A DNA stretch of 45,685 bases from Clostridia bacterium (GTDB lineage Bacteria; Bacillota; Clostridia; Christensenellales; CAG-1252): the NCBI GenBank assembly GCA_017455605.1, contig JAFSZO010000096.1:1-45685 (forward strand), written 5' to 3'. The notes under the pieces were generated by a model. It searched no databases. It worked only from the letters and a program-made list of their open reading frames with translations, and was not told where the DNA came from. Both the position numbers and the translations under genes were made by a program. Below are positions 1-45,685 of the stretch, one piece after another. Position 1 is the first letter of the stretch. Each line of letters starts with the position of its first letter.

Positions 1-273
1 GGTCCCTGAATAATATGTATTATTCGGGGTGGTCTTGCCGTTTTCTTAACGCGTCGCGCCCTTTCTTCGGACGCTCCGCGCCCTAAGGGCGTCAACGCTC
101 GCTCCGCTCGCAAGCGGATGGGATCCCTCCGCTACGGTCGGGATGACAACGATATTATCCTTCGGAGCAACGCGACCCTTTATTCCGCATTCCGCATTCC
201 GCATTCCGCATTAAATACGCGGCGATCCCTCCGCTTCGCTCGACATTGCTCCCACCTTCGGCGGTCGCAATTC
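1..273. repeat. Composite intergenic repeat block, copy A (window-truncated); inverted relative to the block at 2618-3205
   Basis: Contains (ATTCCGC)x4 at 182-212 and (AATTCCT)x2 at 269-286. Segment 100-165 is the reverse complement of 2960-3030. Segment 215-268 is the reverse complement of the gacgccgaaggcggg...caatgtcgagcgaagcg module at about 2698-2755. Confidence 0.8.
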
Positions 274-897
274 CTAATTCCTAATTATTGAAAACGCTTT
301 CTTGCTGAACGGGCAGCCGCAATAGTTCTGCCGATAGAGGTCGTACTGTTTGGACAGCTCGATGGAATGTTGATAACCGCCCTCTTTCTTGAAGTCGGAC
401 GGCAGATATTTCACGCCGTATTTCGCCGCCATTTTCTCCCCGATCTCGTTCAGGAGCATCGGGTTTTTGAGGGGCGAGAGGGTCAGCGTGGTCGCGAAGT
501 AGTCGTAGCCTTCCTCGGCGGCGCGGCGGGCGGTCTCTTCGAGGCGGAGCGCGAAGCACTTGGCGCAGCGCATCCCCCCTTCGGGCGCGGTCTCGAGTCC
601 CTTGGCGAGGGAGAGAAACCGATCCGTATCCGCCTCCCCTTCCGATAGTCCGACCGACGGGCACATCTCGTCGATCAGGCGCCGTAGTTCGGCGAATCGC
701 TTCTCCCGTTCCTCCGCGTCCGTGATGTTCGGATTGTAGTAGTAGACCGTCACGTCGAAGGTGTCAGGGAGGAAGGTCAGCTCGTGCGAGGCGCAGGGGG
801 CGCAGCAGGCGTGAAGAAGGAGCGAGGGTCTGTCTCCCCGCTCCTCTATCTCGGCGATGATCGCCTTCATTTGCTTGTGATAGTTCGTCGCCGCCAT
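274..897 (-). CDS. queH: Epoxyqueuosine reductase QueH (DUF208 family)
   Basis: 207-aa protein starting [14 protein letters not shown]. It has the HACCAPC cysteine motif and the C-terminal NYCGCPFS typical of QueH. The ATG at 897-895 overlaps the TGA of the upstream gene (TGATG). The longer 360-aa ORF-track version is an Arg-rich out-of-context extension. Confidence 0.85.
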   Translation of the reverse strand: MAATNYHKQMKAIIAEIEERGDRPSLLLHACCAPCASHELTFLPDTFDVTVYYYNPNITDAEEREKRFAELRRLIDEMCPSVGLSEGEADTDRFLSLAKGLETAPEGGMRCAKCFALRLEETARRAAEEGYDYFATTLTLSPLKNPMLLNEIGEKMAAKYGVKYLPSDFKKEGGYQHSIELSKQYDLYRQNYCGCPFSKKAFSIIRN

Positions 898-2246
898 CAG
901 TTCTTGTTGCTGCCGAGGGGCGCGGGGATCCTGCCGCCGCGAGCGATGAAACGCGCGGGCGAATAGCCGCTGACCTTCATAATGGGCGCGTGTCCGAGCA
1001 ACCCGCCGAAGGAGGCGGTGTCGCCCACGGTCTTGCCGTAGACGGGGATCACGCGCACGGCGGTGGTCTTTTGGTTCACGACGCCGATCGCCGCCTCGTC
1101 CGCGATCATCGCGGAGATGACCTCGGCGGGCGTATCTCCGGGGATCGCCACCATATCGATGCCGACGCTGCACACGGCGGTCATCGCTTCGAGCTTTTCG
1201 ATCGGGAGGGCTCCCATCTCCGCCGCTTCGATCATGCCGATGTCCTCGCTGACGGGGATGAATGCGCCCGACAGTCCGCCGACGTGCGAGCTCGCCATGA
1301 TGCCGCCCTTCTTGACGGCGTCGTTGAGGAGAGCGAGCGCCGCGGTCGTGCCGCACGCACCCACGCGCTCGAGCCCCATCTCCTCGAGGATCCTGCCCAC
1401 GCTGTCCCCGATCGCCGGGGTCGGCGCAAGGGAGAGGTCCACGATGCCGAAGTGGGCGTCCAGCATCTTGGCGGCGGTCTTCGCGACGATCTGTCCGACG
1501 CGCGTGACCTTGAAAGCGGTCTTTTTCACCGTCTCCGCCACCGCGGTCAGGTCGCCGTCCACCTGTTCGAGCGCGGCTTTCACCACGCCGGGACCGCTGA
1601 CCCCCACGTTGATGACCTTGTCCGCCTCGCCCGTGCCGTGGAACGCCCCCGCCATAAAAGGGTTGTCCTCGACGGCGTTCGCGAAGACGACGAGCTTCGC
1701 GCAGCCGAGGGAGTCCTTGTCGCGGGTGAGGTAGGCGGTCTTTTTCACGATCTCGCCCATCTCCTTCACCGCGTCCATGTTGATGCCTGCGCGGGAGGAG
1801 GCGACGTTCACGGAGGAGCAGACCTTCTCGGTCGTGGCGAGGACCTCGGGAATGGTCTCGAGGAACGCCTCTTCCCCCGGCGTCGCGCCCTTCTGCACGA
1901 GGGCGGTGTAGCCGCCGATGAAGTCGATACCCGTCTCCTTTGCCGCCCTGTCCATCGCGCGAGCGATCTCGAGGTAGCCGCCGCTCGCCGCGCCGACGAG
2001 GCTGACGGGAGTCACGGAAACGCGTTTGTTCACCACGGGCACGCCGTACATCGTCGCGATGCGGTCGCCGACCGCCACGAGGTCCTTCGCGTAGGAGGCT
2101 ACCTTATCGTAGACCCGCCGCGCCGTTTCGTCCGCGGAGCCCGAGATGCAGTCAAAGAGGGAGATCCCCATCGTGATGCACCTCACGTCGAGGTGCTGGG
2201 AACTCACCATTCCCATCGTTTCGAGTATTTCTTTATCGCTGAGCAT
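897..2246 (-). CDS. UPF0210 (DUF711) family protein
   Basis: 449 aa. Near full-length similarity by recall to the streptococcal and clostridial UPF0210 proteins ([64 protein letters not shown]). It is paired with an upstream ACT gene, as is usual for this family. Confidence 0.88.
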
Positions 2247-2250
2247 AACT

Positions 2251-2520
2251 TTAGATCCTGTGCATCGCGTCGAAGATCTCTTCGCTGCGGAGGTTCACGT
2301 CCAGGCCGATGCTCGCCCCCTTCTCGTGCAGGAGGGCGGCGAGGCGGTCGATCGGAAGCTCGCTCTTCTCGGTGTTGGCGCGCATGATCATCGTGAAGTA
2401 TTCGCCCATCAGGGTCTGCGAGATGTCCACGATGTTGACGTTTTGGTCGGCGAGGATGGTCGAGACGTCCCGAATGATCCCCACGCGGTCTTTGCCGATA
2501 ACGCTGATGATTACGTTCAT
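2251..2520 (-). CDS. ACT-domain protein, UPF0237 family
   Basis: 89 aa ([43 protein letters not shown]). GGAGGA RBS 6 nt upstream. It ends 4 nt before the UPF0210 start. The ORF-track N-terminal extension was rejected. Confidence 0.85.
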
Positions 2521-2551
2521 ACTTTCCTCCAAAAAGGTCGGATTTGCCTCT

Positions 2552-2580
2552 ATTATACCGCGCCCGCGCGGCAGGGGCAA
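2552..2580 (-). promoter_or_regulatory. Putative sigma-A promoter of the ACT-UPF0210-queH operon
   Basis: On the minus strand: TTGCCC, 17 nt spacer, TATAAT. The -10 element lies about 32 nt upstream of the ATG at 2520. Confidence 0.35.
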
Positions 2581-2617
2581 GCGAAAAGCGAAAAGGGGGC
2601 GCAAACGCCACCTTTTC

Positions 2618-3205
2618 AATTAGGAATTAGGAATTAGGAATGAGGAATGCGGACCCTCGTCTAATGCGGAATGAGGAATGCGGAATGCGGAATTGCGGAC
2701 GCCGAAGGCGGGCTGCCGACGCCACAGGCGGAGGCAATGTCGAGCGAAGCGAGATACATCATGTTTGCGTAGCAAATACATCATGTCGCCAAAGGCGATA
2801 CAAAAAAGTGAAGTTGCTTCGCAGTGAAGTACGGCTACCGCCGTGTGAAGTTACTGCGTAGTGAAGTTTGTGCCCGCTGGCACAAGTTGCGGGTCGCGCC
2901 GTCGCGCCCCAAAAAATCTGTTCGATTTTTCGGGGCGCCCCAATGCGACGCTAACGCTCCGAATGATACTATCATTGTCATCCCGACCGTAGTGGAGGGA
3001 TCCCATCCGCTTGCGAGCAAGGCGAGCCGATTGCATCCTTTGAGTGAGTGCTCCGCACGAACGGAAAGGAGGCTCGATTGCCGCCAAAGGCGCCCACAGG
3101 CGACGACGCGGGAATGGTGGATTTTAACGAACATCGCTACCGCCGCGCAGGCGGCATATCACGTGCGAGGAACGAGCACATATCACATTCGCGTCAGCGA
3201 ATAAA
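2618..3205. repeat. Composite intergenic repeat block, copy B (heptamer microsatellite, hairpin-word arrays, long hairpin)
   Basis: Tandem heptamers (AATTAGG / AATGAGG / AATGCGG) at 2618-2698. Hairpin-plus-word arrays at 2740-2890. Near-perfect long hairpin at 2894-2940. Module at 2960-3030 is shared, inverted, with 100-165. The ORFs called here (2640-3236) have no coding character. Confidence 0.8.
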
Positions 3206-3215
3206 AAGCCCCCTC

Positions 3216-3261
3216 TTGACAAGGCACCGTTTTTAGGATAATCTAAAGTCAACTTTAGATT
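3216..3261 (+). promoter_or_regulatory. Promoter of the SGNH hydrolase gene with an overlapping 10+10 bp perfect palindrome
   Basis: TTGACA (3216-3221), 17 nt spacer, TAATCT (3239-3244). AATCTAAAGT-CA-ACTTTAGATT at 3240-3261 overlaps the -10 element and the start-site region. Confidence 0.55.
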
Positions 3262-3303
3262 TTCATAAAAAGAGGACGAGAAAACTCAAAAAGAGGTGGG
3301 AAA

Positions 3304-4041
3304 ATGAAGAAGCTCAGCCTGAAAGAGATCATATATTTCGGCGTGATCGCCCTGCTCGTCGTCGCCGTCGCGACGATGTCCGCGCTCTACGGCGTGGAGG
3401 CGGCGAGGCGGCGGGAAGCCGAGGATGCCCTGACCTACTACGACCGGAAGGTCGCCGCCTTCGAGCGGGAAAACTCGGACTGCGACAAGGGGCAGATCGT
3501 CTTCATCGGGGACTCCATCACCGACTACTACCCGCTGGACGACTACTACGGCGACCTGTCCCTGCGGGCGTACAACCGCGGGATCGCGCGGGATCGGACG
3601 GACGGCGTGCTGGCGCGGCTGAAGGTGTCGCTCTACGACCTCGCACCGACCAAGGTCGTGCTGCTGATCGGCATCAACGACGTGAACGCGGGGCGGTCGA
3701 TCGACGAGATCGTCGCGAACTACACCGCCATCTTGGTCTCCATCAGGGCGAACCTGCCCGATTGCGAGGTGACCTGCCTATCCGTCCTGCCGATGGACGC
3801 GCGCGTCGAGGATTGGGGGATCGACCTCGCGAAGTCGACCGCTCGGATCAAGGAACTGAACGGGCGGATCAAGCCCCTTGCCGAAGGCAAAGGATATCGT
3901 TTCGTCGACCTTTTCCCGCTCTTTGCGGATGAGAACGACCACATGATCCCGGAGTACGTGTATGACGGGTTGCATCCGAGCGCGGAGGGGTATGCTGTGT
4001 GGGCGGAAGCCTTAAAGCCCTATTTGAACGGCGGCGTATAA
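3304..4041 (+). CDS. SGNH/GDSL-family hydrolase with an N-terminal membrane anchor
   Basis: 245 aa. GDSIT block I, GINDV block III, DGLHPS block V. Hydrophobic N-terminal helix. AGAGGTGGG RBS. Confidence 0.85.
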   Translation: MKKLSLKEIIYFGVIALLVVAVATMSALYGVEAARRREAEDALTYYDRKVAAFERENSDCDKGQIVFIGDSITDYYPLDDYYGDLSLRAYNRGIARDRTDGVLARLKVSLYDLAPTKVVLLIGINDVNAGRSIDEIVANYTAILVSIRANLPDCEVTCLSVLPMDARVEDWGIDLAKSTARIKELNGRIKPLAEGKGYRFVDLFPLFADENDHMIPEYVYDGLHPSAEGYAVWAEALKPYLNGGV

Positions 4042-4071
4042 GGGGGCATATACTTCGCTACCGATGCAATC

Positions 4072-4115
4072 GGGGGCAGTTACGTACGATTAGTACGCGC
4101 CTGCCCCCTCTTTTT
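4072..4115 (+). terminator. Intrinsic terminator (member of a conserved terminator-module family)
   Basis: GGGGGCAG ... CTGCCCCC stem with an inner CGTAC..GTACG stem, followed by TCTTTTT. Confidence 0.7.
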
Positions 4116-4500
4116 CGGAGCGCTCGTCTCTACCCCCTTCTCCGCCGCCGTCTAATGCGGAATGCGTAATGTGGACGCCGTGGGCGGGAGCAATGTCGAG
4201 CAAAGCGAGATACATCATGCTTGCGAAGCAAGTACATCATGTCGCCGAAGGCGATACATTGCGGGGCGCTACACTTCGAATCATCCGTATCTCAAGTCCC
4301 GAAGGGACATCTCAAGCGCCGATAGGCGCATCTCAAGTTCGCCCGAGCGAACGTCTCAAGCGACCGTAGGTCGCATCTCAAGGCTGTGTCGGCAAATATT
4401 TCAAGCACAGTTAAGACTTTCGCAGGTGGCACGACACAGTCGTGACGGATGAGGTGTCTCGTCAGCGACATCCCGCAAGAGGAAATCGCGTGATCAAAAC
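4116..4500. repeat. Composite intergenic repeat block, copy C
   Basis: AATGCGG-type heptamers at 4154-4174. The ggacgccg..ggcgggagcaatgtcgagc module is shared with blocks A and B. ATACATCATG word array at 4195-4262. CATCTCAAG word array at 4285-4405. Confidence 0.8.
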
Positions 4501-4528
4501 CCGTTTTTGTCGTTCTTGACGTCATCCG

Positions 4529-6034
4529 TCAGGTCGCGAGGAGGAGGATGAGGAGCACGCCGCCGCCGATCCCTGCGGCGATGAGCTTTATCGTGCGTTT
4601 CGCGAGGCTGTATTTGCCGACGAAGGCGATCGTGGCGTAGTAGATCGCGGTTTCCGCCGTGGAAAAGTCGTAATTTGCCTCGAATCCGAGGGCGGCGGTC
4701 GCCCCGCTCGTTTCGGCGAGGATGGCGGGCAGATATCCGACGAGGGACAGCACCGCCCCGAAGGAGGGGAGCAGGAGCGTCAGGGGCAAAAAGATGAAGT
4801 TCAGTACGAACGTGATCGAGGCGATGGGTACGACGACGAGGTTCAGCAGGAATCCCACGAGGGCGATTCGATGGAAGACGAGCGCGGAGACGGGGATCAG
4901 GGCGATGGTCGTGGATGCGGAGAGCGCCAGCGCGGATGCGAGGCGCGGCGGCACTTTGTGCCGCCGAAAAATGCGTTCCAACGGTCTGCAGAGCGATTGG
5001 ATGCCGAAGATCGCGAGGAAACTCATCAGGAAGCTGAGGTCGAATAGGTACAGCGGACGGACGAGCAGGATCAGGATCGCCGCGAGGGAGAGCGCCGAGG
5101 CGTCGTCGTACCGTTCGCCGAGGGCGGAGGCAGCGAGCGAAACCGTCACCATGATCGACGCGCGCAGGACCGAGGGCGTGAACCCCGCGAGATAGGCGTA
5201 AAAGCCGAAGATCGGCAGGAGGATCAAGAGGCAAATTCCTTCTTTGAGCCGCAGTTTTCTAAGCAGAAAGAGCAACGCTGCGGCGAGGACGCCGACGTGC
5301 AATCCGCTGACGGCGATCACGTGCGCCACGCCCGTTTCGCTGATCGCCGCCTTGTCCGATGCGTCCATATATTCCGCGTCGCCGAACAGCATCGCGTAGG
5401 AAAACCCTCCCGCGCGCTCTCCCTGCGCCGAGAGGAGCGCCTCGCGGGTCTTTTCGCAGATCGTGTGGCGCAGGGGCGGCGAGCCCGACTCCTGCGAGAG
5501 GAGGGAGGGATCGTCGAGCCGATATTTCGCGCCCTTGCGGTAATCGAGCGCCTTCGTGAACGAGGACAGGGAGAGTTTGCGGATGGAAACGTCGCCTTTC
5601 AGGGTCAGGCGGTCTCCTACGGAGACCGAGTCTGAGGCGGTGAAGGAGATCTTGCCGAGGTAGAGGGTGTCGTCCGCGCGGAGGGAGTCCGCCGTCACGC
5701 GGGTGCCCTCCTCTGTTTCCGACACCTCGATCACGCGGCAGGAGACCGTCGCGGTGCCCGATAGCCCTACCTCGTTTCGGAGGTGGAGGGTCAGGGTCGC
5801 TATGCCGTATCCGCCGAGGAGTGCGAGGCAGAGCGCGATCAGGAATCCGCGGCGAAGGGCTCGGGAGCGGAGCGGGAGGAAAAGAAAAAGGATCGCGACG
5901 CCCATCAAGGGCGCGGCGACCCAAACGTCGAAGATCACGCAAAAGATCCCGAGGATCAAATAGGCGGCAAAGAGAGGGAGGACGCGCGGGTTGAAGAGCC
6001 GAAAGGGCTGATCCGTCGCGCGAGACATCGTCAA
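4529..6034 (-). CDS. ComEC/Rec2-related membrane protein (DUF4131 plus competence domain, no metallo-beta-lactamase domain)
   Basis: 501 aa and polytopic. The GVAHVIAVSGLHVGVL motif is typical of the ComEC competence domain. The ORF-track start is TTG at 6034. An ATG two codons downstream (6028) is an equally plausible start. Confidence 0.75.
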   Translation of the reverse strand: MTMSRATDQPFRLFNPRVLPLFAAYLILGIFCVIFDVWVAAPLMGVAILFLFLPLRSRALRRGFLIALCLALLGGYGIATLTLHLRNEVGLSGTATVSCRVIEVSETEEGTRVTADSLRADDTLYLGKISFTASDSVSVGDRLTLKGDVSIRKLSLSSFTKALDYRKGAKYRLDDPSLLSQESGSPPLRHTICEKTREALLSAQGERAGGFSYAMLFGDAEYMDASDKAAISETGVAHVIAVSGLHVGVLAAALLFLLRKLRLKEGICLLILLPIFGFYAYLAGFTPSVLRASIMVTVSLAASALGERYDDASALSLAAILILLVRPLYLFDLSFLMSFLAIFGIQSLCRPLERIFRRHKVPPRLASALALSASTTIALIPVSALVFHRIALVGFLLNLVVVPIASITFVLNFIFLPLTLLLPSFGAVLSLVGYLPAILAETSGATAALGFEANYDFSTAETAIYYATIAFVGKYSLAKRTIKLIAAGIGGGVLLILLLAT

Positions 6035-6921
6035 ATGCGCACCACGATCACGCGCGCTTTGCCGTCGCAGGTGAACGCGCCGTACCCTGCGGGTACGAAG
6101 ACGGTGTCGCCCCTGTGATAGGTGTTGCCGTCGCAGGTGAACGCGCCGTCGAGGACGATGATCGCGACGAAGCTGTCCTCGTCCGCCGTGAAGCTGCGCT
6201 CGCCGTCGAGAGCGAGGCTCTCGCAGTCGAAATAATCGCAGGAAGTGCGCTTGTCGGGCGTATAGGCGGTGAGTTTGCTGACCTTCACGCCCTTTTCGAC
6301 GTGGAGTTCACGCGGTTTTCCGTCCGCGCCGACCCTGCCGTAGTCGTACAGACGGTAGGTCAGATTGCTGTTTTGCTGGATCTCGGCGATCACGACGCCC
6401 TTGCCGATCGCGTGGACGGTGCCCGCTTCGATAAAGAACCATTCGCCGGGTTTGACGGGAATAAAATTCAGCACCTCTTGCAGGCGATTTTCGGCGATCA
6501 GGGTGCGGAATTCCTCCTCGGTGACGTCGCGATTGAATCCGACGTAAAGCCCCGCGCCTTCGTCAGCCTCGACCACGTACCACATCTCTGTCTTGCCGTA
6601 GCTGCCTTCGTTCGCGAGGGCGTATTCATCCGACGGATGGACCTGTACCGAGAGGTTGTCTTTGGCGTCGATCAGCTTGATGATCATCGGGAAACGTTCG
6701 AAAACGTCCGCTTTTTTGCCGATCAACTCGCGATGCTCGGAGAAGAGGTCGGCGAGGTTGAAGGATTCTCCCTCGAATCCGCTCGTCCCGTCCTTGTGTG
6801 CGGCAAGCTCCCAGCTCTCCGCAACGCGAGAGAGGTCTGTCTTTTTGCCGAATTCGGTCTTTAACTTTTCGCCGCCCCAAATATAATCTTTGAATGCGGG
6901 GATGGTCTTGGTTATTTTCAT
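6031..6921 (-). CDS. manA: Mannose-6-phosphate isomerase, class I
   Basis: 296 aa from MKITKTIPAFKDYIWGGEKL. Has the QVHP, TEMWYV and AGTVHAIG cupin motifs. GAGGTG RBS. The 16-codon upstream extension was rejected. Confidence 0.85.
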   Translation of the reverse strand: MKITKTIPAFKDYIWGGEKLKTEFGKKTDLSRVAESWELAAHKDGTSGFEGESFNLADLFSEHRELIGKKADVFERFPMIIKLIDAKDNLSVQVHPSDEYALANEGSYGKTEMWYVVEADEGAGLYVGFNRDVTEEEFRTLIAENRLQEVLNFIPVKPGEWFFIEAGTVHAIGKGVVIAEIQQNSNLTYRLYDYGRVGADGKPRELHVEKGVKVSKLTAYTPDKRTSCDYFDCESLALDGERSFTADEDSFVAIIVLDGAFTCDGNTYHRGDTVFVPAGYGAFTCDGKARVIVVRI

Positions 6922-7068
6922 ATTTATCACCTCGATCCTATTATACAGAATGCGCGCGAGCCTTGACAAGCAAATTCAATGAAACGAGAGCGTGCCGAAC
7001 GAACGGCGACGAAATAACAGGAATAGCGCAAAATCGCAATAGTAAACAAGTGGAAAGAATGCACAAAT

Positions 7069-7088
7069 TGTGGATAACCTGTGGATAA
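7069..7088 (-). promoter_or_regulatory. Two perfect DnaA boxes (TTATCCACA) in tandem
   Basis: TGTGGATAA on the plus strand at 7069-7077 and 7080-7088. Same orientation, 11 bp centre to centre. Confidence 0.6.
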
Positions 7089-7253
7089 ACGGATGCAAAA
7101 GCGTCGTTTTGGCGCAAAAACGAGGGAAAATGAGTGCCGAACGGGGTAAAGGTGGGGCAAATACCGACGCCGAGATAGATTCAAAATCAGCTGAAGATGA
7201 GGAAAGTTGCGTCTTGTCGGCGCAAGAGGGGACCTATACGGGGTAACGATGGA

Positions 7254-7919
7254 TCAGGCGCGAAGGAGGGACAGAACCAGCTCCACGGCGGTGCCGAACG
7301 CTTTTGTCTTGTTGAGGGAAAAGGTCTCCGCAGCACCCTCGTCCGCTGCGTCCGAAACGTACTTAATAAGGGAGAACGGCGTCGCGGCGCGGGTGCAGGT
7401 GATCGCGATGGCGGCACCTTCCATATCGCAAATATCCGCAGAAAAATCCGCAACCAATTTGTTTTTCAGGGTGGTGTCCGAGATGAATTTATCGCCGCTG
7501 GCGAGTCGAAGGGCGGGAAGTTTTGCAAGAACAGATGCGCGCGCGTGAGGGTCGGTCGCGAAATATGCGAGGTCCATTCCTGCCGGTTGACCGGGGGCGT
7601 AGCCGAAGGCGGTGACGTCGCAATCGTAATGTACGACGTCTTTTACACAAGCGAGTGTGCCGGTTGCCGCACCGTTGAGAGAACCGACCAGCCCGAAATT
7701 TACGATATAGTCACATCCGAATCTTCCGATCAAGAGGGCGGTCGTTGCCGCAGCGGCGATCTCACCTATCCCACTTTGTCCGAGCACGACGACGTTTCCG
7801 TCGGATTCGTAGGTGCAAAATTTCGCACCGCAGATCACTTCACTCCCGATCTCTTTGCCGAGCCGTCCGATGAACGGGGCGTATTCTTCTTCCATTGCTA
7901 CCACAAATCCGATCTTCAT
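7254..7919 (-). CDS. mtnN: 5'-methylthioadenosine/S-adenosylhomocysteine nucleosidase
   Basis: 221 aa. MKIGFVVAMEEE N-terminus, GIGEIAAA, the DMEGAA catalytic motif. Confidence 0.85.
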   Translation of the reverse strand: MKIGFVVAMEEEYAPFIGRLGKEIGSEVICGAKFCTYESDGNVVVLGQSGIGEIAAAATTALLIGRFGCDYIVNFGLVGSLNGAATGTLACVKDVVHYDCDVTAFGYAPGQPAGMDLAYFATDPHARASVLAKLPALRLASGDKFISDTTLKNKLVADFSADICDMEGAAIAITCTRAATPFSLIKYVSDAADEGAAETFSLNKTKAFGTAVELVLSLLRA

Positions 7920-7970
7920 AGTTTTACCTCTTGTTTGCTTGTGTTGAGTAGGGTTGTGTTTTTTGCGATT

Positions 7971-8222
7971 GTTCTACGTGGAACGTTGCTTATGCTTCGT
8001 CGGGAACGCCTCTTGCGTCGACGATCCGCTCGTTGTGTTTTTGCCGCGCTTCACTTTCTCTTCGGGGGTGCGTTCGCTGATGTTCCTCGTCGGTAATGTC
8101 AAGCACAAAGCCATAATATATTGCGGTTTATCCGAACATGACGAGCGCTGCTTGTTCGGTTGTTCTACGTGGAACATCGATTCTTTGGTGGGCTATTTGT
8201 GTTGATTTGTTCCACGTGGAAC
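7971..8222. repeat. Three copies of a 14-bp palindrome GTTC(T/C)ACGTGGAAC
   Basis: Copies at 7971-7984, 8162-8175 and 8209-8222. The last copy is a perfect palindrome and starts 3 nt after the Fe-ADH stop. Confidence 0.7.
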
Positions 8223-8224
8223 GC

Positions 8225-9385
8225 TCAATAGGCGGCGTTCAGCAAGGCAAGGAAATCGTCCTTTGTGATGGGGGCAAAGGCGGCGATTGCGGCGCGGGTG
8301 TTGGAGGCTGCCTCGGCGATTTTCCCGAAGTCTTCTCTGTTGATCTTTGTTTGGCTGATCTTGGTCGGTATGTTGCTGATCTCTCTTAGTTTTTCGAGTA
8401 GCGTTGCGATCTCTTTGATCGTTCTTTGCGTCCTTTCTGCGTTGGGCGTGTCTGCGTATTCGTCTGCGCCGACGATGGCGAGCAGCATATTTTTCACACG
8501 TTTTTGCGCGTATTTGAGCGCGGATTCGAGGGAGGGGACAAGCGTCAGGGCGTACATTTCCTCGAGGGGTTCTCCCGTCACGTCCGCCATTCCTTTGGCG
8601 AGGGCGTGGGCGGCTCCGTAGGGTGCTTCCGCGTAGGCGATGCCCGCCAGCGTGCCGGCGAGGACCGTCGCGCGGCAAGAGTCTTCGTCCTCTCCGTTTT
8701 CTACGGCTTTCAGTAGATGTTTTGACAGGAGTCTGATCGCTTTTTCCGCGTAGATCTCGATGGGGCTCTCTTCTTCCGTGTTTAGGTATGCGTCGATGGC
8801 GTTTGCCAGCGCCGCTACGCCGCATGCTGCAACGGTGCGGGTGGGGGCGGTTAGCGCGACCTCTTCGTCGATGATGACCACGTTGGGCACGAGGGAGCGT
8901 GAGGAAACGTAGGTTTCGTTCGTTTCGAGATATCCGCCCGCCTCTTTTCCCGTTCCGCTTTCCGTGGGGATGACGATCAAGGGGATCTCTTTTGTTTTCG
9001 CGTTTCCGATGCCGACCATCGGGACGAGTTCATCGCAATCTTCCGTTAAAAACAGACGTGCGCATTTCGCCGATTCCAGCACGGGGTCTCCGCCGATCGC
9101 AATGATCGCGTCGCATTTTTTGTCGGTATACACGGCTTTGATCTTTCTCGCTTCCTCCTCTTGAAAGACGGTCTTATCGTATTCGTACGTTCCGCCCTCT
9201 TTGACGGACGCCGTGTTGATCACGTTTTTGACCTTAGCGACCACGCCGAGCTTTTGTGAGGCGGATGATACGAGAAAGAGCGGCTTTTTTGCGCCGTAAT
9301 ACGCCAGTTCCGTCGGAATGGTCGACAGGGCGTTTTCCCCGCAGTTGATCTTTACTCCGTTTTGAAACTCAAAATATTTACGCAT
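8225..9385 (-). CDS. Iron-containing alcohol dehydrogenase family protein, non-canonical (metal-ligand motifs substituted)
   Basis: 386 aa from MRKYFEFQNG. Fe-ADH fold signatures are present (IAIGGDPVLESAK, VIPTESGTGKE). The canonical GGGS and DAxxH motifs read GGDP and AALAN. The long Arg-rich ORF-track extension to 9760 was rejected. Confidence 0.8.
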   Translation of the reverse strand: MRKYFEFQNGVKINCGENALSTIPTELAYYGAKKPLFLVSSASQKLGVVAKVKNVINTASVKEGGTYEYDKTVFQEEEARKIKAVYTDKKCDAIIAIGGDPVLESAKCARLFLTEDCDELVPMVGIGNAKTKEIPLIVIPTESGTGKEAGGYLETNETYVSSRSLVPNVVIIDEEVALTAPTRTVAACGVAALANAIDAYLNTEEESPIEIYAEKAIRLLSKHLLKAVENGEDEDSCRATVLAGTLAGIAYAEAPYGAAHALAKGMADVTGEPLEEMYALTLVPSLESALKYAQKRVKNMLLAIVGADEYADTPNAERTQRTIKEIATLLEKLREISNIPTKISQTKINREDFGKIAEAASNTRAAIAAFAPITKDDFLALLNAAY

Positions 9386-9387
9386 AA

Positions 9388-9855
9388 TCAATCCTCTCTT
9401 TTCTTGCCGTAGAGTTCTCGGTATTCCTCGTTCGGCAGGAGCGCGCGGTCTCCTTCGGCGCCTGCGCGTATGAGCGCGGCGAGATGTGCGGTCTTGCCCG
9501 CGTAGGTCAGGCGACCCTCTGCGAGCGCGCGTTGTAGAGTGCATTCTCGGGCGACGATGTCGCCGAGTACGGCGAGATCTTCCAGCCTGATCTTTATCGT
9601 AACGTCGGATATTTCCGTCCTTTTCATCGTGCGGAGCAGGTTTCCTTCTTTGATGAGGCGTACCTTGGCGTTCGGCGCTTCGAACTCCACCGTGAAGACG
9701 CCCGGGAGCCCGTACAGGATCTCGTCGCCCGCCCGTTCGGACGCCTCTCCCGCGTGGCAAAGCGCGCCGGCGAGACGACGCAGGGCGATGCCTGCGAAGA
9801 GAGCGGATATTTTGCGGGAAAGCCCGCCGTTTACTTTCGGTTGCTTTTCTTTCAT
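9388..9855 (-). CDS. SCP2 (sterol-carrier-like) domain protein
   Basis: 155 aa. The pattern IKIRLEDLAVLGDIV....LQRALAEGRLTYAGKTAHLAALI resembles the SCP2 C-terminal half. It stops 2 nt before the Fe-ADH start. Confidence 0.5.
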   Translation of the reverse strand: MKEKQPKVNGGLSRKISALFAGIALRRLAGALCHAGEASERAGDEILYGLPGVFTVEFEAPNAKVRLIKEGNLLRTMKRTEISDVTIKIRLEDLAVLGDIVARECTLQRALAEGRLTYAGKTAHLAALIRAGAEGDRALLPNEEYRELYGKKRED

Positions 9856-9887
9856 TCTTTTACTGTATCACCGACCGCGCCCGAAAG

Positions 9888-11018
9888 TCAATCGAACGAG
9901 CGGAGCATGGCTACCGCATGGGCGGCGATCCCCTTTTCTTCGCCGACGATCCCCAGCCCTTCCGTCGTGGTGGCGGCGATCTTCACCGCGCCGTGGGCGA
10001 TTTCGAGCGTTTTCGCGATCGTGCTCTCCATCTCCGAGAGGTAGGGCGCGAGTTTCGGCTTTTCCGCCATCACGGTCGCAGAGACGTTGACCGGGGCGAA
10101 TCCCTTTTCTTTAATAAGCGCCGCAACTTTCTTTAATAGTTTGATGCTATAGGCGTCTTTGTATTTCGGATCGCTCGGCGGGAAGTAGTGCCCGATGTCG
10201 GGCAGTCCCGCTGCGGTCAGCAGGGCGTCCATCACGGCGTGTGTGAGCGCGTCCGCGTCACTGTGTCCGACGAGTCCTTTGTCGTGTTCGATCCGCACGC
10301 CGCCGAGGACCAACGAGCGTCCTTCTTCGAGTCGGTGCGCGTCGTAGCCGACGCCGACGCGAGAGGCGGTATCTCTGTATATGTCGGATAAATAGGTGAT
10401 TTTCTCGTTTTCTACGTCGCCGCCGAACAGCGTGGGGGAGCCGTATATCCGCTCGTACAGGGTGGCGTCGTCCGTCGCTTTTTCGCCGGACTTGTAGGCG
10501 GCGAGGATCTCGCGCAAACGGAAACATTGCGGGGTCTGGACCCGCCCGACGTGCGTTCTGTCGAGCGTGCTGCTCGTCTCGTCTTCGTAGACGGTCCGCA
10601 GGGAATCGACGACGGGGACGATGGGCACGGCGCTACCCGCTTCGCGCGCGATGATCATCGCCTTGCGGATCAGGGAGCCGGTCACGTAGGGTCTGGCGCC
10701 GTCGTGGATCGCGACGAGGCAGTCGGGGCTGTCCGCCGCGAGCTTTTTCGCTTCCTCGAGGGCGAGGCGCACGCTTTCGGTGCGGTCGCTCCCTCCCGCG
10801 ATCACGATGCAGGGCAGGGGTGCGTCCGTAAAGAGGGCTCGCGCCTCCGCGACGCGTTCCTCGCGTACGACCACGATCACCTCCTCGATGAGAGGTGCGT
10901 TGAAAAACGGCTCGGTCGCCCGCAAAAAGATGGGTTTGCCGCCCAGTTTGACCCAAACCTTGTCTACGCCCGCTCTTTCGCCTTTCCCGGCTGCTACGAT
11001 GATGGCTATTCCGTTCAT
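9888..11018 (-). CDS. ispDF: Bifunctional 2-C-methyl-D-erythritol 4-phosphate cytidylyltransferase / 2,4-cyclodiphosphate synthase
   Basis: 376 aa. N-terminal IspD (IIVAAGKGER, HDGARP, VQTPQ) fused to C-terminal IspF (RVGVGYDAHRL, GHSDADALTHA). Confidence 0.9.
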   Translation of the reverse strand: MNGIAIIVAAGKGERAGVDKVWVKLGGKPIFLRATEPFFNAPLIEEVIVVVREERVAEARALFTDAPLPCIVIAGGSDRTESVRLALEEAKKLAADSPDCLVAIHDGARPYVTGSLIRKAMIIAREAGSAVPIVPVVDSLRTVYEDETSSTLDRTHVGRVQTPQCFRLREILAAYKSGEKATDDATLYERIYGSPTLFGGDVENEKITYLSDIYRDTASRVGVGYDAHRLEEGRSLVLGGVRIEHDKGLVGHSDADALTHAVMDALLTAAGLPDIGHYFPPSDPKYKDAYSIKLLKKVAALIKEKGFAPVNVSATVMAEKPKLAPYLSEMESTIAKTLEIAHGAVKIAATTTEGLGIVGEEKGIAAHAVAMLRSFD

Positions 11019-11047
11019 TATACCTCGTTATTCCTTTTCCGAAGGGC

Positions 11048-11290
11048 TCAATCTATGACCTCGTACATCGCCGTCGCGTCCGCTTTCTTGGTGGTCTCGA
11101 GGAGAGCGGTGACCCGCACCTTGAGGGTGGTGTTGCCGTAGACGATCTCGATGACGTCGCCGACCTTGACCTCTTTCGCGGGTTTCGCTTCCTTGCCGTT
11201 CAAGAGCACGCGCGAAGCGGAACAGGCGTCCGCCGCAACGGTCCTGCGCTTGATGAGTCTGCTGGTCTTTAAGTATTTGTCGAGTCTCAT
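11048..11290 (-). CDS. rqcP: S4-domain RNA-binding protein RqcP/YabO
   Basis: 80 aa. MRLDKYLKTSRLIKRRT... is close to B. subtilis YabO by recall. Confidence 0.8.
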   Translation of the reverse strand: MRLDKYLKTSRLIKRRTVAADACSASRVLLNGKEAKPAKEVKVGDVIEIVYGNTTLKVRVTALLETTKKADATAMYEVID

Positions 11291-11430
11291 AGCGATATAT
11301 TACCACAATCGCGCGATGAACACAAGACGGGGACGCCCATTCGCGCGAGAAAAAGCGGCCGCCCCCCGAAAAATCCTCGTTTTTTGTAAAAAGAGGCAAC
11401 TCTCGGTTCGGTTCGTGCTACAATATCGAT

Positions 11431-12555
11431 ATGGAAAACGTGACCAAAACGCCTATGACCGAAAACGACGCCTATCTGCGCGGCATCCGCGCGGGTGTCT
11501 TCGGACTGGTCTCCAACGCCTTGCTCTTCGCCGCGAAGCTCACGACGGGTCTCTTGATCCACAGCATCGCGGTCGTCGCCGACGCTTTCAACAACCTGTC
11601 CGACGGCGCGAGCGGCGCGGTCACGATCGCGGGATACAAGCTCGCTTCCCGTCCTGCGGATCGCGAACATCCCTTTGGACACGCGCGTTTCGAGTACATC
11701 GCCGCTTTGACCGTCACCATCGTGATGTTTATGATCGGCGCGATCTTTTTGAAGGAGTCGATCGAGGGGATCCTCGCGGGACCTTCCGCGCCCGAGATCG
11801 GCGTCTACGCTTACGTCGTGCTCGGCGTCTCGATCCTCGTCAAGGGCGCGCAGGCGGTCGTCTACGGTCTGTCCTACAAGAGGACGAGATCCCTCCCGAT
11901 GAAGGCGGCGGCGACGGACAGCCTCGGCGATATGATCGTTACGTCGGGCGCGCTCCTGTCCGCCGTGCTTTGGCAGACGACGGGCGTAGACCTCGACGGG
12001 TGGTTCGGCGCGGCGATCTCCCTCTTTATCCTCTTTACGGCGGTGCGGCTGATGAAGGAGGGGGTCTCCCCGCTGCTCGGCGCGGCTCCGTCCGAGGAGC
12101 TTGTCGGCGCGATAAAAGGCAAGGTCGCCTCTTTTAGAGGCGTGCTCGGCGTGCACGACGTCGTGATACACAGTTACGGCGCGGCGCGCGTCTATGCGGT
12201 GATCGACGTCGAGATCGCCGCGGATACCCCGCTCACCGTAGCGCACGCCCTCGCGGACAAGATCGAACGGGAGGTTTCCCGTGACCTCGGCGTCCGCCTC
12301 GTCGTACACGTCGACCCGCGCACGACGGAGAAGGCGGCGTCCGAACGCGCCGCTTGGGTGCGAGCGCGCCTTGCCGAGCGTTTCGAGGGCGTGTCCACCC
12401 ACGACCTCCGCGTAGTGGAGGAGGACGGGCGGGTGCGCGTCTACTTCGACGCGGAGATCCCGTACGAGTCCGATCTGACAGCGGAGGAGATCGTTTCCGC
12501 GCTCACCGCCGCCGATCCGACCTGCGAGTATGTCGTGGGCGTGGATAGGAAATAA
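11431..12555 (+). CDS. Cation diffusion facilitator (CDF) family transporter
   Basis: 374 aa. HSIAVVADAFNNLSD and the FGHARFE motif, six TM segments, C-terminal cytoplasmic domain. Confidence 0.88.
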   Translation: MENVTKTPMTENDAYLRGIRAGVFGLVSNALLFAAKLTTGLLIHSIAVVADAFNNLSDGASGAVTIAGYKLASRPADREHPFGHARFEYIAALTVTIVMFMIGAIFLKESIEGILAGPSAPEIGVYAYVVLGVSILVKGAQAVVYGLSYKRTRSLPMKAAATDSLGDMIVTSGALLSAVLWQTTGVDLDGWFGAAISLFILFTAVRLMKEGVSPLLGAAPSEELVGAIKGKVASFRGVLGVHDVVIHSYGAARVYAVIDVEIAADTPLTVAHALADKIEREVSRDLGVRLVVHVDPRTTEKAASERAAWVRARLAERFEGVSTHDLRVVEEDGRVRVYFDAEIPYESDLTAEEIVSALTAADPTCEYVVGVDRK

Positions 12556-12576
12556 CGCGCGTCGTGTCCGCACGTA

Positions 12577-12605
12577 TTGACACTTCGCGCGAAAAGTGCT
12601 AAAAT
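12577..12605 (+). promoter_or_regulatory. Sigma-A promoter of the canonical Fe-ADH gene
   Basis: TTGACA (12577-12582), 17 nt spacer, TAAAAT (12600-12605). The spacer contains the inverted repeat CACTT-N8-AAGTG. AAAGGAGA RBS precedes the ATG at 12639. Confidence 0.65.
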
Positions 12606-12638
12606 TGCAAATAACCTAATGAAAGGAGATTTTTTACT

Positions 12639-13853
12639 ATGGGTTTGAACAAATGCAAGTTATTCGACAGAGCGTTCCAAAAGGTGATGTACGTCGGTCT
12701 CGCGATGATGCACTGGCGTGAGCCGGAGAAGATCATGGGCGCGGGCAGTCTGAAGACGGTCGCAGCCAAGCTCGGCGAGCTGGGGCTCAATCATCCCTTG
12801 ATCGTGACGGACGGCTACCTTCATAGCATTCGCATTTACGCCCCCTTGACCGACGAGATGGATCGCCTCGGCATCCCCTATTCGATCTACGGCGAGGCGG
12901 TGCCCAACCCCACGGTGCATAACATTGCGGCGGCGTACAAGCTCTACACCGAGGAGGGATGCGACTGCCTGATCGCGATCGGCGGCGGCTCTTCGATGGA
13001 CTGCGCCAAAGGTTGCGGCGCGCAGGTGGCGAACCCGAACCGCACCCTCGCCCAGATGAAGGGCCTCTTGAAGGTGCGCAAGAATATCCCGACCCTCTTT
13101 GCCGTGCCGACTACGGCAGGCACCGGCAGCGAGGTCACCGTGACGGCGGTCATCACCAACCCCGAAAAGCGTGACAAGTACCTGATGAACGACCTCCACC
13201 TGATCCCGCACTACGCCGTGCTCGATCCGACCCTGACCTACGATCTGCCCAAACACGTGACCTCTACGACCGGTATGGACACGCTGACCCACGCAGTCGA
13301 GGCGTATATCGGTAGCGCGAACACCAAGCGCACCAAGGAGAACGCCCTCGCGGCGGTAAAGCTGGTCTTTGAGAACCTGCTCACCGCCTACGAAGACGGG
13401 CACAACGAGGAGGCGCGCCAAAACATGCAGGTCGCGTCCTACCGCGCCGGTCTCGCGTTTACCCGCGCCTACGTCGGCACCGTGCACGCCCTCGCGCACG
13501 CGATCGGCGGCTTCTACGGCGTGCCGCACGGACTGGCGAACGCCGTGCTTCTGCCCGTCGTCCTGCGCGCCTATGGCAAGTCCGCGCACAAGAAGCTCGC
13601 GGAGCTCGCCGACCTCGTCGGCATCAAGGGTGAGACCGCGGAAGAGAAGGCGAACGCTTTCATCGCGGCGATCGAGGACCTCAACAAGAAGATGGAGATC
13701 GGCGACAAGATCGGCGGCAAGTGGAAGATCCTCGACGAGGACCTGCCCGCTCTCGCGAAGCATGCCTTTGACGAGACCAACCCGCTGTATCCGGTGCCGA
13801 AGATACTGTCCGAGAAGGAACTTATCGGGCTGTATAAACTCATCCAAGAGTAA
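12639..13853 (+). CDS. Iron-containing alcohol dehydrogenase (canonical motifs)
   Basis: 404 aa. GGGSSMDCAKG, TGMDTLTHAVEAY and HALAHAIGG..GVPHGLANA are all present. Confidence 0.9.
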   Translation: MGLNKCKLFDRAFQKVMYVGLAMMHWREPEKIMGAGSLKTVAAKLGELGLNHPLIVTDGYLHSIRIYAPLTDEMDRLGIPYSIYGEAVPNPTVHNIAAAYKLYTEEGCDCLIAIGGGSSMDCAKGCGAQVANPNRTLAQMKGLLKVRKNIPTLFAVPTTAGTGSEVTVTAVITNPEKRDKYLMNDLHLIPHYAVLDPTLTYDLPKHVTSTTGMDTLTHAVEAYIGSANTKRTKENALAAVKLVFENLLTAYEDGHNEEARQNMQVASYRAGLAFTRAYVGTVHALAHAIGGFYGVPHGLANAVLLPVVLRAYGKSAHKKLAELADLVGIKGETAEEKANAFIAAIEDLNKKMEIGDKIGGKWKILDEDLPALAKHAFDETNPLYPVPKILSEKELIGLYKLIQE

Positions 13854-13895
13854 CGAGCGCGGATAGCGGCACGTATACTTCGCTAACTATTTCAG

Positions 13896-13940
13896 AAACG
13901 GGCAGTTACGTACAAGGAGTACGCGCCTGCCCGTTTCTTC
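13896..13940 (+). terminator. Intrinsic terminator (same conserved module as 4072-4115)
   Basis: AAACGGGCAG ... CTGCCCGTTT stem enclosing the same TTACGTAC..AGTACGCGC core. The T-tract is weak (TTTCTTC). Confidence 0.55.
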
Positions 13941-14110
13941 AAAGAGCGCTCGTCTCCGCACCACTCTCCGCGCTCGTTATAGGGGGATGTGTCGAGCCTC
14001 GCATCTGCACCCTTCTTCGTTGCCTTTCGCTCGGCAATGAGCGTGAGTGTTTCCTCTCGCGTCGCGAGATGGGGCGTAAAAAGCCAATAGCGGAAATTCG
14101 GAAATTGAAA
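13941..14110. repeat. Intergenic repeat block, copy D
   Basis: Shares gagcgctcgtctc with block C. Shares cctcgcatctgcacccttct (13997-14017) with block E. Has tandem CGGAAATT x2 at 14091-14106. Confidence 0.65.
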
Positions 14111-14126
14111 GAAACAAAAGGAAAAT

Positions 14127-14570
14127 ATGTCTCACAAAGAACTTGCGATATCATATTTCAAATCGGGATTTAATTGCGCGCAGTCCGTCGTGATGGCGTT
14201 TCGCGATTTGACGGGGCTTTCGGAGAGTGAGAGCGCACGGCTCGCCTCTTCTTTCGGCGGCGGGCTGGGGCGGCTTCGTGAAGTGTGCGGCGCGGTCAGC
14301 GGGATGGCGATCGTGGCGGGCATTTTGTACGGCTACGACGACCCGAAGGTCATCGGCGCCTCGGCGGCGCATTATGCCCGCGTGCAGGAGCTCGCGAATG
14401 CGTTCCGCGCTCGCAACGGGTCCATCGTCTGTCGCGAACTGCTCGGCGGGGCGGCGGCTACCAACCCCACGCCCGAGGCGCGCACGGCGGAGTACTACAA
14501 AAAGCGCCCTTGCGCAGAGCTCGTCGGCGACGCCGCGGAGATCTTGGACGAGTATATCGCAAGGCAATAA
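14127..14570 (+). CDS. C_GCAxxG_C_C family protein
   Basis: 147 aa. FNCAQSV, CGAVSG and the C-terminal Cys residues in the family-typical arrangement. Confidence 0.85.
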   Translation: MSHKELAISYFKSGFNCAQSVVMAFRDLTGLSESESARLASSFGGGLGRLREVCGAVSGMAIVAGILYGYDDPKVIGASAAHYARVQELANAFRARNGSIVCRELLGGAAATNPTPEARTAEYYKKRPCAELVGDAAEILDEYIARQ

Positions 14571-14612
14571 ACGGCGCACGATCAAGGGAGACCATAGGGA
14601 GAACGAGCGTAT

Positions 14613-15200
14613 ATGAAGATCTATCTGTTGGAGAGGAGCGAACGAAAGGCGCAGGCGCTTCGCGAGGCGTTTGCGAAGGAAGACGTCGAGGTCATTTGCG
14701 ACGAGTTTGAGAACTTTATGCGGACGCACGAGGTCGAATGCGTCGTGTCCCCTGCGAATGCGTTCGGGTTGATGGACGGCGGCTACGACGCCGCGATCAC
14801 CGCTTGGTTCGGCGAGCAGCTCCCAAAGCGGGTGCAGCGCTACATCTTGGAGAATTATTACGGGGAGCAGCCCGTCGGCACGAGCTTCCTGATCGACGCG
14901 GGGCGGGACGGGCAAAAGCTGATCCATACGCCGACGATGCGGGTGCCGTCTAAGATCCTCGACCCCGCCGTCGTGTATCAGTCGATGCGTACCACCTTGA
15001 TGACGGCGCTCGGCGCGGGGGTGAGAAGCATCGTGATCCCCGTCTTCGGCGGCAGGACGGGCGGGGTCCCGGATGGGCTCGCCGCCAAGATGATGTGGCT
15101 CGGCTACGATCAGGTCATGCGCCCGAACCGCACGATCGACTGGGAGACGGTCTGGGACAGCGACGACCGATGGATCGCCCTCGGCGTGAAAAACGGCTGA
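14613..15200 (+). CDS. Macro-domain (ADP-ribose-binding/hydrolase-like) protein
   Basis: 195 aa. VSPANAFGLMDGGYDAAI and IVIPVFGGRTGGV resemble macro-domain Gly-rich loops. Confidence 0.7.
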   Translation: MKIYLLERSERKAQALREAFAKEDVEVICDEFENFMRTHEVECVVSPANAFGLMDGGYDAAITAWFGEQLPKRVQRYILENYYGEQPVGTSFLIDAGRDGQKLIHTPTMRVPSKILDPAVVYQSMRTTLMTALGAGVRSIVIPVFGGRTGGVPDGLAAKMMWLGYDQVMRPNRTIDWETVWDSDDRWIALGVKNG

Positions 15201-15236
15201 AGCGCGCATCCTTGCGAAATACCAAAAAACGAAAAG

Positions 15237-15267
15237 AAGGACCGAGGCAATCGCTTCGGTCCTTTTC
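15237..15267. terminator. Bidirectional intrinsic terminator between convergent genes
   Basis: GGACCGA ... TCGGTCC stem flanked by an A-run and a T-run. Confidence 0.65.
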
Positions 15268-15354
15268 GTCGCGTAAACGCGTTCCGTTTGTGTTCGGCGA
15301 TGGGGTGAAGGGGCGGATGTCAGGATGAAACGGTCGTAACGTTGCGCTCCGCAC

Positions 15355-15849
15355 TCACAGATCGTAGGGAAGGGTCTCGTCGATCGTGACGTGCCTTGCG
15401 TTCGTGCTGCTGTGGATGCGCGCCCGCTGACGGGTGACGTATGGTGGGATCTCGGATGGGTTCGACGCGAGGTAGGCGAGCTCCGTGTCCTTGTCGCATT
15501 TCTTTTCGGGGTTCAGGAAGAGGTAGGTGAGATTGGTGCCGAACACGCAGTCGTGCAGTTGCCTGAGCTCGCAGGTGATCTCGTCGTAGACGACCAGCGC
15601 GCGGAAAAAGTCGCAGAATCGATGGGTGACGGCGTCTGTCAGCAGCCCGCCGTCGTCGTAGACTTCGCGTGCGACTTTGAGGTTCGAGCGGATGCGCTCC
15701 GCGTCCTTTTCCACCTCTTGCGCAAAGGCCGCCGGGGCGTAGGTCGCGGCGTCCGTCTGCTTCAGTTTGTCGAACTTTCCCTTGATATGCTCCAGTTGTT
15801 TGATGCGTTTATCCGCTTCTTTCGTCAAGATTTCGTAATTCGCGCTCAT
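15355..15849 (-). CDS. Hypothetical protein
   Basis: 164-aa ORF with host-like codon usage and normal amino-acid composition. No recognisable family. Confidence 0.55.
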   Translation of the reverse strand: MSANYEILTKEADKRIKQLEHIKGKFDKLKQTDAATYAPAAFAQEVEKDAERIRSNLKVAREVYDDGGLLTDAVTHRFCDFFRALVVYDEITCELRQLHDCVFGTNLTYLFLNPEKKCDKDTELAYLASNPSEIPPYVTRQRARIHSSTNARHVTIDETLPYDL

Positions 15850-16082
15850 ATCTCCCTCCGAACCGTATTATACCACGCGCGATGGTCCCTTTCAACGTCA
15901 TCCCCCGCCTTTTCCTTCCTCCGCTCGTGTTTTTTGTCCTTTTTCGACCGAATCCGCGTTCGCTGCTAATCGGATATTGCCATTTCCCGCGGGAGGGAGT
16001 ATAATCGAGGAGGCGGCGGCGAGGAACTGCTTGGGCGTGCGCCACGGGCGCAAGGGCGACCACAACGGAAGAGAGGCGGATC

Positions 16083-16652
16083 GTGAAGGCGAAAGAGACG
16101 ATATACTGCAAGGACAGGGCGGAATGGCGAGCGTGGCTTCAGGCGCATTTCGAGAGTGCGAAGGAGATCTGGTTCGTCTTCCCCTCCAAGGCGTCCGGCA
16201 AAACGGGCGTTTCGTACAACGACGCGGTCGAGGAGGCGCTCTGCTTCGGGTGGATCGACGGACAGGCGGGGGCGCTGGACGAGACGCACCAACTGCGTCG
16301 CTTTACGCCGCGCAGAAAAGGGAGCGCCTATTCGCAGCCCAACGTGGAGCGTTTGATTTGGCTATACGAGCAGGGGATGATCCACCCCAAGGTCCTCGCG
16401 GAGGTGCGTCAGCTCCTCGAGCAGCCATTCGTCTACCCCGAAGATATCTTGTGCGAGATCAAGCGAGACGAGGAGGCGTGGCGGAATTTCCAGCGGTTCA
16501 CCGAGTCGTATAAGCGCATCCGCATCGCCTACGTCGACGCGGCGAGGGACCGCCCCGACGAGTTTCGGAAGCGGCTGGCGAATTTTATCGAAAAGACCAA
16601 GCAAAACAAGTTGGTCGTCGGATACGGCGGGATCGAGAAATATTATCGATAA
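16083..16652 (+). CDS. YdeI/OmpD-associated family protein
   Basis: 189 aa. WRAWL...WFVF...EALCFGWIDG pattern. GTG start with an AGAGAGG RBS. Confidence 0.7.
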   Translation: MKAKETIYCKDRAEWRAWLQAHFESAKEIWFVFPSKASGKTGVSYNDAVEEALCFGWIDGQAGALDETHQLRRFTPRRKGSAYSQPNVERLIWLYEQGMIHPKVLAEVRQLLEQPFVYPEDILCEIKRDEEAWRNFQRFTESYKRIRIAYVDAARDRPDEFRKRLANFIEKTKQNKLVVGYGGIEKYYR

Positions 16653-16821
16653 GAGTCCGTGTTCCCGGGAGCCCGGGGCGCAGCTTTGCCGAAAATGGCA
16701 AAAAACGCGGCGTTCTCTGCCGTTTTTTCTCTCTTTTTACAACGAATGTCGAAAAATGGTAAAACTTGTTGAAAAGTCGTAAAGAATACGAGACTCGGGT
16801 ATGGGCAAACCGTTCTCCGGA

Positions 16822-16830
16822 TGGTACAAT
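16822..16830 (+). promoter_or_regulatory. Possible extended -10 promoter element (TGgTACAAT) for the vWA cassette
   Basis: TGGTACAAT about 215 nt upstream of the ATG at 17044. No convincing -35 element. Confidence 0.3.
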
Positions 16831-17043
16831 ATGGATGTAAAAGATCCGATAACGCCAAAAGGAGGTTAGACCGATGTAATCACGGACCCGACGGATCGCA
16901 ATGGGCAAAACGGCATAAAAACGGGAAGGTCCCGTCGTGGGGGAAGCGATCCTCGCACGTAGAGAAAAGATGCCGGGTGGCGAAAGCGGTGCCGAAAAGG
17001 CACGACAACACAAACGATAAAATAAAAAGGAGAGAAAAACAAT

Positions 17044-17712
17044 ATGAGTATGATTCGTAAAAAAACCGTTTATTTCTTGATCGACTGCTCCGGGTCCATG
17101 TACGGCAGCCGTGCGGACGCGGTGAACAACGCGATGGCACAGGTCGTGGATGAGGTCGTTCCGCAGGTTCGGGCAAACAAAATAGAGGATATGGAGCTCA
17201 GTTTTGTTGTGTTGGGGTTTAGCGACGCACGCGCGGAGAAGGTGTTCGAGATCGTTCCCAAAACCGCATTGGAGGACTTTACCACTTGGGATCCCATCGA
17301 CCCCGAAGCCTTTAGCGGCGGCACCCCGACTGGTGCGGCGCTCAAGAAGGTCATGGAAGACCTGTTGGGTGGAAACCGCGGTGAGCCGGATGTGAATGCC
17401 GTGGCGCCCGCAATCATCTTGATCTCGGACGGCAAGCCCACCGGCACGGATCCCACCTATGAGGAGATGCTTGAGTGCGCCGAAAAGGGGAACCCTCACG
17501 AAGTCAAGGCGTTCCGTAAGGCGCTTCGCGTAGCATTGGGCATCAGCGTCGACGACAAAGGCAGGGAGAGCCTCAAGAAGTTTGGGAGGGTCAGCGACCG
17601 GATGGCAAGTATCGGTATTTCCGCTTACTACGACTGTACCGAGGAGTACGCGCAGCAATTTGCGGAGATCCTGAAGTCTGTCACCGTGAATGCGACCATG
17701 TCGGATTCCTAA
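17044..17712 (+). CDS. von Willebrand factor A (vWA) domain protein, TerY-like
   Basis: 222 aa. Complete MIDAS set: DCSGSM, GGTPTGAAL, LISDGKPT. AAGGAGAG RBS. Confidence 0.85.
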   Translation: MSMIRKKTVYFLIDCSGSMYGSRADAVNNAMAQVVDEVVPQVRANKIEDMELSFVVLGFSDARAEKVFEIVPKTALEDFTTWDPIDPEAFSGGTPTGAALKKVMEDLLGGNRGEPDVNAVAPAIILISDGKPTGTDPTYEEMLECAEKGNPHEVKAFRKALRVALGISVDDKGRESLKKFGRVSDRMASIGISAYYDCTEEYAQQFAEILKSVTVNATMSDS

Positions 17713-17725
17713 GGAATAGCATTCC

Positions 17726-17752
17726 GAGGGGGGCTATGCCCCCCCCTCTTTT
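17726..17752 (+). terminator. Intra-operon GC-rich hairpin plus T4 (attenuating terminator candidate)
   Basis: GAGGGGGG (17726-17733) pairs with CCCCCCTC (17741-17748), followed by TTTT. It lies in the 55-nt gap between the vWA and PP2C genes. Confidence 0.55.
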
Positions 17753-17767
17753 GCGAAGGAGAAAACG

Positions 17768-19327
17768 ATGAAAGATAAAACAACGACTGTTTTCGGCATG
17801 ACCACACTCCCTCTCGGAGGGAGCGTGACAGGGGGAAATGCGTTGACTGCCATGTCCCTCGACGAGCGGCTGGCTGCGGCGATCGATCTGATGAACTGCC
17901 TGTCCGAATTGCAACGGGAAAACGCCGACCTTCCCACTCGGATCGAGAGCATCCGAGAGGCTTGCCCCTCGCTGTCCGGAGTGGACGTCGGTCGCTATCC
18001 CGAGCTACTTCGGACCATGAAGAGGCAGACGCCCCGCTATAGCAACAACGTGTTTGCCGCCTTTCTCCTGTTCTACGTGCTCTCTTGCGGAGCGTATCCG
18101 CAGGACTGTTGGGCAGGTGCTGCGGCGGAGCAGGGGGCTACCGTGCTCGGGCAGATCTGCGAACAGACGGCTGCCCTTTCCTCTGCGTTGTCGAAGGCGG
18201 GAGCGGACGAGGCGGCAGAGGCGGTGAAAGGCGTGGAGAGAGTGTACCGTCGCGGAGTGGAATGCGCCGATCTCGAAGGACTTACGACCGAAGAGACGCA
18301 CGTCGGGCTCGTGAAGATCTACGAGATGCTTTGGGAGGTTTTCGTGACCAAGTACGAGGGCTACAGCATCCCCGTTTGGTGCAGCGTATTGCTCGAGTAT
18401 CTAGGCAAGGCTTTCGCGATCCGCGAGGGCTGTGAGTATCGCGAGCAGAGGGGCAACGTCGAGATCTACGCCGTTTCTTACGAAGGCAAACTCAGCAAGC
18501 CGATGCATCTCCACTGCGAGGACTGCTGTCTGGTGGAGTTCTTTGACAAGAACACCTGGCTCGCCGTCTCCGCGGACGGGGTCGGCAGCTGTGAGAACTC
18601 TTATTACGGATCGGGATTCGCCGTGAAGGCGCTTAGGGACGTGATCGAGAAATACCTGAAGCGCAATCGGATCATCGGGCGCAGACGCACGCGCGACGAG
18701 CAGGGCAACAAGCAGAGGCTGAGACCGATCCCGGACGACGTTTGGGCGAATTTTATGTACTATCTGCGTTTCGATCTCGCGAAGGCGCTTTATGCCGCTT
18801 GGGCATCGGCGGTTCGCGCTTCCGACACCTTCAAAAGCGATCCGAATGCGACCCTCGAGCAATTCACGACGACCCTTCAGTTCGCGTTCGGATGCAAGGC
18901 GTTCGTCGCCTGTGGGCGCGTGGGAGACGGGCTCTTTTTTGTGAGGAAGAGGGAAAGGCGTGTGCGCAATCGCAACGACGGTTGCCTGTTTCTGAACGAC
19001 GGGATCTCCGGCGTGACGCAGACGGAAGTTAGGAGCGTCGCACATCTGGGGAACGCGCCCTCCGCGCTGCTCGTCGATTTTTATCGTCCCGAGGAAGTGA
19101 CGGATATCGTCATCACGTCGGACGGCGCCGAAGGCGTGGTCGGCGACACGGTGACGGCTGCGAATGCGTTCGCTCGTCGGATGCGGGAGCTTCCCTTTGA
19201 GAAGAGGTGCGAGGTTCTGTCCGCGACGGCGCGCGATTGTTCTGATTGCAACGAAACGAATCATGGCAGCGGCGACGACAGCACGATCGTGCACATCGTG
19301 CTCAAAGAGCACAAAGGAGAGAAGTGA
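17768..19327 (+). CDS. PP2C/PPM-like protein phosphatase with an unassigned ~250-aa N-terminal region
   Basis: 519 aa. C-terminal half carries AVSADGVGS, VITSDGAEGVV and GSGDDSTIVHIVL. AAGGAGA RBS. Confidence 0.75.
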   Translation: MKDKTTTVFGMTTLPLGGSVTGGNALTAMSLDERLAAAIDLMNCLSELQRENADLPTRIESIREACPSLSGVDVGRYPELLRTMKRQTPRYSNNVFAAFLLFYVLSCGAYPQDCWAGAAAEQGATVLGQICEQTAALSSALSKAGADEAAEAVKGVERVYRRGVECADLEGLTTEETHVGLVKIYEMLWEVFVTKYEGYSIPVWCSVLLEYLGKAFAIREGCEYREQRGNVEIYAVSYEGKLSKPMHLHCEDCCLVEFFDKNTWLAVSADGVGSCENSYYGSGFAVKALRDVIEKYLKRNRIIGRRRTRDEQGNKQRLRPIPDDVWANFMYYLRFDLAKALYAAWASAVRASDTFKSDPNATLEQFTTTLQFAFGCKAFVACGRVGDGLFFVRKRERRVRNRNDGCLFLNDGISGVTQTEVRSVAHLGNAPSALLVDFYRPEEVTDIVITSDGAEGVVGDTVTAANAFARRMRELPFEKRCEVLSATARDCSDCNETNHGSGDDSTIVHIVLKEHKGEK

Positions 19328-20826
19328 TGAATGTCAACGATACGGTCAAAATAGGCGGCAAGTCTTACTCGGTGCTTGCCAAGCTCGGCGAGGGCGGACA
19401 AGGGTCCGTATGGCGCGCCAAACGCTTGGAGGACGGGTGGGCTTGCGCGATCAAGATCTTGGATGAGAAAAATGCCAATCGCCGCATTGCCAAGATCGCA
19501 AATATCAAAAGGTTGATCGCCCAAAAAGCAGACCAACAGATGGCAGAGGTCGTTAAAAGCGGGCCGGAACAGGGGATCAATCACGTCTGTGCCCTCGGTT
19601 GTTTTACCGATCCCGTCACGAAAGACGTGGGGTACTTGATGGAGCTTGCTCCCGGCAAGTCGGTGGGTAAGATGTTGTCGGACGGCACCCTTCGGAATAT
19701 GAGCTTGGAGCGGAAGCTCCGTATGCTGAAAAAGGTGGCCGCTTCGATCGAAAGATTCCATGTCGTAGGGTATTGCTATACCGACATCAACTGGGGCAAC
19801 TTTATATGGGATGAGGCGACGGACACCCTGTACGTGATCGACTGCGAGAACATCGCCTGCTCCGCCGATATTCGGAGTGGGCGGTGCAACTTCCTGATCG
19901 GGACGGGGTTCTTTATCGCGCCGGAGGTGGCGTTTCGTCAGGCTACGGTCGGGTATGAGACCGATCGTTACGCGCTGGCGACCCTGATCTTCCGCGTGCT
20001 CACCGACAACGTCCTGCAATCGGCGTATCACGGCGTCGCGATGTATACCGCGACACCGATGTGTCAGGACATGACGGAGGTCGCCGAATACGAGGAGGAG
20101 GGTGATATCGACAAGAACTGGCGCAAGTTCGTTTTTGACCCGACGGATCGCTCCAACGGGTTGGACAACCTGTGCCGCAACTGCAAGAACCCTCAAAATG
20201 TCGCCTTTCGCAAGGAGGTCGAGCGAGTCATCGCGATCTGGAACGGATTGGATCCTCGGCTGAAGGACGCCTTTTATCGGACCTTCCGCGATCCATTCGC
20301 GGTGAAGGATCGTTTGAGCGCCTCGGCGTGGTTGCGCTTGATCGACGAGGTCCTCAGCGGCAAACAGGCGAAGGATACCACCTCGACGGTGGGGAAGAAG
20401 GTCCGGCTGACGAACGAGCCCTCTCTGCCGCAGAAGAAGGTCAAGCCCGTTTCGACGAATCCGCTCGACAAGTACCCTTCCTTCGTTCCCCAAGGTGCGG
20501 GGCGGGGGCGCCCCGTACAGGTCAGCGCGAGCGCTCTGCCCGCGAAACCCTATCTGATCGGCACGACGGGGGAGACCCTCGCAATCACGGCGGATGAGAC
20601 CGTCGTCGAAGGCAAGGATCTCGGGCTCAAACAGGGGGTTCTCGGGAGGCTTAGGCGGATCGACACCCACTACGCATTCACCTCCCATTTGCTCTCGCTC
20701 GTCGAGATCTTGGACTCGGCGGGGAAGGTGCGGTGCAAGATCGCGAAGGGAGAGTCCGTCATGCTCGCCAATGGGGAGAGCATCAAACCGGTGGTCAGCA
20801 CTGTCGCGATCAAATTGGTTTGCTGA
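19327..20826 (+). CDS. Hanks-type Ser/Thr protein kinase with an unassigned ~200-aa C-terminal region
   Basis: 499 aa from MNVNDTVKIGG. GEGGQGSVW, CAIKIL, YTDINWGNF, IDCEN, FIAPEV. The ATG overlaps the PP2C TGA (TGATG at 19325-19329). The ORF-track start at 19246 was rejected. Confidence 0.85.
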   Translation: MNVNDTVKIGGKSYSVLAKLGEGGQGSVWRAKRLEDGWACAIKILDEKNANRRIAKIANIKRLIAQKADQQMAEVVKSGPEQGINHVCALGCFTDPVTKDVGYLMELAPGKSVGKMLSDGTLRNMSLERKLRMLKKVAASIERFHVVGYCYTDINWGNFIWDEATDTLYVIDCENIACSADIRSGRCNFLIGTGFFIAPEVAFRQATVGYETDRYALATLIFRVLTDNVLQSAYHGVAMYTATPMCQDMTEVAEYEEEGDIDKNWRKFVFDPTDRSNGLDNLCRNCKNPQNVAFRKEVERVIAIWNGLDPRLKDAFYRTFRDPFAVKDRLSASAWLRLIDEVLSGKQAKDTTSTVGKKVRLTNEPSLPQKKVKPVSTNPLDKYPSFVPQGAGRGRPVQVSASALPAKPYLIGTTGETLAITADETVVEGKDLGLKQGVLGRLRRIDTHYAFTSHLLSLVEILDSAGKVRCKIAKGESVMLANGESIKPVVSTVAIKLVC

Positions 20827-20847
20827 GCAAGAAAACGGAAGGAGACT

Positions 20848-23800
20848 ATGGAAAAGGATACGTTTCTATCTTATTGTGACAGGTTGACCCTAATGGGCAA
20901 AGCTGCTCCGCGTTGGGCAGACATGCCCTCGTCGATCATCGGCGACTATCTGCGGGAGAGCTGTTCGTACGGGTTCGGGCAGGCGCTGGAGCGCCTGCTC
21001 ATTCCCGCTTATCGCATCATAAAGGGGCGGGGCGGCGGCTTCGTCGGCGACGAGAGCGAGCTGTGCGAACTGGCGAGCCTGCTTTCCGCGACGGTCGTGA
21101 CGGACGAATACCGTTTCGACGCCTATTATTTCACGATCTGCGTCGCCGCGGTGAGCTTTTTCGGAGTGTCCGTCGACGCCATCGACTGTGAAGGGTTCGA
21201 CGAGAACGAATTGATGCGGTTCGACTGCTCGGTATCGGTGCAAGACGAGCCCGACCCGCAACGGAAGCGGTTAAAGCGGTTCGGCATCCGCCTCTTGGAC
21301 TATTCCCGCACGAATCAGCTCGTGCATTTTCGGCCGATCAAGAGCGCGACGATGGGGCTGTTTTGCGCCGATCCCCGCGCGACGATCCGCCACCTCTTCA
21401 AGGAGGGGTCCAAGGTCTATCTCGCGAATTGGGGCAAACTGCATCCGAAAATGATCTACAAGTGCAAGCTCTGCGGCAGGACCGAGGTCTTCCCCTACGA
21501 CTCTGCCGCGAAACGGACGCAACCGGCGAGACCGTGCCCCGTCTGCGATGCGGAAAACGTGCATAACCGTAAGAGTTTGATCCCGATCACGGAGAGGCTT
21601 TACCGCTTGCCGCAGGACGGATATCGTTGCCGTTGCGGCAATCGGATCGGGTTTGAGGAGCTGAGCGGCTCCGCGCTCAAGTGCCCGAAGTGCGGCAGCG
21701 CCGTCGCGATAGACACCGCGCCCTTCGTCGCCTACGACGACCTCTCCGCCTACGACGCGAGCGTGATGATCAGCACGAGCAACGGTGCGCTCACGGGCGA
21801 TGTCGCGAAGAAGCTCGCGAACAAAGCCAAGACGATGGACCGCAATTTCGGACTGCACGTCCTGTATCTCGCGTACGGCTTCCTCGAGTGGAAGGACGCC
21901 AACGGCACCGAGTACCATTCGCCCCTTTTGCTGTGCCCGATCAATTTGGGCGTGGACAGGTCGAGGGGGCAGTACTATTTCGAGGTCGACGCTTCGAGCG
22001 GGGGTAAATTCGAACTCAATAAGACCTTGATCCAGATGCTCGCCGCTTATTCGAAGACCTGTTCGATCTCGCTGCCGACCCCGGATCCGGACGACGTGTT
22101 GGGGTATTTTTCGCGCTTGCGTACCCGCTTGAAGGTGGGCGACGACGCCATCACGGCGATCACCAAAGACTGGGAGATCGACGCGGGGTTCGGGATAGGG
22201 CTTTTCCACTATCAAAAGTTGCAGTTGCACGCCGACATCGAGGAGAACGGCGAGAAGTACCTGCAACATCCGATCGTCAGGCGGTTGTGCGGCGATTTGG
22301 CCGCCGCGATCGCTTCGCCCGTTCCCCGCGAGAGGAGCGCCGCGAAGTACGTCACCCTCGACGCCGACTCCTCTCAGGATGCGGTGATCAAAGCCGCGCA
22401 AGAGGGTAGGTCCTTTATCTTGCAGGGCCCACCCGGATCGGGCAAGAGTCAGACCATCACGAACATCATCACCTCTGCACTCGGCGAGGGCAAGAGCGTG
22501 CTGTTCGTGACGGAGAAGGCATCCGCGCGCTCGGTCATCCTCGACAACTTGGCGCAAAGTACCGGGGCGGACAAGTCGCTCACGGACTTCGTACTGGACT
22601 TCGATTCTTTCCGAAAACACGGCGGAGCGGTCAGTCGCGCCGCGTTCGTGGAGGAGCTGAATCGTTGCTTGACGGGGGTCTCTCCCGTCGGCGGGTACGA
22701 CGACAGGCTCCTCTCGGACGAGGCGTTCCGCTACGAACAGATCAAGACCTTTATGAAGCAGATGCGCGGAGAGTACGGCGGACGGAATTATCTCAGACTC
22801 TTGCAGGATATGGCGCAGTATTCTCCCTACGCTCCGCTGAACACGATCTCGCTGATCCCATCGGACAGGGCGGCGTTCATCGCGTTGTGCGATATGATCG
22901 AGAAGGGGTACGAGGCGCTCAAGACCTGCGGCTGTGAGGACCGGTACAAGCATCCACTCTACGGGTGCATCGGCGATCCGACGAACAAGCTCGCGGCAGT
23001 TGCCGAGAGGTATCGGGAGCTGTGTGACGAGGTCGAGGCGCTTCTGGCCGACTTGAGATCTTACGGTTGGAATGCGGACGCCGATCCCGAGTACTTGACC
23101 TTGTGTGCGAAACAGGCGAGGCTTTGGTCCGAGATGCCGAGGCTCTCGTCGGAGATCCTCGACGACCTGAGCGAAAAGAAGGTCGCCTCCTTGCTCGCGC
23201 GGGCGACCGAGCGTTGCGAGACGATCCAAAGGATCGAAGAGGAAGAGAACTCCAAAGAGGTCTCCTCGATCGACAAAAAGAGGTTTGCCGCATTCGACCT
23301 CGGGGAAGCGCAGGCAAAAGCGGAGCACTACCGTCTGTTCCTCAGACGCGTCGGGAGCAAATACGACGCTTGGCTGGACGGGATACTCGGTTGTATCCAA
23401 GGGCGCGGACAGAGGAAGGACTACGCCTCGGCAGTCTCCGCCCTTGACCGGTTACGCCGTTATGCGAGGCTCCTCGAGGCCAAGGAGCGCATTCGGGCGG
23501 CGCGCACCGAAGACGTCGCGCTGTTCGGTTTCGAGCCTGTCGGTCTCGACGAATGGACGGAGCTCAGAGCGGACTTGACCCGACTCCAAAAGATCCTGCG
23601 GGGGCACGATCGGCGTGTCTTCGACCGAAAGAGGGCGGACTGGGTCGATCGGTTCCGTCCCGAGCGGTATTACGAGACGGTGAAGCACCTTCGTGCGCTC
23701 GCCGATCAGCCGAAAGAACTGAAGAGCAAAGAGGCGCTTTTGTCCAAAGAGATGTCCCCGTACATGCGGAAGGCGAGCGCTGATTTCCTCGCGTATGCGG

Positions 23801-25527
23801 AGATCGCGAAGGCGATCACGGAGCATCGCGGCTTGCTCGCCGCTTGGCGCCGCCTGTGCGACGCTCTCACGGCGATAGACGATAAGGGGTTGACTCCCGT
23901 TTGGAGGGAGTTGATCCGCAGCGGGTGCGATCTTGACGTGGCAAAGGCGCGCTTGTTTCGCACCTTTTATCAAAAGACCATCGAGGCATTCGTGGAGCGC
24001 AACGGGCTGACGTACGTTCGAGACTTCGATCGCGCCGAGCACGAGCGGCTGATGCGCAAATACGCCGAAGCGGATATGGGCGTGCTGAGTACGAGCGCCG
24101 CGCGGCTTTGCGAAGCGTTGGACGGCTATCTCAAAGAGGCTGCCGCGAAGCACGGCGGCGGGACTTCGTCGGAATACCCGAAATTCCCCGCCAAGACCGA
24201 CCGCTCGATCAAGCAGTTCATTTCGGAAAACTACGACTATATCCGGCGCATCAAGCCTTGCTTTATGATGTCGCCGTTGAACGTCAGCCAATACGTCGAC
24301 GTCGGGATCACTTTTGACCTCGTGATCTTTGACGAGGCGTCGCAGATCTTCACGGAGGACGCGCTCGCCGCGATCGTGCGGGGACGGCAGGTCATCATCG
24401 CGGGAGACAGCAAGCAGCTTCCCCCGTGCGACTTCTTCCGCGCCGGCGAGAGTATGCAGGACGACGAGGAGCAGTATTACGAGGAAGAGGCAAACGTCGA
24501 GAACTCGTTGCTGAACGCGGCGGATGAGGCGCTCAGCGACGCTTCTGCCGCGCTCGCCTGGCACTACAGGAGCTGCGATGAGGCACTTATCGATTTCTCC
24601 AATCGGGAGATGGAGTACAACCTGATCTCCTTCCCCTCCGCGAAGAAAAACGCGAACGACGGGATCTGCTTTGTGTCCGTCCCCTACGACCCGAACGCCT
24701 GCTATGACGCGGGTAAGGGCGGCACCCACGTCAACCCGGGAGAGGCGGACGAGATCGTGCGGCTGATCTATGACGAAATGACCCATCCCGAACGGCGCGG
24801 ATTCTCGATCGGGGTCGTGGCGTTCAGCAACGCGCAGGCGTTTGAGATCGAGACTCGCTGGGAAGAATTCAAGCAACTGCCCGACAAAAAGGACGCGATC
24901 GAGGCGTGGGAGAGGGCGCACGAGAAAGAGCCTTTGATCTTCTGCAACCTCGACACCGTGCAGGGGGACGAGCGCGATACGACCATCATCAGCGTTTGTT
25001 ACAGCGCCGATCGCAACGGTCGCTTCTCCCTCCCTTACCTCGGGCGGATCCGACTCGCCTCCGGCCGCAAGAGGATCAACGTCGCCGTCACCCGCGCGCG
25101 CCATCGGATGGTCGTGGTCTCCACCTTGAAGAGCGAGGAACTGAGGGCGGCGATCCGCGCAAGTTCCGCCCCGGAAGAGAACAAGTCCGGAGCGCAGATG
25201 CTCTGCGACTTTCTCGAATACGCACGGTCCTTTTCAGGCGGTCCCGAGGGGCGGAATCGCCACAGCACCGATCCCTTCGTTGCTTCGGTGTGCAAGGTGC
25301 TCGATGAGGCGAATCTGGAGTACGATACCGAGATCGGACGGTCGGAATGCAAGGTCAGCATCGGCGTGCGGCGGGCGAACGAGAGGAACAACTACATCTT
25401 GGGCATCATCATCGACGATCCCGGCAGGGCGGACTTCGACAGCGTTCGCGAATACACGAGACTGACCGAGCAGGTTCTCTCGGGGAAATACGGCTGGAAG
25501 GTCTACCGCATCTATCCGACGGCGTAG
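20848..25527 (+). CDS. Upf1-like SF1 helicase: DUF4011-like N-terminus with Zn-ribbon inserts, AAA_11/AAA_12-type core, restriction-endonuclease-like C-terminus
   Basis: 1559 aa. LLDYSRTNQLVHFRP and LHVLYLAYGFLEW...PLLLCPINL (DUF4011-like). GPPGSGKSQT. VIFDEASQI. IIAGDSKQLPP. WHYRS. TVQGDERD. INVAVTRARHRM. C-terminal EIGRSECKVSIGV...GIIIDD...GWKVYRIY. GGAAGGAGA RBS. Confidence 0.9.
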   Translation: MEKDTFLSYCDRLTLMGKAAPRWADMPSSIIGDYLRESCSYGFGQALERLLIPAYRIIKGRGGGFVGDESELCELASLLSATVVTDEYRFDAYYFTICVAAVSFFGVSVDAIDCEGFDENELMRFDCSVSVQDEPDPQRKRLKRFGIRLLDYSRTNQLVHFRPIKSATMGLFCADPRATIRHLFKEGSKVYLANWGKLHPKMIYKCKLCGRTEVFPYDSAAKRTQPARPCPVCDAENVHNRKSLIPITERLYRLPQDGYRCRCGNRIGFEELSGSALKCPKCGSAVAIDTAPFVAYDDLSAYDASVMISTSNGALTGDVAKKLANKAKTMDRNFGLHVLYLAYGFLEWKDANGTEYHSPLLLCPINLGVDRSRGQYYFEVDASSGGKFELNKTLIQMLAAYSKTCSISLPTPDPDDVLGYFSRLRTRLKVGDDAITAITKDWEIDAGFGIGLFHYQKLQLHADIEENGEKYLQHPIVRRLCGDLAAAIASPVPRERSAAKYVTLDADSSQDAVIKAAQEGRSFILQGPPGSGKSQTITNIITSALGEGKSVLFVTEKASARSVILDNLAQSTGADKSLTDFVLDFDSFRKHGGAVSRAAFVEELNRCLTGVSPVGGYDDRLLSDEAFRYEQIKTFMKQMRGEYGGRNYLRLLQDMAQYSPYAPLNTISLIPSDRAAFIALCDMIEKGYEALKTCGCEDRYKHPLYGCIGDPTNKLAAVAERYRELCDEVEALLADLRSYGWNADADPEYLTLCAKQARLWSEMPRLSSEILDDLSEKKVASLLARATERCETIQRIEEEENSKEVSSIDKKRFAAFDLGEAQAKAEHYRLFLRRVGSKYDAWLDGILGCIQGRGQRKDYASAVSALDRLRRYARLLEAKERIRAARTEDVALFGFEPVGLDEWTELRADLTRLQKILRGHDRRVFDRKRADWVDRFRPERYYETVKHLRALADQPKELKSKEALLSKEMSPYMRKASADFLAYAEIAKAITEHRGLLAAWRRLCDALTAIDDKGLTPVWRELIRSGCDLDVAKARLFRTFYQKTIEAFVERNGLTYVRDFDRAEHERLMRKYAEADMGVLSTSAARLCEALDGYLKEAAAKHGGGTSSEYPKFPAKTDRSIKQFISENYDYIRRIKPCFMMSPLNVSQYVDVGITFDLVIFDEASQIFTEDALAAIVRGRQVIIAGDSKQLPPCDFFRAGESMQDDEEQYYEEEANVENSLLNAADEALSDASAALAWHYRSCDEALIDFSNREMEYNLISFPSAKKNANDGICFVSVPYDPNACYDAGKGGTHVNPGEADEIVRLIYDEMTHPERRGFSIGVVAFSNAQAFEIETRWEEFKQLPDKKDAIEAWERAHEKEPLIFCNLDTVQGDERDTTIISVCYSADRNGRFSLPYLGRIRLASGRKRINVAVTRARHRMVVVSTLKSEELRAAIRASSAPEENKSGAQMLCDFLEYARSFSGGPEGRNRHSTDPFVASVCKVLDEANLEYDTEIGRSECKVSIGVRRANERNNYILGIIIDDPGRADFDSVREYTRLTEQVLSGKYGWKVYRIYPTA

Positions 25528-25629
25528 ATCGCGAACTACGAACGGGAAAAGCAGGATCTGATGGCGGCGATCATGTCGGCGTATCAGGCGAGCTGATCCC
25601 TCGTTGCGGCGAATGTCCGTTCTCGGTTG

Positions 25630-25656
25630 AAAAAGTCCGCGACGCGGACTTTTTCT
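25630..25656 (+). terminator. Intrinsic terminator downstream of the helicase gene
   Basis: AAAAAGTCCGCG-A-CGCGGACTTTTT perfect hairpin with a T-run. Confidence 0.75.
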
Positions 25657-25678
25657 TTGCGTGGGGAGGAAAGGGGGC

Positions 25679-25707
25679 TTGTCATAAAGCAGTGGGCGTG
25701 CTATACT
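25679..25707 (+). promoter_or_regulatory. Sigma-A promoter of the HTH gene
   Basis: TTGTCA (25679-25684), 17 nt spacer, TATACT (25702-25707). Confidence 0.55.
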
Positions 25708-25791
25708 ATTTACGTTGTGTCCGAGCGGAGTTTGACGAGTCGACGCAAGAAAACGAGAGACAAAGCGATATGGTTTGTCGAGGAGAAAGCA

Positions 25792-26118
25792 ATGCCAACG
25801 TTCAAGAGGAAAATCATCGACTGGGACAAAACGGGATACAATCTGGAGCAGCTGCGCATCACCAATCCGGCATTGAGGAAGAAGTCCTGTCGCAGCAGGA
25901 CCTTTGAGGCGGGTGAATGCGAAGGGGACTGTGATCGGTGCCGTTACGAGATGGATAACAGCATCAGCAGGGCGGAATTGGCGCAGATCTTCGGCGTTTC
26001 GGAGCACGTGATCTACAGCTGGGAGCGCGGCCGCACTCCCGTCGGGGTGGAGGACCTTCTGCTCTATTGCGACGTCGCGGAGGTGGCGTTGTCCGATATC
26101 CTCGTATTTTTGCCGTAA
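25792..26118 (+). CDS. XRE-family helix-turn-helix protein with an N-terminal Cys-rich segment
   Basis: 108 aa from MPTFKRK (AGGAGA RBS 5 nt upstream). HTH ISRAELAQIFGVSEHVIYSWERGRTPV. Preceded by CRSRTFEAGECEGDCDRC. Confidence 0.65.
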   Translation: MPTFKRKIIDWDKTGYNLEQLRITNPALRKKSCRSRTFEAGECEGDCDRCRYEMDNSISRAELAQIFGVSEHVIYSWERGRTPVGVEDLLLYCDVAEVALSDILVFLP

Positions 26119-26163
26119 GGGCGGCGGGCAGACCGAGCCTTTCGGCGTTTTGTGCGATCGATT

Positions 26164-26345
26164 TGGTGGATAGTAAGGGGTTCTCCTCTTGCTTCTCGTA
26201 AGGCAAATCGTTTTGTTGGAGTGTTGCCTTCTTCGGAGTTTCGGTCAGCCGCTAAAACCGCACAGGGACTTTTTTCTTAATGCTCTCGGTTCTCGTTCCA
26301 TTCTTGGGCGCAGAAAACAAAAAGTGTCGAACTTTTGGGTTAGTT
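26164..26345 (-). repeat. tRNA-3'-end-like core plus ~160-nt conserved arm (distal copy)
   Basis: tggtggatagtaaggggttc (26164-26183) resembles the 3' end of tRNA-Val (17/20). The adjacent tctcctcttgc ... gctaaaaccgcaca ... tttcttaatgctctcggttctcgttcc blocks align with 38654-38800. Confidence 0.6.
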
Positions 26346-26616
26346 GTTGTTTCACAACGTCCATCAGCAGTTAACAGAACTGCGCTAAGTCAAAGCAACA
26401 CCTATCATAAATACGGTAAAAATTCCGGATATTTATCCAGCCAATGCTAATGGCGCATAGTTATTAAGTTGTTTGCGTTCTAACCATCGGCACCGAATGC
26501 TGCGAATTATTATGGGGTGGCAAGGCTCGGCGATAACTGCGGCGAGAGAGCAAAGTCGCGAGCGTGCCAAGAAAGCGCCGTGGAGCAGGTTCCGTAGCGC
26601 TCCGACGAGGCGATGA

Positions 26617-29100
26617 TCATTGCCGCGACAATTCGATCTCGATCAATCTGACCTCGAGCGGTTCAAGGGATGCGTGATAAGTAAGGGTATCATTCACGAT
26701 TTCTTCTTTTGAGACGTAGAGCTTCGGAACGCTGACGCTTTTAAGATACGCGATATCTTCGTTTGAGAGCGGTTGTGCGCCCATTCTGATCCATTCGTCG
26801 AAAGCGGATCCGTAGGTTTGGTTTACAATCTGTTCGCGGATAATGCAACTGCTCGACTTTAGGTCGGTAAATTCGAGAGAAAGATCCATCAAGCCCAGTT
26901 GGTTGAATGGGGTATATCTTTCGGTAAATTGCATATCGAAACTTTCGCCTTGCGCGAAAAGATGATTGAAATGCTCGTAATTATAGGCGATGATCTGGAT
27001 CTTTCGATGAGATTTCGTGACGAAATAGCCTTTGTTTTTCGCTATCAACTTGTCGCCCAAGCGATTGACGAATCGGAAGGTGAAGTAATGGGGCTTTTTA
27101 ATGCCGCCGTAAGTATATAGTCCGAGTCCGCCGTGGAATTGATTCTTTGAGGGTAGGGTCTCCTCGATCATATCCGTTAAAACCCAATAACCGAAACTGT
27201 CAAGCGCGTCATAGTTTTCCAAAAGGTTTTTTGCAAGATAGCAAGACTTGAAACAAGTGTCGCTGAGCAGATTTCTGTGCGAAACCGTTAGATTCCATTC
27301 CGTTAAATAGATGGGCAAAGACCCTATGCCCCAATCGTCGAACATGTTTTTGATCTTCCTAATGCATTTCGAGAAGGAATCTTCGTCGCGATTGAGTCTG
27401 GAATGGAGGGGATGAGCGGGGCGATGCCCGTCAAACGAACCGTCCGCGAAGTCGTTGTCGTAATAATGTATGTTCATAAAGTCGGGAACGCAATCGTTTT
27501 CTTTGCACCAGGCAATATATCTTTTGCACCAAAGCTGATTGATGTTATAAGAGATCAGCAAAGAAGGACTGCCGAACGTCAGTCTCTTGTCAATCGATTT
27601 TACGGTGTCATAGGTCGCTTTGTAAAGGGTATAGAAATCTTCGTCGTTTTGAAATCCGAATAGATTCACCGAAGTGTCGGGCTCGTTCCAACAGCAAAAC
27701 AACCACTCTTTTACGGTGTGAAATCCGTATCGTTCGATCAAGTGATTGGTGAGGGCGGCAACGAGGTTTTTCCATTTTTGCATATTTTTCGGCATGCTTA
27801 AGACGTAGGGCGAAACGTATGCCGTTCTCTCCGGCGTAAGTGACAGCGCTTTGGGCATAAAGGAGAATTGCACCAGCGGTTTTAAGTGTATCGATTGCAA
27901 AAAATCAAACACCTTGTCTATATACATAAAACTGTATTTCGGGTTGCCGTTTTCATCTTCCGCATATACAAGCATATCGTCGGACAGAAGCCCGTGGAAC
28001 TTTATGTATTCAAACCCGATTTCGCTTTGCAATTCCGAGAGCATCTCTTGCACGTCGGCAAGCAAGAGTTCTTTCGCGCGTCCCACCGATGTGAATTTTC
28101 GGAAATTGTGCTTGAGCAAGGTCCCCGGAGCGGCAAGGCTTATTTTCTCGGAACTGACCGTTTTCGCGTCGGAAAAATCCGTTTCGCGAGGCTCGGATCT
28201 GTTCGGCTTCGGCAGATACTTCGTCAATAAGGACATTGCGCTGTTTTTGTCAAGTTCGTCGTCAAAGGACTCCGTGGATAGTTCGGGAGAGACCGCGGGA
28301 GCGTTTTTCCTGTATATGCTCGGCAACGTATCGTATTTCGCTTTAAAGGAAGTTACGAAAGCGCGCGGGTTCGGGTAGCCGTTATCAAAGGCGATCTGTT
28401 CGATGGAGCAGTCGGAGTGCAATAACTGGTTTACGGCTCGCTCCAATCGAAAGTTGTTATAATATGTCTGAAAGTTCACGCCCAGATAGCGTTTGAAAAA
28501 AGAGGACAGATAGGGCACGGAAAGATGATGCGCTGCCGCGATTTGATTGAAGGTCAGCCCCTCTTTATAATGTTGTTCTATGTAGTCCATTATCTCGTTC
28601 AGCCGTTCTATGTATTTTATCGATTGTATGGAGCGATCGGTCGCTTTGAAGTTCTTTGAAAGCTCAAAGAGTACGGCGTAGATGATCGAACGGTTAAAGA
28701 AGTTGTTTTCGCTCGCGTCCGAACTGTTGACTTTGACGAGTTCGGCGATGTAGCGTTTGATTTTGTAAAACTTGTTTTTATTCGCCGCGTTCGTCGAATC
28801 GAGGTCAAAGGCGACTCTGTCGGTCATGCCCTCTATTTTGTTGGTGTCGATCAATAGGGCGATCAAGTTGCATCCTTTTTCGCTTTTCAGTTCGTGGACG
28901 TTGTTGTCGTTAACAAGGATGATGTCGTCTTCTTTCATGTTGACGATTTTGTCGTTCACGATGATCGAGCATTCGCCTTTCAGGATCAATATGATCTCGA
29001 TGCCGTTATGCCAATGCGCTTTCAGCTCCGTTAGCCGATAACAATACAGGCGCATAGGCAGCTTTTCGTTGAACTCTATGATCTCCATACGTTGTAGCAT
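26617..29100 (-). CDS. AraC-family regulator (cupin + HTH) fused to a GH39-like glycoside hydrolase domain
   Basis: 827 aa from MLQRMEIIEF (GGGGGA RBS). N-terminal AraC HTH (FNQIAAAHHLSVPYLSSFFKRYLG ... IAFDNGYPNPRAF). C-terminal domain keeps the GH39-type WNEPD and LTEWN motifs. Confidence 0.8.
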   Translation of the reverse strand: MLQRMEIIEFNEKLPMRLYCYRLTELKAHWHNGIEIILILKGECSIIVNDKIVNMKEDDIILVNDNNVHELKSEKGCNLIALLIDTNKIEGMTDRVAFDLDSTNAANKNKFYKIKRYIAELVKVNSSDASENNFFNRSIIYAVLFELSKNFKATDRSIQSIKYIERLNEIMDYIEQHYKEGLTFNQIAAAHHLSVPYLSSFFKRYLGVNFQTYYNNFRLERAVNQLLHSDCSIEQIAFDNGYPNPRAFVTSFKAKYDTLPSIYRKNAPAVSPELSTESFDDELDKNSAMSLLTKYLPKPNRSEPRETDFSDAKTVSSEKISLAAPGTLLKHNFRKFTSVGRAKELLLADVQEMLSELQSEIGFEYIKFHGLLSDDMLVYAEDENGNPKYSFMYIDKVFDFLQSIHLKPLVQFSFMPKALSLTPERTAYVSPYVLSMPKNMQKWKNLVAALTNHLIERYGFHTVKEWLFCCWNEPDTSVNLFGFQNDEDFYTLYKATYDTVKSIDKRLTFGSPSLLISYNINQLWCKRYIAWCKENDCVPDFMNIHYYDNDFADGSFDGHRPAHPLHSRLNRDEDSFSKCIRKIKNMFDDWGIGSLPIYLTEWNLTVSHRNLLSDTCFKSCYLAKNLLENYDALDSFGYWVLTDMIEETLPSKNQFHGGLGLYTYGGIKKPHYFTFRFVNRLGDKLIAKNKGYFVTKSHRKIQIIAYNYEHFNHLFAQGESFDMQFTERYTPFNQLGLMDLSLEFTDLKSSSCIIREQIVNQTYGSAFDEWIRMGAQPLSNEDIAYLKSVSVPKLYVSKEEIVNDTLTYHASLEPLEVRLIEIELSRQ

Positions 29101-29161
29101 GCTCGAATCCCCCTTTGTCTCTATTGTACAATAAAAAACTGTATAAATCAATATCGACTGC

Positions 29162-29204
29162 AAAATCTTAATATATCACCTGCTAAAAGGCGTAAAATCT
29201 TAAT
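29162..29204. promoter_or_regulatory. Direct repeat AAAATCTTAAT x2 in the divergent araC-like/ABC promoter region
   Basis: Identical 11-mers at 29162-29172 and 29194-29204, 32 bp start to start. Confidence 0.4.
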
Positions 29205-29340
29205 TTTCGGGGATGCTCGAGCGGCTTGTGCAAAGATTTTTCCCGATAACAAAGTGCTCGAAATGGGGTAAAATAGACGGTTTTTTTGAAAGAAAAATAC
29301 CTTGTAAAATAAAATCAGGAAATCGTGAGGGGTGAAGCGT

Positions 29341-30900
29341 ATGCAATCGGAAAGACAAGTTATACTGCAGATCAAAGGTATGACAAAGACTTTCGGTCCC
29401 GTAACCGCATTAAAGGACGTGGACTTGACGCTGTATCGCGGTGACGTGCTCGGGCTGATCGGCGAAAACGGTTCCGGCAAATCCACCATAACGTCTATCG
29501 CCGCCGGGATGCAAAAAGCAACGAAAGTCGAGAGCATGCAATACAAGGGCAAGGACTGGTCGCCCTCTTCTATGCTCGACGCATTGTCCGGTTGCGGCGA
29601 GGGAAAGGGGATCGGGATGATCGTGCAAGAGAGCGGTACGATAGCGGGCATTTCCGTTGCCGAAAACATCTTTTTGGGCGAACTCGATAGGTTCCGCGTC
29701 TGGACTTTTAAAAGCGGAAAAACTTTCGGACCGATCAATAAAAAGAAGATGTTCAAAGCGGCAAAGGATGCGCTTCAAGCGATCGGTATCGACAATATCA
29801 ATCCCGCCGCCCCTATGGCGACGCTTGATTTTCAGGCAAGAAAACTCGTTGAGATCGCCAAAGTGCTGTTAAAGGATCCGGACGTGATCGTGATTGACGA
29901 AACGAGCACGGCTCTTGCGCACGACGGCAGGCAGATCCTCTATAATATTATAAATAGGTTCAGAGGAACGGAAAAAGCGGTGATCTTTATTTCGCACGAC
30001 CTTGACGAGATCATGGAAGTATGCGATACGCTTACCGTTCTTCGCGATGGGAATATCATCAGGACGTTTGATCGCGCCGAATACGATCCCGATGAGATAC
30101 GCAAGGCGATGATCGGTCGCGAATTACAGGGCGATTATTATCGTAGCGATTACGATCCCACCTATGGGGAAGAGGTCGTTTTGGCTTGCGACAATCTTGT
30201 ATACGGAGATCGGCTGAAGGGCGTCGGGTTGCAGCTGCATAAGGGGGAGATTTTAGGCATCGGCGGACTCGCTCATTGCGGAATGCATTCTCTCGGTAAA
30301 GTGCTGTTCGGCGCGTTATCTCCGCAAAGCGGCACGGTGACCGTCACGGACAGAGGCGGGAAAGCCATCGTTAAAAACGAATCGATCGCGATGAAACACG
30401 CCATGGGCTACGTCTCGAAAGACAGAGATACGGAGTCTCTTGCGTTGTCCGCGAGCATAAAAGACAATATCGCAATCGCGGGTATGGATAAATATGCCGT
30501 CGGCAAGTTCTTGATCTGGGATCCGCTGGAAAAGAAATACGTTGACGAGCAGATCGAGAGTCTTTCCATAAAGTGTTCGGACAGAAATCAAGCAGTGTCT
30601 ACCCTCTCCGGCGGCAACAAACAGAAAGTCGTCTTCGGCAAATGGGTCGGCTGCGGAAGTGAGATCCTAATATTGGATTGTCCGACGCGCGGCGTCGATA
30701 TCGGCGTGAAGCAGGCGATGTATCAATTGATGTATAAGTTGAAACAGGAAGGCAAGGCGATCCTCCTTATTTCAGAAGAAATGCCCGAGCTGATGGGGAT
30801 GTCGGATAGGATCCTCATAATGAAGGACGGGGAGATCAAAAAAGAGTTTTTGCGTAGCAAAGATTTAAGCGATGCCGACATCATCGGCTATATGATTTAA
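29341..30900 (+). CDS. Sugar ABC transporter ATP-binding protein (duplicated ABC domains, CUT2 type)
   Basis: GENGSGKST Walker A, a second ABC half with LSGGNKQK, ILILDCPTRGVD. ATG at 29341 preferred over GTG at 29332 (GAGGGG RBS). Confidence 0.88.
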   Translation: MQSERQVILQIKGMTKTFGPVTALKDVDLTLYRGDVLGLIGENGSGKSTITSIAAGMQKATKVESMQYKGKDWSPSSMLDALSGCGEGKGIGMIVQESGTIAGISVAENIFLGELDRFRVWTFKSGKTFGPINKKKMFKAAKDALQAIGIDNINPAAPMATLDFQARKLVEIAKVLLKDPDVIVIDETSTALAHDGRQILYNIINRFRGTEKAVIFISHDLDEIMEVCDTLTVLRDGNIIRTFDRAEYDPDEIRKAMIGRELQGDYYRSDYDPTYGEEVVLACDNLVYGDRLKGVGLQLHKGEILGIGGLAHCGMHSLGKVLFGALSPQSGTVTVTDRGGKAIVKNESIAMKHAMGYVSKDRDTESLALSASIKDNIAIAGMDKYAVGKFLIWDPLEKKYVDEQIESLSIKCSDRNQAVSTLSGGNKQKVVFGKWVGCGSEILILDCPTRGVDIGVKQAMYQLMYKLKQEGKAILLISEEMPELMGMSDRILIMKDGEIKKEFLRSKDLSDADIIGYMI

Positions 30901-30915
30901 GGAGGACCAAGGCAA

Positions 30916-31938
30916 ATGGTAAACGCAAATAGCCCGGTTTCCGCAAGTGCTTCGATCAACAAGTATAAAGTCAAAAGTATCGCCATAGCGATTCTGCCTT
31001 TGGCGGCGCTCGCTTTTCTCTTCGGTCTTTTCTGCATCGTCGTTACCGCAAACGACTACAATTTGGAACTCTACCTCACCAACGTTATCAACAGAGGTAC
31101 GGTATTGGTGCTCGTGGCGACCGGTGCGATCTTCATTTATACGCTGGGTTCCTTTGATATCAGTCTGGGGGCGTCTACGTTATTGTGCGCTACGGTGGGC
31201 GTTTTGACGTATAATTCAACGCAAAACGTCTTTTTGACCGTCCTCGTCATGTTCGCCATCGGCGTGGGGTGTTCGCTGCTGAGCTCGTTGCTCGCTTCCG
31301 TATTCCGCATTCCCGTCTTCGTTACCACCGTTGCGATGATGAGCGTGCTTTCGGCGATCGCGTCGCAGCTGATCATCTCGAACGGCTCCGGCAACGGGCT
31401 TTCGCTGCCGAAAACGGTATTCGGTCCCCTTGATTCCCCTTGGATAAAGATCGCCGTTATCGCCGTTTGGGTCCTGTTATGCGCCTTCTTGTTCGATTTC
31501 ACCAAAATCGGTCGGCGCGAAAAGTTTTTGGGAGCAAATCCGTTCTGCGCAAAGCTCACGGGGATCTCGATGTACAAATACGCAATCATCGCCTTCGTGA
31601 TGGCGGGCTTGGGCGTCGTATTGGGCGCGATATTCACGTTGTCTTATTCACCTACCGTCAATACGGGAACGGCGAGCAGTATCGGTATGGATATCCTCGT
31701 GGCGATCGTATTCGGCGGTATGCCCATTTCCGGCGGGCCGCGTTCGAAAATATACGCCTCGCTCATCGGCGGCTTTTCGTATGTGCTCTTGAACCTGACG
31801 CTGAACATCGTGCTCCGCATGGCGGGCGTCGACAGTCAGGGCAGCCAAGGCATTACGCAGATAATCAGCGCGATGGTCTTCCTTGCCGTCGTATATGTGG
31901 CGAGCATGAACTATAGGGCAAAGAACCTGCCCAGATAA
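30916..31938 (+). CDS. Sugar ABC transporter permease (RbsC/XylH-type)
   Basis: 340 aa, polytopic, GGAGGA RBS. Sits in a CUT2 operon context. Confidence 0.8.
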   Translation: MVNANSPVSASASINKYKVKSIAIAILPLAALAFLFGLFCIVVTANDYNLELYLTNVINRGTVLVLVATGAIFIYTLGSFDISLGASTLLCATVGVLTYNSTQNVFLTVLVMFAIGVGCSLLSSLLASVFRIPVFVTTVAMMSVLSAIASQLIISNGSGNGLSLPKTVFGPLDSPWIKIAVIAVWVLLCAFLFDFTKIGRREKFLGANPFCAKLTGISMYKYAIIAFVMAGLGVVLGAIFTLSYSPTVNTGTASSIGMDILVAIVFGGMPISGGPRSKIYASLIGGFSYVLLNLTLNIVLRMAGVDSQGSQGITQIISAMVFLAVVYVASMNYRAKNLPR

Positions 31939-31993
31939 GAAAGGTATGTTCCGCGGACAGCGGCGTATAAAAACCATTTTCAGGAGGGAAAAA

Positions 31994-33178
31994 ATGAAAA
32001 AGTTTGTGAAAGTACTCGTGATCGCAATGTGCGTTATGGCGATCACCCTCACGGCAGCGGTCTCTTTGGCTGCTTGCGGCAAAGGCAACACGACCGTAAA
32101 GATCGGCGTATTGGTCGCGGATGCCAGCGGTGCGGAGGCTTTGGCTTTCCGTAACTACTACGAGAACTACGTTGAAAAGAACTACGACGTGGATTTCGTG
32201 TATTCCGAAGAGGTCGGCAGCGATGCGACGAAAGAGATGGCGGAACTCGACAAGCTGCTCGCCGAGAATTGCAAGGCGATCATTTCGTTCGCGTCTTGCG
32301 ACAGACCCGCTCAGATCGAGAAGTGCGAATCGAGCAAGGTCTATTATGCAGTCGCCACCGGTACGCTCAAAGATGAAGAGTACGCCGAGTATAAGACGAA
32401 GGAGTACTTCGTCGGACAGGTGGGACCGAGCACGTTCACCGAGTATAACGTAGGTCTGGCGATGGGACAATATTACAAATCGCTTACGGGAGACAACGCG
32501 ATCCATTCGGTTGCTTTGTACGTCGGATTCCCCGCACCCGAGCATGTCGCGAGAACGGCGGGCATCCTGACCGGTCTCGGTATGACGTACAGCGCGTTCG
32601 GTCAGTCCCTGTCGGGAATGGACATCGTCGGCGGGATTTACGGACAGGACAACGGTACTGCGAATCTGAATAACATCCAGCCCGGTGACAGCGGGATCAC
32701 GGTTACCACCGTTCTCTCTATGGCTCCGGGAGCAGGTCTTGACGAACCGCTTCAGGCGATGCTTGCGGGAACGGCGCCCGACGCCCTTCTGGGTGTGGGT
32801 ATGGTCTCTGTGTTCATGGCGGCCCAACTCAATCAGAAGCAGATCCCCTACGCCGACGTCGACGCGTTTACCGCTGCGAACAAGACGAATTTCGAGAGCG
32901 GCTCCATGCGTTATCTTGCCGGAAAATACGGCTCGTCCGTAGGTCCCGTGTTCGCATTGATCATGAATGCGCTTAACGGCAACGTTATCCGTGATGCGGA
33001 CGGCAATGCGGTTTCGCTCGATCAGGGCTATATGGTCGCGAAGTCCGCTGAGGAATACGCTACGAACTACGCCAAAGAGTCGGGTGATTCTCCCATCTAC
33101 AACAAAGAAGTCCTCGATACCGTGATCGGGGCGGATGTGACCTATCAGCAGATTGCGGATTTGGTCGCAAGCAAATAA
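31994..33178 (+). CDS. ABC transporter substrate-binding lipoprotein
   Basis: 394 aa from MKKFVKVLVIAM. Lipobox LAAC. AGGAGGG RBS. Periplasmic-binding-protein-like composition. Confidence 0.75.
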   Translation: MKKFVKVLVIAMCVMAITLTAAVSLAACGKGNTTVKIGVLVADASGAEALAFRNYYENYVEKNYDVDFVYSEEVGSDATKEMAELDKLLAENCKAIISFASCDRPAQIEKCESSKVYYAVATGTLKDEEYAEYKTKEYFVGQVGPSTFTEYNVGLAMGQYYKSLTGDNAIHSVALYVGFPAPEHVARTAGILTGLGMTYSAFGQSLSGMDIVGGIYGQDNGTANLNNIQPGDSGITVTTVLSMAPGAGLDEPLQAMLAGTAPDALLGVGMVSVFMAAQLNQKQIPYADVDAFTAANKTNFESGSMRYLAGKYGSSVGPVFALIMNALNGNVIRDADGNAVSLDQGYMVAKSAEEYATNYAKESGDSPIYNKEVLDTVIGADVTYQQIADLVASK

Positions 33179-33244
33179 TCAAACGTTACTTTTCAGACGG
33201 TTACCGCCCGCCGCAATGCGGGCGGTAACGAAACGGGGGTCAGA

Positions 33245-34324
33245 ATGGAACAGCTTATAACGAAGCAAAGGGCGAAAGAGATCGCAAAGAAAAGCGTGGG
33301 CACGCTTGCCATTCCGTTGGTATTTGCCGTTGTCACGCTCATTGCGTGTGCAGCCGGCGGTAGGACGATGATTTCCGGGATATCGGGATTCTCCAATTTC
33401 CTTATCTATGCGGGGATCGTCACCATCACCACATTTGCGTTATCGATCAACCTCGGATCCGGGCGCTTTGATTTTTCGCTCGGCTCCATGGCGGTGCTAT
33501 CTACGCTTATCAGCATAAAGATCACGTCGTCAATGCCCGTGTCTTCCGGCACGGCGATCGTAAACCTATTGCTTTGTTTTGCGGTCGGAGCGATCCTCGG
33601 CGCCGTTTCGGGCACTTTATATGTGCTGCTGAAGATACCGCCGATCATTACGTCGCTCGGCGTGACCCTCATTTTCGAAGGCATCACCTATTCGATCGCT
33701 TCCGGCAAATATATCAACGGCGGCGAAGCGATGGCGATTTATAACTTTATGAACAACAATTGGTGGTTTGCGTTGATCGTCATCGCGGTAACGCTCGCGC
33801 TGATGATATTCGTCTTTGATCACACCAAGTTCGGACGCGATTACGCGGCGCTGAAAGAAGGACAAAAAGTCTCGGTAAACACAGGCATCAAAGAGATTCC
33901 CAATGCGATCGTTTGTTATGTGATCTGCGGCGCGATGATGGGGATCGTCGGATTTTTGAGCGTTGCGAGAAGTGGCGGATTGGACGGCAGGAGCCTGAGT
34001 TTCGGCTCGATCGGCATCATGTTCAATGCCTTCCTTCCGATGTTTATCGGCGGATTTATCGGCAGGTTCTCCAATGATAAACTCGGCTATTTGCTTGCCG
34101 GCCTATGTATGTCGATGCTGAATTCGACCTTTGCGGCGTATATCAACGAAGTGTCTGCGTCCACCCAGTCGATCATCAATGCCGTGTTGCTCGTCGTCTT
34201 CTTGATCTATCTCAGCAACGAACAGACCTGCAAAGACTTGGTGACGGGTAAGTTGTTCAAGAAATGGCACGACGCGATCAAGATGAGATCGGCGCAAAGA
34301 AAGACTCGCGAAGAGGCTGAATAA
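33245..34324 (+). CDS. Sugar ABC transporter permease (second subunit)
   Basis: 359 aa, polytopic. The stop overlaps the next start (TAATG). Confidence 0.8.
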   Translation: MEQLITKQRAKEIAKKSVGTLAIPLVFAVVTLIACAAGGRTMISGISGFSNFLIYAGIVTITTFALSINLGSGRFDFSLGSMAVLSTLISIKITSSMPVSSGTAIVNLLLCFAVGAILGAVSGTLYVLLKIPPIITSLGVTLIFEGITYSIASGKYINGGEAMAIYNFMNNNWWFALIVIAVTLALMIFVFDHTKFGRDYAALKEGQKVSVNTGIKEIPNAIVCYVICGAMMGIVGFLSVARSGGLDGRSLSFGSIGIMFNAFLPMFIGGFIGRFSNDKLGYLLAGLCMSMLNSTFAAYINEVSASTQSIINAVLLVVFLIYLSNEQTCKDLVTGKLFKKWHDAIKMRSAQRKTREEAE

Positions 34325-36018
34325 TGAACTTAAAATCGAAACCGTTCTATCTGAATGATAGTGATATACAATGGGTAAATAAGACGCTCGCCGGAATGAG
34401 CGAAGAGGAAAAAATCGGACAACTGTTTTGTTTGATCACCTATACCGACGATGAAAAGTACTTGAAGTCTCTTGCGGCGGACCTAAAGGTCGGCGGCGTC
34501 ATGACGCGAACCATGAGCTTACCGGAGATCGTTAATACCGTAACGCATCTTCAGCGTAATGCGAAGGTCCCGATGCTCATTTCCGCGAATTTGGAAGCGG
34601 GATTGAATCAAGCGTGTTACGAAGGCACGCGCGTCGGCTGTCAAATGGGCATTGCCGCGACGAACGATAAACAGTACGCGACGGCGCTCGCGAGGATCAT
34701 CGGAGAAGAGGCAAGCGCGCTCGGCATAAACTGGGCGTTTGCGCCGATCATCGATATCGATTATAATTTTCGCAATCCCATAACCAATACGCGCACGTTC
34801 GGGAGCGACGTGGAAACCGTTGCGTCCTTCGGAAAAGCATACGTGGAAGAGGTGCAAAAGCACGGGATCGCGGCAAGCATAAAGCATTTCCCGGGCGACG
34901 GCGTGGACGAGAGGGATCAACACCTTCTCGCTTCGGTCAATTCTCTTTCTGCGGAAGAATGGGATGAAAGTTACGGATACGTATATCGGACTTGTATCGA
35001 TGCGGGCGCAAAGACCGTGATGGTCGGACACATCATGCAACCGGCGTATTCAAAAGCGTTAAACCCCGAGCTGAAAGACGATGAGATAATGCCGGGGCTC
35101 ATTGCGCCCGAACTTTTGAATGGACTGTTGCGCGGCAAACTCGGATTCAACGGACTCATCGTCACAGACTCCACGACGATGGCGGGAATGGGCACGGTGA
35201 TGCCCAGAGAAAAAGCCGTGCCGCTCACGATCGCTTCGGGGTGCGATATGTTCTTGTTTACCAAGAACTTGGAAGAAGATTTCGCCTTTATGACTGCCGG
35301 CGTGAAGAGCGGCGTCATCTCGCAAGAAAGACTCGACGAAGCGGTAACGCGCATACTTGCGTTGAAAGCCTCTCTGAAATTGCACGAGAAAAGCAATATC
35401 CCGGATGAGCATGCGGCAAGGCAGACGGTAGGGTGCGCGGAGCATAAAGCGGTGGCGCGAGAGGTCGCGGACAAAAGCATCACGCTCGTGAAGAGCGAAA
35501 AAGGTGTTTTGCCCATATCTCCCAACAAATATAAGCGCGTTCTTGTTTATAAAAAAGAAGGCGCAGCCAATGCGTTCGGCGGCGGCATCGCTGCGGGAAC
35601 GTGCGATCGTTTTATTGAAAAACTGCGGGCGCAAGGCTTTGCCGTCGACGTATTTGTACCCGATGGCGGATGGGAAGGTATGGCGAAACCTGTCAGAGAA
35701 GTATACGACAAGTACGATTTGATCCTTTATCTTGTCGCTCTCGCGACAAAATCCAATCAAACGGTCGTCAGGATCGAATGGGCGGAACCGATGGGAGCGG
35801 ACGTTCCCGTATTTATGAACTCCGTGCCGACGATCATGATCTCGTTTGAGAATCCATATCATCTGCTGGATGCTCCGAGGATCAAAACCTATATAAATAC
35901 TTACGGCGGAACAGACGAAATACAGAATGAATTGATGAAAAAACTGACGGGGAAAAGCGCCTTTACGGGGAAAAGCCCCGTTGACGCCTTCTGCGGGAAA
36001 TGGGATACCAAATTATGA
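34324..36018 (+). CDS. Glycoside hydrolase family 3 protein (beta-glucosidase / beta-N-acetylhexosaminidase-like)
   Basis: 564 aa. KHFPGDGVDERDQH and GLIVTDS motifs. Confidence 0.85.
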   Translation: MNLKSKPFYLNDSDIQWVNKTLAGMSEEEKIGQLFCLITYTDDEKYLKSLAADLKVGGVMTRTMSLPEIVNTVTHLQRNAKVPMLISANLEAGLNQACYEGTRVGCQMGIAATNDKQYATALARIIGEEASALGINWAFAPIIDIDYNFRNPITNTRTFGSDVETVASFGKAYVEEVQKHGIAASIKHFPGDGVDERDQHLLASVNSLSAEEWDESYGYVYRTCIDAGAKTVMVGHIMQPAYSKALNPELKDDEIMPGLIAPELLNGLLRGKLGFNGLIVTDSTTMAGMGTVMPREKAVPLTIASGCDMFLFTKNLEEDFAFMTAGVKSGVISQERLDEAVTRILALKASLKLHEKSNIPDEHAARQTVGCAEHKAVAREVADKSITLVKSEKGVLPISPNKYKRVLVYKKEGAANAFGGGIAAGTCDRFIEKLRAQGFAVDVFVPDGGWEGMAKPVREVYDKYDLILYLVALATKSNQTVVRIEWAEPMGADVPVFMNSVPTIMISFENPYHLLDAPRIKTYINTYGGTDEIQNELMKKLTGKSAFTGKSPVDAFCGKWDTKL

Positions 36019-37466
36019 ACCTTGATTTTTTAAAAAAAGCCGAAGCCGCAAAGCCGAAGCTGACTGTCAAAACGCATACCGTGAAAGGCGGGCAAGTGCT
36101 CGCGGAGAGAGAAACGGTCGTGTACGATTTCGGGACGCATCTCGTAGGGTATCCGAAAATATGGTTTTCCTCGGTCGGAGCGCATTACGACGCTCCTGCC
36201 CTTATCAAGGTGCGTTTTTGCGAAACGGCGCAAGAGCTTGAAGAGGATACGTCCTCTTACAACGGGTGGATCAGCAAAGGTTGGATTCAGGATGAAATCA
36301 TTCACCTTGACGTATTGCCTTGTGCTTATGCGTTTAAGCGAAGGTTCGCCTTTCGCTACATCAAAGCGGAAGTAATGGCTACTTCTCCCAAATACAGGCT
36401 TCGTATCGATAAAGTAAGCGTAAAGAGCGTGACGAGCGCGCCCGAGCGGATCCCCGTTTGCGGGAGCAGTAAAAGGGAGAAGGCCATCGATAAGGTCGCG
36501 CTGAAAACGCTTTCGGAATGTATGCAATATGAGTTTGAGGACGGACCGAAACGCGATATGCGGTTATGGCTCGGCGACCTGCGTTTGCAGGCGCTCACCA
36601 ATTATCAAACGTATCGGCATAACGATTTGGTCAAACGTTGTCTGTATCTTTTCGCCGCGACGGCGGACGGAGAAGGCAACATAAGTCAATGCGTTTTCAC
36701 GAAGCCGGACGTCGCGCCCGACGATCAGTCGTTGTTTGATTATTCCCTGCTGTTTATCCCCACGTTGTACGATTATTTCAAGGAGACGGGTGATCGGCAG
36801 ACGATAAACGATCTTTTGCCGCTTGCCGAAAAACAAATAGAGATCGCAAAGAAGCGCTTCGACGGAGATTTGATTAAAGATTGCGACAAGCTCGGCTGGT
36901 GTTTCCTCGATTGGTCGCTTGACCTCAATAAACAGGCGGGAGCGCAAGCTGTTTACATTTATGCCGAAAAGACACTTGCAAAACTGTTAAAAGAATTGCA
37001 TAGAGACGCCTCTCCTTATGAGAAAGACGTCGCGTCGAAGTCGGCTAAGGCGATCGAAGGGTTTTATGATAAAGAGCGAGGACTGTTCGTCAGCGGAAAG
37101 CAAAGACAGATCTCTTATGCAACCAACGTATGGTTTGTGCTCGCCGAAGTTTTTAAGGCGAAAGAAAACGCCTTGCTCTTGGATCGTTTGCAGGCGTGCA
37201 AAGAAGCGATCAAGCCGATTACCCCCTATATGATGCACCACTATGTGCAGGCGCTCGCGGACAGCGGGAATATAGGCGAAGCCCGAAAGGTGATAGGCGA
37301 ATACTGGGGCGGCATGACGGAACGCGGCGCAGACACCTTTTGGGAGCTGTTTGATCCGGAAGACCCGGACCAATCACCTTATGGCGGCAAAGCGGTTAAC
37401 AGCTATTGCCACGCTTGGAGTTGTACGCCGGCATACTTTTTCAGGAAATATTTTGCGGAGGTCTGA
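36015..37466 (+). CDS. Six-hairpin glycosidase, GH78 alpha-L-rhamnosidase-like
   Basis: 483 aa from MNLDFLKK (ATGA overlap with the GH3 stop). DGPKRDMRLWLGD, GWCFLDWS, SYCHAWSCTP. Confidence 0.6.
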   Translation: MNLDFLKKAEAAKPKLTVKTHTVKGGQVLAERETVVYDFGTHLVGYPKIWFSSVGAHYDAPALIKVRFCETAQELEEDTSSYNGWISKGWIQDEIIHLDVLPCAYAFKRRFAFRYIKAEVMATSPKYRLRIDKVSVKSVTSAPERIPVCGSSKREKAIDKVALKTLSECMQYEFEDGPKRDMRLWLGDLRLQALTNYQTYRHNDLVKRCLYLFAATADGEGNISQCVFTKPDVAPDDQSLFDYSLLFIPTLYDYFKETGDRQTINDLLPLAEKQIEIAKKRFDGDLIKDCDKLGWCFLDWSLDLNKQAGAQAVYIYAEKTLAKLLKELHRDASPYEKDVASKSAKAIEGFYDKERGLFVSGKQRQISYATNVWFVLAEVFKAKENALLLDRLQACKEAIKPITPYMMHHYVQALADSGNIGEARKVIGEYWGGMTERGADTFWELFDPEDPDQSPYGGKAVNSYCHAWSCTPAYFFRKYFAEV

Positions 37467-37467
37467 T

Positions 37468-38109
37468 ATGATAAAAGGCGTCATCTTTGACTTGGACGGC
37501 GTTTTGCTGTTCACCGACAAATATCATTACAAGGCTTGGAAATCGCTCGCCGATAAGCTCCGAATCCCTTTTGATGAAAAGGTCAACGATAGGCTTCGCG
37601 GCGTTTCGAGGATGGAGAGCCTCAATATCGTGCTGTCCTATTCCGACCAGACTTTCTCCGAAACGGAAAAGGAAGTGATGGCGGCGGAAAAGAATGCATT
37701 GTATCGTGAGTATCTGCAGAAAATGACGCCGTCGGACGTATCCGACGACACGCGCGCCGTGCTTGAGGGCTTGCGCCGGCGCGGGCTAAAACTTGCCATA
37801 GGTTCTTCATCGAAAAACACGCCGCTCATTTTGGAAAAAACCGGCATAGCGAAATATTTTCACGCCGTATCCGACGGTAATAACATCACGCACAGTAAGC
37901 CCGATCCGGAGGTTTTCCTGAAGGCGGCGGAGTATTTGAATTTGCAGCCTTGCGAATGCATCGTCGTAGAAGATGCGGAAGCGGGAATAGATGCGGGAAA
38001 TGCGGGCGGTTTCCTGACGGTGGGGATCGGATGCGCGGCGCAATATGAGAAAACGGATCATCCGATAAAAAGTCTGTCGGAACTCATTGACTTTGTGCAA
38101 AAGCAGTAA
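37468..38109 (+). CDS. pgmB: Beta-phosphoglucomutase (HAD family)
   Basis: 213 aa. MIKGVIFDLDGVLLFTDKYHYKAWK..LRGVSRMESL, VVEDAEAGIDAG. Confidence 0.85.
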   Translation: MIKGVIFDLDGVLLFTDKYHYKAWKSLADKLRIPFDEKVNDRLRGVSRMESLNIVLSYSDQTFSETEKEVMAAEKNALYREYLQKMTPSDVSDDTRAVLEGLRRRGLKLAIGSSSKNTPLILEKTGIAKYFHAVSDGNNITHSKPDPEVFLKAAEYLNLQPCECIVVEDAEAGIDAGNAGGFLTVGIGCAAQYEKTDHPIKSLSELIDFVQKQ

Positions 38110-38143
38110 TTCGGGTCGCCCGATCGCCTGCTTTCCTGCCTGC

Positions 38144-38170
38144 AAAACGCAGAAATGTTGCGTTTATATT
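38144..38170 (+). terminator. Intrinsic terminator after pgmB
   Basis: AAACGCA-gaaatgt-TGCGTTT followed by ATATT. Confidence 0.5.
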
Positions 38171-38339
38171 CCTTAAACAGACTTTAGGCGCTTTTACCAA
38201 TCGTTTAGATACGGACGGGATAAAGGGACGCACCAAAGCGATCACGCCCGAGCGTACCAATATGGTTACCCGGTTTTTGACCGTTGGCGCGGATACGCCG
38301 ATGGACTTTACTATATAGGGATTGTCTGTATTGGGGTAA

Positions 38340-38530
38340 AGAAAAAGCAGGTCAACGAGGCACGAGAAAAAATTGATGTGGTGTTATTCATCAATAGAAA
38401 TAATCAGTCAATTATTTCTCGCGTTGACCTGCAAGAGATCTGTGCTACAACAAAAGGGCGAAAGGAAAATAAACGGAGAAAATCTCCTAAATAGCAAAAA
38501 AAGCCAAGCATTACCGCCTGGCGAAAAAGG
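38340..38530 (-). repeat. ~190-bp arm homologous (inverted) to 45030-45230
   Basis: Blocks shared in the same order relative to the neighbouring tRNA-Val: gccaggcg..cttggcTTTTTT hairpin, ctatttagg, ctccgtttattt, gtagcacaga, and the inverted pair GTCAACG ... CGTTGAC. Confidence 0.65.
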
Positions 38531-38633
38531 TTTTTAGTGAAAGAAATCAGCGTTTGATTACAACGGCGAGATAGTCCCATAAAATGAATAATACGAACCC
38601 TTTCTTTCCAAAAGAGTTCGTATTATTCACCTG

Positions 38634-38800
38634 TGGTGGACAGTAAGGGACTCTCCTCTTGCGGTGCTCGGAGCAATGCGTTTTTGTCCTGTTTCTGCTC
38701 CTCGCACCGCGGCGGTCATCGCTAAAATCGACAGAAGTCAACTGTCGATTTCTTAACGCTCTCGGTTCTCGTCCCGTGTTAAGGGCAGTGCGCGAAAAAA
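38634..38800 (-). repeat. Exact 20-nt copy of the tRNA-Val(GAC) 3' end plus ~150-nt conserved arm (proximal copy)
   Basis: 38634-38653 is identical to 38842-38861. The arm aligns with 26184-26345. Confidence 0.7.
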
Positions 38801-38836
38801 ACGAACCCCGAATTGCTTTCGGAGTTCGTTTTATTT
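38794..38836 (-). terminator. Bidirectional terminator immediately 3' of tRNA-Val(GAC)
   Basis: AACGAACCCCGAA ... TTCGGAGTTCGTT flanked by an A-run and a T-run. Homologous to the terminator after tRNA-Val(CAC). Confidence 0.7.
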
Positions 38837-38841
38837 CGTTA

Positions 38842-38917
38842 TGGTGGACAGTAAGGGACTCGAACCCCTGACCCTCTCCACGTCAAGAAGACGCTCTACC
38901 AACTGAGCTAACTGTCC
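38842..38917 (-). tRNA. tRNA-Val (anticodon GAC), CCA encoded
   Basis: 76-nt cloverleaf folded by hand. Acceptor GGACAGT/ACTGTCC, D stem GCTC/GAGC, anticodon loop TTGACGT, T arm AGGGG-TTCGAGT-CCCTT. Confidence 0.9.
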
Positions 38918-39105
38918 ATTGGGTGATGTTATTGTAGCACAGTGGGGAAAGATTTGCAAGCACTTTGCGTATTTAATTCGCGATTTGTTTATTTTGTTTT
39001 TCGGGGGTGGGTCGAGGCGGCAAATCGCGACATCACGGGCAGGGAGGACGCTCTCGGCGCGAAATGCTTGCGCGCAAAGCCTGCGGATGATACAATGGGA
39101 TCGAG

Positions 39106-39639
39106 ATGAAAGAAACCGCTCTGAAAAAACTGAATACGCGCGACATCGCCTACATCGCGCTCGCGGTCGCCGTCAATGCGATCTGCGCCTTCATCACGAT
39201 CCCCGCGACCGTCCCCTTCACATTGCAGGTCTTCGGCGTCTTCTTTACGCTGGAATACCTCGGCGGCAAGCGCGGTGCGATCGCGATCTGGCTCTATCTG
39301 CTCTTCGGGGCGGTGGGGCTACCCGTCTTTGCGGGCTTCCGCGGAGGCTTCTCGGTGCTCCTGTCCGCGACGGGCGGCTTCATTATGGCGTTCGCGGCGG
39401 TGGCGCTCCTGTACTTCATCCTTTCCTTCTTCAAGATGCCCGCCTGGACGCATTACGCCACGGCGGCGGTTTCGCTCGCTCTCGTCTACTTCGGCGGCAG
39501 CGCCTGGTTCGTCTATATGATGGGCGGAGGGCTCCGTCACGCGCTCCTCGTCTGCGTCGTTCCCTTTATTTTGCCCGACCTCATCAAGGTCGCACTTGCC
39601 TTTCTGCTGTCGGCGAGATTGAAGCGGGTGAGAGGGTGA
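39106..39639 (+). CDS. bioY: Biotin transporter BioY (ECF S component)
   Basis: 177 aa. PFTLQVFGVFF..GGKRGA..GLPVFAG..GG...L.SATGGFIMAF pattern. The overlapping 248-aa ORF at 38919-39665 is Arg-rich and was rejected. Confidence 0.85.
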   Translation: MKETALKKLNTRDIAYIALAVAVNAICAFITIPATVPFTLQVFGVFFTLEYLGGKRGAIAIWLYLLFGAVGLPVFAGFRGGFSVLLSATGGFIMAFAAVALLYFILSFFKMPAWTHYATAAVSLALVYFGGSAWFVYMMGGGLRHALLVCVVPFILPDLIKVALAFLLSARLKRVRG

Positions 39640-39743
39640 CGCGACGCTTTTCTAGGGACTCTTAGGGACAAATCGCCCCGAAAGGAGCCAAGCGAGCGAT
39701 GCCTCGGCGAGGTGGCTGCCCCCCGTAAACGGAGAAAAGGAAA

Positions 39744-40046
39744 ATGGACAAAAACGAACTCGAAAAGGAAATGAACGCCCTCATCGCGCGATTGGATGCG
39801 ATCCTCGAGGCGATCAAGGCGATCAGGAATCACCAATACGACAACATGTGCGTCGACTTTCGTCGAAGCGTCCGCAAGGCGCGCGCAGAGGTCTTCACCG
39901 AATGGGAACGCTTGCTCGGGGATACCGCGTCGCTCGCCGCCTTCAATCTCGCCGCCTACGTTGCCGCGCAGGGGAAACGGATCGACGGCTTCCTCTCGAC
40001 CTTGGATTACTTAAAAGCCCGTCCGCCCATCAAAAACCCGTATTGA
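39744..40046 (+). CDS. Hypothetical protein (helical)
   Basis: 100-aa ORF with a GGAGAAAAGGAAA RBS region. No family recognised. Confidence 0.5.
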   Translation: MDKNELEKEMNALIARLDAILEAIKAIRNHQYDNMCVDFRRSVRKARAEVFTEWERLLGDTASLAAFNLAAYVAAQGKRIDGFLSTLDYLKARPPIKNPY

Positions 40047-40284
40047 CCCCTGTTTGCGCTTCGCTATCTTGCGGTTCCGCAAAAAAAACGACGTTTTCTT
40101 CTTATCATCGGATAAATCCGAATAAATCAGGAGTTTTCTTTTTGCTCGAAAGAACCTTTTGTTCGCGCTCGGCATATAAAACATAAAAAGGTCTTGTCAC
40201 AGGCGCGCAGGGCGTGTTATTATATTATATAACATTACGGGCATGCCCGAACACTCGAAACGTTGTCATTTCGGAGGAGGATCT

Positions 40285-43200
40285 ATGAAAAAACTTTTGA
40301 TCATCATTCCCGTCGTGATCGTGATCGCCGCCGCGACCGTCCTCGGACTGTTCGCCGCCGGTGTGATCGGCAAGAAGGACGAACCCGTTGCCTATGCGGT
40401 CGATTCCGAGGCGACGGAGGTCGGCGTCTTCAAAGAGCTCGGCGTCGACACCTTCTTTGACGTTCGCGCCGATCGCGACCCGTCCACGGCGCTCGATAAC
40501 TTCGTGATCGTGCACGACAACAAGGGCAACAAGGTCCCGCTGAAGAGCACGCGCCAAGGGGACGGCGTCTACCGCATCACCGCGCGCGACGGATTCAAGC
40601 CCCGTGCGACCTATCGCATCTGGGCGACCGGCTCGACCTTCGTGGCGGAGCAATACAAGGATCTCGATACCTTTATCTTCACCATCAAAGGCGGCGCCGA
40701 AACGGAGACCGTGACGGTCAAGGAGGGCATCAAGAAGCTCGCCCTTGCAGGCACGACGGTGACTCCCCTCGAGCAGAACGGCGAGACCTACTACACCATC
40801 ACCCTCGCCGCCGCGGCGGAAGCGCGTTTCGGGGCGGGCGAAGTGATCCTCGCGAAAAAACCCGTCGGCGCCGGCTTCGACGAGGACCTCGAGGTCTTGT
40901 ATGCCGGCGAGATCGAGAATTACGAATACAACGGTTTCGCGGCGTACGTGGTCGAGCGTGAGTCCCGGATCGTGGACGGCAAGGAGGAGATCTACTGCCG
41001 TTTGGCGAGCCTCGGCGACGTCGTGAAAAACATCGACATCTACAAGACCCTGACCATCGACGAGAACAACTTCACCGTCAACGAGGCGATGCTGCAGGAA
41101 GCGCTCGATAAGAGCGAATTCACCGCGGCTGTCTACGAAGCGGCGGTCGAAGCGTTCGACCTGTTCAGCGGTCAATTTGAAAAGACCGTCAGGAACGAGA
41201 ATCCGAAGATCACCGCGAAGTTCGCCTACGAGGTCGACAAGGAAAAGATCCAGCTCGACTTCTACTTCATCGTCACTCTCGCGAAGGGGATGGACCTCAC
41301 CTTTGCGGTCAAGAACACGATCAACCTGACGCCCAACCTGAACTGGCAGTTCGACGGCACCGATTTGGACGACCTGCAGCTCGACCTCGGCGTGAACATC
41401 AAGACCAAGACCGTCGCCTCCGTCGAGATGGAGACCTCGGATGCGAAGCTCCAAGCCACCGACATCGAGGATTTCAAAAAGAAGTTCACCGATCTCGTCA
41501 CCGGCAAGACGGCGGAGAAGGGCATCGTGGGCGCGGAGCTCCCGATCTATTCCTACAAGTACCCGATCTACTGCTTCGTGCTCGGCATCGAGTTCGGCGT
41601 TGACATCAACCTGGGCATCAAGGCGCAGGTCGACTTCGAGTACGTCTACGAGACCGACATCACCGCGGGCGTGACCTACGTCGACGGCAAGGTCGACACC
41701 TACAAGAGCATCGACACCTCCTCCAGCGCGAAGGACCTCGTCCTCCTCGGCAAGGTGAAGGCGGAGGCGGGCGTCTACGTGAAGCTGACCGCCAGCCTGC
41801 TCGAGGTCGTGGGTATCGGCTTCAAGGTGAAGACGGGCGTCTACGCGGAGATCGCGGGTCAGCTCCGTCTCGATATGCAGGCGGCGCTCAACAAGGAGCT
41901 CCATATCATCAAGGGCTACTACGTGACCGGCGGGCTGTACCTCGCCTTTGACTTCGAGCTCAAGGCGGGTCTCGACATCCCGTACATCGGCTACAAGGGT
42001 TGGGACAAGAGCTGGGAGCTCGGTCGCTTGGAGTATCCCCTCTTCGAGTACGGTTCCAAGTACCTCGTCCAGTCTCTCGTCAACGACGATATGACGGTGG
42101 AGGTGCAGGGCAAGACCGCCGCGTTCAACGAGATCGAGGTCAACGCCTTCGACCTCGACAAGGTCGCGGACGCGAATCACGTCAAGGTCCCCCTCGACAG
42201 CTTTGACATCGAATATCTTGACGGCGCGGAGAATTATATCACCCTCGAGAACGGCCTCGTGAAGGTCAATCCCGCCGTGGGCACCGAGTTCACCGCGGTC
42301 GTGAAGATCACGGCGAAAAACGACAACTACGTGACGGGCACCGTCTCCTTCCACAAGGCTGCCGTGATGCCCACCTGCGCGGACACTTCGCGCTCCTTCG
42401 ATAAGAACGAGCCTGCGGACGTCACCTTCGACGTGAAGAAGAATCAATCCTCCTTCATCGGGCTCAACGGCGTGGGCATCACCGTGGCGTCCTACGCCGC
42501 CCAAGACACCGGCGCGGTCACGATCTACAAGGAGTTCCTCGCGGATCTCGCCGTCGGTGAGCACGAGTTCATCTACGTGACCGACAAGGGCCGCGTGACC
42601 CTCACTGTCGTCGTCTTCGACTCCACGCCGATCGGCGCGCCCGTCACCGCAGCCACCTTCAGCAAGACCGCGAAGGCGAACGTCGTATTCGCGCTCGAGC
42701 TGTCGGGCAGCAAGGTCGAAAAGATCGAAGGACTCAACGCGGGCGACTACAGCGTGGACAGCGCGGGCACCCTCGTGATCTACGCCTCCGCCCTCGAAAA
42801 TAAGGCGGCGGGTGACTACGACCTCACCGTGGTCGCCACCAATGATTCCACCCTCGACCTCATCGTGACGGTCGAGGACGATCGCGTGCCTGCTCTCTAT
42901 GAGAGCAAGTTCACCTTCTCCAAGAACGCGGGCGTGAAGCACAACGTGGCTGTCGCCTTCGAGGCGTACACCTACTCCGTCGTCGGCGTAGAAGGCAAGA
43001 CCACTCGGATCTCCGAGTCCGACTACGAGATCGCGCAGGGCAAGGTCAACGTTTTGGCGAGCTATCTGTCCGGACTGAACCAAGGCGACTACAGCTTTAC
43101 GCTGAAGTTTACGGGCGCCACCGGCGTCGAGAGCCGCAACTTTAAGATCACGGTCTCCGACACCGCCGCCATCGTGGCGGGCGTCTCCTACGCCACCTTC

Positions 43201-43998
43201 GACAAGGCGGCACCCGCGGACGTCGAGTACACGATCTATACGACCGGTTCCTCGATCATCCTCGCGGATAACGGCATCAAGTCCACGGATTACACCGTCT
43301 CCGGCAGCGCCGTGAAGGTCAAGGCGAGCTACCTCGCGAAGCTCGCGGTCGGCTCCTACACCTTCCGCGTGAGCGCGGGCTCCTCCGCTACGGAGGTATC
43401 CCTGACCGTGGTCGACAACACCAAGCCCGTGATCGAGTCGGCGAAGGGCGGCGTCCTGACCATCGAGTACGACAAGGCGCAGGGCGGCGACCGCTTCTTT
43501 GAGATGATGCTCGGCAGCGCCACCTTCCAAAAGGTGGATGGCAACGGCGTGGCGGGTCAGTACACCATCGGCGTGAACGACGCGAAGGGTACGACCAAGA
43601 TCACCATTCGCGAGTCCTACCTCAATTCGCTCCGCGTCGGCACCTACACCTACAACGTGCTGACCGACGTGAACGTCACCACCCTGATCGTAAAGGTCTC
43701 CGACACGCGCAAGCCCGAGTCCACCACCGAGACCAGCCTGAACTACGTGCGCGGCGCGTTGCTCCCCGTGGTCGTCTCCTTCAAGAACTACGAGCACGGC
43801 GTGAAGTCCATCGCGGTGAAGGGCGGCACCGACTTCTCCCTCTTCGACGGAGACGGCGACTTCGACCCGCAGAGCGGCACGCTGACGATCAGCAGCTCGT
43901 GGCTGAACGCGCAGGAGGCGAATAGCTACGTGACCTTGATGCTGACCTTCGATGATGCGGCATCGACGGTGTTGGCGGTGACTGTCGCCATCAACTAA
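40285..43998 (+). CDS. Large N-terminally anchored surface protein with six tandem X2/DUF1533-like repeats
   Basis: 1237 aa from MKKLLIIIPVVIVIAAA (GGAGGAGG RBS). The C-terminal ~540 aa form six ~85-95-aa repeats, each ending ..Y.F.V......L.V.V.D..(K)P. Confidence 0.85.
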   Translation: MKKLLIIIPVVIVIAAATVLGLFAAGVIGKKDEPVAYAVDSEATEVGVFKELGVDTFFDVRADRDPSTALDNFVIVHDNKGNKVPLKSTRQGDGVYRITARDGFKPRATYRIWATGSTFVAEQYKDLDTFIFTIKGGAETETVTVKEGIKKLALAGTTVTPLEQNGETYYTITLAAAAEARFGAGEVILAKKPVGAGFDEDLEVLYAGEIENYEYNGFAAYVVERESRIVDGKEEIYCRLASLGDVVKNIDIYKTLTIDENNFTVNEAMLQEALDKSEFTAAVYEAAVEAFDLFSGQFEKTVRNENPKITAKFAYEVDKEKIQLDFYFIVTLAKGMDLTFAVKNTINLTPNLNWQFDGTDLDDLQLDLGVNIKTKTVASVEMETSDAKLQATDIEDFKKKFTDLVTGKTAEKGIVGAELPIYSYKYPIYCFVLGIEFGVDINLGIKAQVDFEYVYETDITAGVTYVDGKVDTYKSIDTSSSAKDLVLLGKVKAEAGVYVKLTASLLEVVGIGFKVKTGVYAEIAGQLRLDMQAALNKELHIIKGYYVTGGLYLAFDFELKAGLDIPYIGYKGWDKSWELGRLEYPLFEYGSKYLVQSLVNDDMTVEVQGKTAAFNEIEVNAFDLDKVADANHVKVPLDSFDIEYLDGAENYITLENGLVKVNPAVGTEFTAVVKITAKNDNYVTGTVSFHKAAVMPTCADTSRSFDKNEPADVTFDVKKNQSSFIGLNGVGITVASYAAQDTGAVTIYKEFLADLAVGEHEFIYVTDKGRVTLTVVVFDSTPIGAPVTAATFSKTAKANVVFALELSGSKVEKIEGLNAGDYSVDSAGTLVIYASALENKAAGDYDLTVVATNDSTLDLIVTVEDDRVPALYESKFTFSKNAGVKHNVAVAFEAYTYSVVGVEGKTTRISESDYEIAQGKVNVLASYLSGLNQGDYSFTLKFTGATGVESRNFKITVSDTAAIVAGVSYATFDKAAPADVEYTIYTTGSSIILADNGIKSTDYTVSGSAVKVKASYLAKLAVGSYTFRVSAGSSATEVSLTVVDNTKPVIESAKGGVLTIEYDKAQGGDRFFEMMLGSATFQKVDGNGVAGQYTIGVNDAKGTTKITIRESYLNSLRVGTYTYNVLTDVNVTTLIVKVSDTRKPESTTETSLNYVRGALLPVVVSFKNYEHGVKSIAVKGGTDFSLFDGDGDFDPQSGTLTISSSWLNAQEANSYVTLMLTFDDAASTVLAVTVAIN

Positions 43999-44042
43999 AG
44001 CGACCGAGTATTAGGGCACATCTGCTTTGTTACAAACTGCAA

Positions 44043-44090
44043 GGCGGCGAAATCACGTACGTGGAGTACGCTCATTCGCCGCCTTTTGTT
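44043..44090 (+). terminator. Intrinsic terminator (third member of the conserved module family)
   Basis: GGCGGCGAA ... TTCGCCGCC around the ATCACGTACGTGGAGTACGCTC core, followed by TTTTGTT. Confidence 0.7.
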
Positions 44091-44470
44091 GTGCCTCGCA
44101 TCTGCACCCTTCTCCTCGGTCGCTTTGGTTGAGGCATTTCTCCGCGCCCGCTTGGTTATGGATAATGCTCCTCGGTCGCTTTGGTTGAGCGTTTTCCGCG
44201 CCCTTTGCGTTAGCAAAATATGAGCGTAGCGAATTATCATTCGCCCGTAGGGAGTTATCATTTTTGCGTAGCAAATTATCATACGCCGAATGGCGTCTTC
44301 GGCCTCGCATCCGCACCCTTCTCCTCGGTCGCTTGATATTGCGATATTTGACACTGATTTTTTAAGTTTCATTCGGAGCAACGCGACCCGCAATTCCTTT
44401 CGTATCTCCTACGGCGACATAATGTATTTGCTTCGTGGGACATGATGTGTCTCGCTTCGCTCGACATTAG
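44091..44470. repeat. Composite intergenic repeat block, copy E
   Basis: cctcgcatc(t/c)gcacccttctcctcggtcgctt x2 (44094, 44303). ctcctcggtcgctttggttgag x2. ATTATCAT hairpin-word array at 44205-44300. cggagcaacgcgaccc is shared with block A. Confidence 0.8.
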
Positions 44471-44504
44471 TGATGATCAATTTTCATAAAACGTGTAAAA
44501 ACAG

Positions 44505-44533
44505 TTGAAAAAAAGTTTTGGGAGTGATATAAT
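44505..44533 (+). promoter_or_regulatory. Sigma-A promoter of the tRNA-Pro/tRNA-Val operon
   Basis: TTGAAA (44505-44510), 17 nt spacer, TATAAT (44528-44533). Confidence 0.7.
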
Positions 44534-44607
44534 CTCTATGCTTGGCGATAGCTCCCTCAAACGCGGAGGGTGGTGGATCGTCTGACAACTTAATACATCG
44601 TAAATAT

Positions 44608-44629
44608 CTGGGTGTGGCGCAGTTTGGTA
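44608..44629 (+). pseudogene. Truncated 5' fragment of tRNA-Pro (22 nt) inside a ~80-bp duplicated leader
   Basis: ctgggtgtggcgcagtttggta is identical to 44784-44805. The preceding ~57 nt are also duplicated (44551-44607 versus 44726-44783). Confidence 0.7.
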
Positions 44630-44783
44630 TGCAATAGTGCACTTCCCGAACGAGATGCCGACATCGGATGAGTAACGATTCGCACCTGCGTCGTGCGGCA
44701 TGGGCTTCGCCATATGCGCGCAGCGCGCTCCCAAACGCCGGAGTGAAGCGGATCGTCTGACAACTTAATACATCGTTAATTAT

Positions 44784-44860
44784 CTGGGTGTGGCGCAGTT
44801 TGGTAGCGCGCTTGAATGGGGTTCAAGAGGCCGGAAGTTCAAATCTTCTCACTCAGACCA
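44784..44860 (+). tRNA. tRNA-Pro (anticodon GGG), CCA encoded
   Basis: 77-nt cloverleaf. Acceptor CTGGGTG/CACTCAG, anticodon stem CTTGA/TCAAG with loop ATGGGGT, T arm GGAAG-TTCAAAT-CTTCT. Confidence 0.88.
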
Positions 44861-44864
44861 ATAC

Positions 44865-44940
44865 GGGCAATTGACTCAGTTGGTAGAGTGCCTCCGTCAC
44901 ATGGAGGAAGTCAGGGGTTCGAGTCCCTTATTGCCCACCA
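44865..44940 (+). tRNA. tRNA-Val (anticodon CAC), CCA encoded
   Basis: 76-nt cloverleaf. Acceptor GGGCAAT/ATTGCCC, anticodon stem CCTCC/GGAGG with loop GTCACAT, T arm AGGGG-TTCGAGT-CCCTT. Confidence 0.88.
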
Positions 44941-44952
44941 TATGACAATAAA

Positions 44953-44988
44953 GCGAACTCTGGAAGCGATTCGGAGTTCGTTTTATTT
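44953..44988 (+). terminator. Intrinsic terminator after the tRNA operon
   Basis: CGAACTC ... GAGTTCG followed by TTTTATTT. Confidence 0.7.
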
Positions 44989-45029
44989 ATTGCAAAAGAC
45001 TTTTTCGGCATCAAATTCAATCGACCAAA

Positions 45030-45230
45030 CTAACCTTAGCCAGGCGCAAAAGCGCTTGGCTTTTTTCTTGCCATTTAGGCGGTTCCCTCCGTTTATTTCC
45101 CTTCCGTGGTGGCTATCGTAGCACAGAGAAAAGCGGCAGTCAACGCGAAAAATTGTCACTTAAAACTCCCATTTCAAACGATTCAAACGCAACGTTTTTT
45201 CTTGTTCGTTGACTCCCTTATAGATGTTAA
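45030..45230 (+). repeat. Arm homologous (inverted) to 38340-38530; includes a second terminator hairpin (45038-45067) and the inverted pair AGTCAACG ... CGTTGACT
   Basis: See 38340-38530. AGCCAGGCGC-aaaa-GCGCTTGGCT plus TTTTTT. AGTCAACG at about 45142 and CGTTGACT at about 45205. Confidence 0.65.
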
Positions 45231-45373
45231 TAGTAAAATCGAACCTTCACTTTTCTCCGTACCCCTCTGCCCCTGCCGAAAGGCAAATAAATATACGGAG
45301 GTATCCAAGATGAAAAAGAAAAGTTCCTTCCCTACCTGTTCAACCTGTCCCATAGGGACAAAGGAGGCTCGAA

Positions 45374-45598
45374 ATGGCAGAATACTTGCATTATGACGGA
45401 GAAGAATTCGTCACTTTCAACATCCTGCAGATCAACCAAGACAAACACGAAGTCGAGGTTGCTATCACCAACCGAGGCAAGATAACCGTCACGACGTTCG
45501 AGATACTCACCGACGAAAATGGGGACTACATCGAATACGGCGCTATGTACGACAAGATCTATCTTGCAGACTTTGAGGAGGAACCGAGAAATGAGTGA
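45374..45598 (+). CDS. Hypothetical protein (AT-rich mobile-element context)
   Basis: 74-aa ORF. AAAGGAGG RBS 6 nt upstream. Overlaps the next start by 8 nt. Confidence 0.55.
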   Translation: MAEYLHYDGEEFVTFNILQINQDKHEVEVAITNRGKITVTTFEILTDENGDYIEYGAMYDKIYLADFEEEPRNE

Positions 45599-45685
45599 TC
45601 CTATAAGAATCGTCATCGGCTCTTGGGGCTCATACAACGAATGCAACGAAAGAGCATTAGGCTCCAAGTGGCTGGACCTCTCGGA
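45591..45685 (+). CDS. ArdA-like antirestriction protein, N-terminal fragment (runs off the window)
   Basis: MSDPIRIVIGSWGSYNECNERALGSKWLDLS resembles the ArdA N-terminus of Tn916 Orf18 type (..IYIANLGKYNEGELVGAWF..) by recall. Only 31 aa are visible. Confidence 0.45.
   Translation, partial: MSDPIRIVIGSWGSYNECNERALGSKWLDLS

What the first reader, a model, noticed from the sequence alone, without database searches (positions are those of the whole stretch)
17044..26118. vWA (TerY-like) + PP2C + Hanks kinase triad fused in an operon to a giant Zn-ribbon/DUF4011 SF1 helicase with an REase-like tail: candidate phospho-switched DNA-targeting (defence?) system
Seen in the sequence:
- Four co-directional genes run from 17044 to 25527. 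The junctions are 55 nt, -1 nt (TGATG at 19325-19329) and 21 nt. Each gene has a strong GGAG-type RBS.
- Gene 1 (222 aa) has a complete MIDAS set (DCSGSM / GGTPTG / SDGKPT).
- Gene 2 (519 aa) has PPM-type motifs (ADGVGS, SDGAEG, GDDST). They sit behind about 250 aa that I cannot assign.
- Gene 3 (499 aa) is an apparently active Hanks kinase (GxGxxGxV, AIK, DxxxxN, APE). It has about 200 unassigned C-terminal residues.
- Gene 4 (1559 aa) is an Upf1-like SF1 helicase.
- An XRE-type HTH gene with its own promoter follows.
- The cassette abuts the att-like repeat of a genomic island at 26164.

Established knowledge:
- vWA + PP2C + STK is the TerY-P triad, defined computationally by Anantharaman, Iyer and Aravind (2012) as a predicted phosphorylation switch.
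- COG1112/Upf1-like helicases are motors in Mokosh-type anti-phage systems.
- A kinase-based anti-phage system (Stk2) is known.

Inference: the triad is a sensor/switch module gating a helicase-nuclease-like effector. I do not recall this exact four-gene unit in defence-system catalogues, but I could not check.
Basis: partly seen in the sequence, partly recalled or inferred. Interest (0 to 1): 0.9.

Follow-up and report, generated by a model that had tools for sequence, protein, structure and literature searches.

The report
Kinase-phosphatase switch joined to helicase
Four genes in a gut or rumen Clostridia bacterium travel together as a rare, conserved cassette in which a kinase/phosphatase/adaptor trio probably switches a large helicase related to known anti-phage proteins on and off; it is a new variant of a known design, not a new kind of system.

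Summary
There are four co-directional, tightly spaced genes: vWA, PP2C phosphatase, Ser/Thr kinase and a DUF4011/Upf1-like SF1 helicase. All domain calls were confirmed by HMMs, and the catalytic residues are invariant across homologues.

The adjacency is not accidental. Ten lineages were seen directly (33-100% helicase identity, unrelated flanking genes), and eight of them are complete loci with the same four genes in the same order. About twelve more are inferred from shared contigs. The PP2C, kinase and helicase diverge in step (r about 0.9).

The link is facultative. Four lineages of the same helicase subfamily stand alone. A sister helicase clade carries a different triad in a different gene order.

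New details:
- The kinase ends in an FHA-like fold.
- The PP2C has an all-alpha N-domain with no PDB match, found in only 31 clusters of 1.84 billion proteins.
- Some relatives fuse the vWA to the PP2C.
- The helicase's restriction-endonuclease-like tail has lost its canonical acidic residues and DUF3320, so it is probably not a nuclease.
- In this window a TAG replaces a conserved Trp codon and removes the last 23 residues.

The parts resemble TerY-P, Hhe, PDC-S37 and ProA, but the curated thresholds are not met.

Verdict: a phospho-switched helicase conflict system, a new variant of a known kind. Function is untested.

The parts
16802..16830 (+). Promoter-like site (TGGGCA-17-TACAAT, with TG) about 214 nt upstream of the vWA start. 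It lies after a terminator-like hairpin (16707-16723) that closes the upstream OmdA-family gene.
   Evidence: This is a consensus match only, and the number of sites found is no higher than in shuffled sequence.
17044..17712 (+). Gene 1: stand-alone vWA protein (222 aa) with a complete MIDAS (D14-C-S16-G-S18, GGTPTG, SD129G).
   Evidence: Pfam VWA 1.4e-8. Weak, partial PADLOC TerY hit, 3.4e-4. MIDAS conserved in the primary copies of 8 loci.
17728..17744 (+). G7/C7 hairpin followed by CCTCTTTTG, between the vWA and PP2C genes. Candidate partial terminator or RNA-stability element.
   Evidence: A strong GC hairpin sits at the same position in L002, L003, L081, L085 and L088 but not L082. The position is conserved; the sequence is not.
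17768..19327 (+). Gene 2: PP2C phosphatase (519 aa). It has an all-alpha N-terminal domain (aa 26-246, nt 17843-18505) followed by the PP2C catalytic domain (aa about 248-519).
   Evidence: PP2C_2 1.3e-16. Invariant CED250-252, DGVGS270-274, GDG386-388, SDG451-453 and GSGDD500-504 (S501 in at least 90%). N-domain: AlphaFold2 pLDDT 87, with no PDB fold match. Only 31 clusters in 1.84 billion proteins carry this domain.
19327..20826 (+). Gene 3: Ser/Thr kinase (499 aa). It has a kinase domain (aa 1 to about 270), a conserved extension (about 270-345), a variable linker carrying a Y-x-x-F-V-P-x-G motif, and a C-terminal FHA-like beta domain (aa 398-499, nt 20518-20823).
   Evidence: Pkinase 6.3e-14. 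PD-T4-6 3.1e-21, mad6 and MkoA hits. Catalytic K43, D153, N158 and D172 invariant. C-terminal domain: pLDDT 93, and 49 of the top 50 Foldseek PDB hits are FHA domains or entries containing one (APLF, TM 0.73).
20848..25527 (+). Gene 4: DUF4011 / Upf1-like SF1B helicase (1559 aa as encoded here).
- N-terminal region, aa 1-140, unassigned.
- DUF4011 with two inserted zinc ribbons (aa 206-282, nt 21463-21693).
- Walker A, aa 527-534 (nt 22426-22449).
- About 600 aa of helical insert.
- DEASQ, aa 1162-1166 (nt 24331-24345).
- AAA_12 domain.
- Degenerate REase-like tail, aa 1477-1559 (nt 25276-25524).
25525..25596 (+). TAG (25525-25527) replacing a conserved Trp codon, followed by the 22 codons and TGA that form the natural C-terminus in relatives (PTAWIANYEREKQDLMAAIMSAYQAS).
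   Evidence: P0001 is 100% identical over 1559 aa and reads W there. All 11 relatives whose C-termini were inspected read W, and the column is at least 90% conserved in the 23-sequence alignment.
25629..25655 (+). 12-bp hairpin followed by a U-run: the likely terminator of the unit.
   Evidence: z = -2.3.
25792..26118 (+). XRE-type HTH gene (108 aa) with its own promoter-like site at 25679-25707. It is a neighbour, not a conserved core part.
   Evidence: A similar gene was found only in the closest relative L001. Other loci have unrelated HTH genes, some on the opposite strand, or none.

Best explanation
This is a four-gene conflict (most likely anti-phage or anti-plasmid) cassette. A TerY-P-type phosphorylation switch is coupled to a Hhe/PDC-S37/ProA-related SF1B helicase, and the helicase is the effector.

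Shown here:
- The four genes are inherited and moved as one unit.
- The kinase, the phosphatase and the helicase ATPase keep their catalytic residues.
- The vWA keeps a metal-ion-dependent adhesion site (MIDAS).
- The kinase carries an FHA-like domain.
- In some relatives the vWA and the PP2C are one polypeptide.
- The helicase also exists alone.

Inferred:
- In the resting cell the PP2C keeps the system dephosphorylated.
- A trigger, bound through the vWA MIDAS or the PP2C N-domain, lets the kinase autophosphorylate.
- The FHA-like domain then binds phospho-threonine to assemble or hold a kinase-helicase complex, and/or the kinase phosphorylates the helicase.
- This releases ATP-driven 5'-3' translocation on invader or host nucleic acid.
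- Because the REase-like tail has lost its canonical acidic residues, the output is probably remodelling or unwinding (or toxicity through it), not cleavage by that domain.
- The hairpin after the vWA gene would set a higher vWA-to-enzyme ratio.

In this particular genome the helicase lacks its last 23 residues, so this copy may be impaired.
For: Synteny and co-inheritance:
- vWA-PP2C-STK-helicase occur in the same order with tight junctions in L002 (54% helicase identity), L003 (38%, a Bacilli MAG), L081, L082-84, L085-87, L088 and L192 (42%). The kinase lies directly upstream in L194 and a kinase tail in L193.
- Flanking genes differ from locus to locus.
- Twelve further helicase clusters share a contig length with PP2C or kinase hits.
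- All 3 PP2C homologues looked up (of 44 found) lie in the unit.
- Pairwise identities of PP2C, STK and helicase correlate at r = 0.88-0.91.

Independent couplings:
- A second triad type (STK with a weak zinc-ribbon signal, vWA, PP2C) sits beside a sister DUF4011 helicase clade, at variable positions, in L060, L117 and L153.
- vWA-PP2C fusions exist.
- The PADLOC MkoA model PDLC03920 is matched by both the kinase and the helicase. This suggests a kinase-like region and an Upf1-like helicase in one Mokosh protein; no MkoA protein was inspected.

Active sites and folds:
- Catalytic residues are conserved.
- The kinase C-terminus has an FHA-like fold.

Kinship with defence proteins:
- PDC-S37 1.6e-190, Hhe 3e-80, PD-T4-6 3e-21.
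- NCBIfam antiphage_ProA 8.4e-189 and Hhe_antiphage 1.6e-117.

Literature: TerY-P defends on its own and accompanies Upf1-like CnuH helicases (PMC11090510). TerY-P has been linked to helicases and endonucleases as predicted restriction or suicide modules (PMC4978471, citing Anantharaman 2012).
Against: - There is no experimental data.
- The genes around the cassette in the window are housekeeping or sugar-utilisation genes, not a defence island. Only two of the roughly ten related contexts show obvious defence neighbours (TIR in L081 and L089).
- The helicase subfamily stands alone in four lineages, so it does not need the triad.
- The NCBIfam ProA and Hhe scores are far below their curated cut-offs. 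PADLOC has no hit for the PP2C and only a weak TerY hit.
- The nuclease motifs are degenerate, so the killing or blocking activity is unclear.
- The canonical FHA phosphate-binding Arg, His and Asn are not conserved; only a Gly and a Ser are.
- The window copy carries a premature stop.
- The sample is small (about 25 lineages), and the homologue searches were word-filtered, so claims of exclusivity are limited.
Confidence: 0.55

Rival explanations
1. Two independent defence systems, a TerY-P-like triad and a Hhe-like single-gene helicase, simply sit next to each other and are co-transferred. Neither controls the other.
For: - The helicase subfamily occurs alone in four lineages.
- According to PMC11090510, TerY-P-like triads defend on their own (Gao 2020).
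- Hhe is annotated as a single gene (PMC11232893).
- The CoCoNuT authors themselves treat TerY-P as a possibly stand-alone add-on (PMC11090510).
Against: - Junctions of -8 to 30 nt (PP2C to kinase) and 9 to 21 nt (kinase to helicase) indicate one transcript and translational coupling.
- Order and orientation are fixed across 38-100% identity, with changing flanks.
- No member of this PP2C or kinase family was seen without the helicase.
- The proteins diverge in step.
- A second, differently ordered triad is attached to the sister helicase clade.
Confidence: 0.17
2. A phosphorylation-regulated DNA or RNA maintenance helicase (repair, replication restart or RNA surveillance) for the cell's own housekeeping, not a defence against invaders.
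For: - The nuclease residues are lost.
- One triad-less relative lies directly after recA-recX.
- Several loci sit among housekeeping genes.
- The nearest solved helicases (IGHMBP2, Sen1, Upf1) are RNA or R-loop surveillance enzymes.
Against: - The distribution is very rare and patchy: about 45 helicase clusters and 31 PP2C clusters among billions of proteins.
- The cassette is inserted between unrelated genes in each genome.
- One relative lies in an ICE-like region with TIR and HEPN/MNT genes.
- All named relatives are anti-phage families.
Confidence: 0.12
3. In this genome the cassette is a decaying remnant. The premature stop in the helicase marks loss of function, so nothing works here whatever the family does elsewhere.
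For: - TAG replaces a Trp codon that all 11 inspected relatives keep and that is at least 90% conserved, including in a 100%-identical sequence from another assembly.
- The missing 23 residues are conserved and include a W that distant DUF4011 helicases also keep.
Against: - All other ORFs and motifs are intact, with no frameshifts.
- Only the last helix of an already degenerate domain is lost.
- A single G-to-A difference could be an assembly or sequencing error.
Confidence: 0.15

Closest known systems
TerY-P triad (Anantharaman, Iyer & Aravind 2012; shown to be anti-phage by Gao et al. 2020, as cited in PMC11090510)
   Same: Three adjacent co-directional genes: a stand-alone vWA with a MIDAS, a PP2C phosphatase and a Hanks-type kinase. 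They are predicted to form a phospho-switch attached to DNA- or RNA-processing effectors.
   Different: - The kinase ends in an FHA-like domain, not the OB-fold (Gao type) or zinc ribbon (CoCoNuT type).
- The PP2C has an extra 220-aa all-alpha domain with no PDB match.
- The PADLOC TerY model is hit only weakly, and no PADLOC model matches the PP2C.
- The gene order here is vWA-PP2C-STK.
Hhe (Gao 2020), PADLOC candidate PDC-S37 and NCBIfam 'anti-phage protein ProA': single-gene DUF4011 helicase-nucleases
   Same: DUF4011 N-region, an Upf1-like SF1B core split by a long insert, and a C-terminal Vsr/MTES_1575-type fold. HMM E-values are 1e-80 to 1e-190.
   Different: - No DUF3320.
- The canonical nuclease D and E are replaced.
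- There are about 320 extra or divergent N-terminal residues with two zinc ribbons.
- Scores are far below the NCBIfam cut-offs (630 against 1500; 394 against 2000).
- It is usually preceded by a triad, not alone.
- I could not find the publication behind 'ProA'.
CoCoNuT type II / III-A systems (PMC11090510)
   Same: A TerY-P triad sits in one operon with an Upf1-like SF1 helicase (CnuH). The triad is frequent but dispensable, as it is here.
   Different: There is no McrBC-like GTPase pair, no coiled-coil nuclease and no HEPN partner. The helicase is of the DUF4011 type, not CnuH.
Type VI secretion threonine-phosphorylation pathway (PpkA kinase with a vWA domain, PppA PP2C, Fha1); recalled from my own knowledge
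   Same: The same four module types (kinase, PP2C, vWA, FHA) form a reversible switch that licenses an ATP-driven machine.
   Different: This is an analogy only. The domain arrangement differs (here the FHA is on the kinase and the vWA is separate), the output is a helicase, and no homology beyond the domain families has been shown.
Mokosh (MkoA) and kinase-based defences (PD-T4-6, Stk2, MADS Mad6)
   Same: The kinase hits the PD-T4-6, mad6 and MkoA models. One MkoA model is hit by both the kinase and the helicase, which suggests a kinase-like region and an Upf1-like helicase in one protein.
   Different: The matches are partial (1e-6 to 1e-27). There is no PLD nuclease partner (MkoB), no methylation genes, and the helicase family is different.

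Membership tests
TerY-P triad | Stand-alone TerY-like vWA protein with an intact MIDAS | tested here: inconclusive
   Pfam VWA 1.4e-8 and a complete, conserved MIDAS. The PADLOC TerY model gives only E = 3.4e-4 over 50 residues.
TerY-P triad | Adjacent, active PP2C phosphatase | tested here: met
   PP2C_2 1.3e-16, with all metal-binding motifs invariant. No PADLOC model matches it.
TerY-P triad | Adjacent, active Hanks-type Ser/Thr kinase | tested here: met
   Pkinase 6.3e-14. K43, D153, N158 and D172 are invariant; the APE motif is conserved (P199 invariant, A198 and E200 in at least 90%).
TerY-P triad | Kinase C-terminal OB-fold (Gao type) or zinc ribbon (CoCoNuT type), as described in PMC11090510 | tested here: not met
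   The C-terminal domain models as an FHA-like beta sandwich (pLDDT 93). 49 of the top 50 PDB hits are FHA domains or entries containing one.
TerY-P triad | Protection against phage | not testable with these tools
   Needs cloning and phage challenge.
Hhe (NCBIfam NF042953; PADLOC Hhe) | Score at or above the curated family cut-off | tested here: not met
   393.8 bits against a cut-off of 2000. The match covers only aa 969-1558.
Hhe / DUF4011 helicase-nucleases | DUF4011 plus an AAA_11/AAA_12 SF1 helicase core | tested here: met
   Walker A and DEASQ are invariant.
Hhe / DUF4011 helicase-nucleases | Catalytically competent Vsr/MTES_1575-type endonuclease domain | tested here: not met
   The canonical motifs (K/R)(I/L)D(I/L) and IECDG..YH are replaced by CKV(S/N)IG and LGIIIDDP throughout the subfamily. 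The Pfam score is below the gathering threshold.
Hhe / DUF4011 helicase-nucleases | C-terminal DUF3320 | tested here: not met
   There is no PF11784 hit in the window protein or in any of the roughly 45 subfamily members.
ProA (NCBIfam NF058533) | Score at or above the curated family cut-off | tested here: not met
   630.2 bits against a cut-off of 1500. The match covers query aa 321-1558 only.
PDC-S37 (PADLOC candidate, single gene) | Full-length match to the model | tested here: inconclusive
   E = 1.6e-190, but only model positions 8-1320 of 1550 are covered. The sister-clade helicase in L060 matches at 1198 bits with its best stretch reaching the model's C-terminal end (positions 745-1542 of 1550). 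No curated cut-off is available.
CoCoNuT type II/III-A | McrB/McrC-like CnuB/CnuC plus a CnuH helicase and a HEPN CnuE | tested here: not met
   The neighbours in the window are housekeeping or sugar-utilisation genes. No such genes appear in the related loci.
Mokosh | MkoA helicase together with a PLD-nuclease MkoB (type I), or a fused equivalent (type II) | tested here: not met
   There are only partial MkoA and MkoC hits (1e-27 and 1e-15) to the helicase core. No PLD gene is nearby.

The most novel reading that the evidence does not exclude
A nuclease-independent immune helicase licensed by phospho-threonine recognition. The kinase's FHA-like domain reads a phosphorylation mark (on the kinase, the vWA or the helicase). 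That recruits or unlocks a DUF4011 SF1B motor whose endonuclease fold has been retired. Protection would then come from ATP-driven stripping or unwinding of invader replication or transcription complexes. The PP2C's previously unseen alpha-domain, sometimes fused to the vWA, would act as the trigger sensor. This would make the unit a compact bacterial counterpart of kinase-FHA checkpoint signalling, and a handle on how TerY-P triads work in general.
Probability: 0.25. Interest if true: 0.75.

Novelty: new variant of a known kind. Interest (0 to 1): 0.55.

Why it matters
TerY-P triads are widespread add-ons to prokaryotic conflict systems, yet the papers I could read give no trigger, substrate or logic for them. 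This cassette is a minimal case: one triad and one effector protein in a single operon. Natural controls already exist, namely the same helicase without the triad, vWA-PP2C fusions, and a sister clade with a different triad. That makes the question 'what does the triad do to its effector?' directly testable. It also shows a Hhe-type helicase that has given up its nuclease residues, which raises the question of whether the motor alone can be the effector.

Tried and rejected
1. I guessed from the motif NNxFAAxxLFYVxxxGxYPQ that the PP2C N-domain was a degenerate kinase C-lobe. Foldseek gave no support (best E = 2, TM 0.2; BRAF at rank 50), so I rejected the idea.
2. The metagenome-contig scan with the helicase alignment returned only distant DUF4011 helicases and no subfamily members, so it added only negative controls.
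3. The viral-contig scan gave 17 distant helicases, none with a triad. There is no evidence that the unit is phage-borne.
4. Anantharaman et al. 2012 (PMC4104200 / PMID 23044854) is not held. I therefore cannot say whether they already drew this exact helicase context. I relied on how PMC4978471 and PMC11090510 cite it.
5. Literature searches for 'ProA', 'PDC-S37' or any paper joining TerY-P with DUF4011 found nothing relevant.
6. I searched for helicase columns specific to triad-linked lineages. This gave a few candidates (for example R1400 and S1405 in an RIRLxS context near motif VI). One triad-less lineage keeps them and the contrast is confounded by phylogeny, so this is a lead only.
7. 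Pfam at E <= 1 found nothing in the kinase C-terminus, the PP2C N-terminus or helicase aa 1-151.
8. Rfam found no RNA family in the cassette.
9. The HTH gene was considered as a fifth component and rejected because it is not conserved.

Full report
**1. What is in the sequence**

Four + strand ORFs occupy 17044-25527: 222, 519, 499 and 1559 aa.
- Their junctions are 55 nt, a one-base overlap (TGATG) and 21 nt. Each start is preceded by AGGAG at 5-9 nt.
- The kinase start at 19327, not the upstream TTG of the mechanical ORF list, is supported by the RBS and by every homologue's N-terminus.
- A promoter-like site lies at 16802-16830, after a terminator-like hairpin that ends the upstream gene.
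- A 12-bp hairpin with a U-run at 25629-25655 closes the unit.
- Rfam finds only three tRNAs in the window, none in the cassette.

**2. Domain assignments**

Pfam confirms VWA, PP2C_2 (aa 248-470), Pkinase (aa 14-265), DUF4011, AAA_11 and AAA_12. MTES_1575 is sub-threshold, and there is no DUF3320. The helicase core is Upf1-like SF1B: IGHMBP2, Sen1 and Upf1 are the only solved relatives.

Across homologues the following are conserved:
- the MIDAS residues of the vWA;
- the PP2C metal-binding motifs: CED, DGVGS, GDG, SDG, GSGDD;
- the kinase residues K43, D153, N158 and D172, which are invariant, and the conserved APE motif;
- the helicase Walker A, DEASQ and eight zinc-ribbon cysteines, which are invariant.

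**3. Is the adjacency meaningful?**

I searched one genome per species (GTDB) with a helicase alignment and scanned all returned loci with the window's proteins.
- Only three loci belong to the ~1590-aa subfamily. The two with upstream sequence (L002, 54% identity; L003, 38%, a Bacilli MAG) have vWA-PP2C-STK-helicase in the same order.
- Look-ups of helicase and PP2C homologues gave the same four-gene block in L081, L082-84, L085-87, L088 and L192. They also gave a kinase directly upstream in L194 and a kinase tail in L193.
- Twelve more helicase clusters share a contig length with PP2C or kinase hits.
- The flanking genes differ in every lineage. In the window they are IspDF, Fe-ADH, Macro and OmdA. 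Elsewhere they are a metallophosphatase and flavin reductase, AAA+/YbjN genes, or ThiF and MatE. The block therefore moves as a unit.
- PP2C-to-STK and STK-to-helicase junctions are tight everywhere (-8 to 30 nt and 9 to 21 nt). The exception is L081, where the called helicase start is probably too far downstream.
- Pairwise identities of PP2C, STK and helicase across eight loci correlate at r = 0.88-0.91.

**4. The linkage is not obligatory**

Full-length members of the same helicase subfamily stand alone in four lineages:
- P0044/P0047, in an ICE-like region next to TIR-LRR and HepT/MNT genes;
- P0042, after recA-recX;
- P0028, beside an arginine operon;
- P0045, after a GlpQ-like gene.

On a neighbour-joining tree these lineages are interspersed with triad-linked ones, and deep branches (L003, P0046) are triad-linked. 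This implies repeated loss or gain.

Among 67 informative loci of more distant DUF4011 helicases, only one carries a triad (L153). Two less complete loci (L060, L117) also do.
- These three share a different triad: gene order STK-vWA-PP2C, a short PP2C, and a weak zinc-ribbon signal after the kinase domain.
- The triad lies upstream or downstream of a DUF3320-bearing helicase.
- That helicase is the sister of our subfamily and a full PDC-S37 match.

Two triad types attached to related helicases argue for a functional partnership. They also argue that the helicase is the autonomous effector and the triad an accessory controller.

**5. New anatomy**

(a) Kinase C-terminus. The last 102 residues model with pLDDT 93 as a ten-strand beta sandwich. 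49 of the 50 best PDB matches are FHA domains or entries containing one (APLF TM 0.73; DgcB, Rv0020c, PNKP). The E-values are modest (about 1e-3). Of the canonical phosphate-binding residues, only a Gly and a Ser (S453) are conserved. It is FHA-like in fold, and pThr binding is unproven.

(b) PP2C N-terminal domain. Residues 26-246 model as ten helices (pLDDT 87) with no PDB match. A profile of this domain finds only 31 clusters among 1.84 billion representatives. All are 460-890-aa proteins, and every one inspected carries a PP2C domain.

(c) vWA-PP2C fusions. At least six relatives carry a vWA domain fused to the N-terminus of this PP2C.

(d) Hairpin after the vWA gene. A strong GC hairpin follows the vWA stop codon in six of seven distinct loci, with no sequence conservation. 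This suggests uneven expression of the vWA against the enzymes.

(e) REase-like tail.
- Canonical DUF4011 helicases show ...(K/R)(I/L)D(I/L)..., ...IECDG..YH... and ARDRDRLR.
- The whole ~1590-aa subfamily instead has CKV(S/N)IG, LGIIIDDP and VREYTRL.
- Two canonical acidic residues are gone, so the domain is most likely not a nuclease.

(f) Premature stop. In this window a TAG replaces the conserved Trp of PTAW, removing 23 conserved residues. A 100%-identical protein from another assembly reads through.

**6. Relationship to known systems**

- PADLOC: helicase to PDC-S37 (1.6e-190, model positions 8-1320 of 1550) and Hhe (3e-80). Kinase to PD-T4-6, mad6 and MkoA. vWA weakly to TerY. PP2C to nothing.
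- NCBIfam: antiphage_ProA (630 bits, cut-off 1500) and Hhe_antiphage (394 bits, cut-off 2000), both well below cut-off. Nothing for the vWA or the PP2C.
- Literature held here:
  - TerY-P consists of a vWA, a PP2C and a kinase; triads with an OB-fold kinase defend on their own (Gao 2020); TerY-P triads accompany the Upf1-like helicase CnuH in most type II/III-A CoCoNuTs but are dispensable (PMC11090510).
  - TerY-P with helicases and endonucleases was proposed in 2012 as a restriction or suicide module (PMC4978471, citing Anantharaman 2012).
  - The same trio also accompanies GTPase-centred conflict systems (PMC7159879).
  - Hhe is annotated as a single DUF4011 gene (PMC11232893).
  - No held paper mentions TerY-P together with DUF4011.
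  - I could not read the 2012 paper.

The design principle is therefore known. This particular combination is not captured by the catalogues I could test. It combines an FHA-like kinase, a PP2C with an orphan domain, and a nuclease-degenerate, DUF3320-less helicase with zinc ribbons.

**7. Mechanism**

Shown: the genes are co-inherited, the catalytic sites are intact, the kinase has an FHA-like fold, vWA-PP2C fusions exist, and the helicase can stand alone.

Inferred, by analogy with TerY-P proposals and, from my own knowledge, with the PpkA/PppA/Fha1 switch of type VI secretion and with the Stk2 and PD-T4-6 kinases:
- The PP2C holds the system off.
- A trigger engages the vWA MIDAS or the PP2C N-domain.
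- The kinase autophosphorylates, and its FHA-like domain stabilises a phospho-dependent complex.
- The helicase is phosphorylated or recruited and translocates on nucleic acid.
- With the nuclease residues gone, the effect would be remodelling or unwinding, not cutting.

I give this integrated reading 0.55. The rivals are independent neighbours (0.17), a housekeeping helicase (0.12), and, as a partly overlapping caveat, an inactivated copy in this genome (0.15).

**8. Context in the window**

The cassette has the same GC content (about 0.58-0.60) as the sequence upstream. Directly downstream, after the HTH gene, lies a low-GC (0.45-0.53) block at 26.2-38.8 kb.
- It encodes an AraC-GH39 fusion protein. 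By my own reading of the translation, not confirmed by an HMM search, it also encodes a sugar ABC transporter.
- It is bounded by repeats related to the 3' end of the tRNA-Val gene at 38842-38917.

The window holds no other recognisable defence or mobility genes near the cassette.

**9. Verdict**

This is a real, conserved, rare four-gene unit. It is a new variant of the known pattern 'TerY-P switch plus NTPase effector', built on a Hhe/PDC-S37-type helicase that has probably lost its nuclease. It is worth an experiment because it is a minimal, naturally controlled case for learning what TerY-P triads do. It is not categorically new, and its function is untested. Interest: 0.55.

Noticed in passing
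window 25525-25596: TAG replaces a conserved Trp codon of the helicase. Relatives, including a 100%-identical protein from another assembly, read on to a C-terminus about 20 or more residues longer (22 in that protein, to the TGA at 25594-25596). This could be a real nonsense mutation or a sequencing error.
   Followed up: partly
window 17728-17744; L002 ~6420-6450; L003 ~6648-6672; L081 ~6720-6747; L085 ~8864-8894; L088 ~5398-5450: A strong GC-rich hairpin follows directly after the vWA stop codon in six of seven distinct loci. The position is conserved and the sequence is not. Possibly a partial terminator that sets vWA stoichiometry.
   Followed up: partly
window 26164-26300 and 38614-38917: A low-GC block (26.2-38.8 kb) encodes an AraC-GH39 fusion protein and what looks, by eye, like a sugar ABC transporter. 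It is bounded by repeats derived from the 3' end of a tRNA-Val gene, so it is probably an integrated island. The cassette lies just outside it.
   Followed up: partly
L085-L088 (e.g. L085 5025-8000 and 17442-18092); L081 2620-5817: Some relatives elaborate the unit.
- L085-L088 have a 660-aa AAA+ ATPase and two YbjN-like genes directly upstream, and an extra vWA paralogue directly downstream of the helicase.
- L081 has three tandem vWA genes, two with a degraded MIDAS, plus an extra kinase-like ORF.
This recalls the vWA-flanked ATPase insertions described for CoCoNuT III-A.
   Followed up: no
window ~20450-20480 (kinase aa ~376-384, KYPSFVPQG); L193 2-163; P0104 linker: A short Y-(K/R)-x-F-(V/K)-P-x-G motif sits in the otherwise variable kinase linker just before the FHA-like domain.
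- It is tripled in the kinase tail upstream of helicase P0037, which lacks the FHA-like domain.
- It recurs (EYRAFRPGE) in the linker of a vWA-PP2C fusion protein.
It is a candidate docking motif.
   Followed up: no
L060 6707-15109; L117 137-6851; L153 7677-17295: A second architecture: a different triad (STK with a weak zinc-ribbon signal, vWA, short PP2C) lies upstream or downstream of a DUF3320-bearing, nuclease-intact DUF4011 helicase. That helicase is a full PDC-S37 match and the sister clade of the window's helicase.
   Followed up: partly
L089 7118-18041 (triad-less relative P0044): A triad-less member of the helicase subfamily sits in an ICE-like region (TraG/VirD4 coupling protein, Clp protease genes). 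It lies next to a Sel1-repeat gene, a TIR_2-LRR protein, a HepT/MNT pair and a PDDEXK_4 protein, which looks like a defence cluster.
   Followed up: no
window 20848-25527 (NCBIfam hit): NCBIfam release 20 names a DUF4011 helicase family 'anti-phage protein ProA' (NF058533). I could not find its source publication in the held library.
   Followed up: partly
window 15355-15849 (- strand) and 11287-12573 (- strand): Two upstream ORFs (164 and 428 aa) have no Pfam match. The 164-aa one lies between the Macro-domain gene and the OmdA-family gene, just before the cassette.
   Followed up: no
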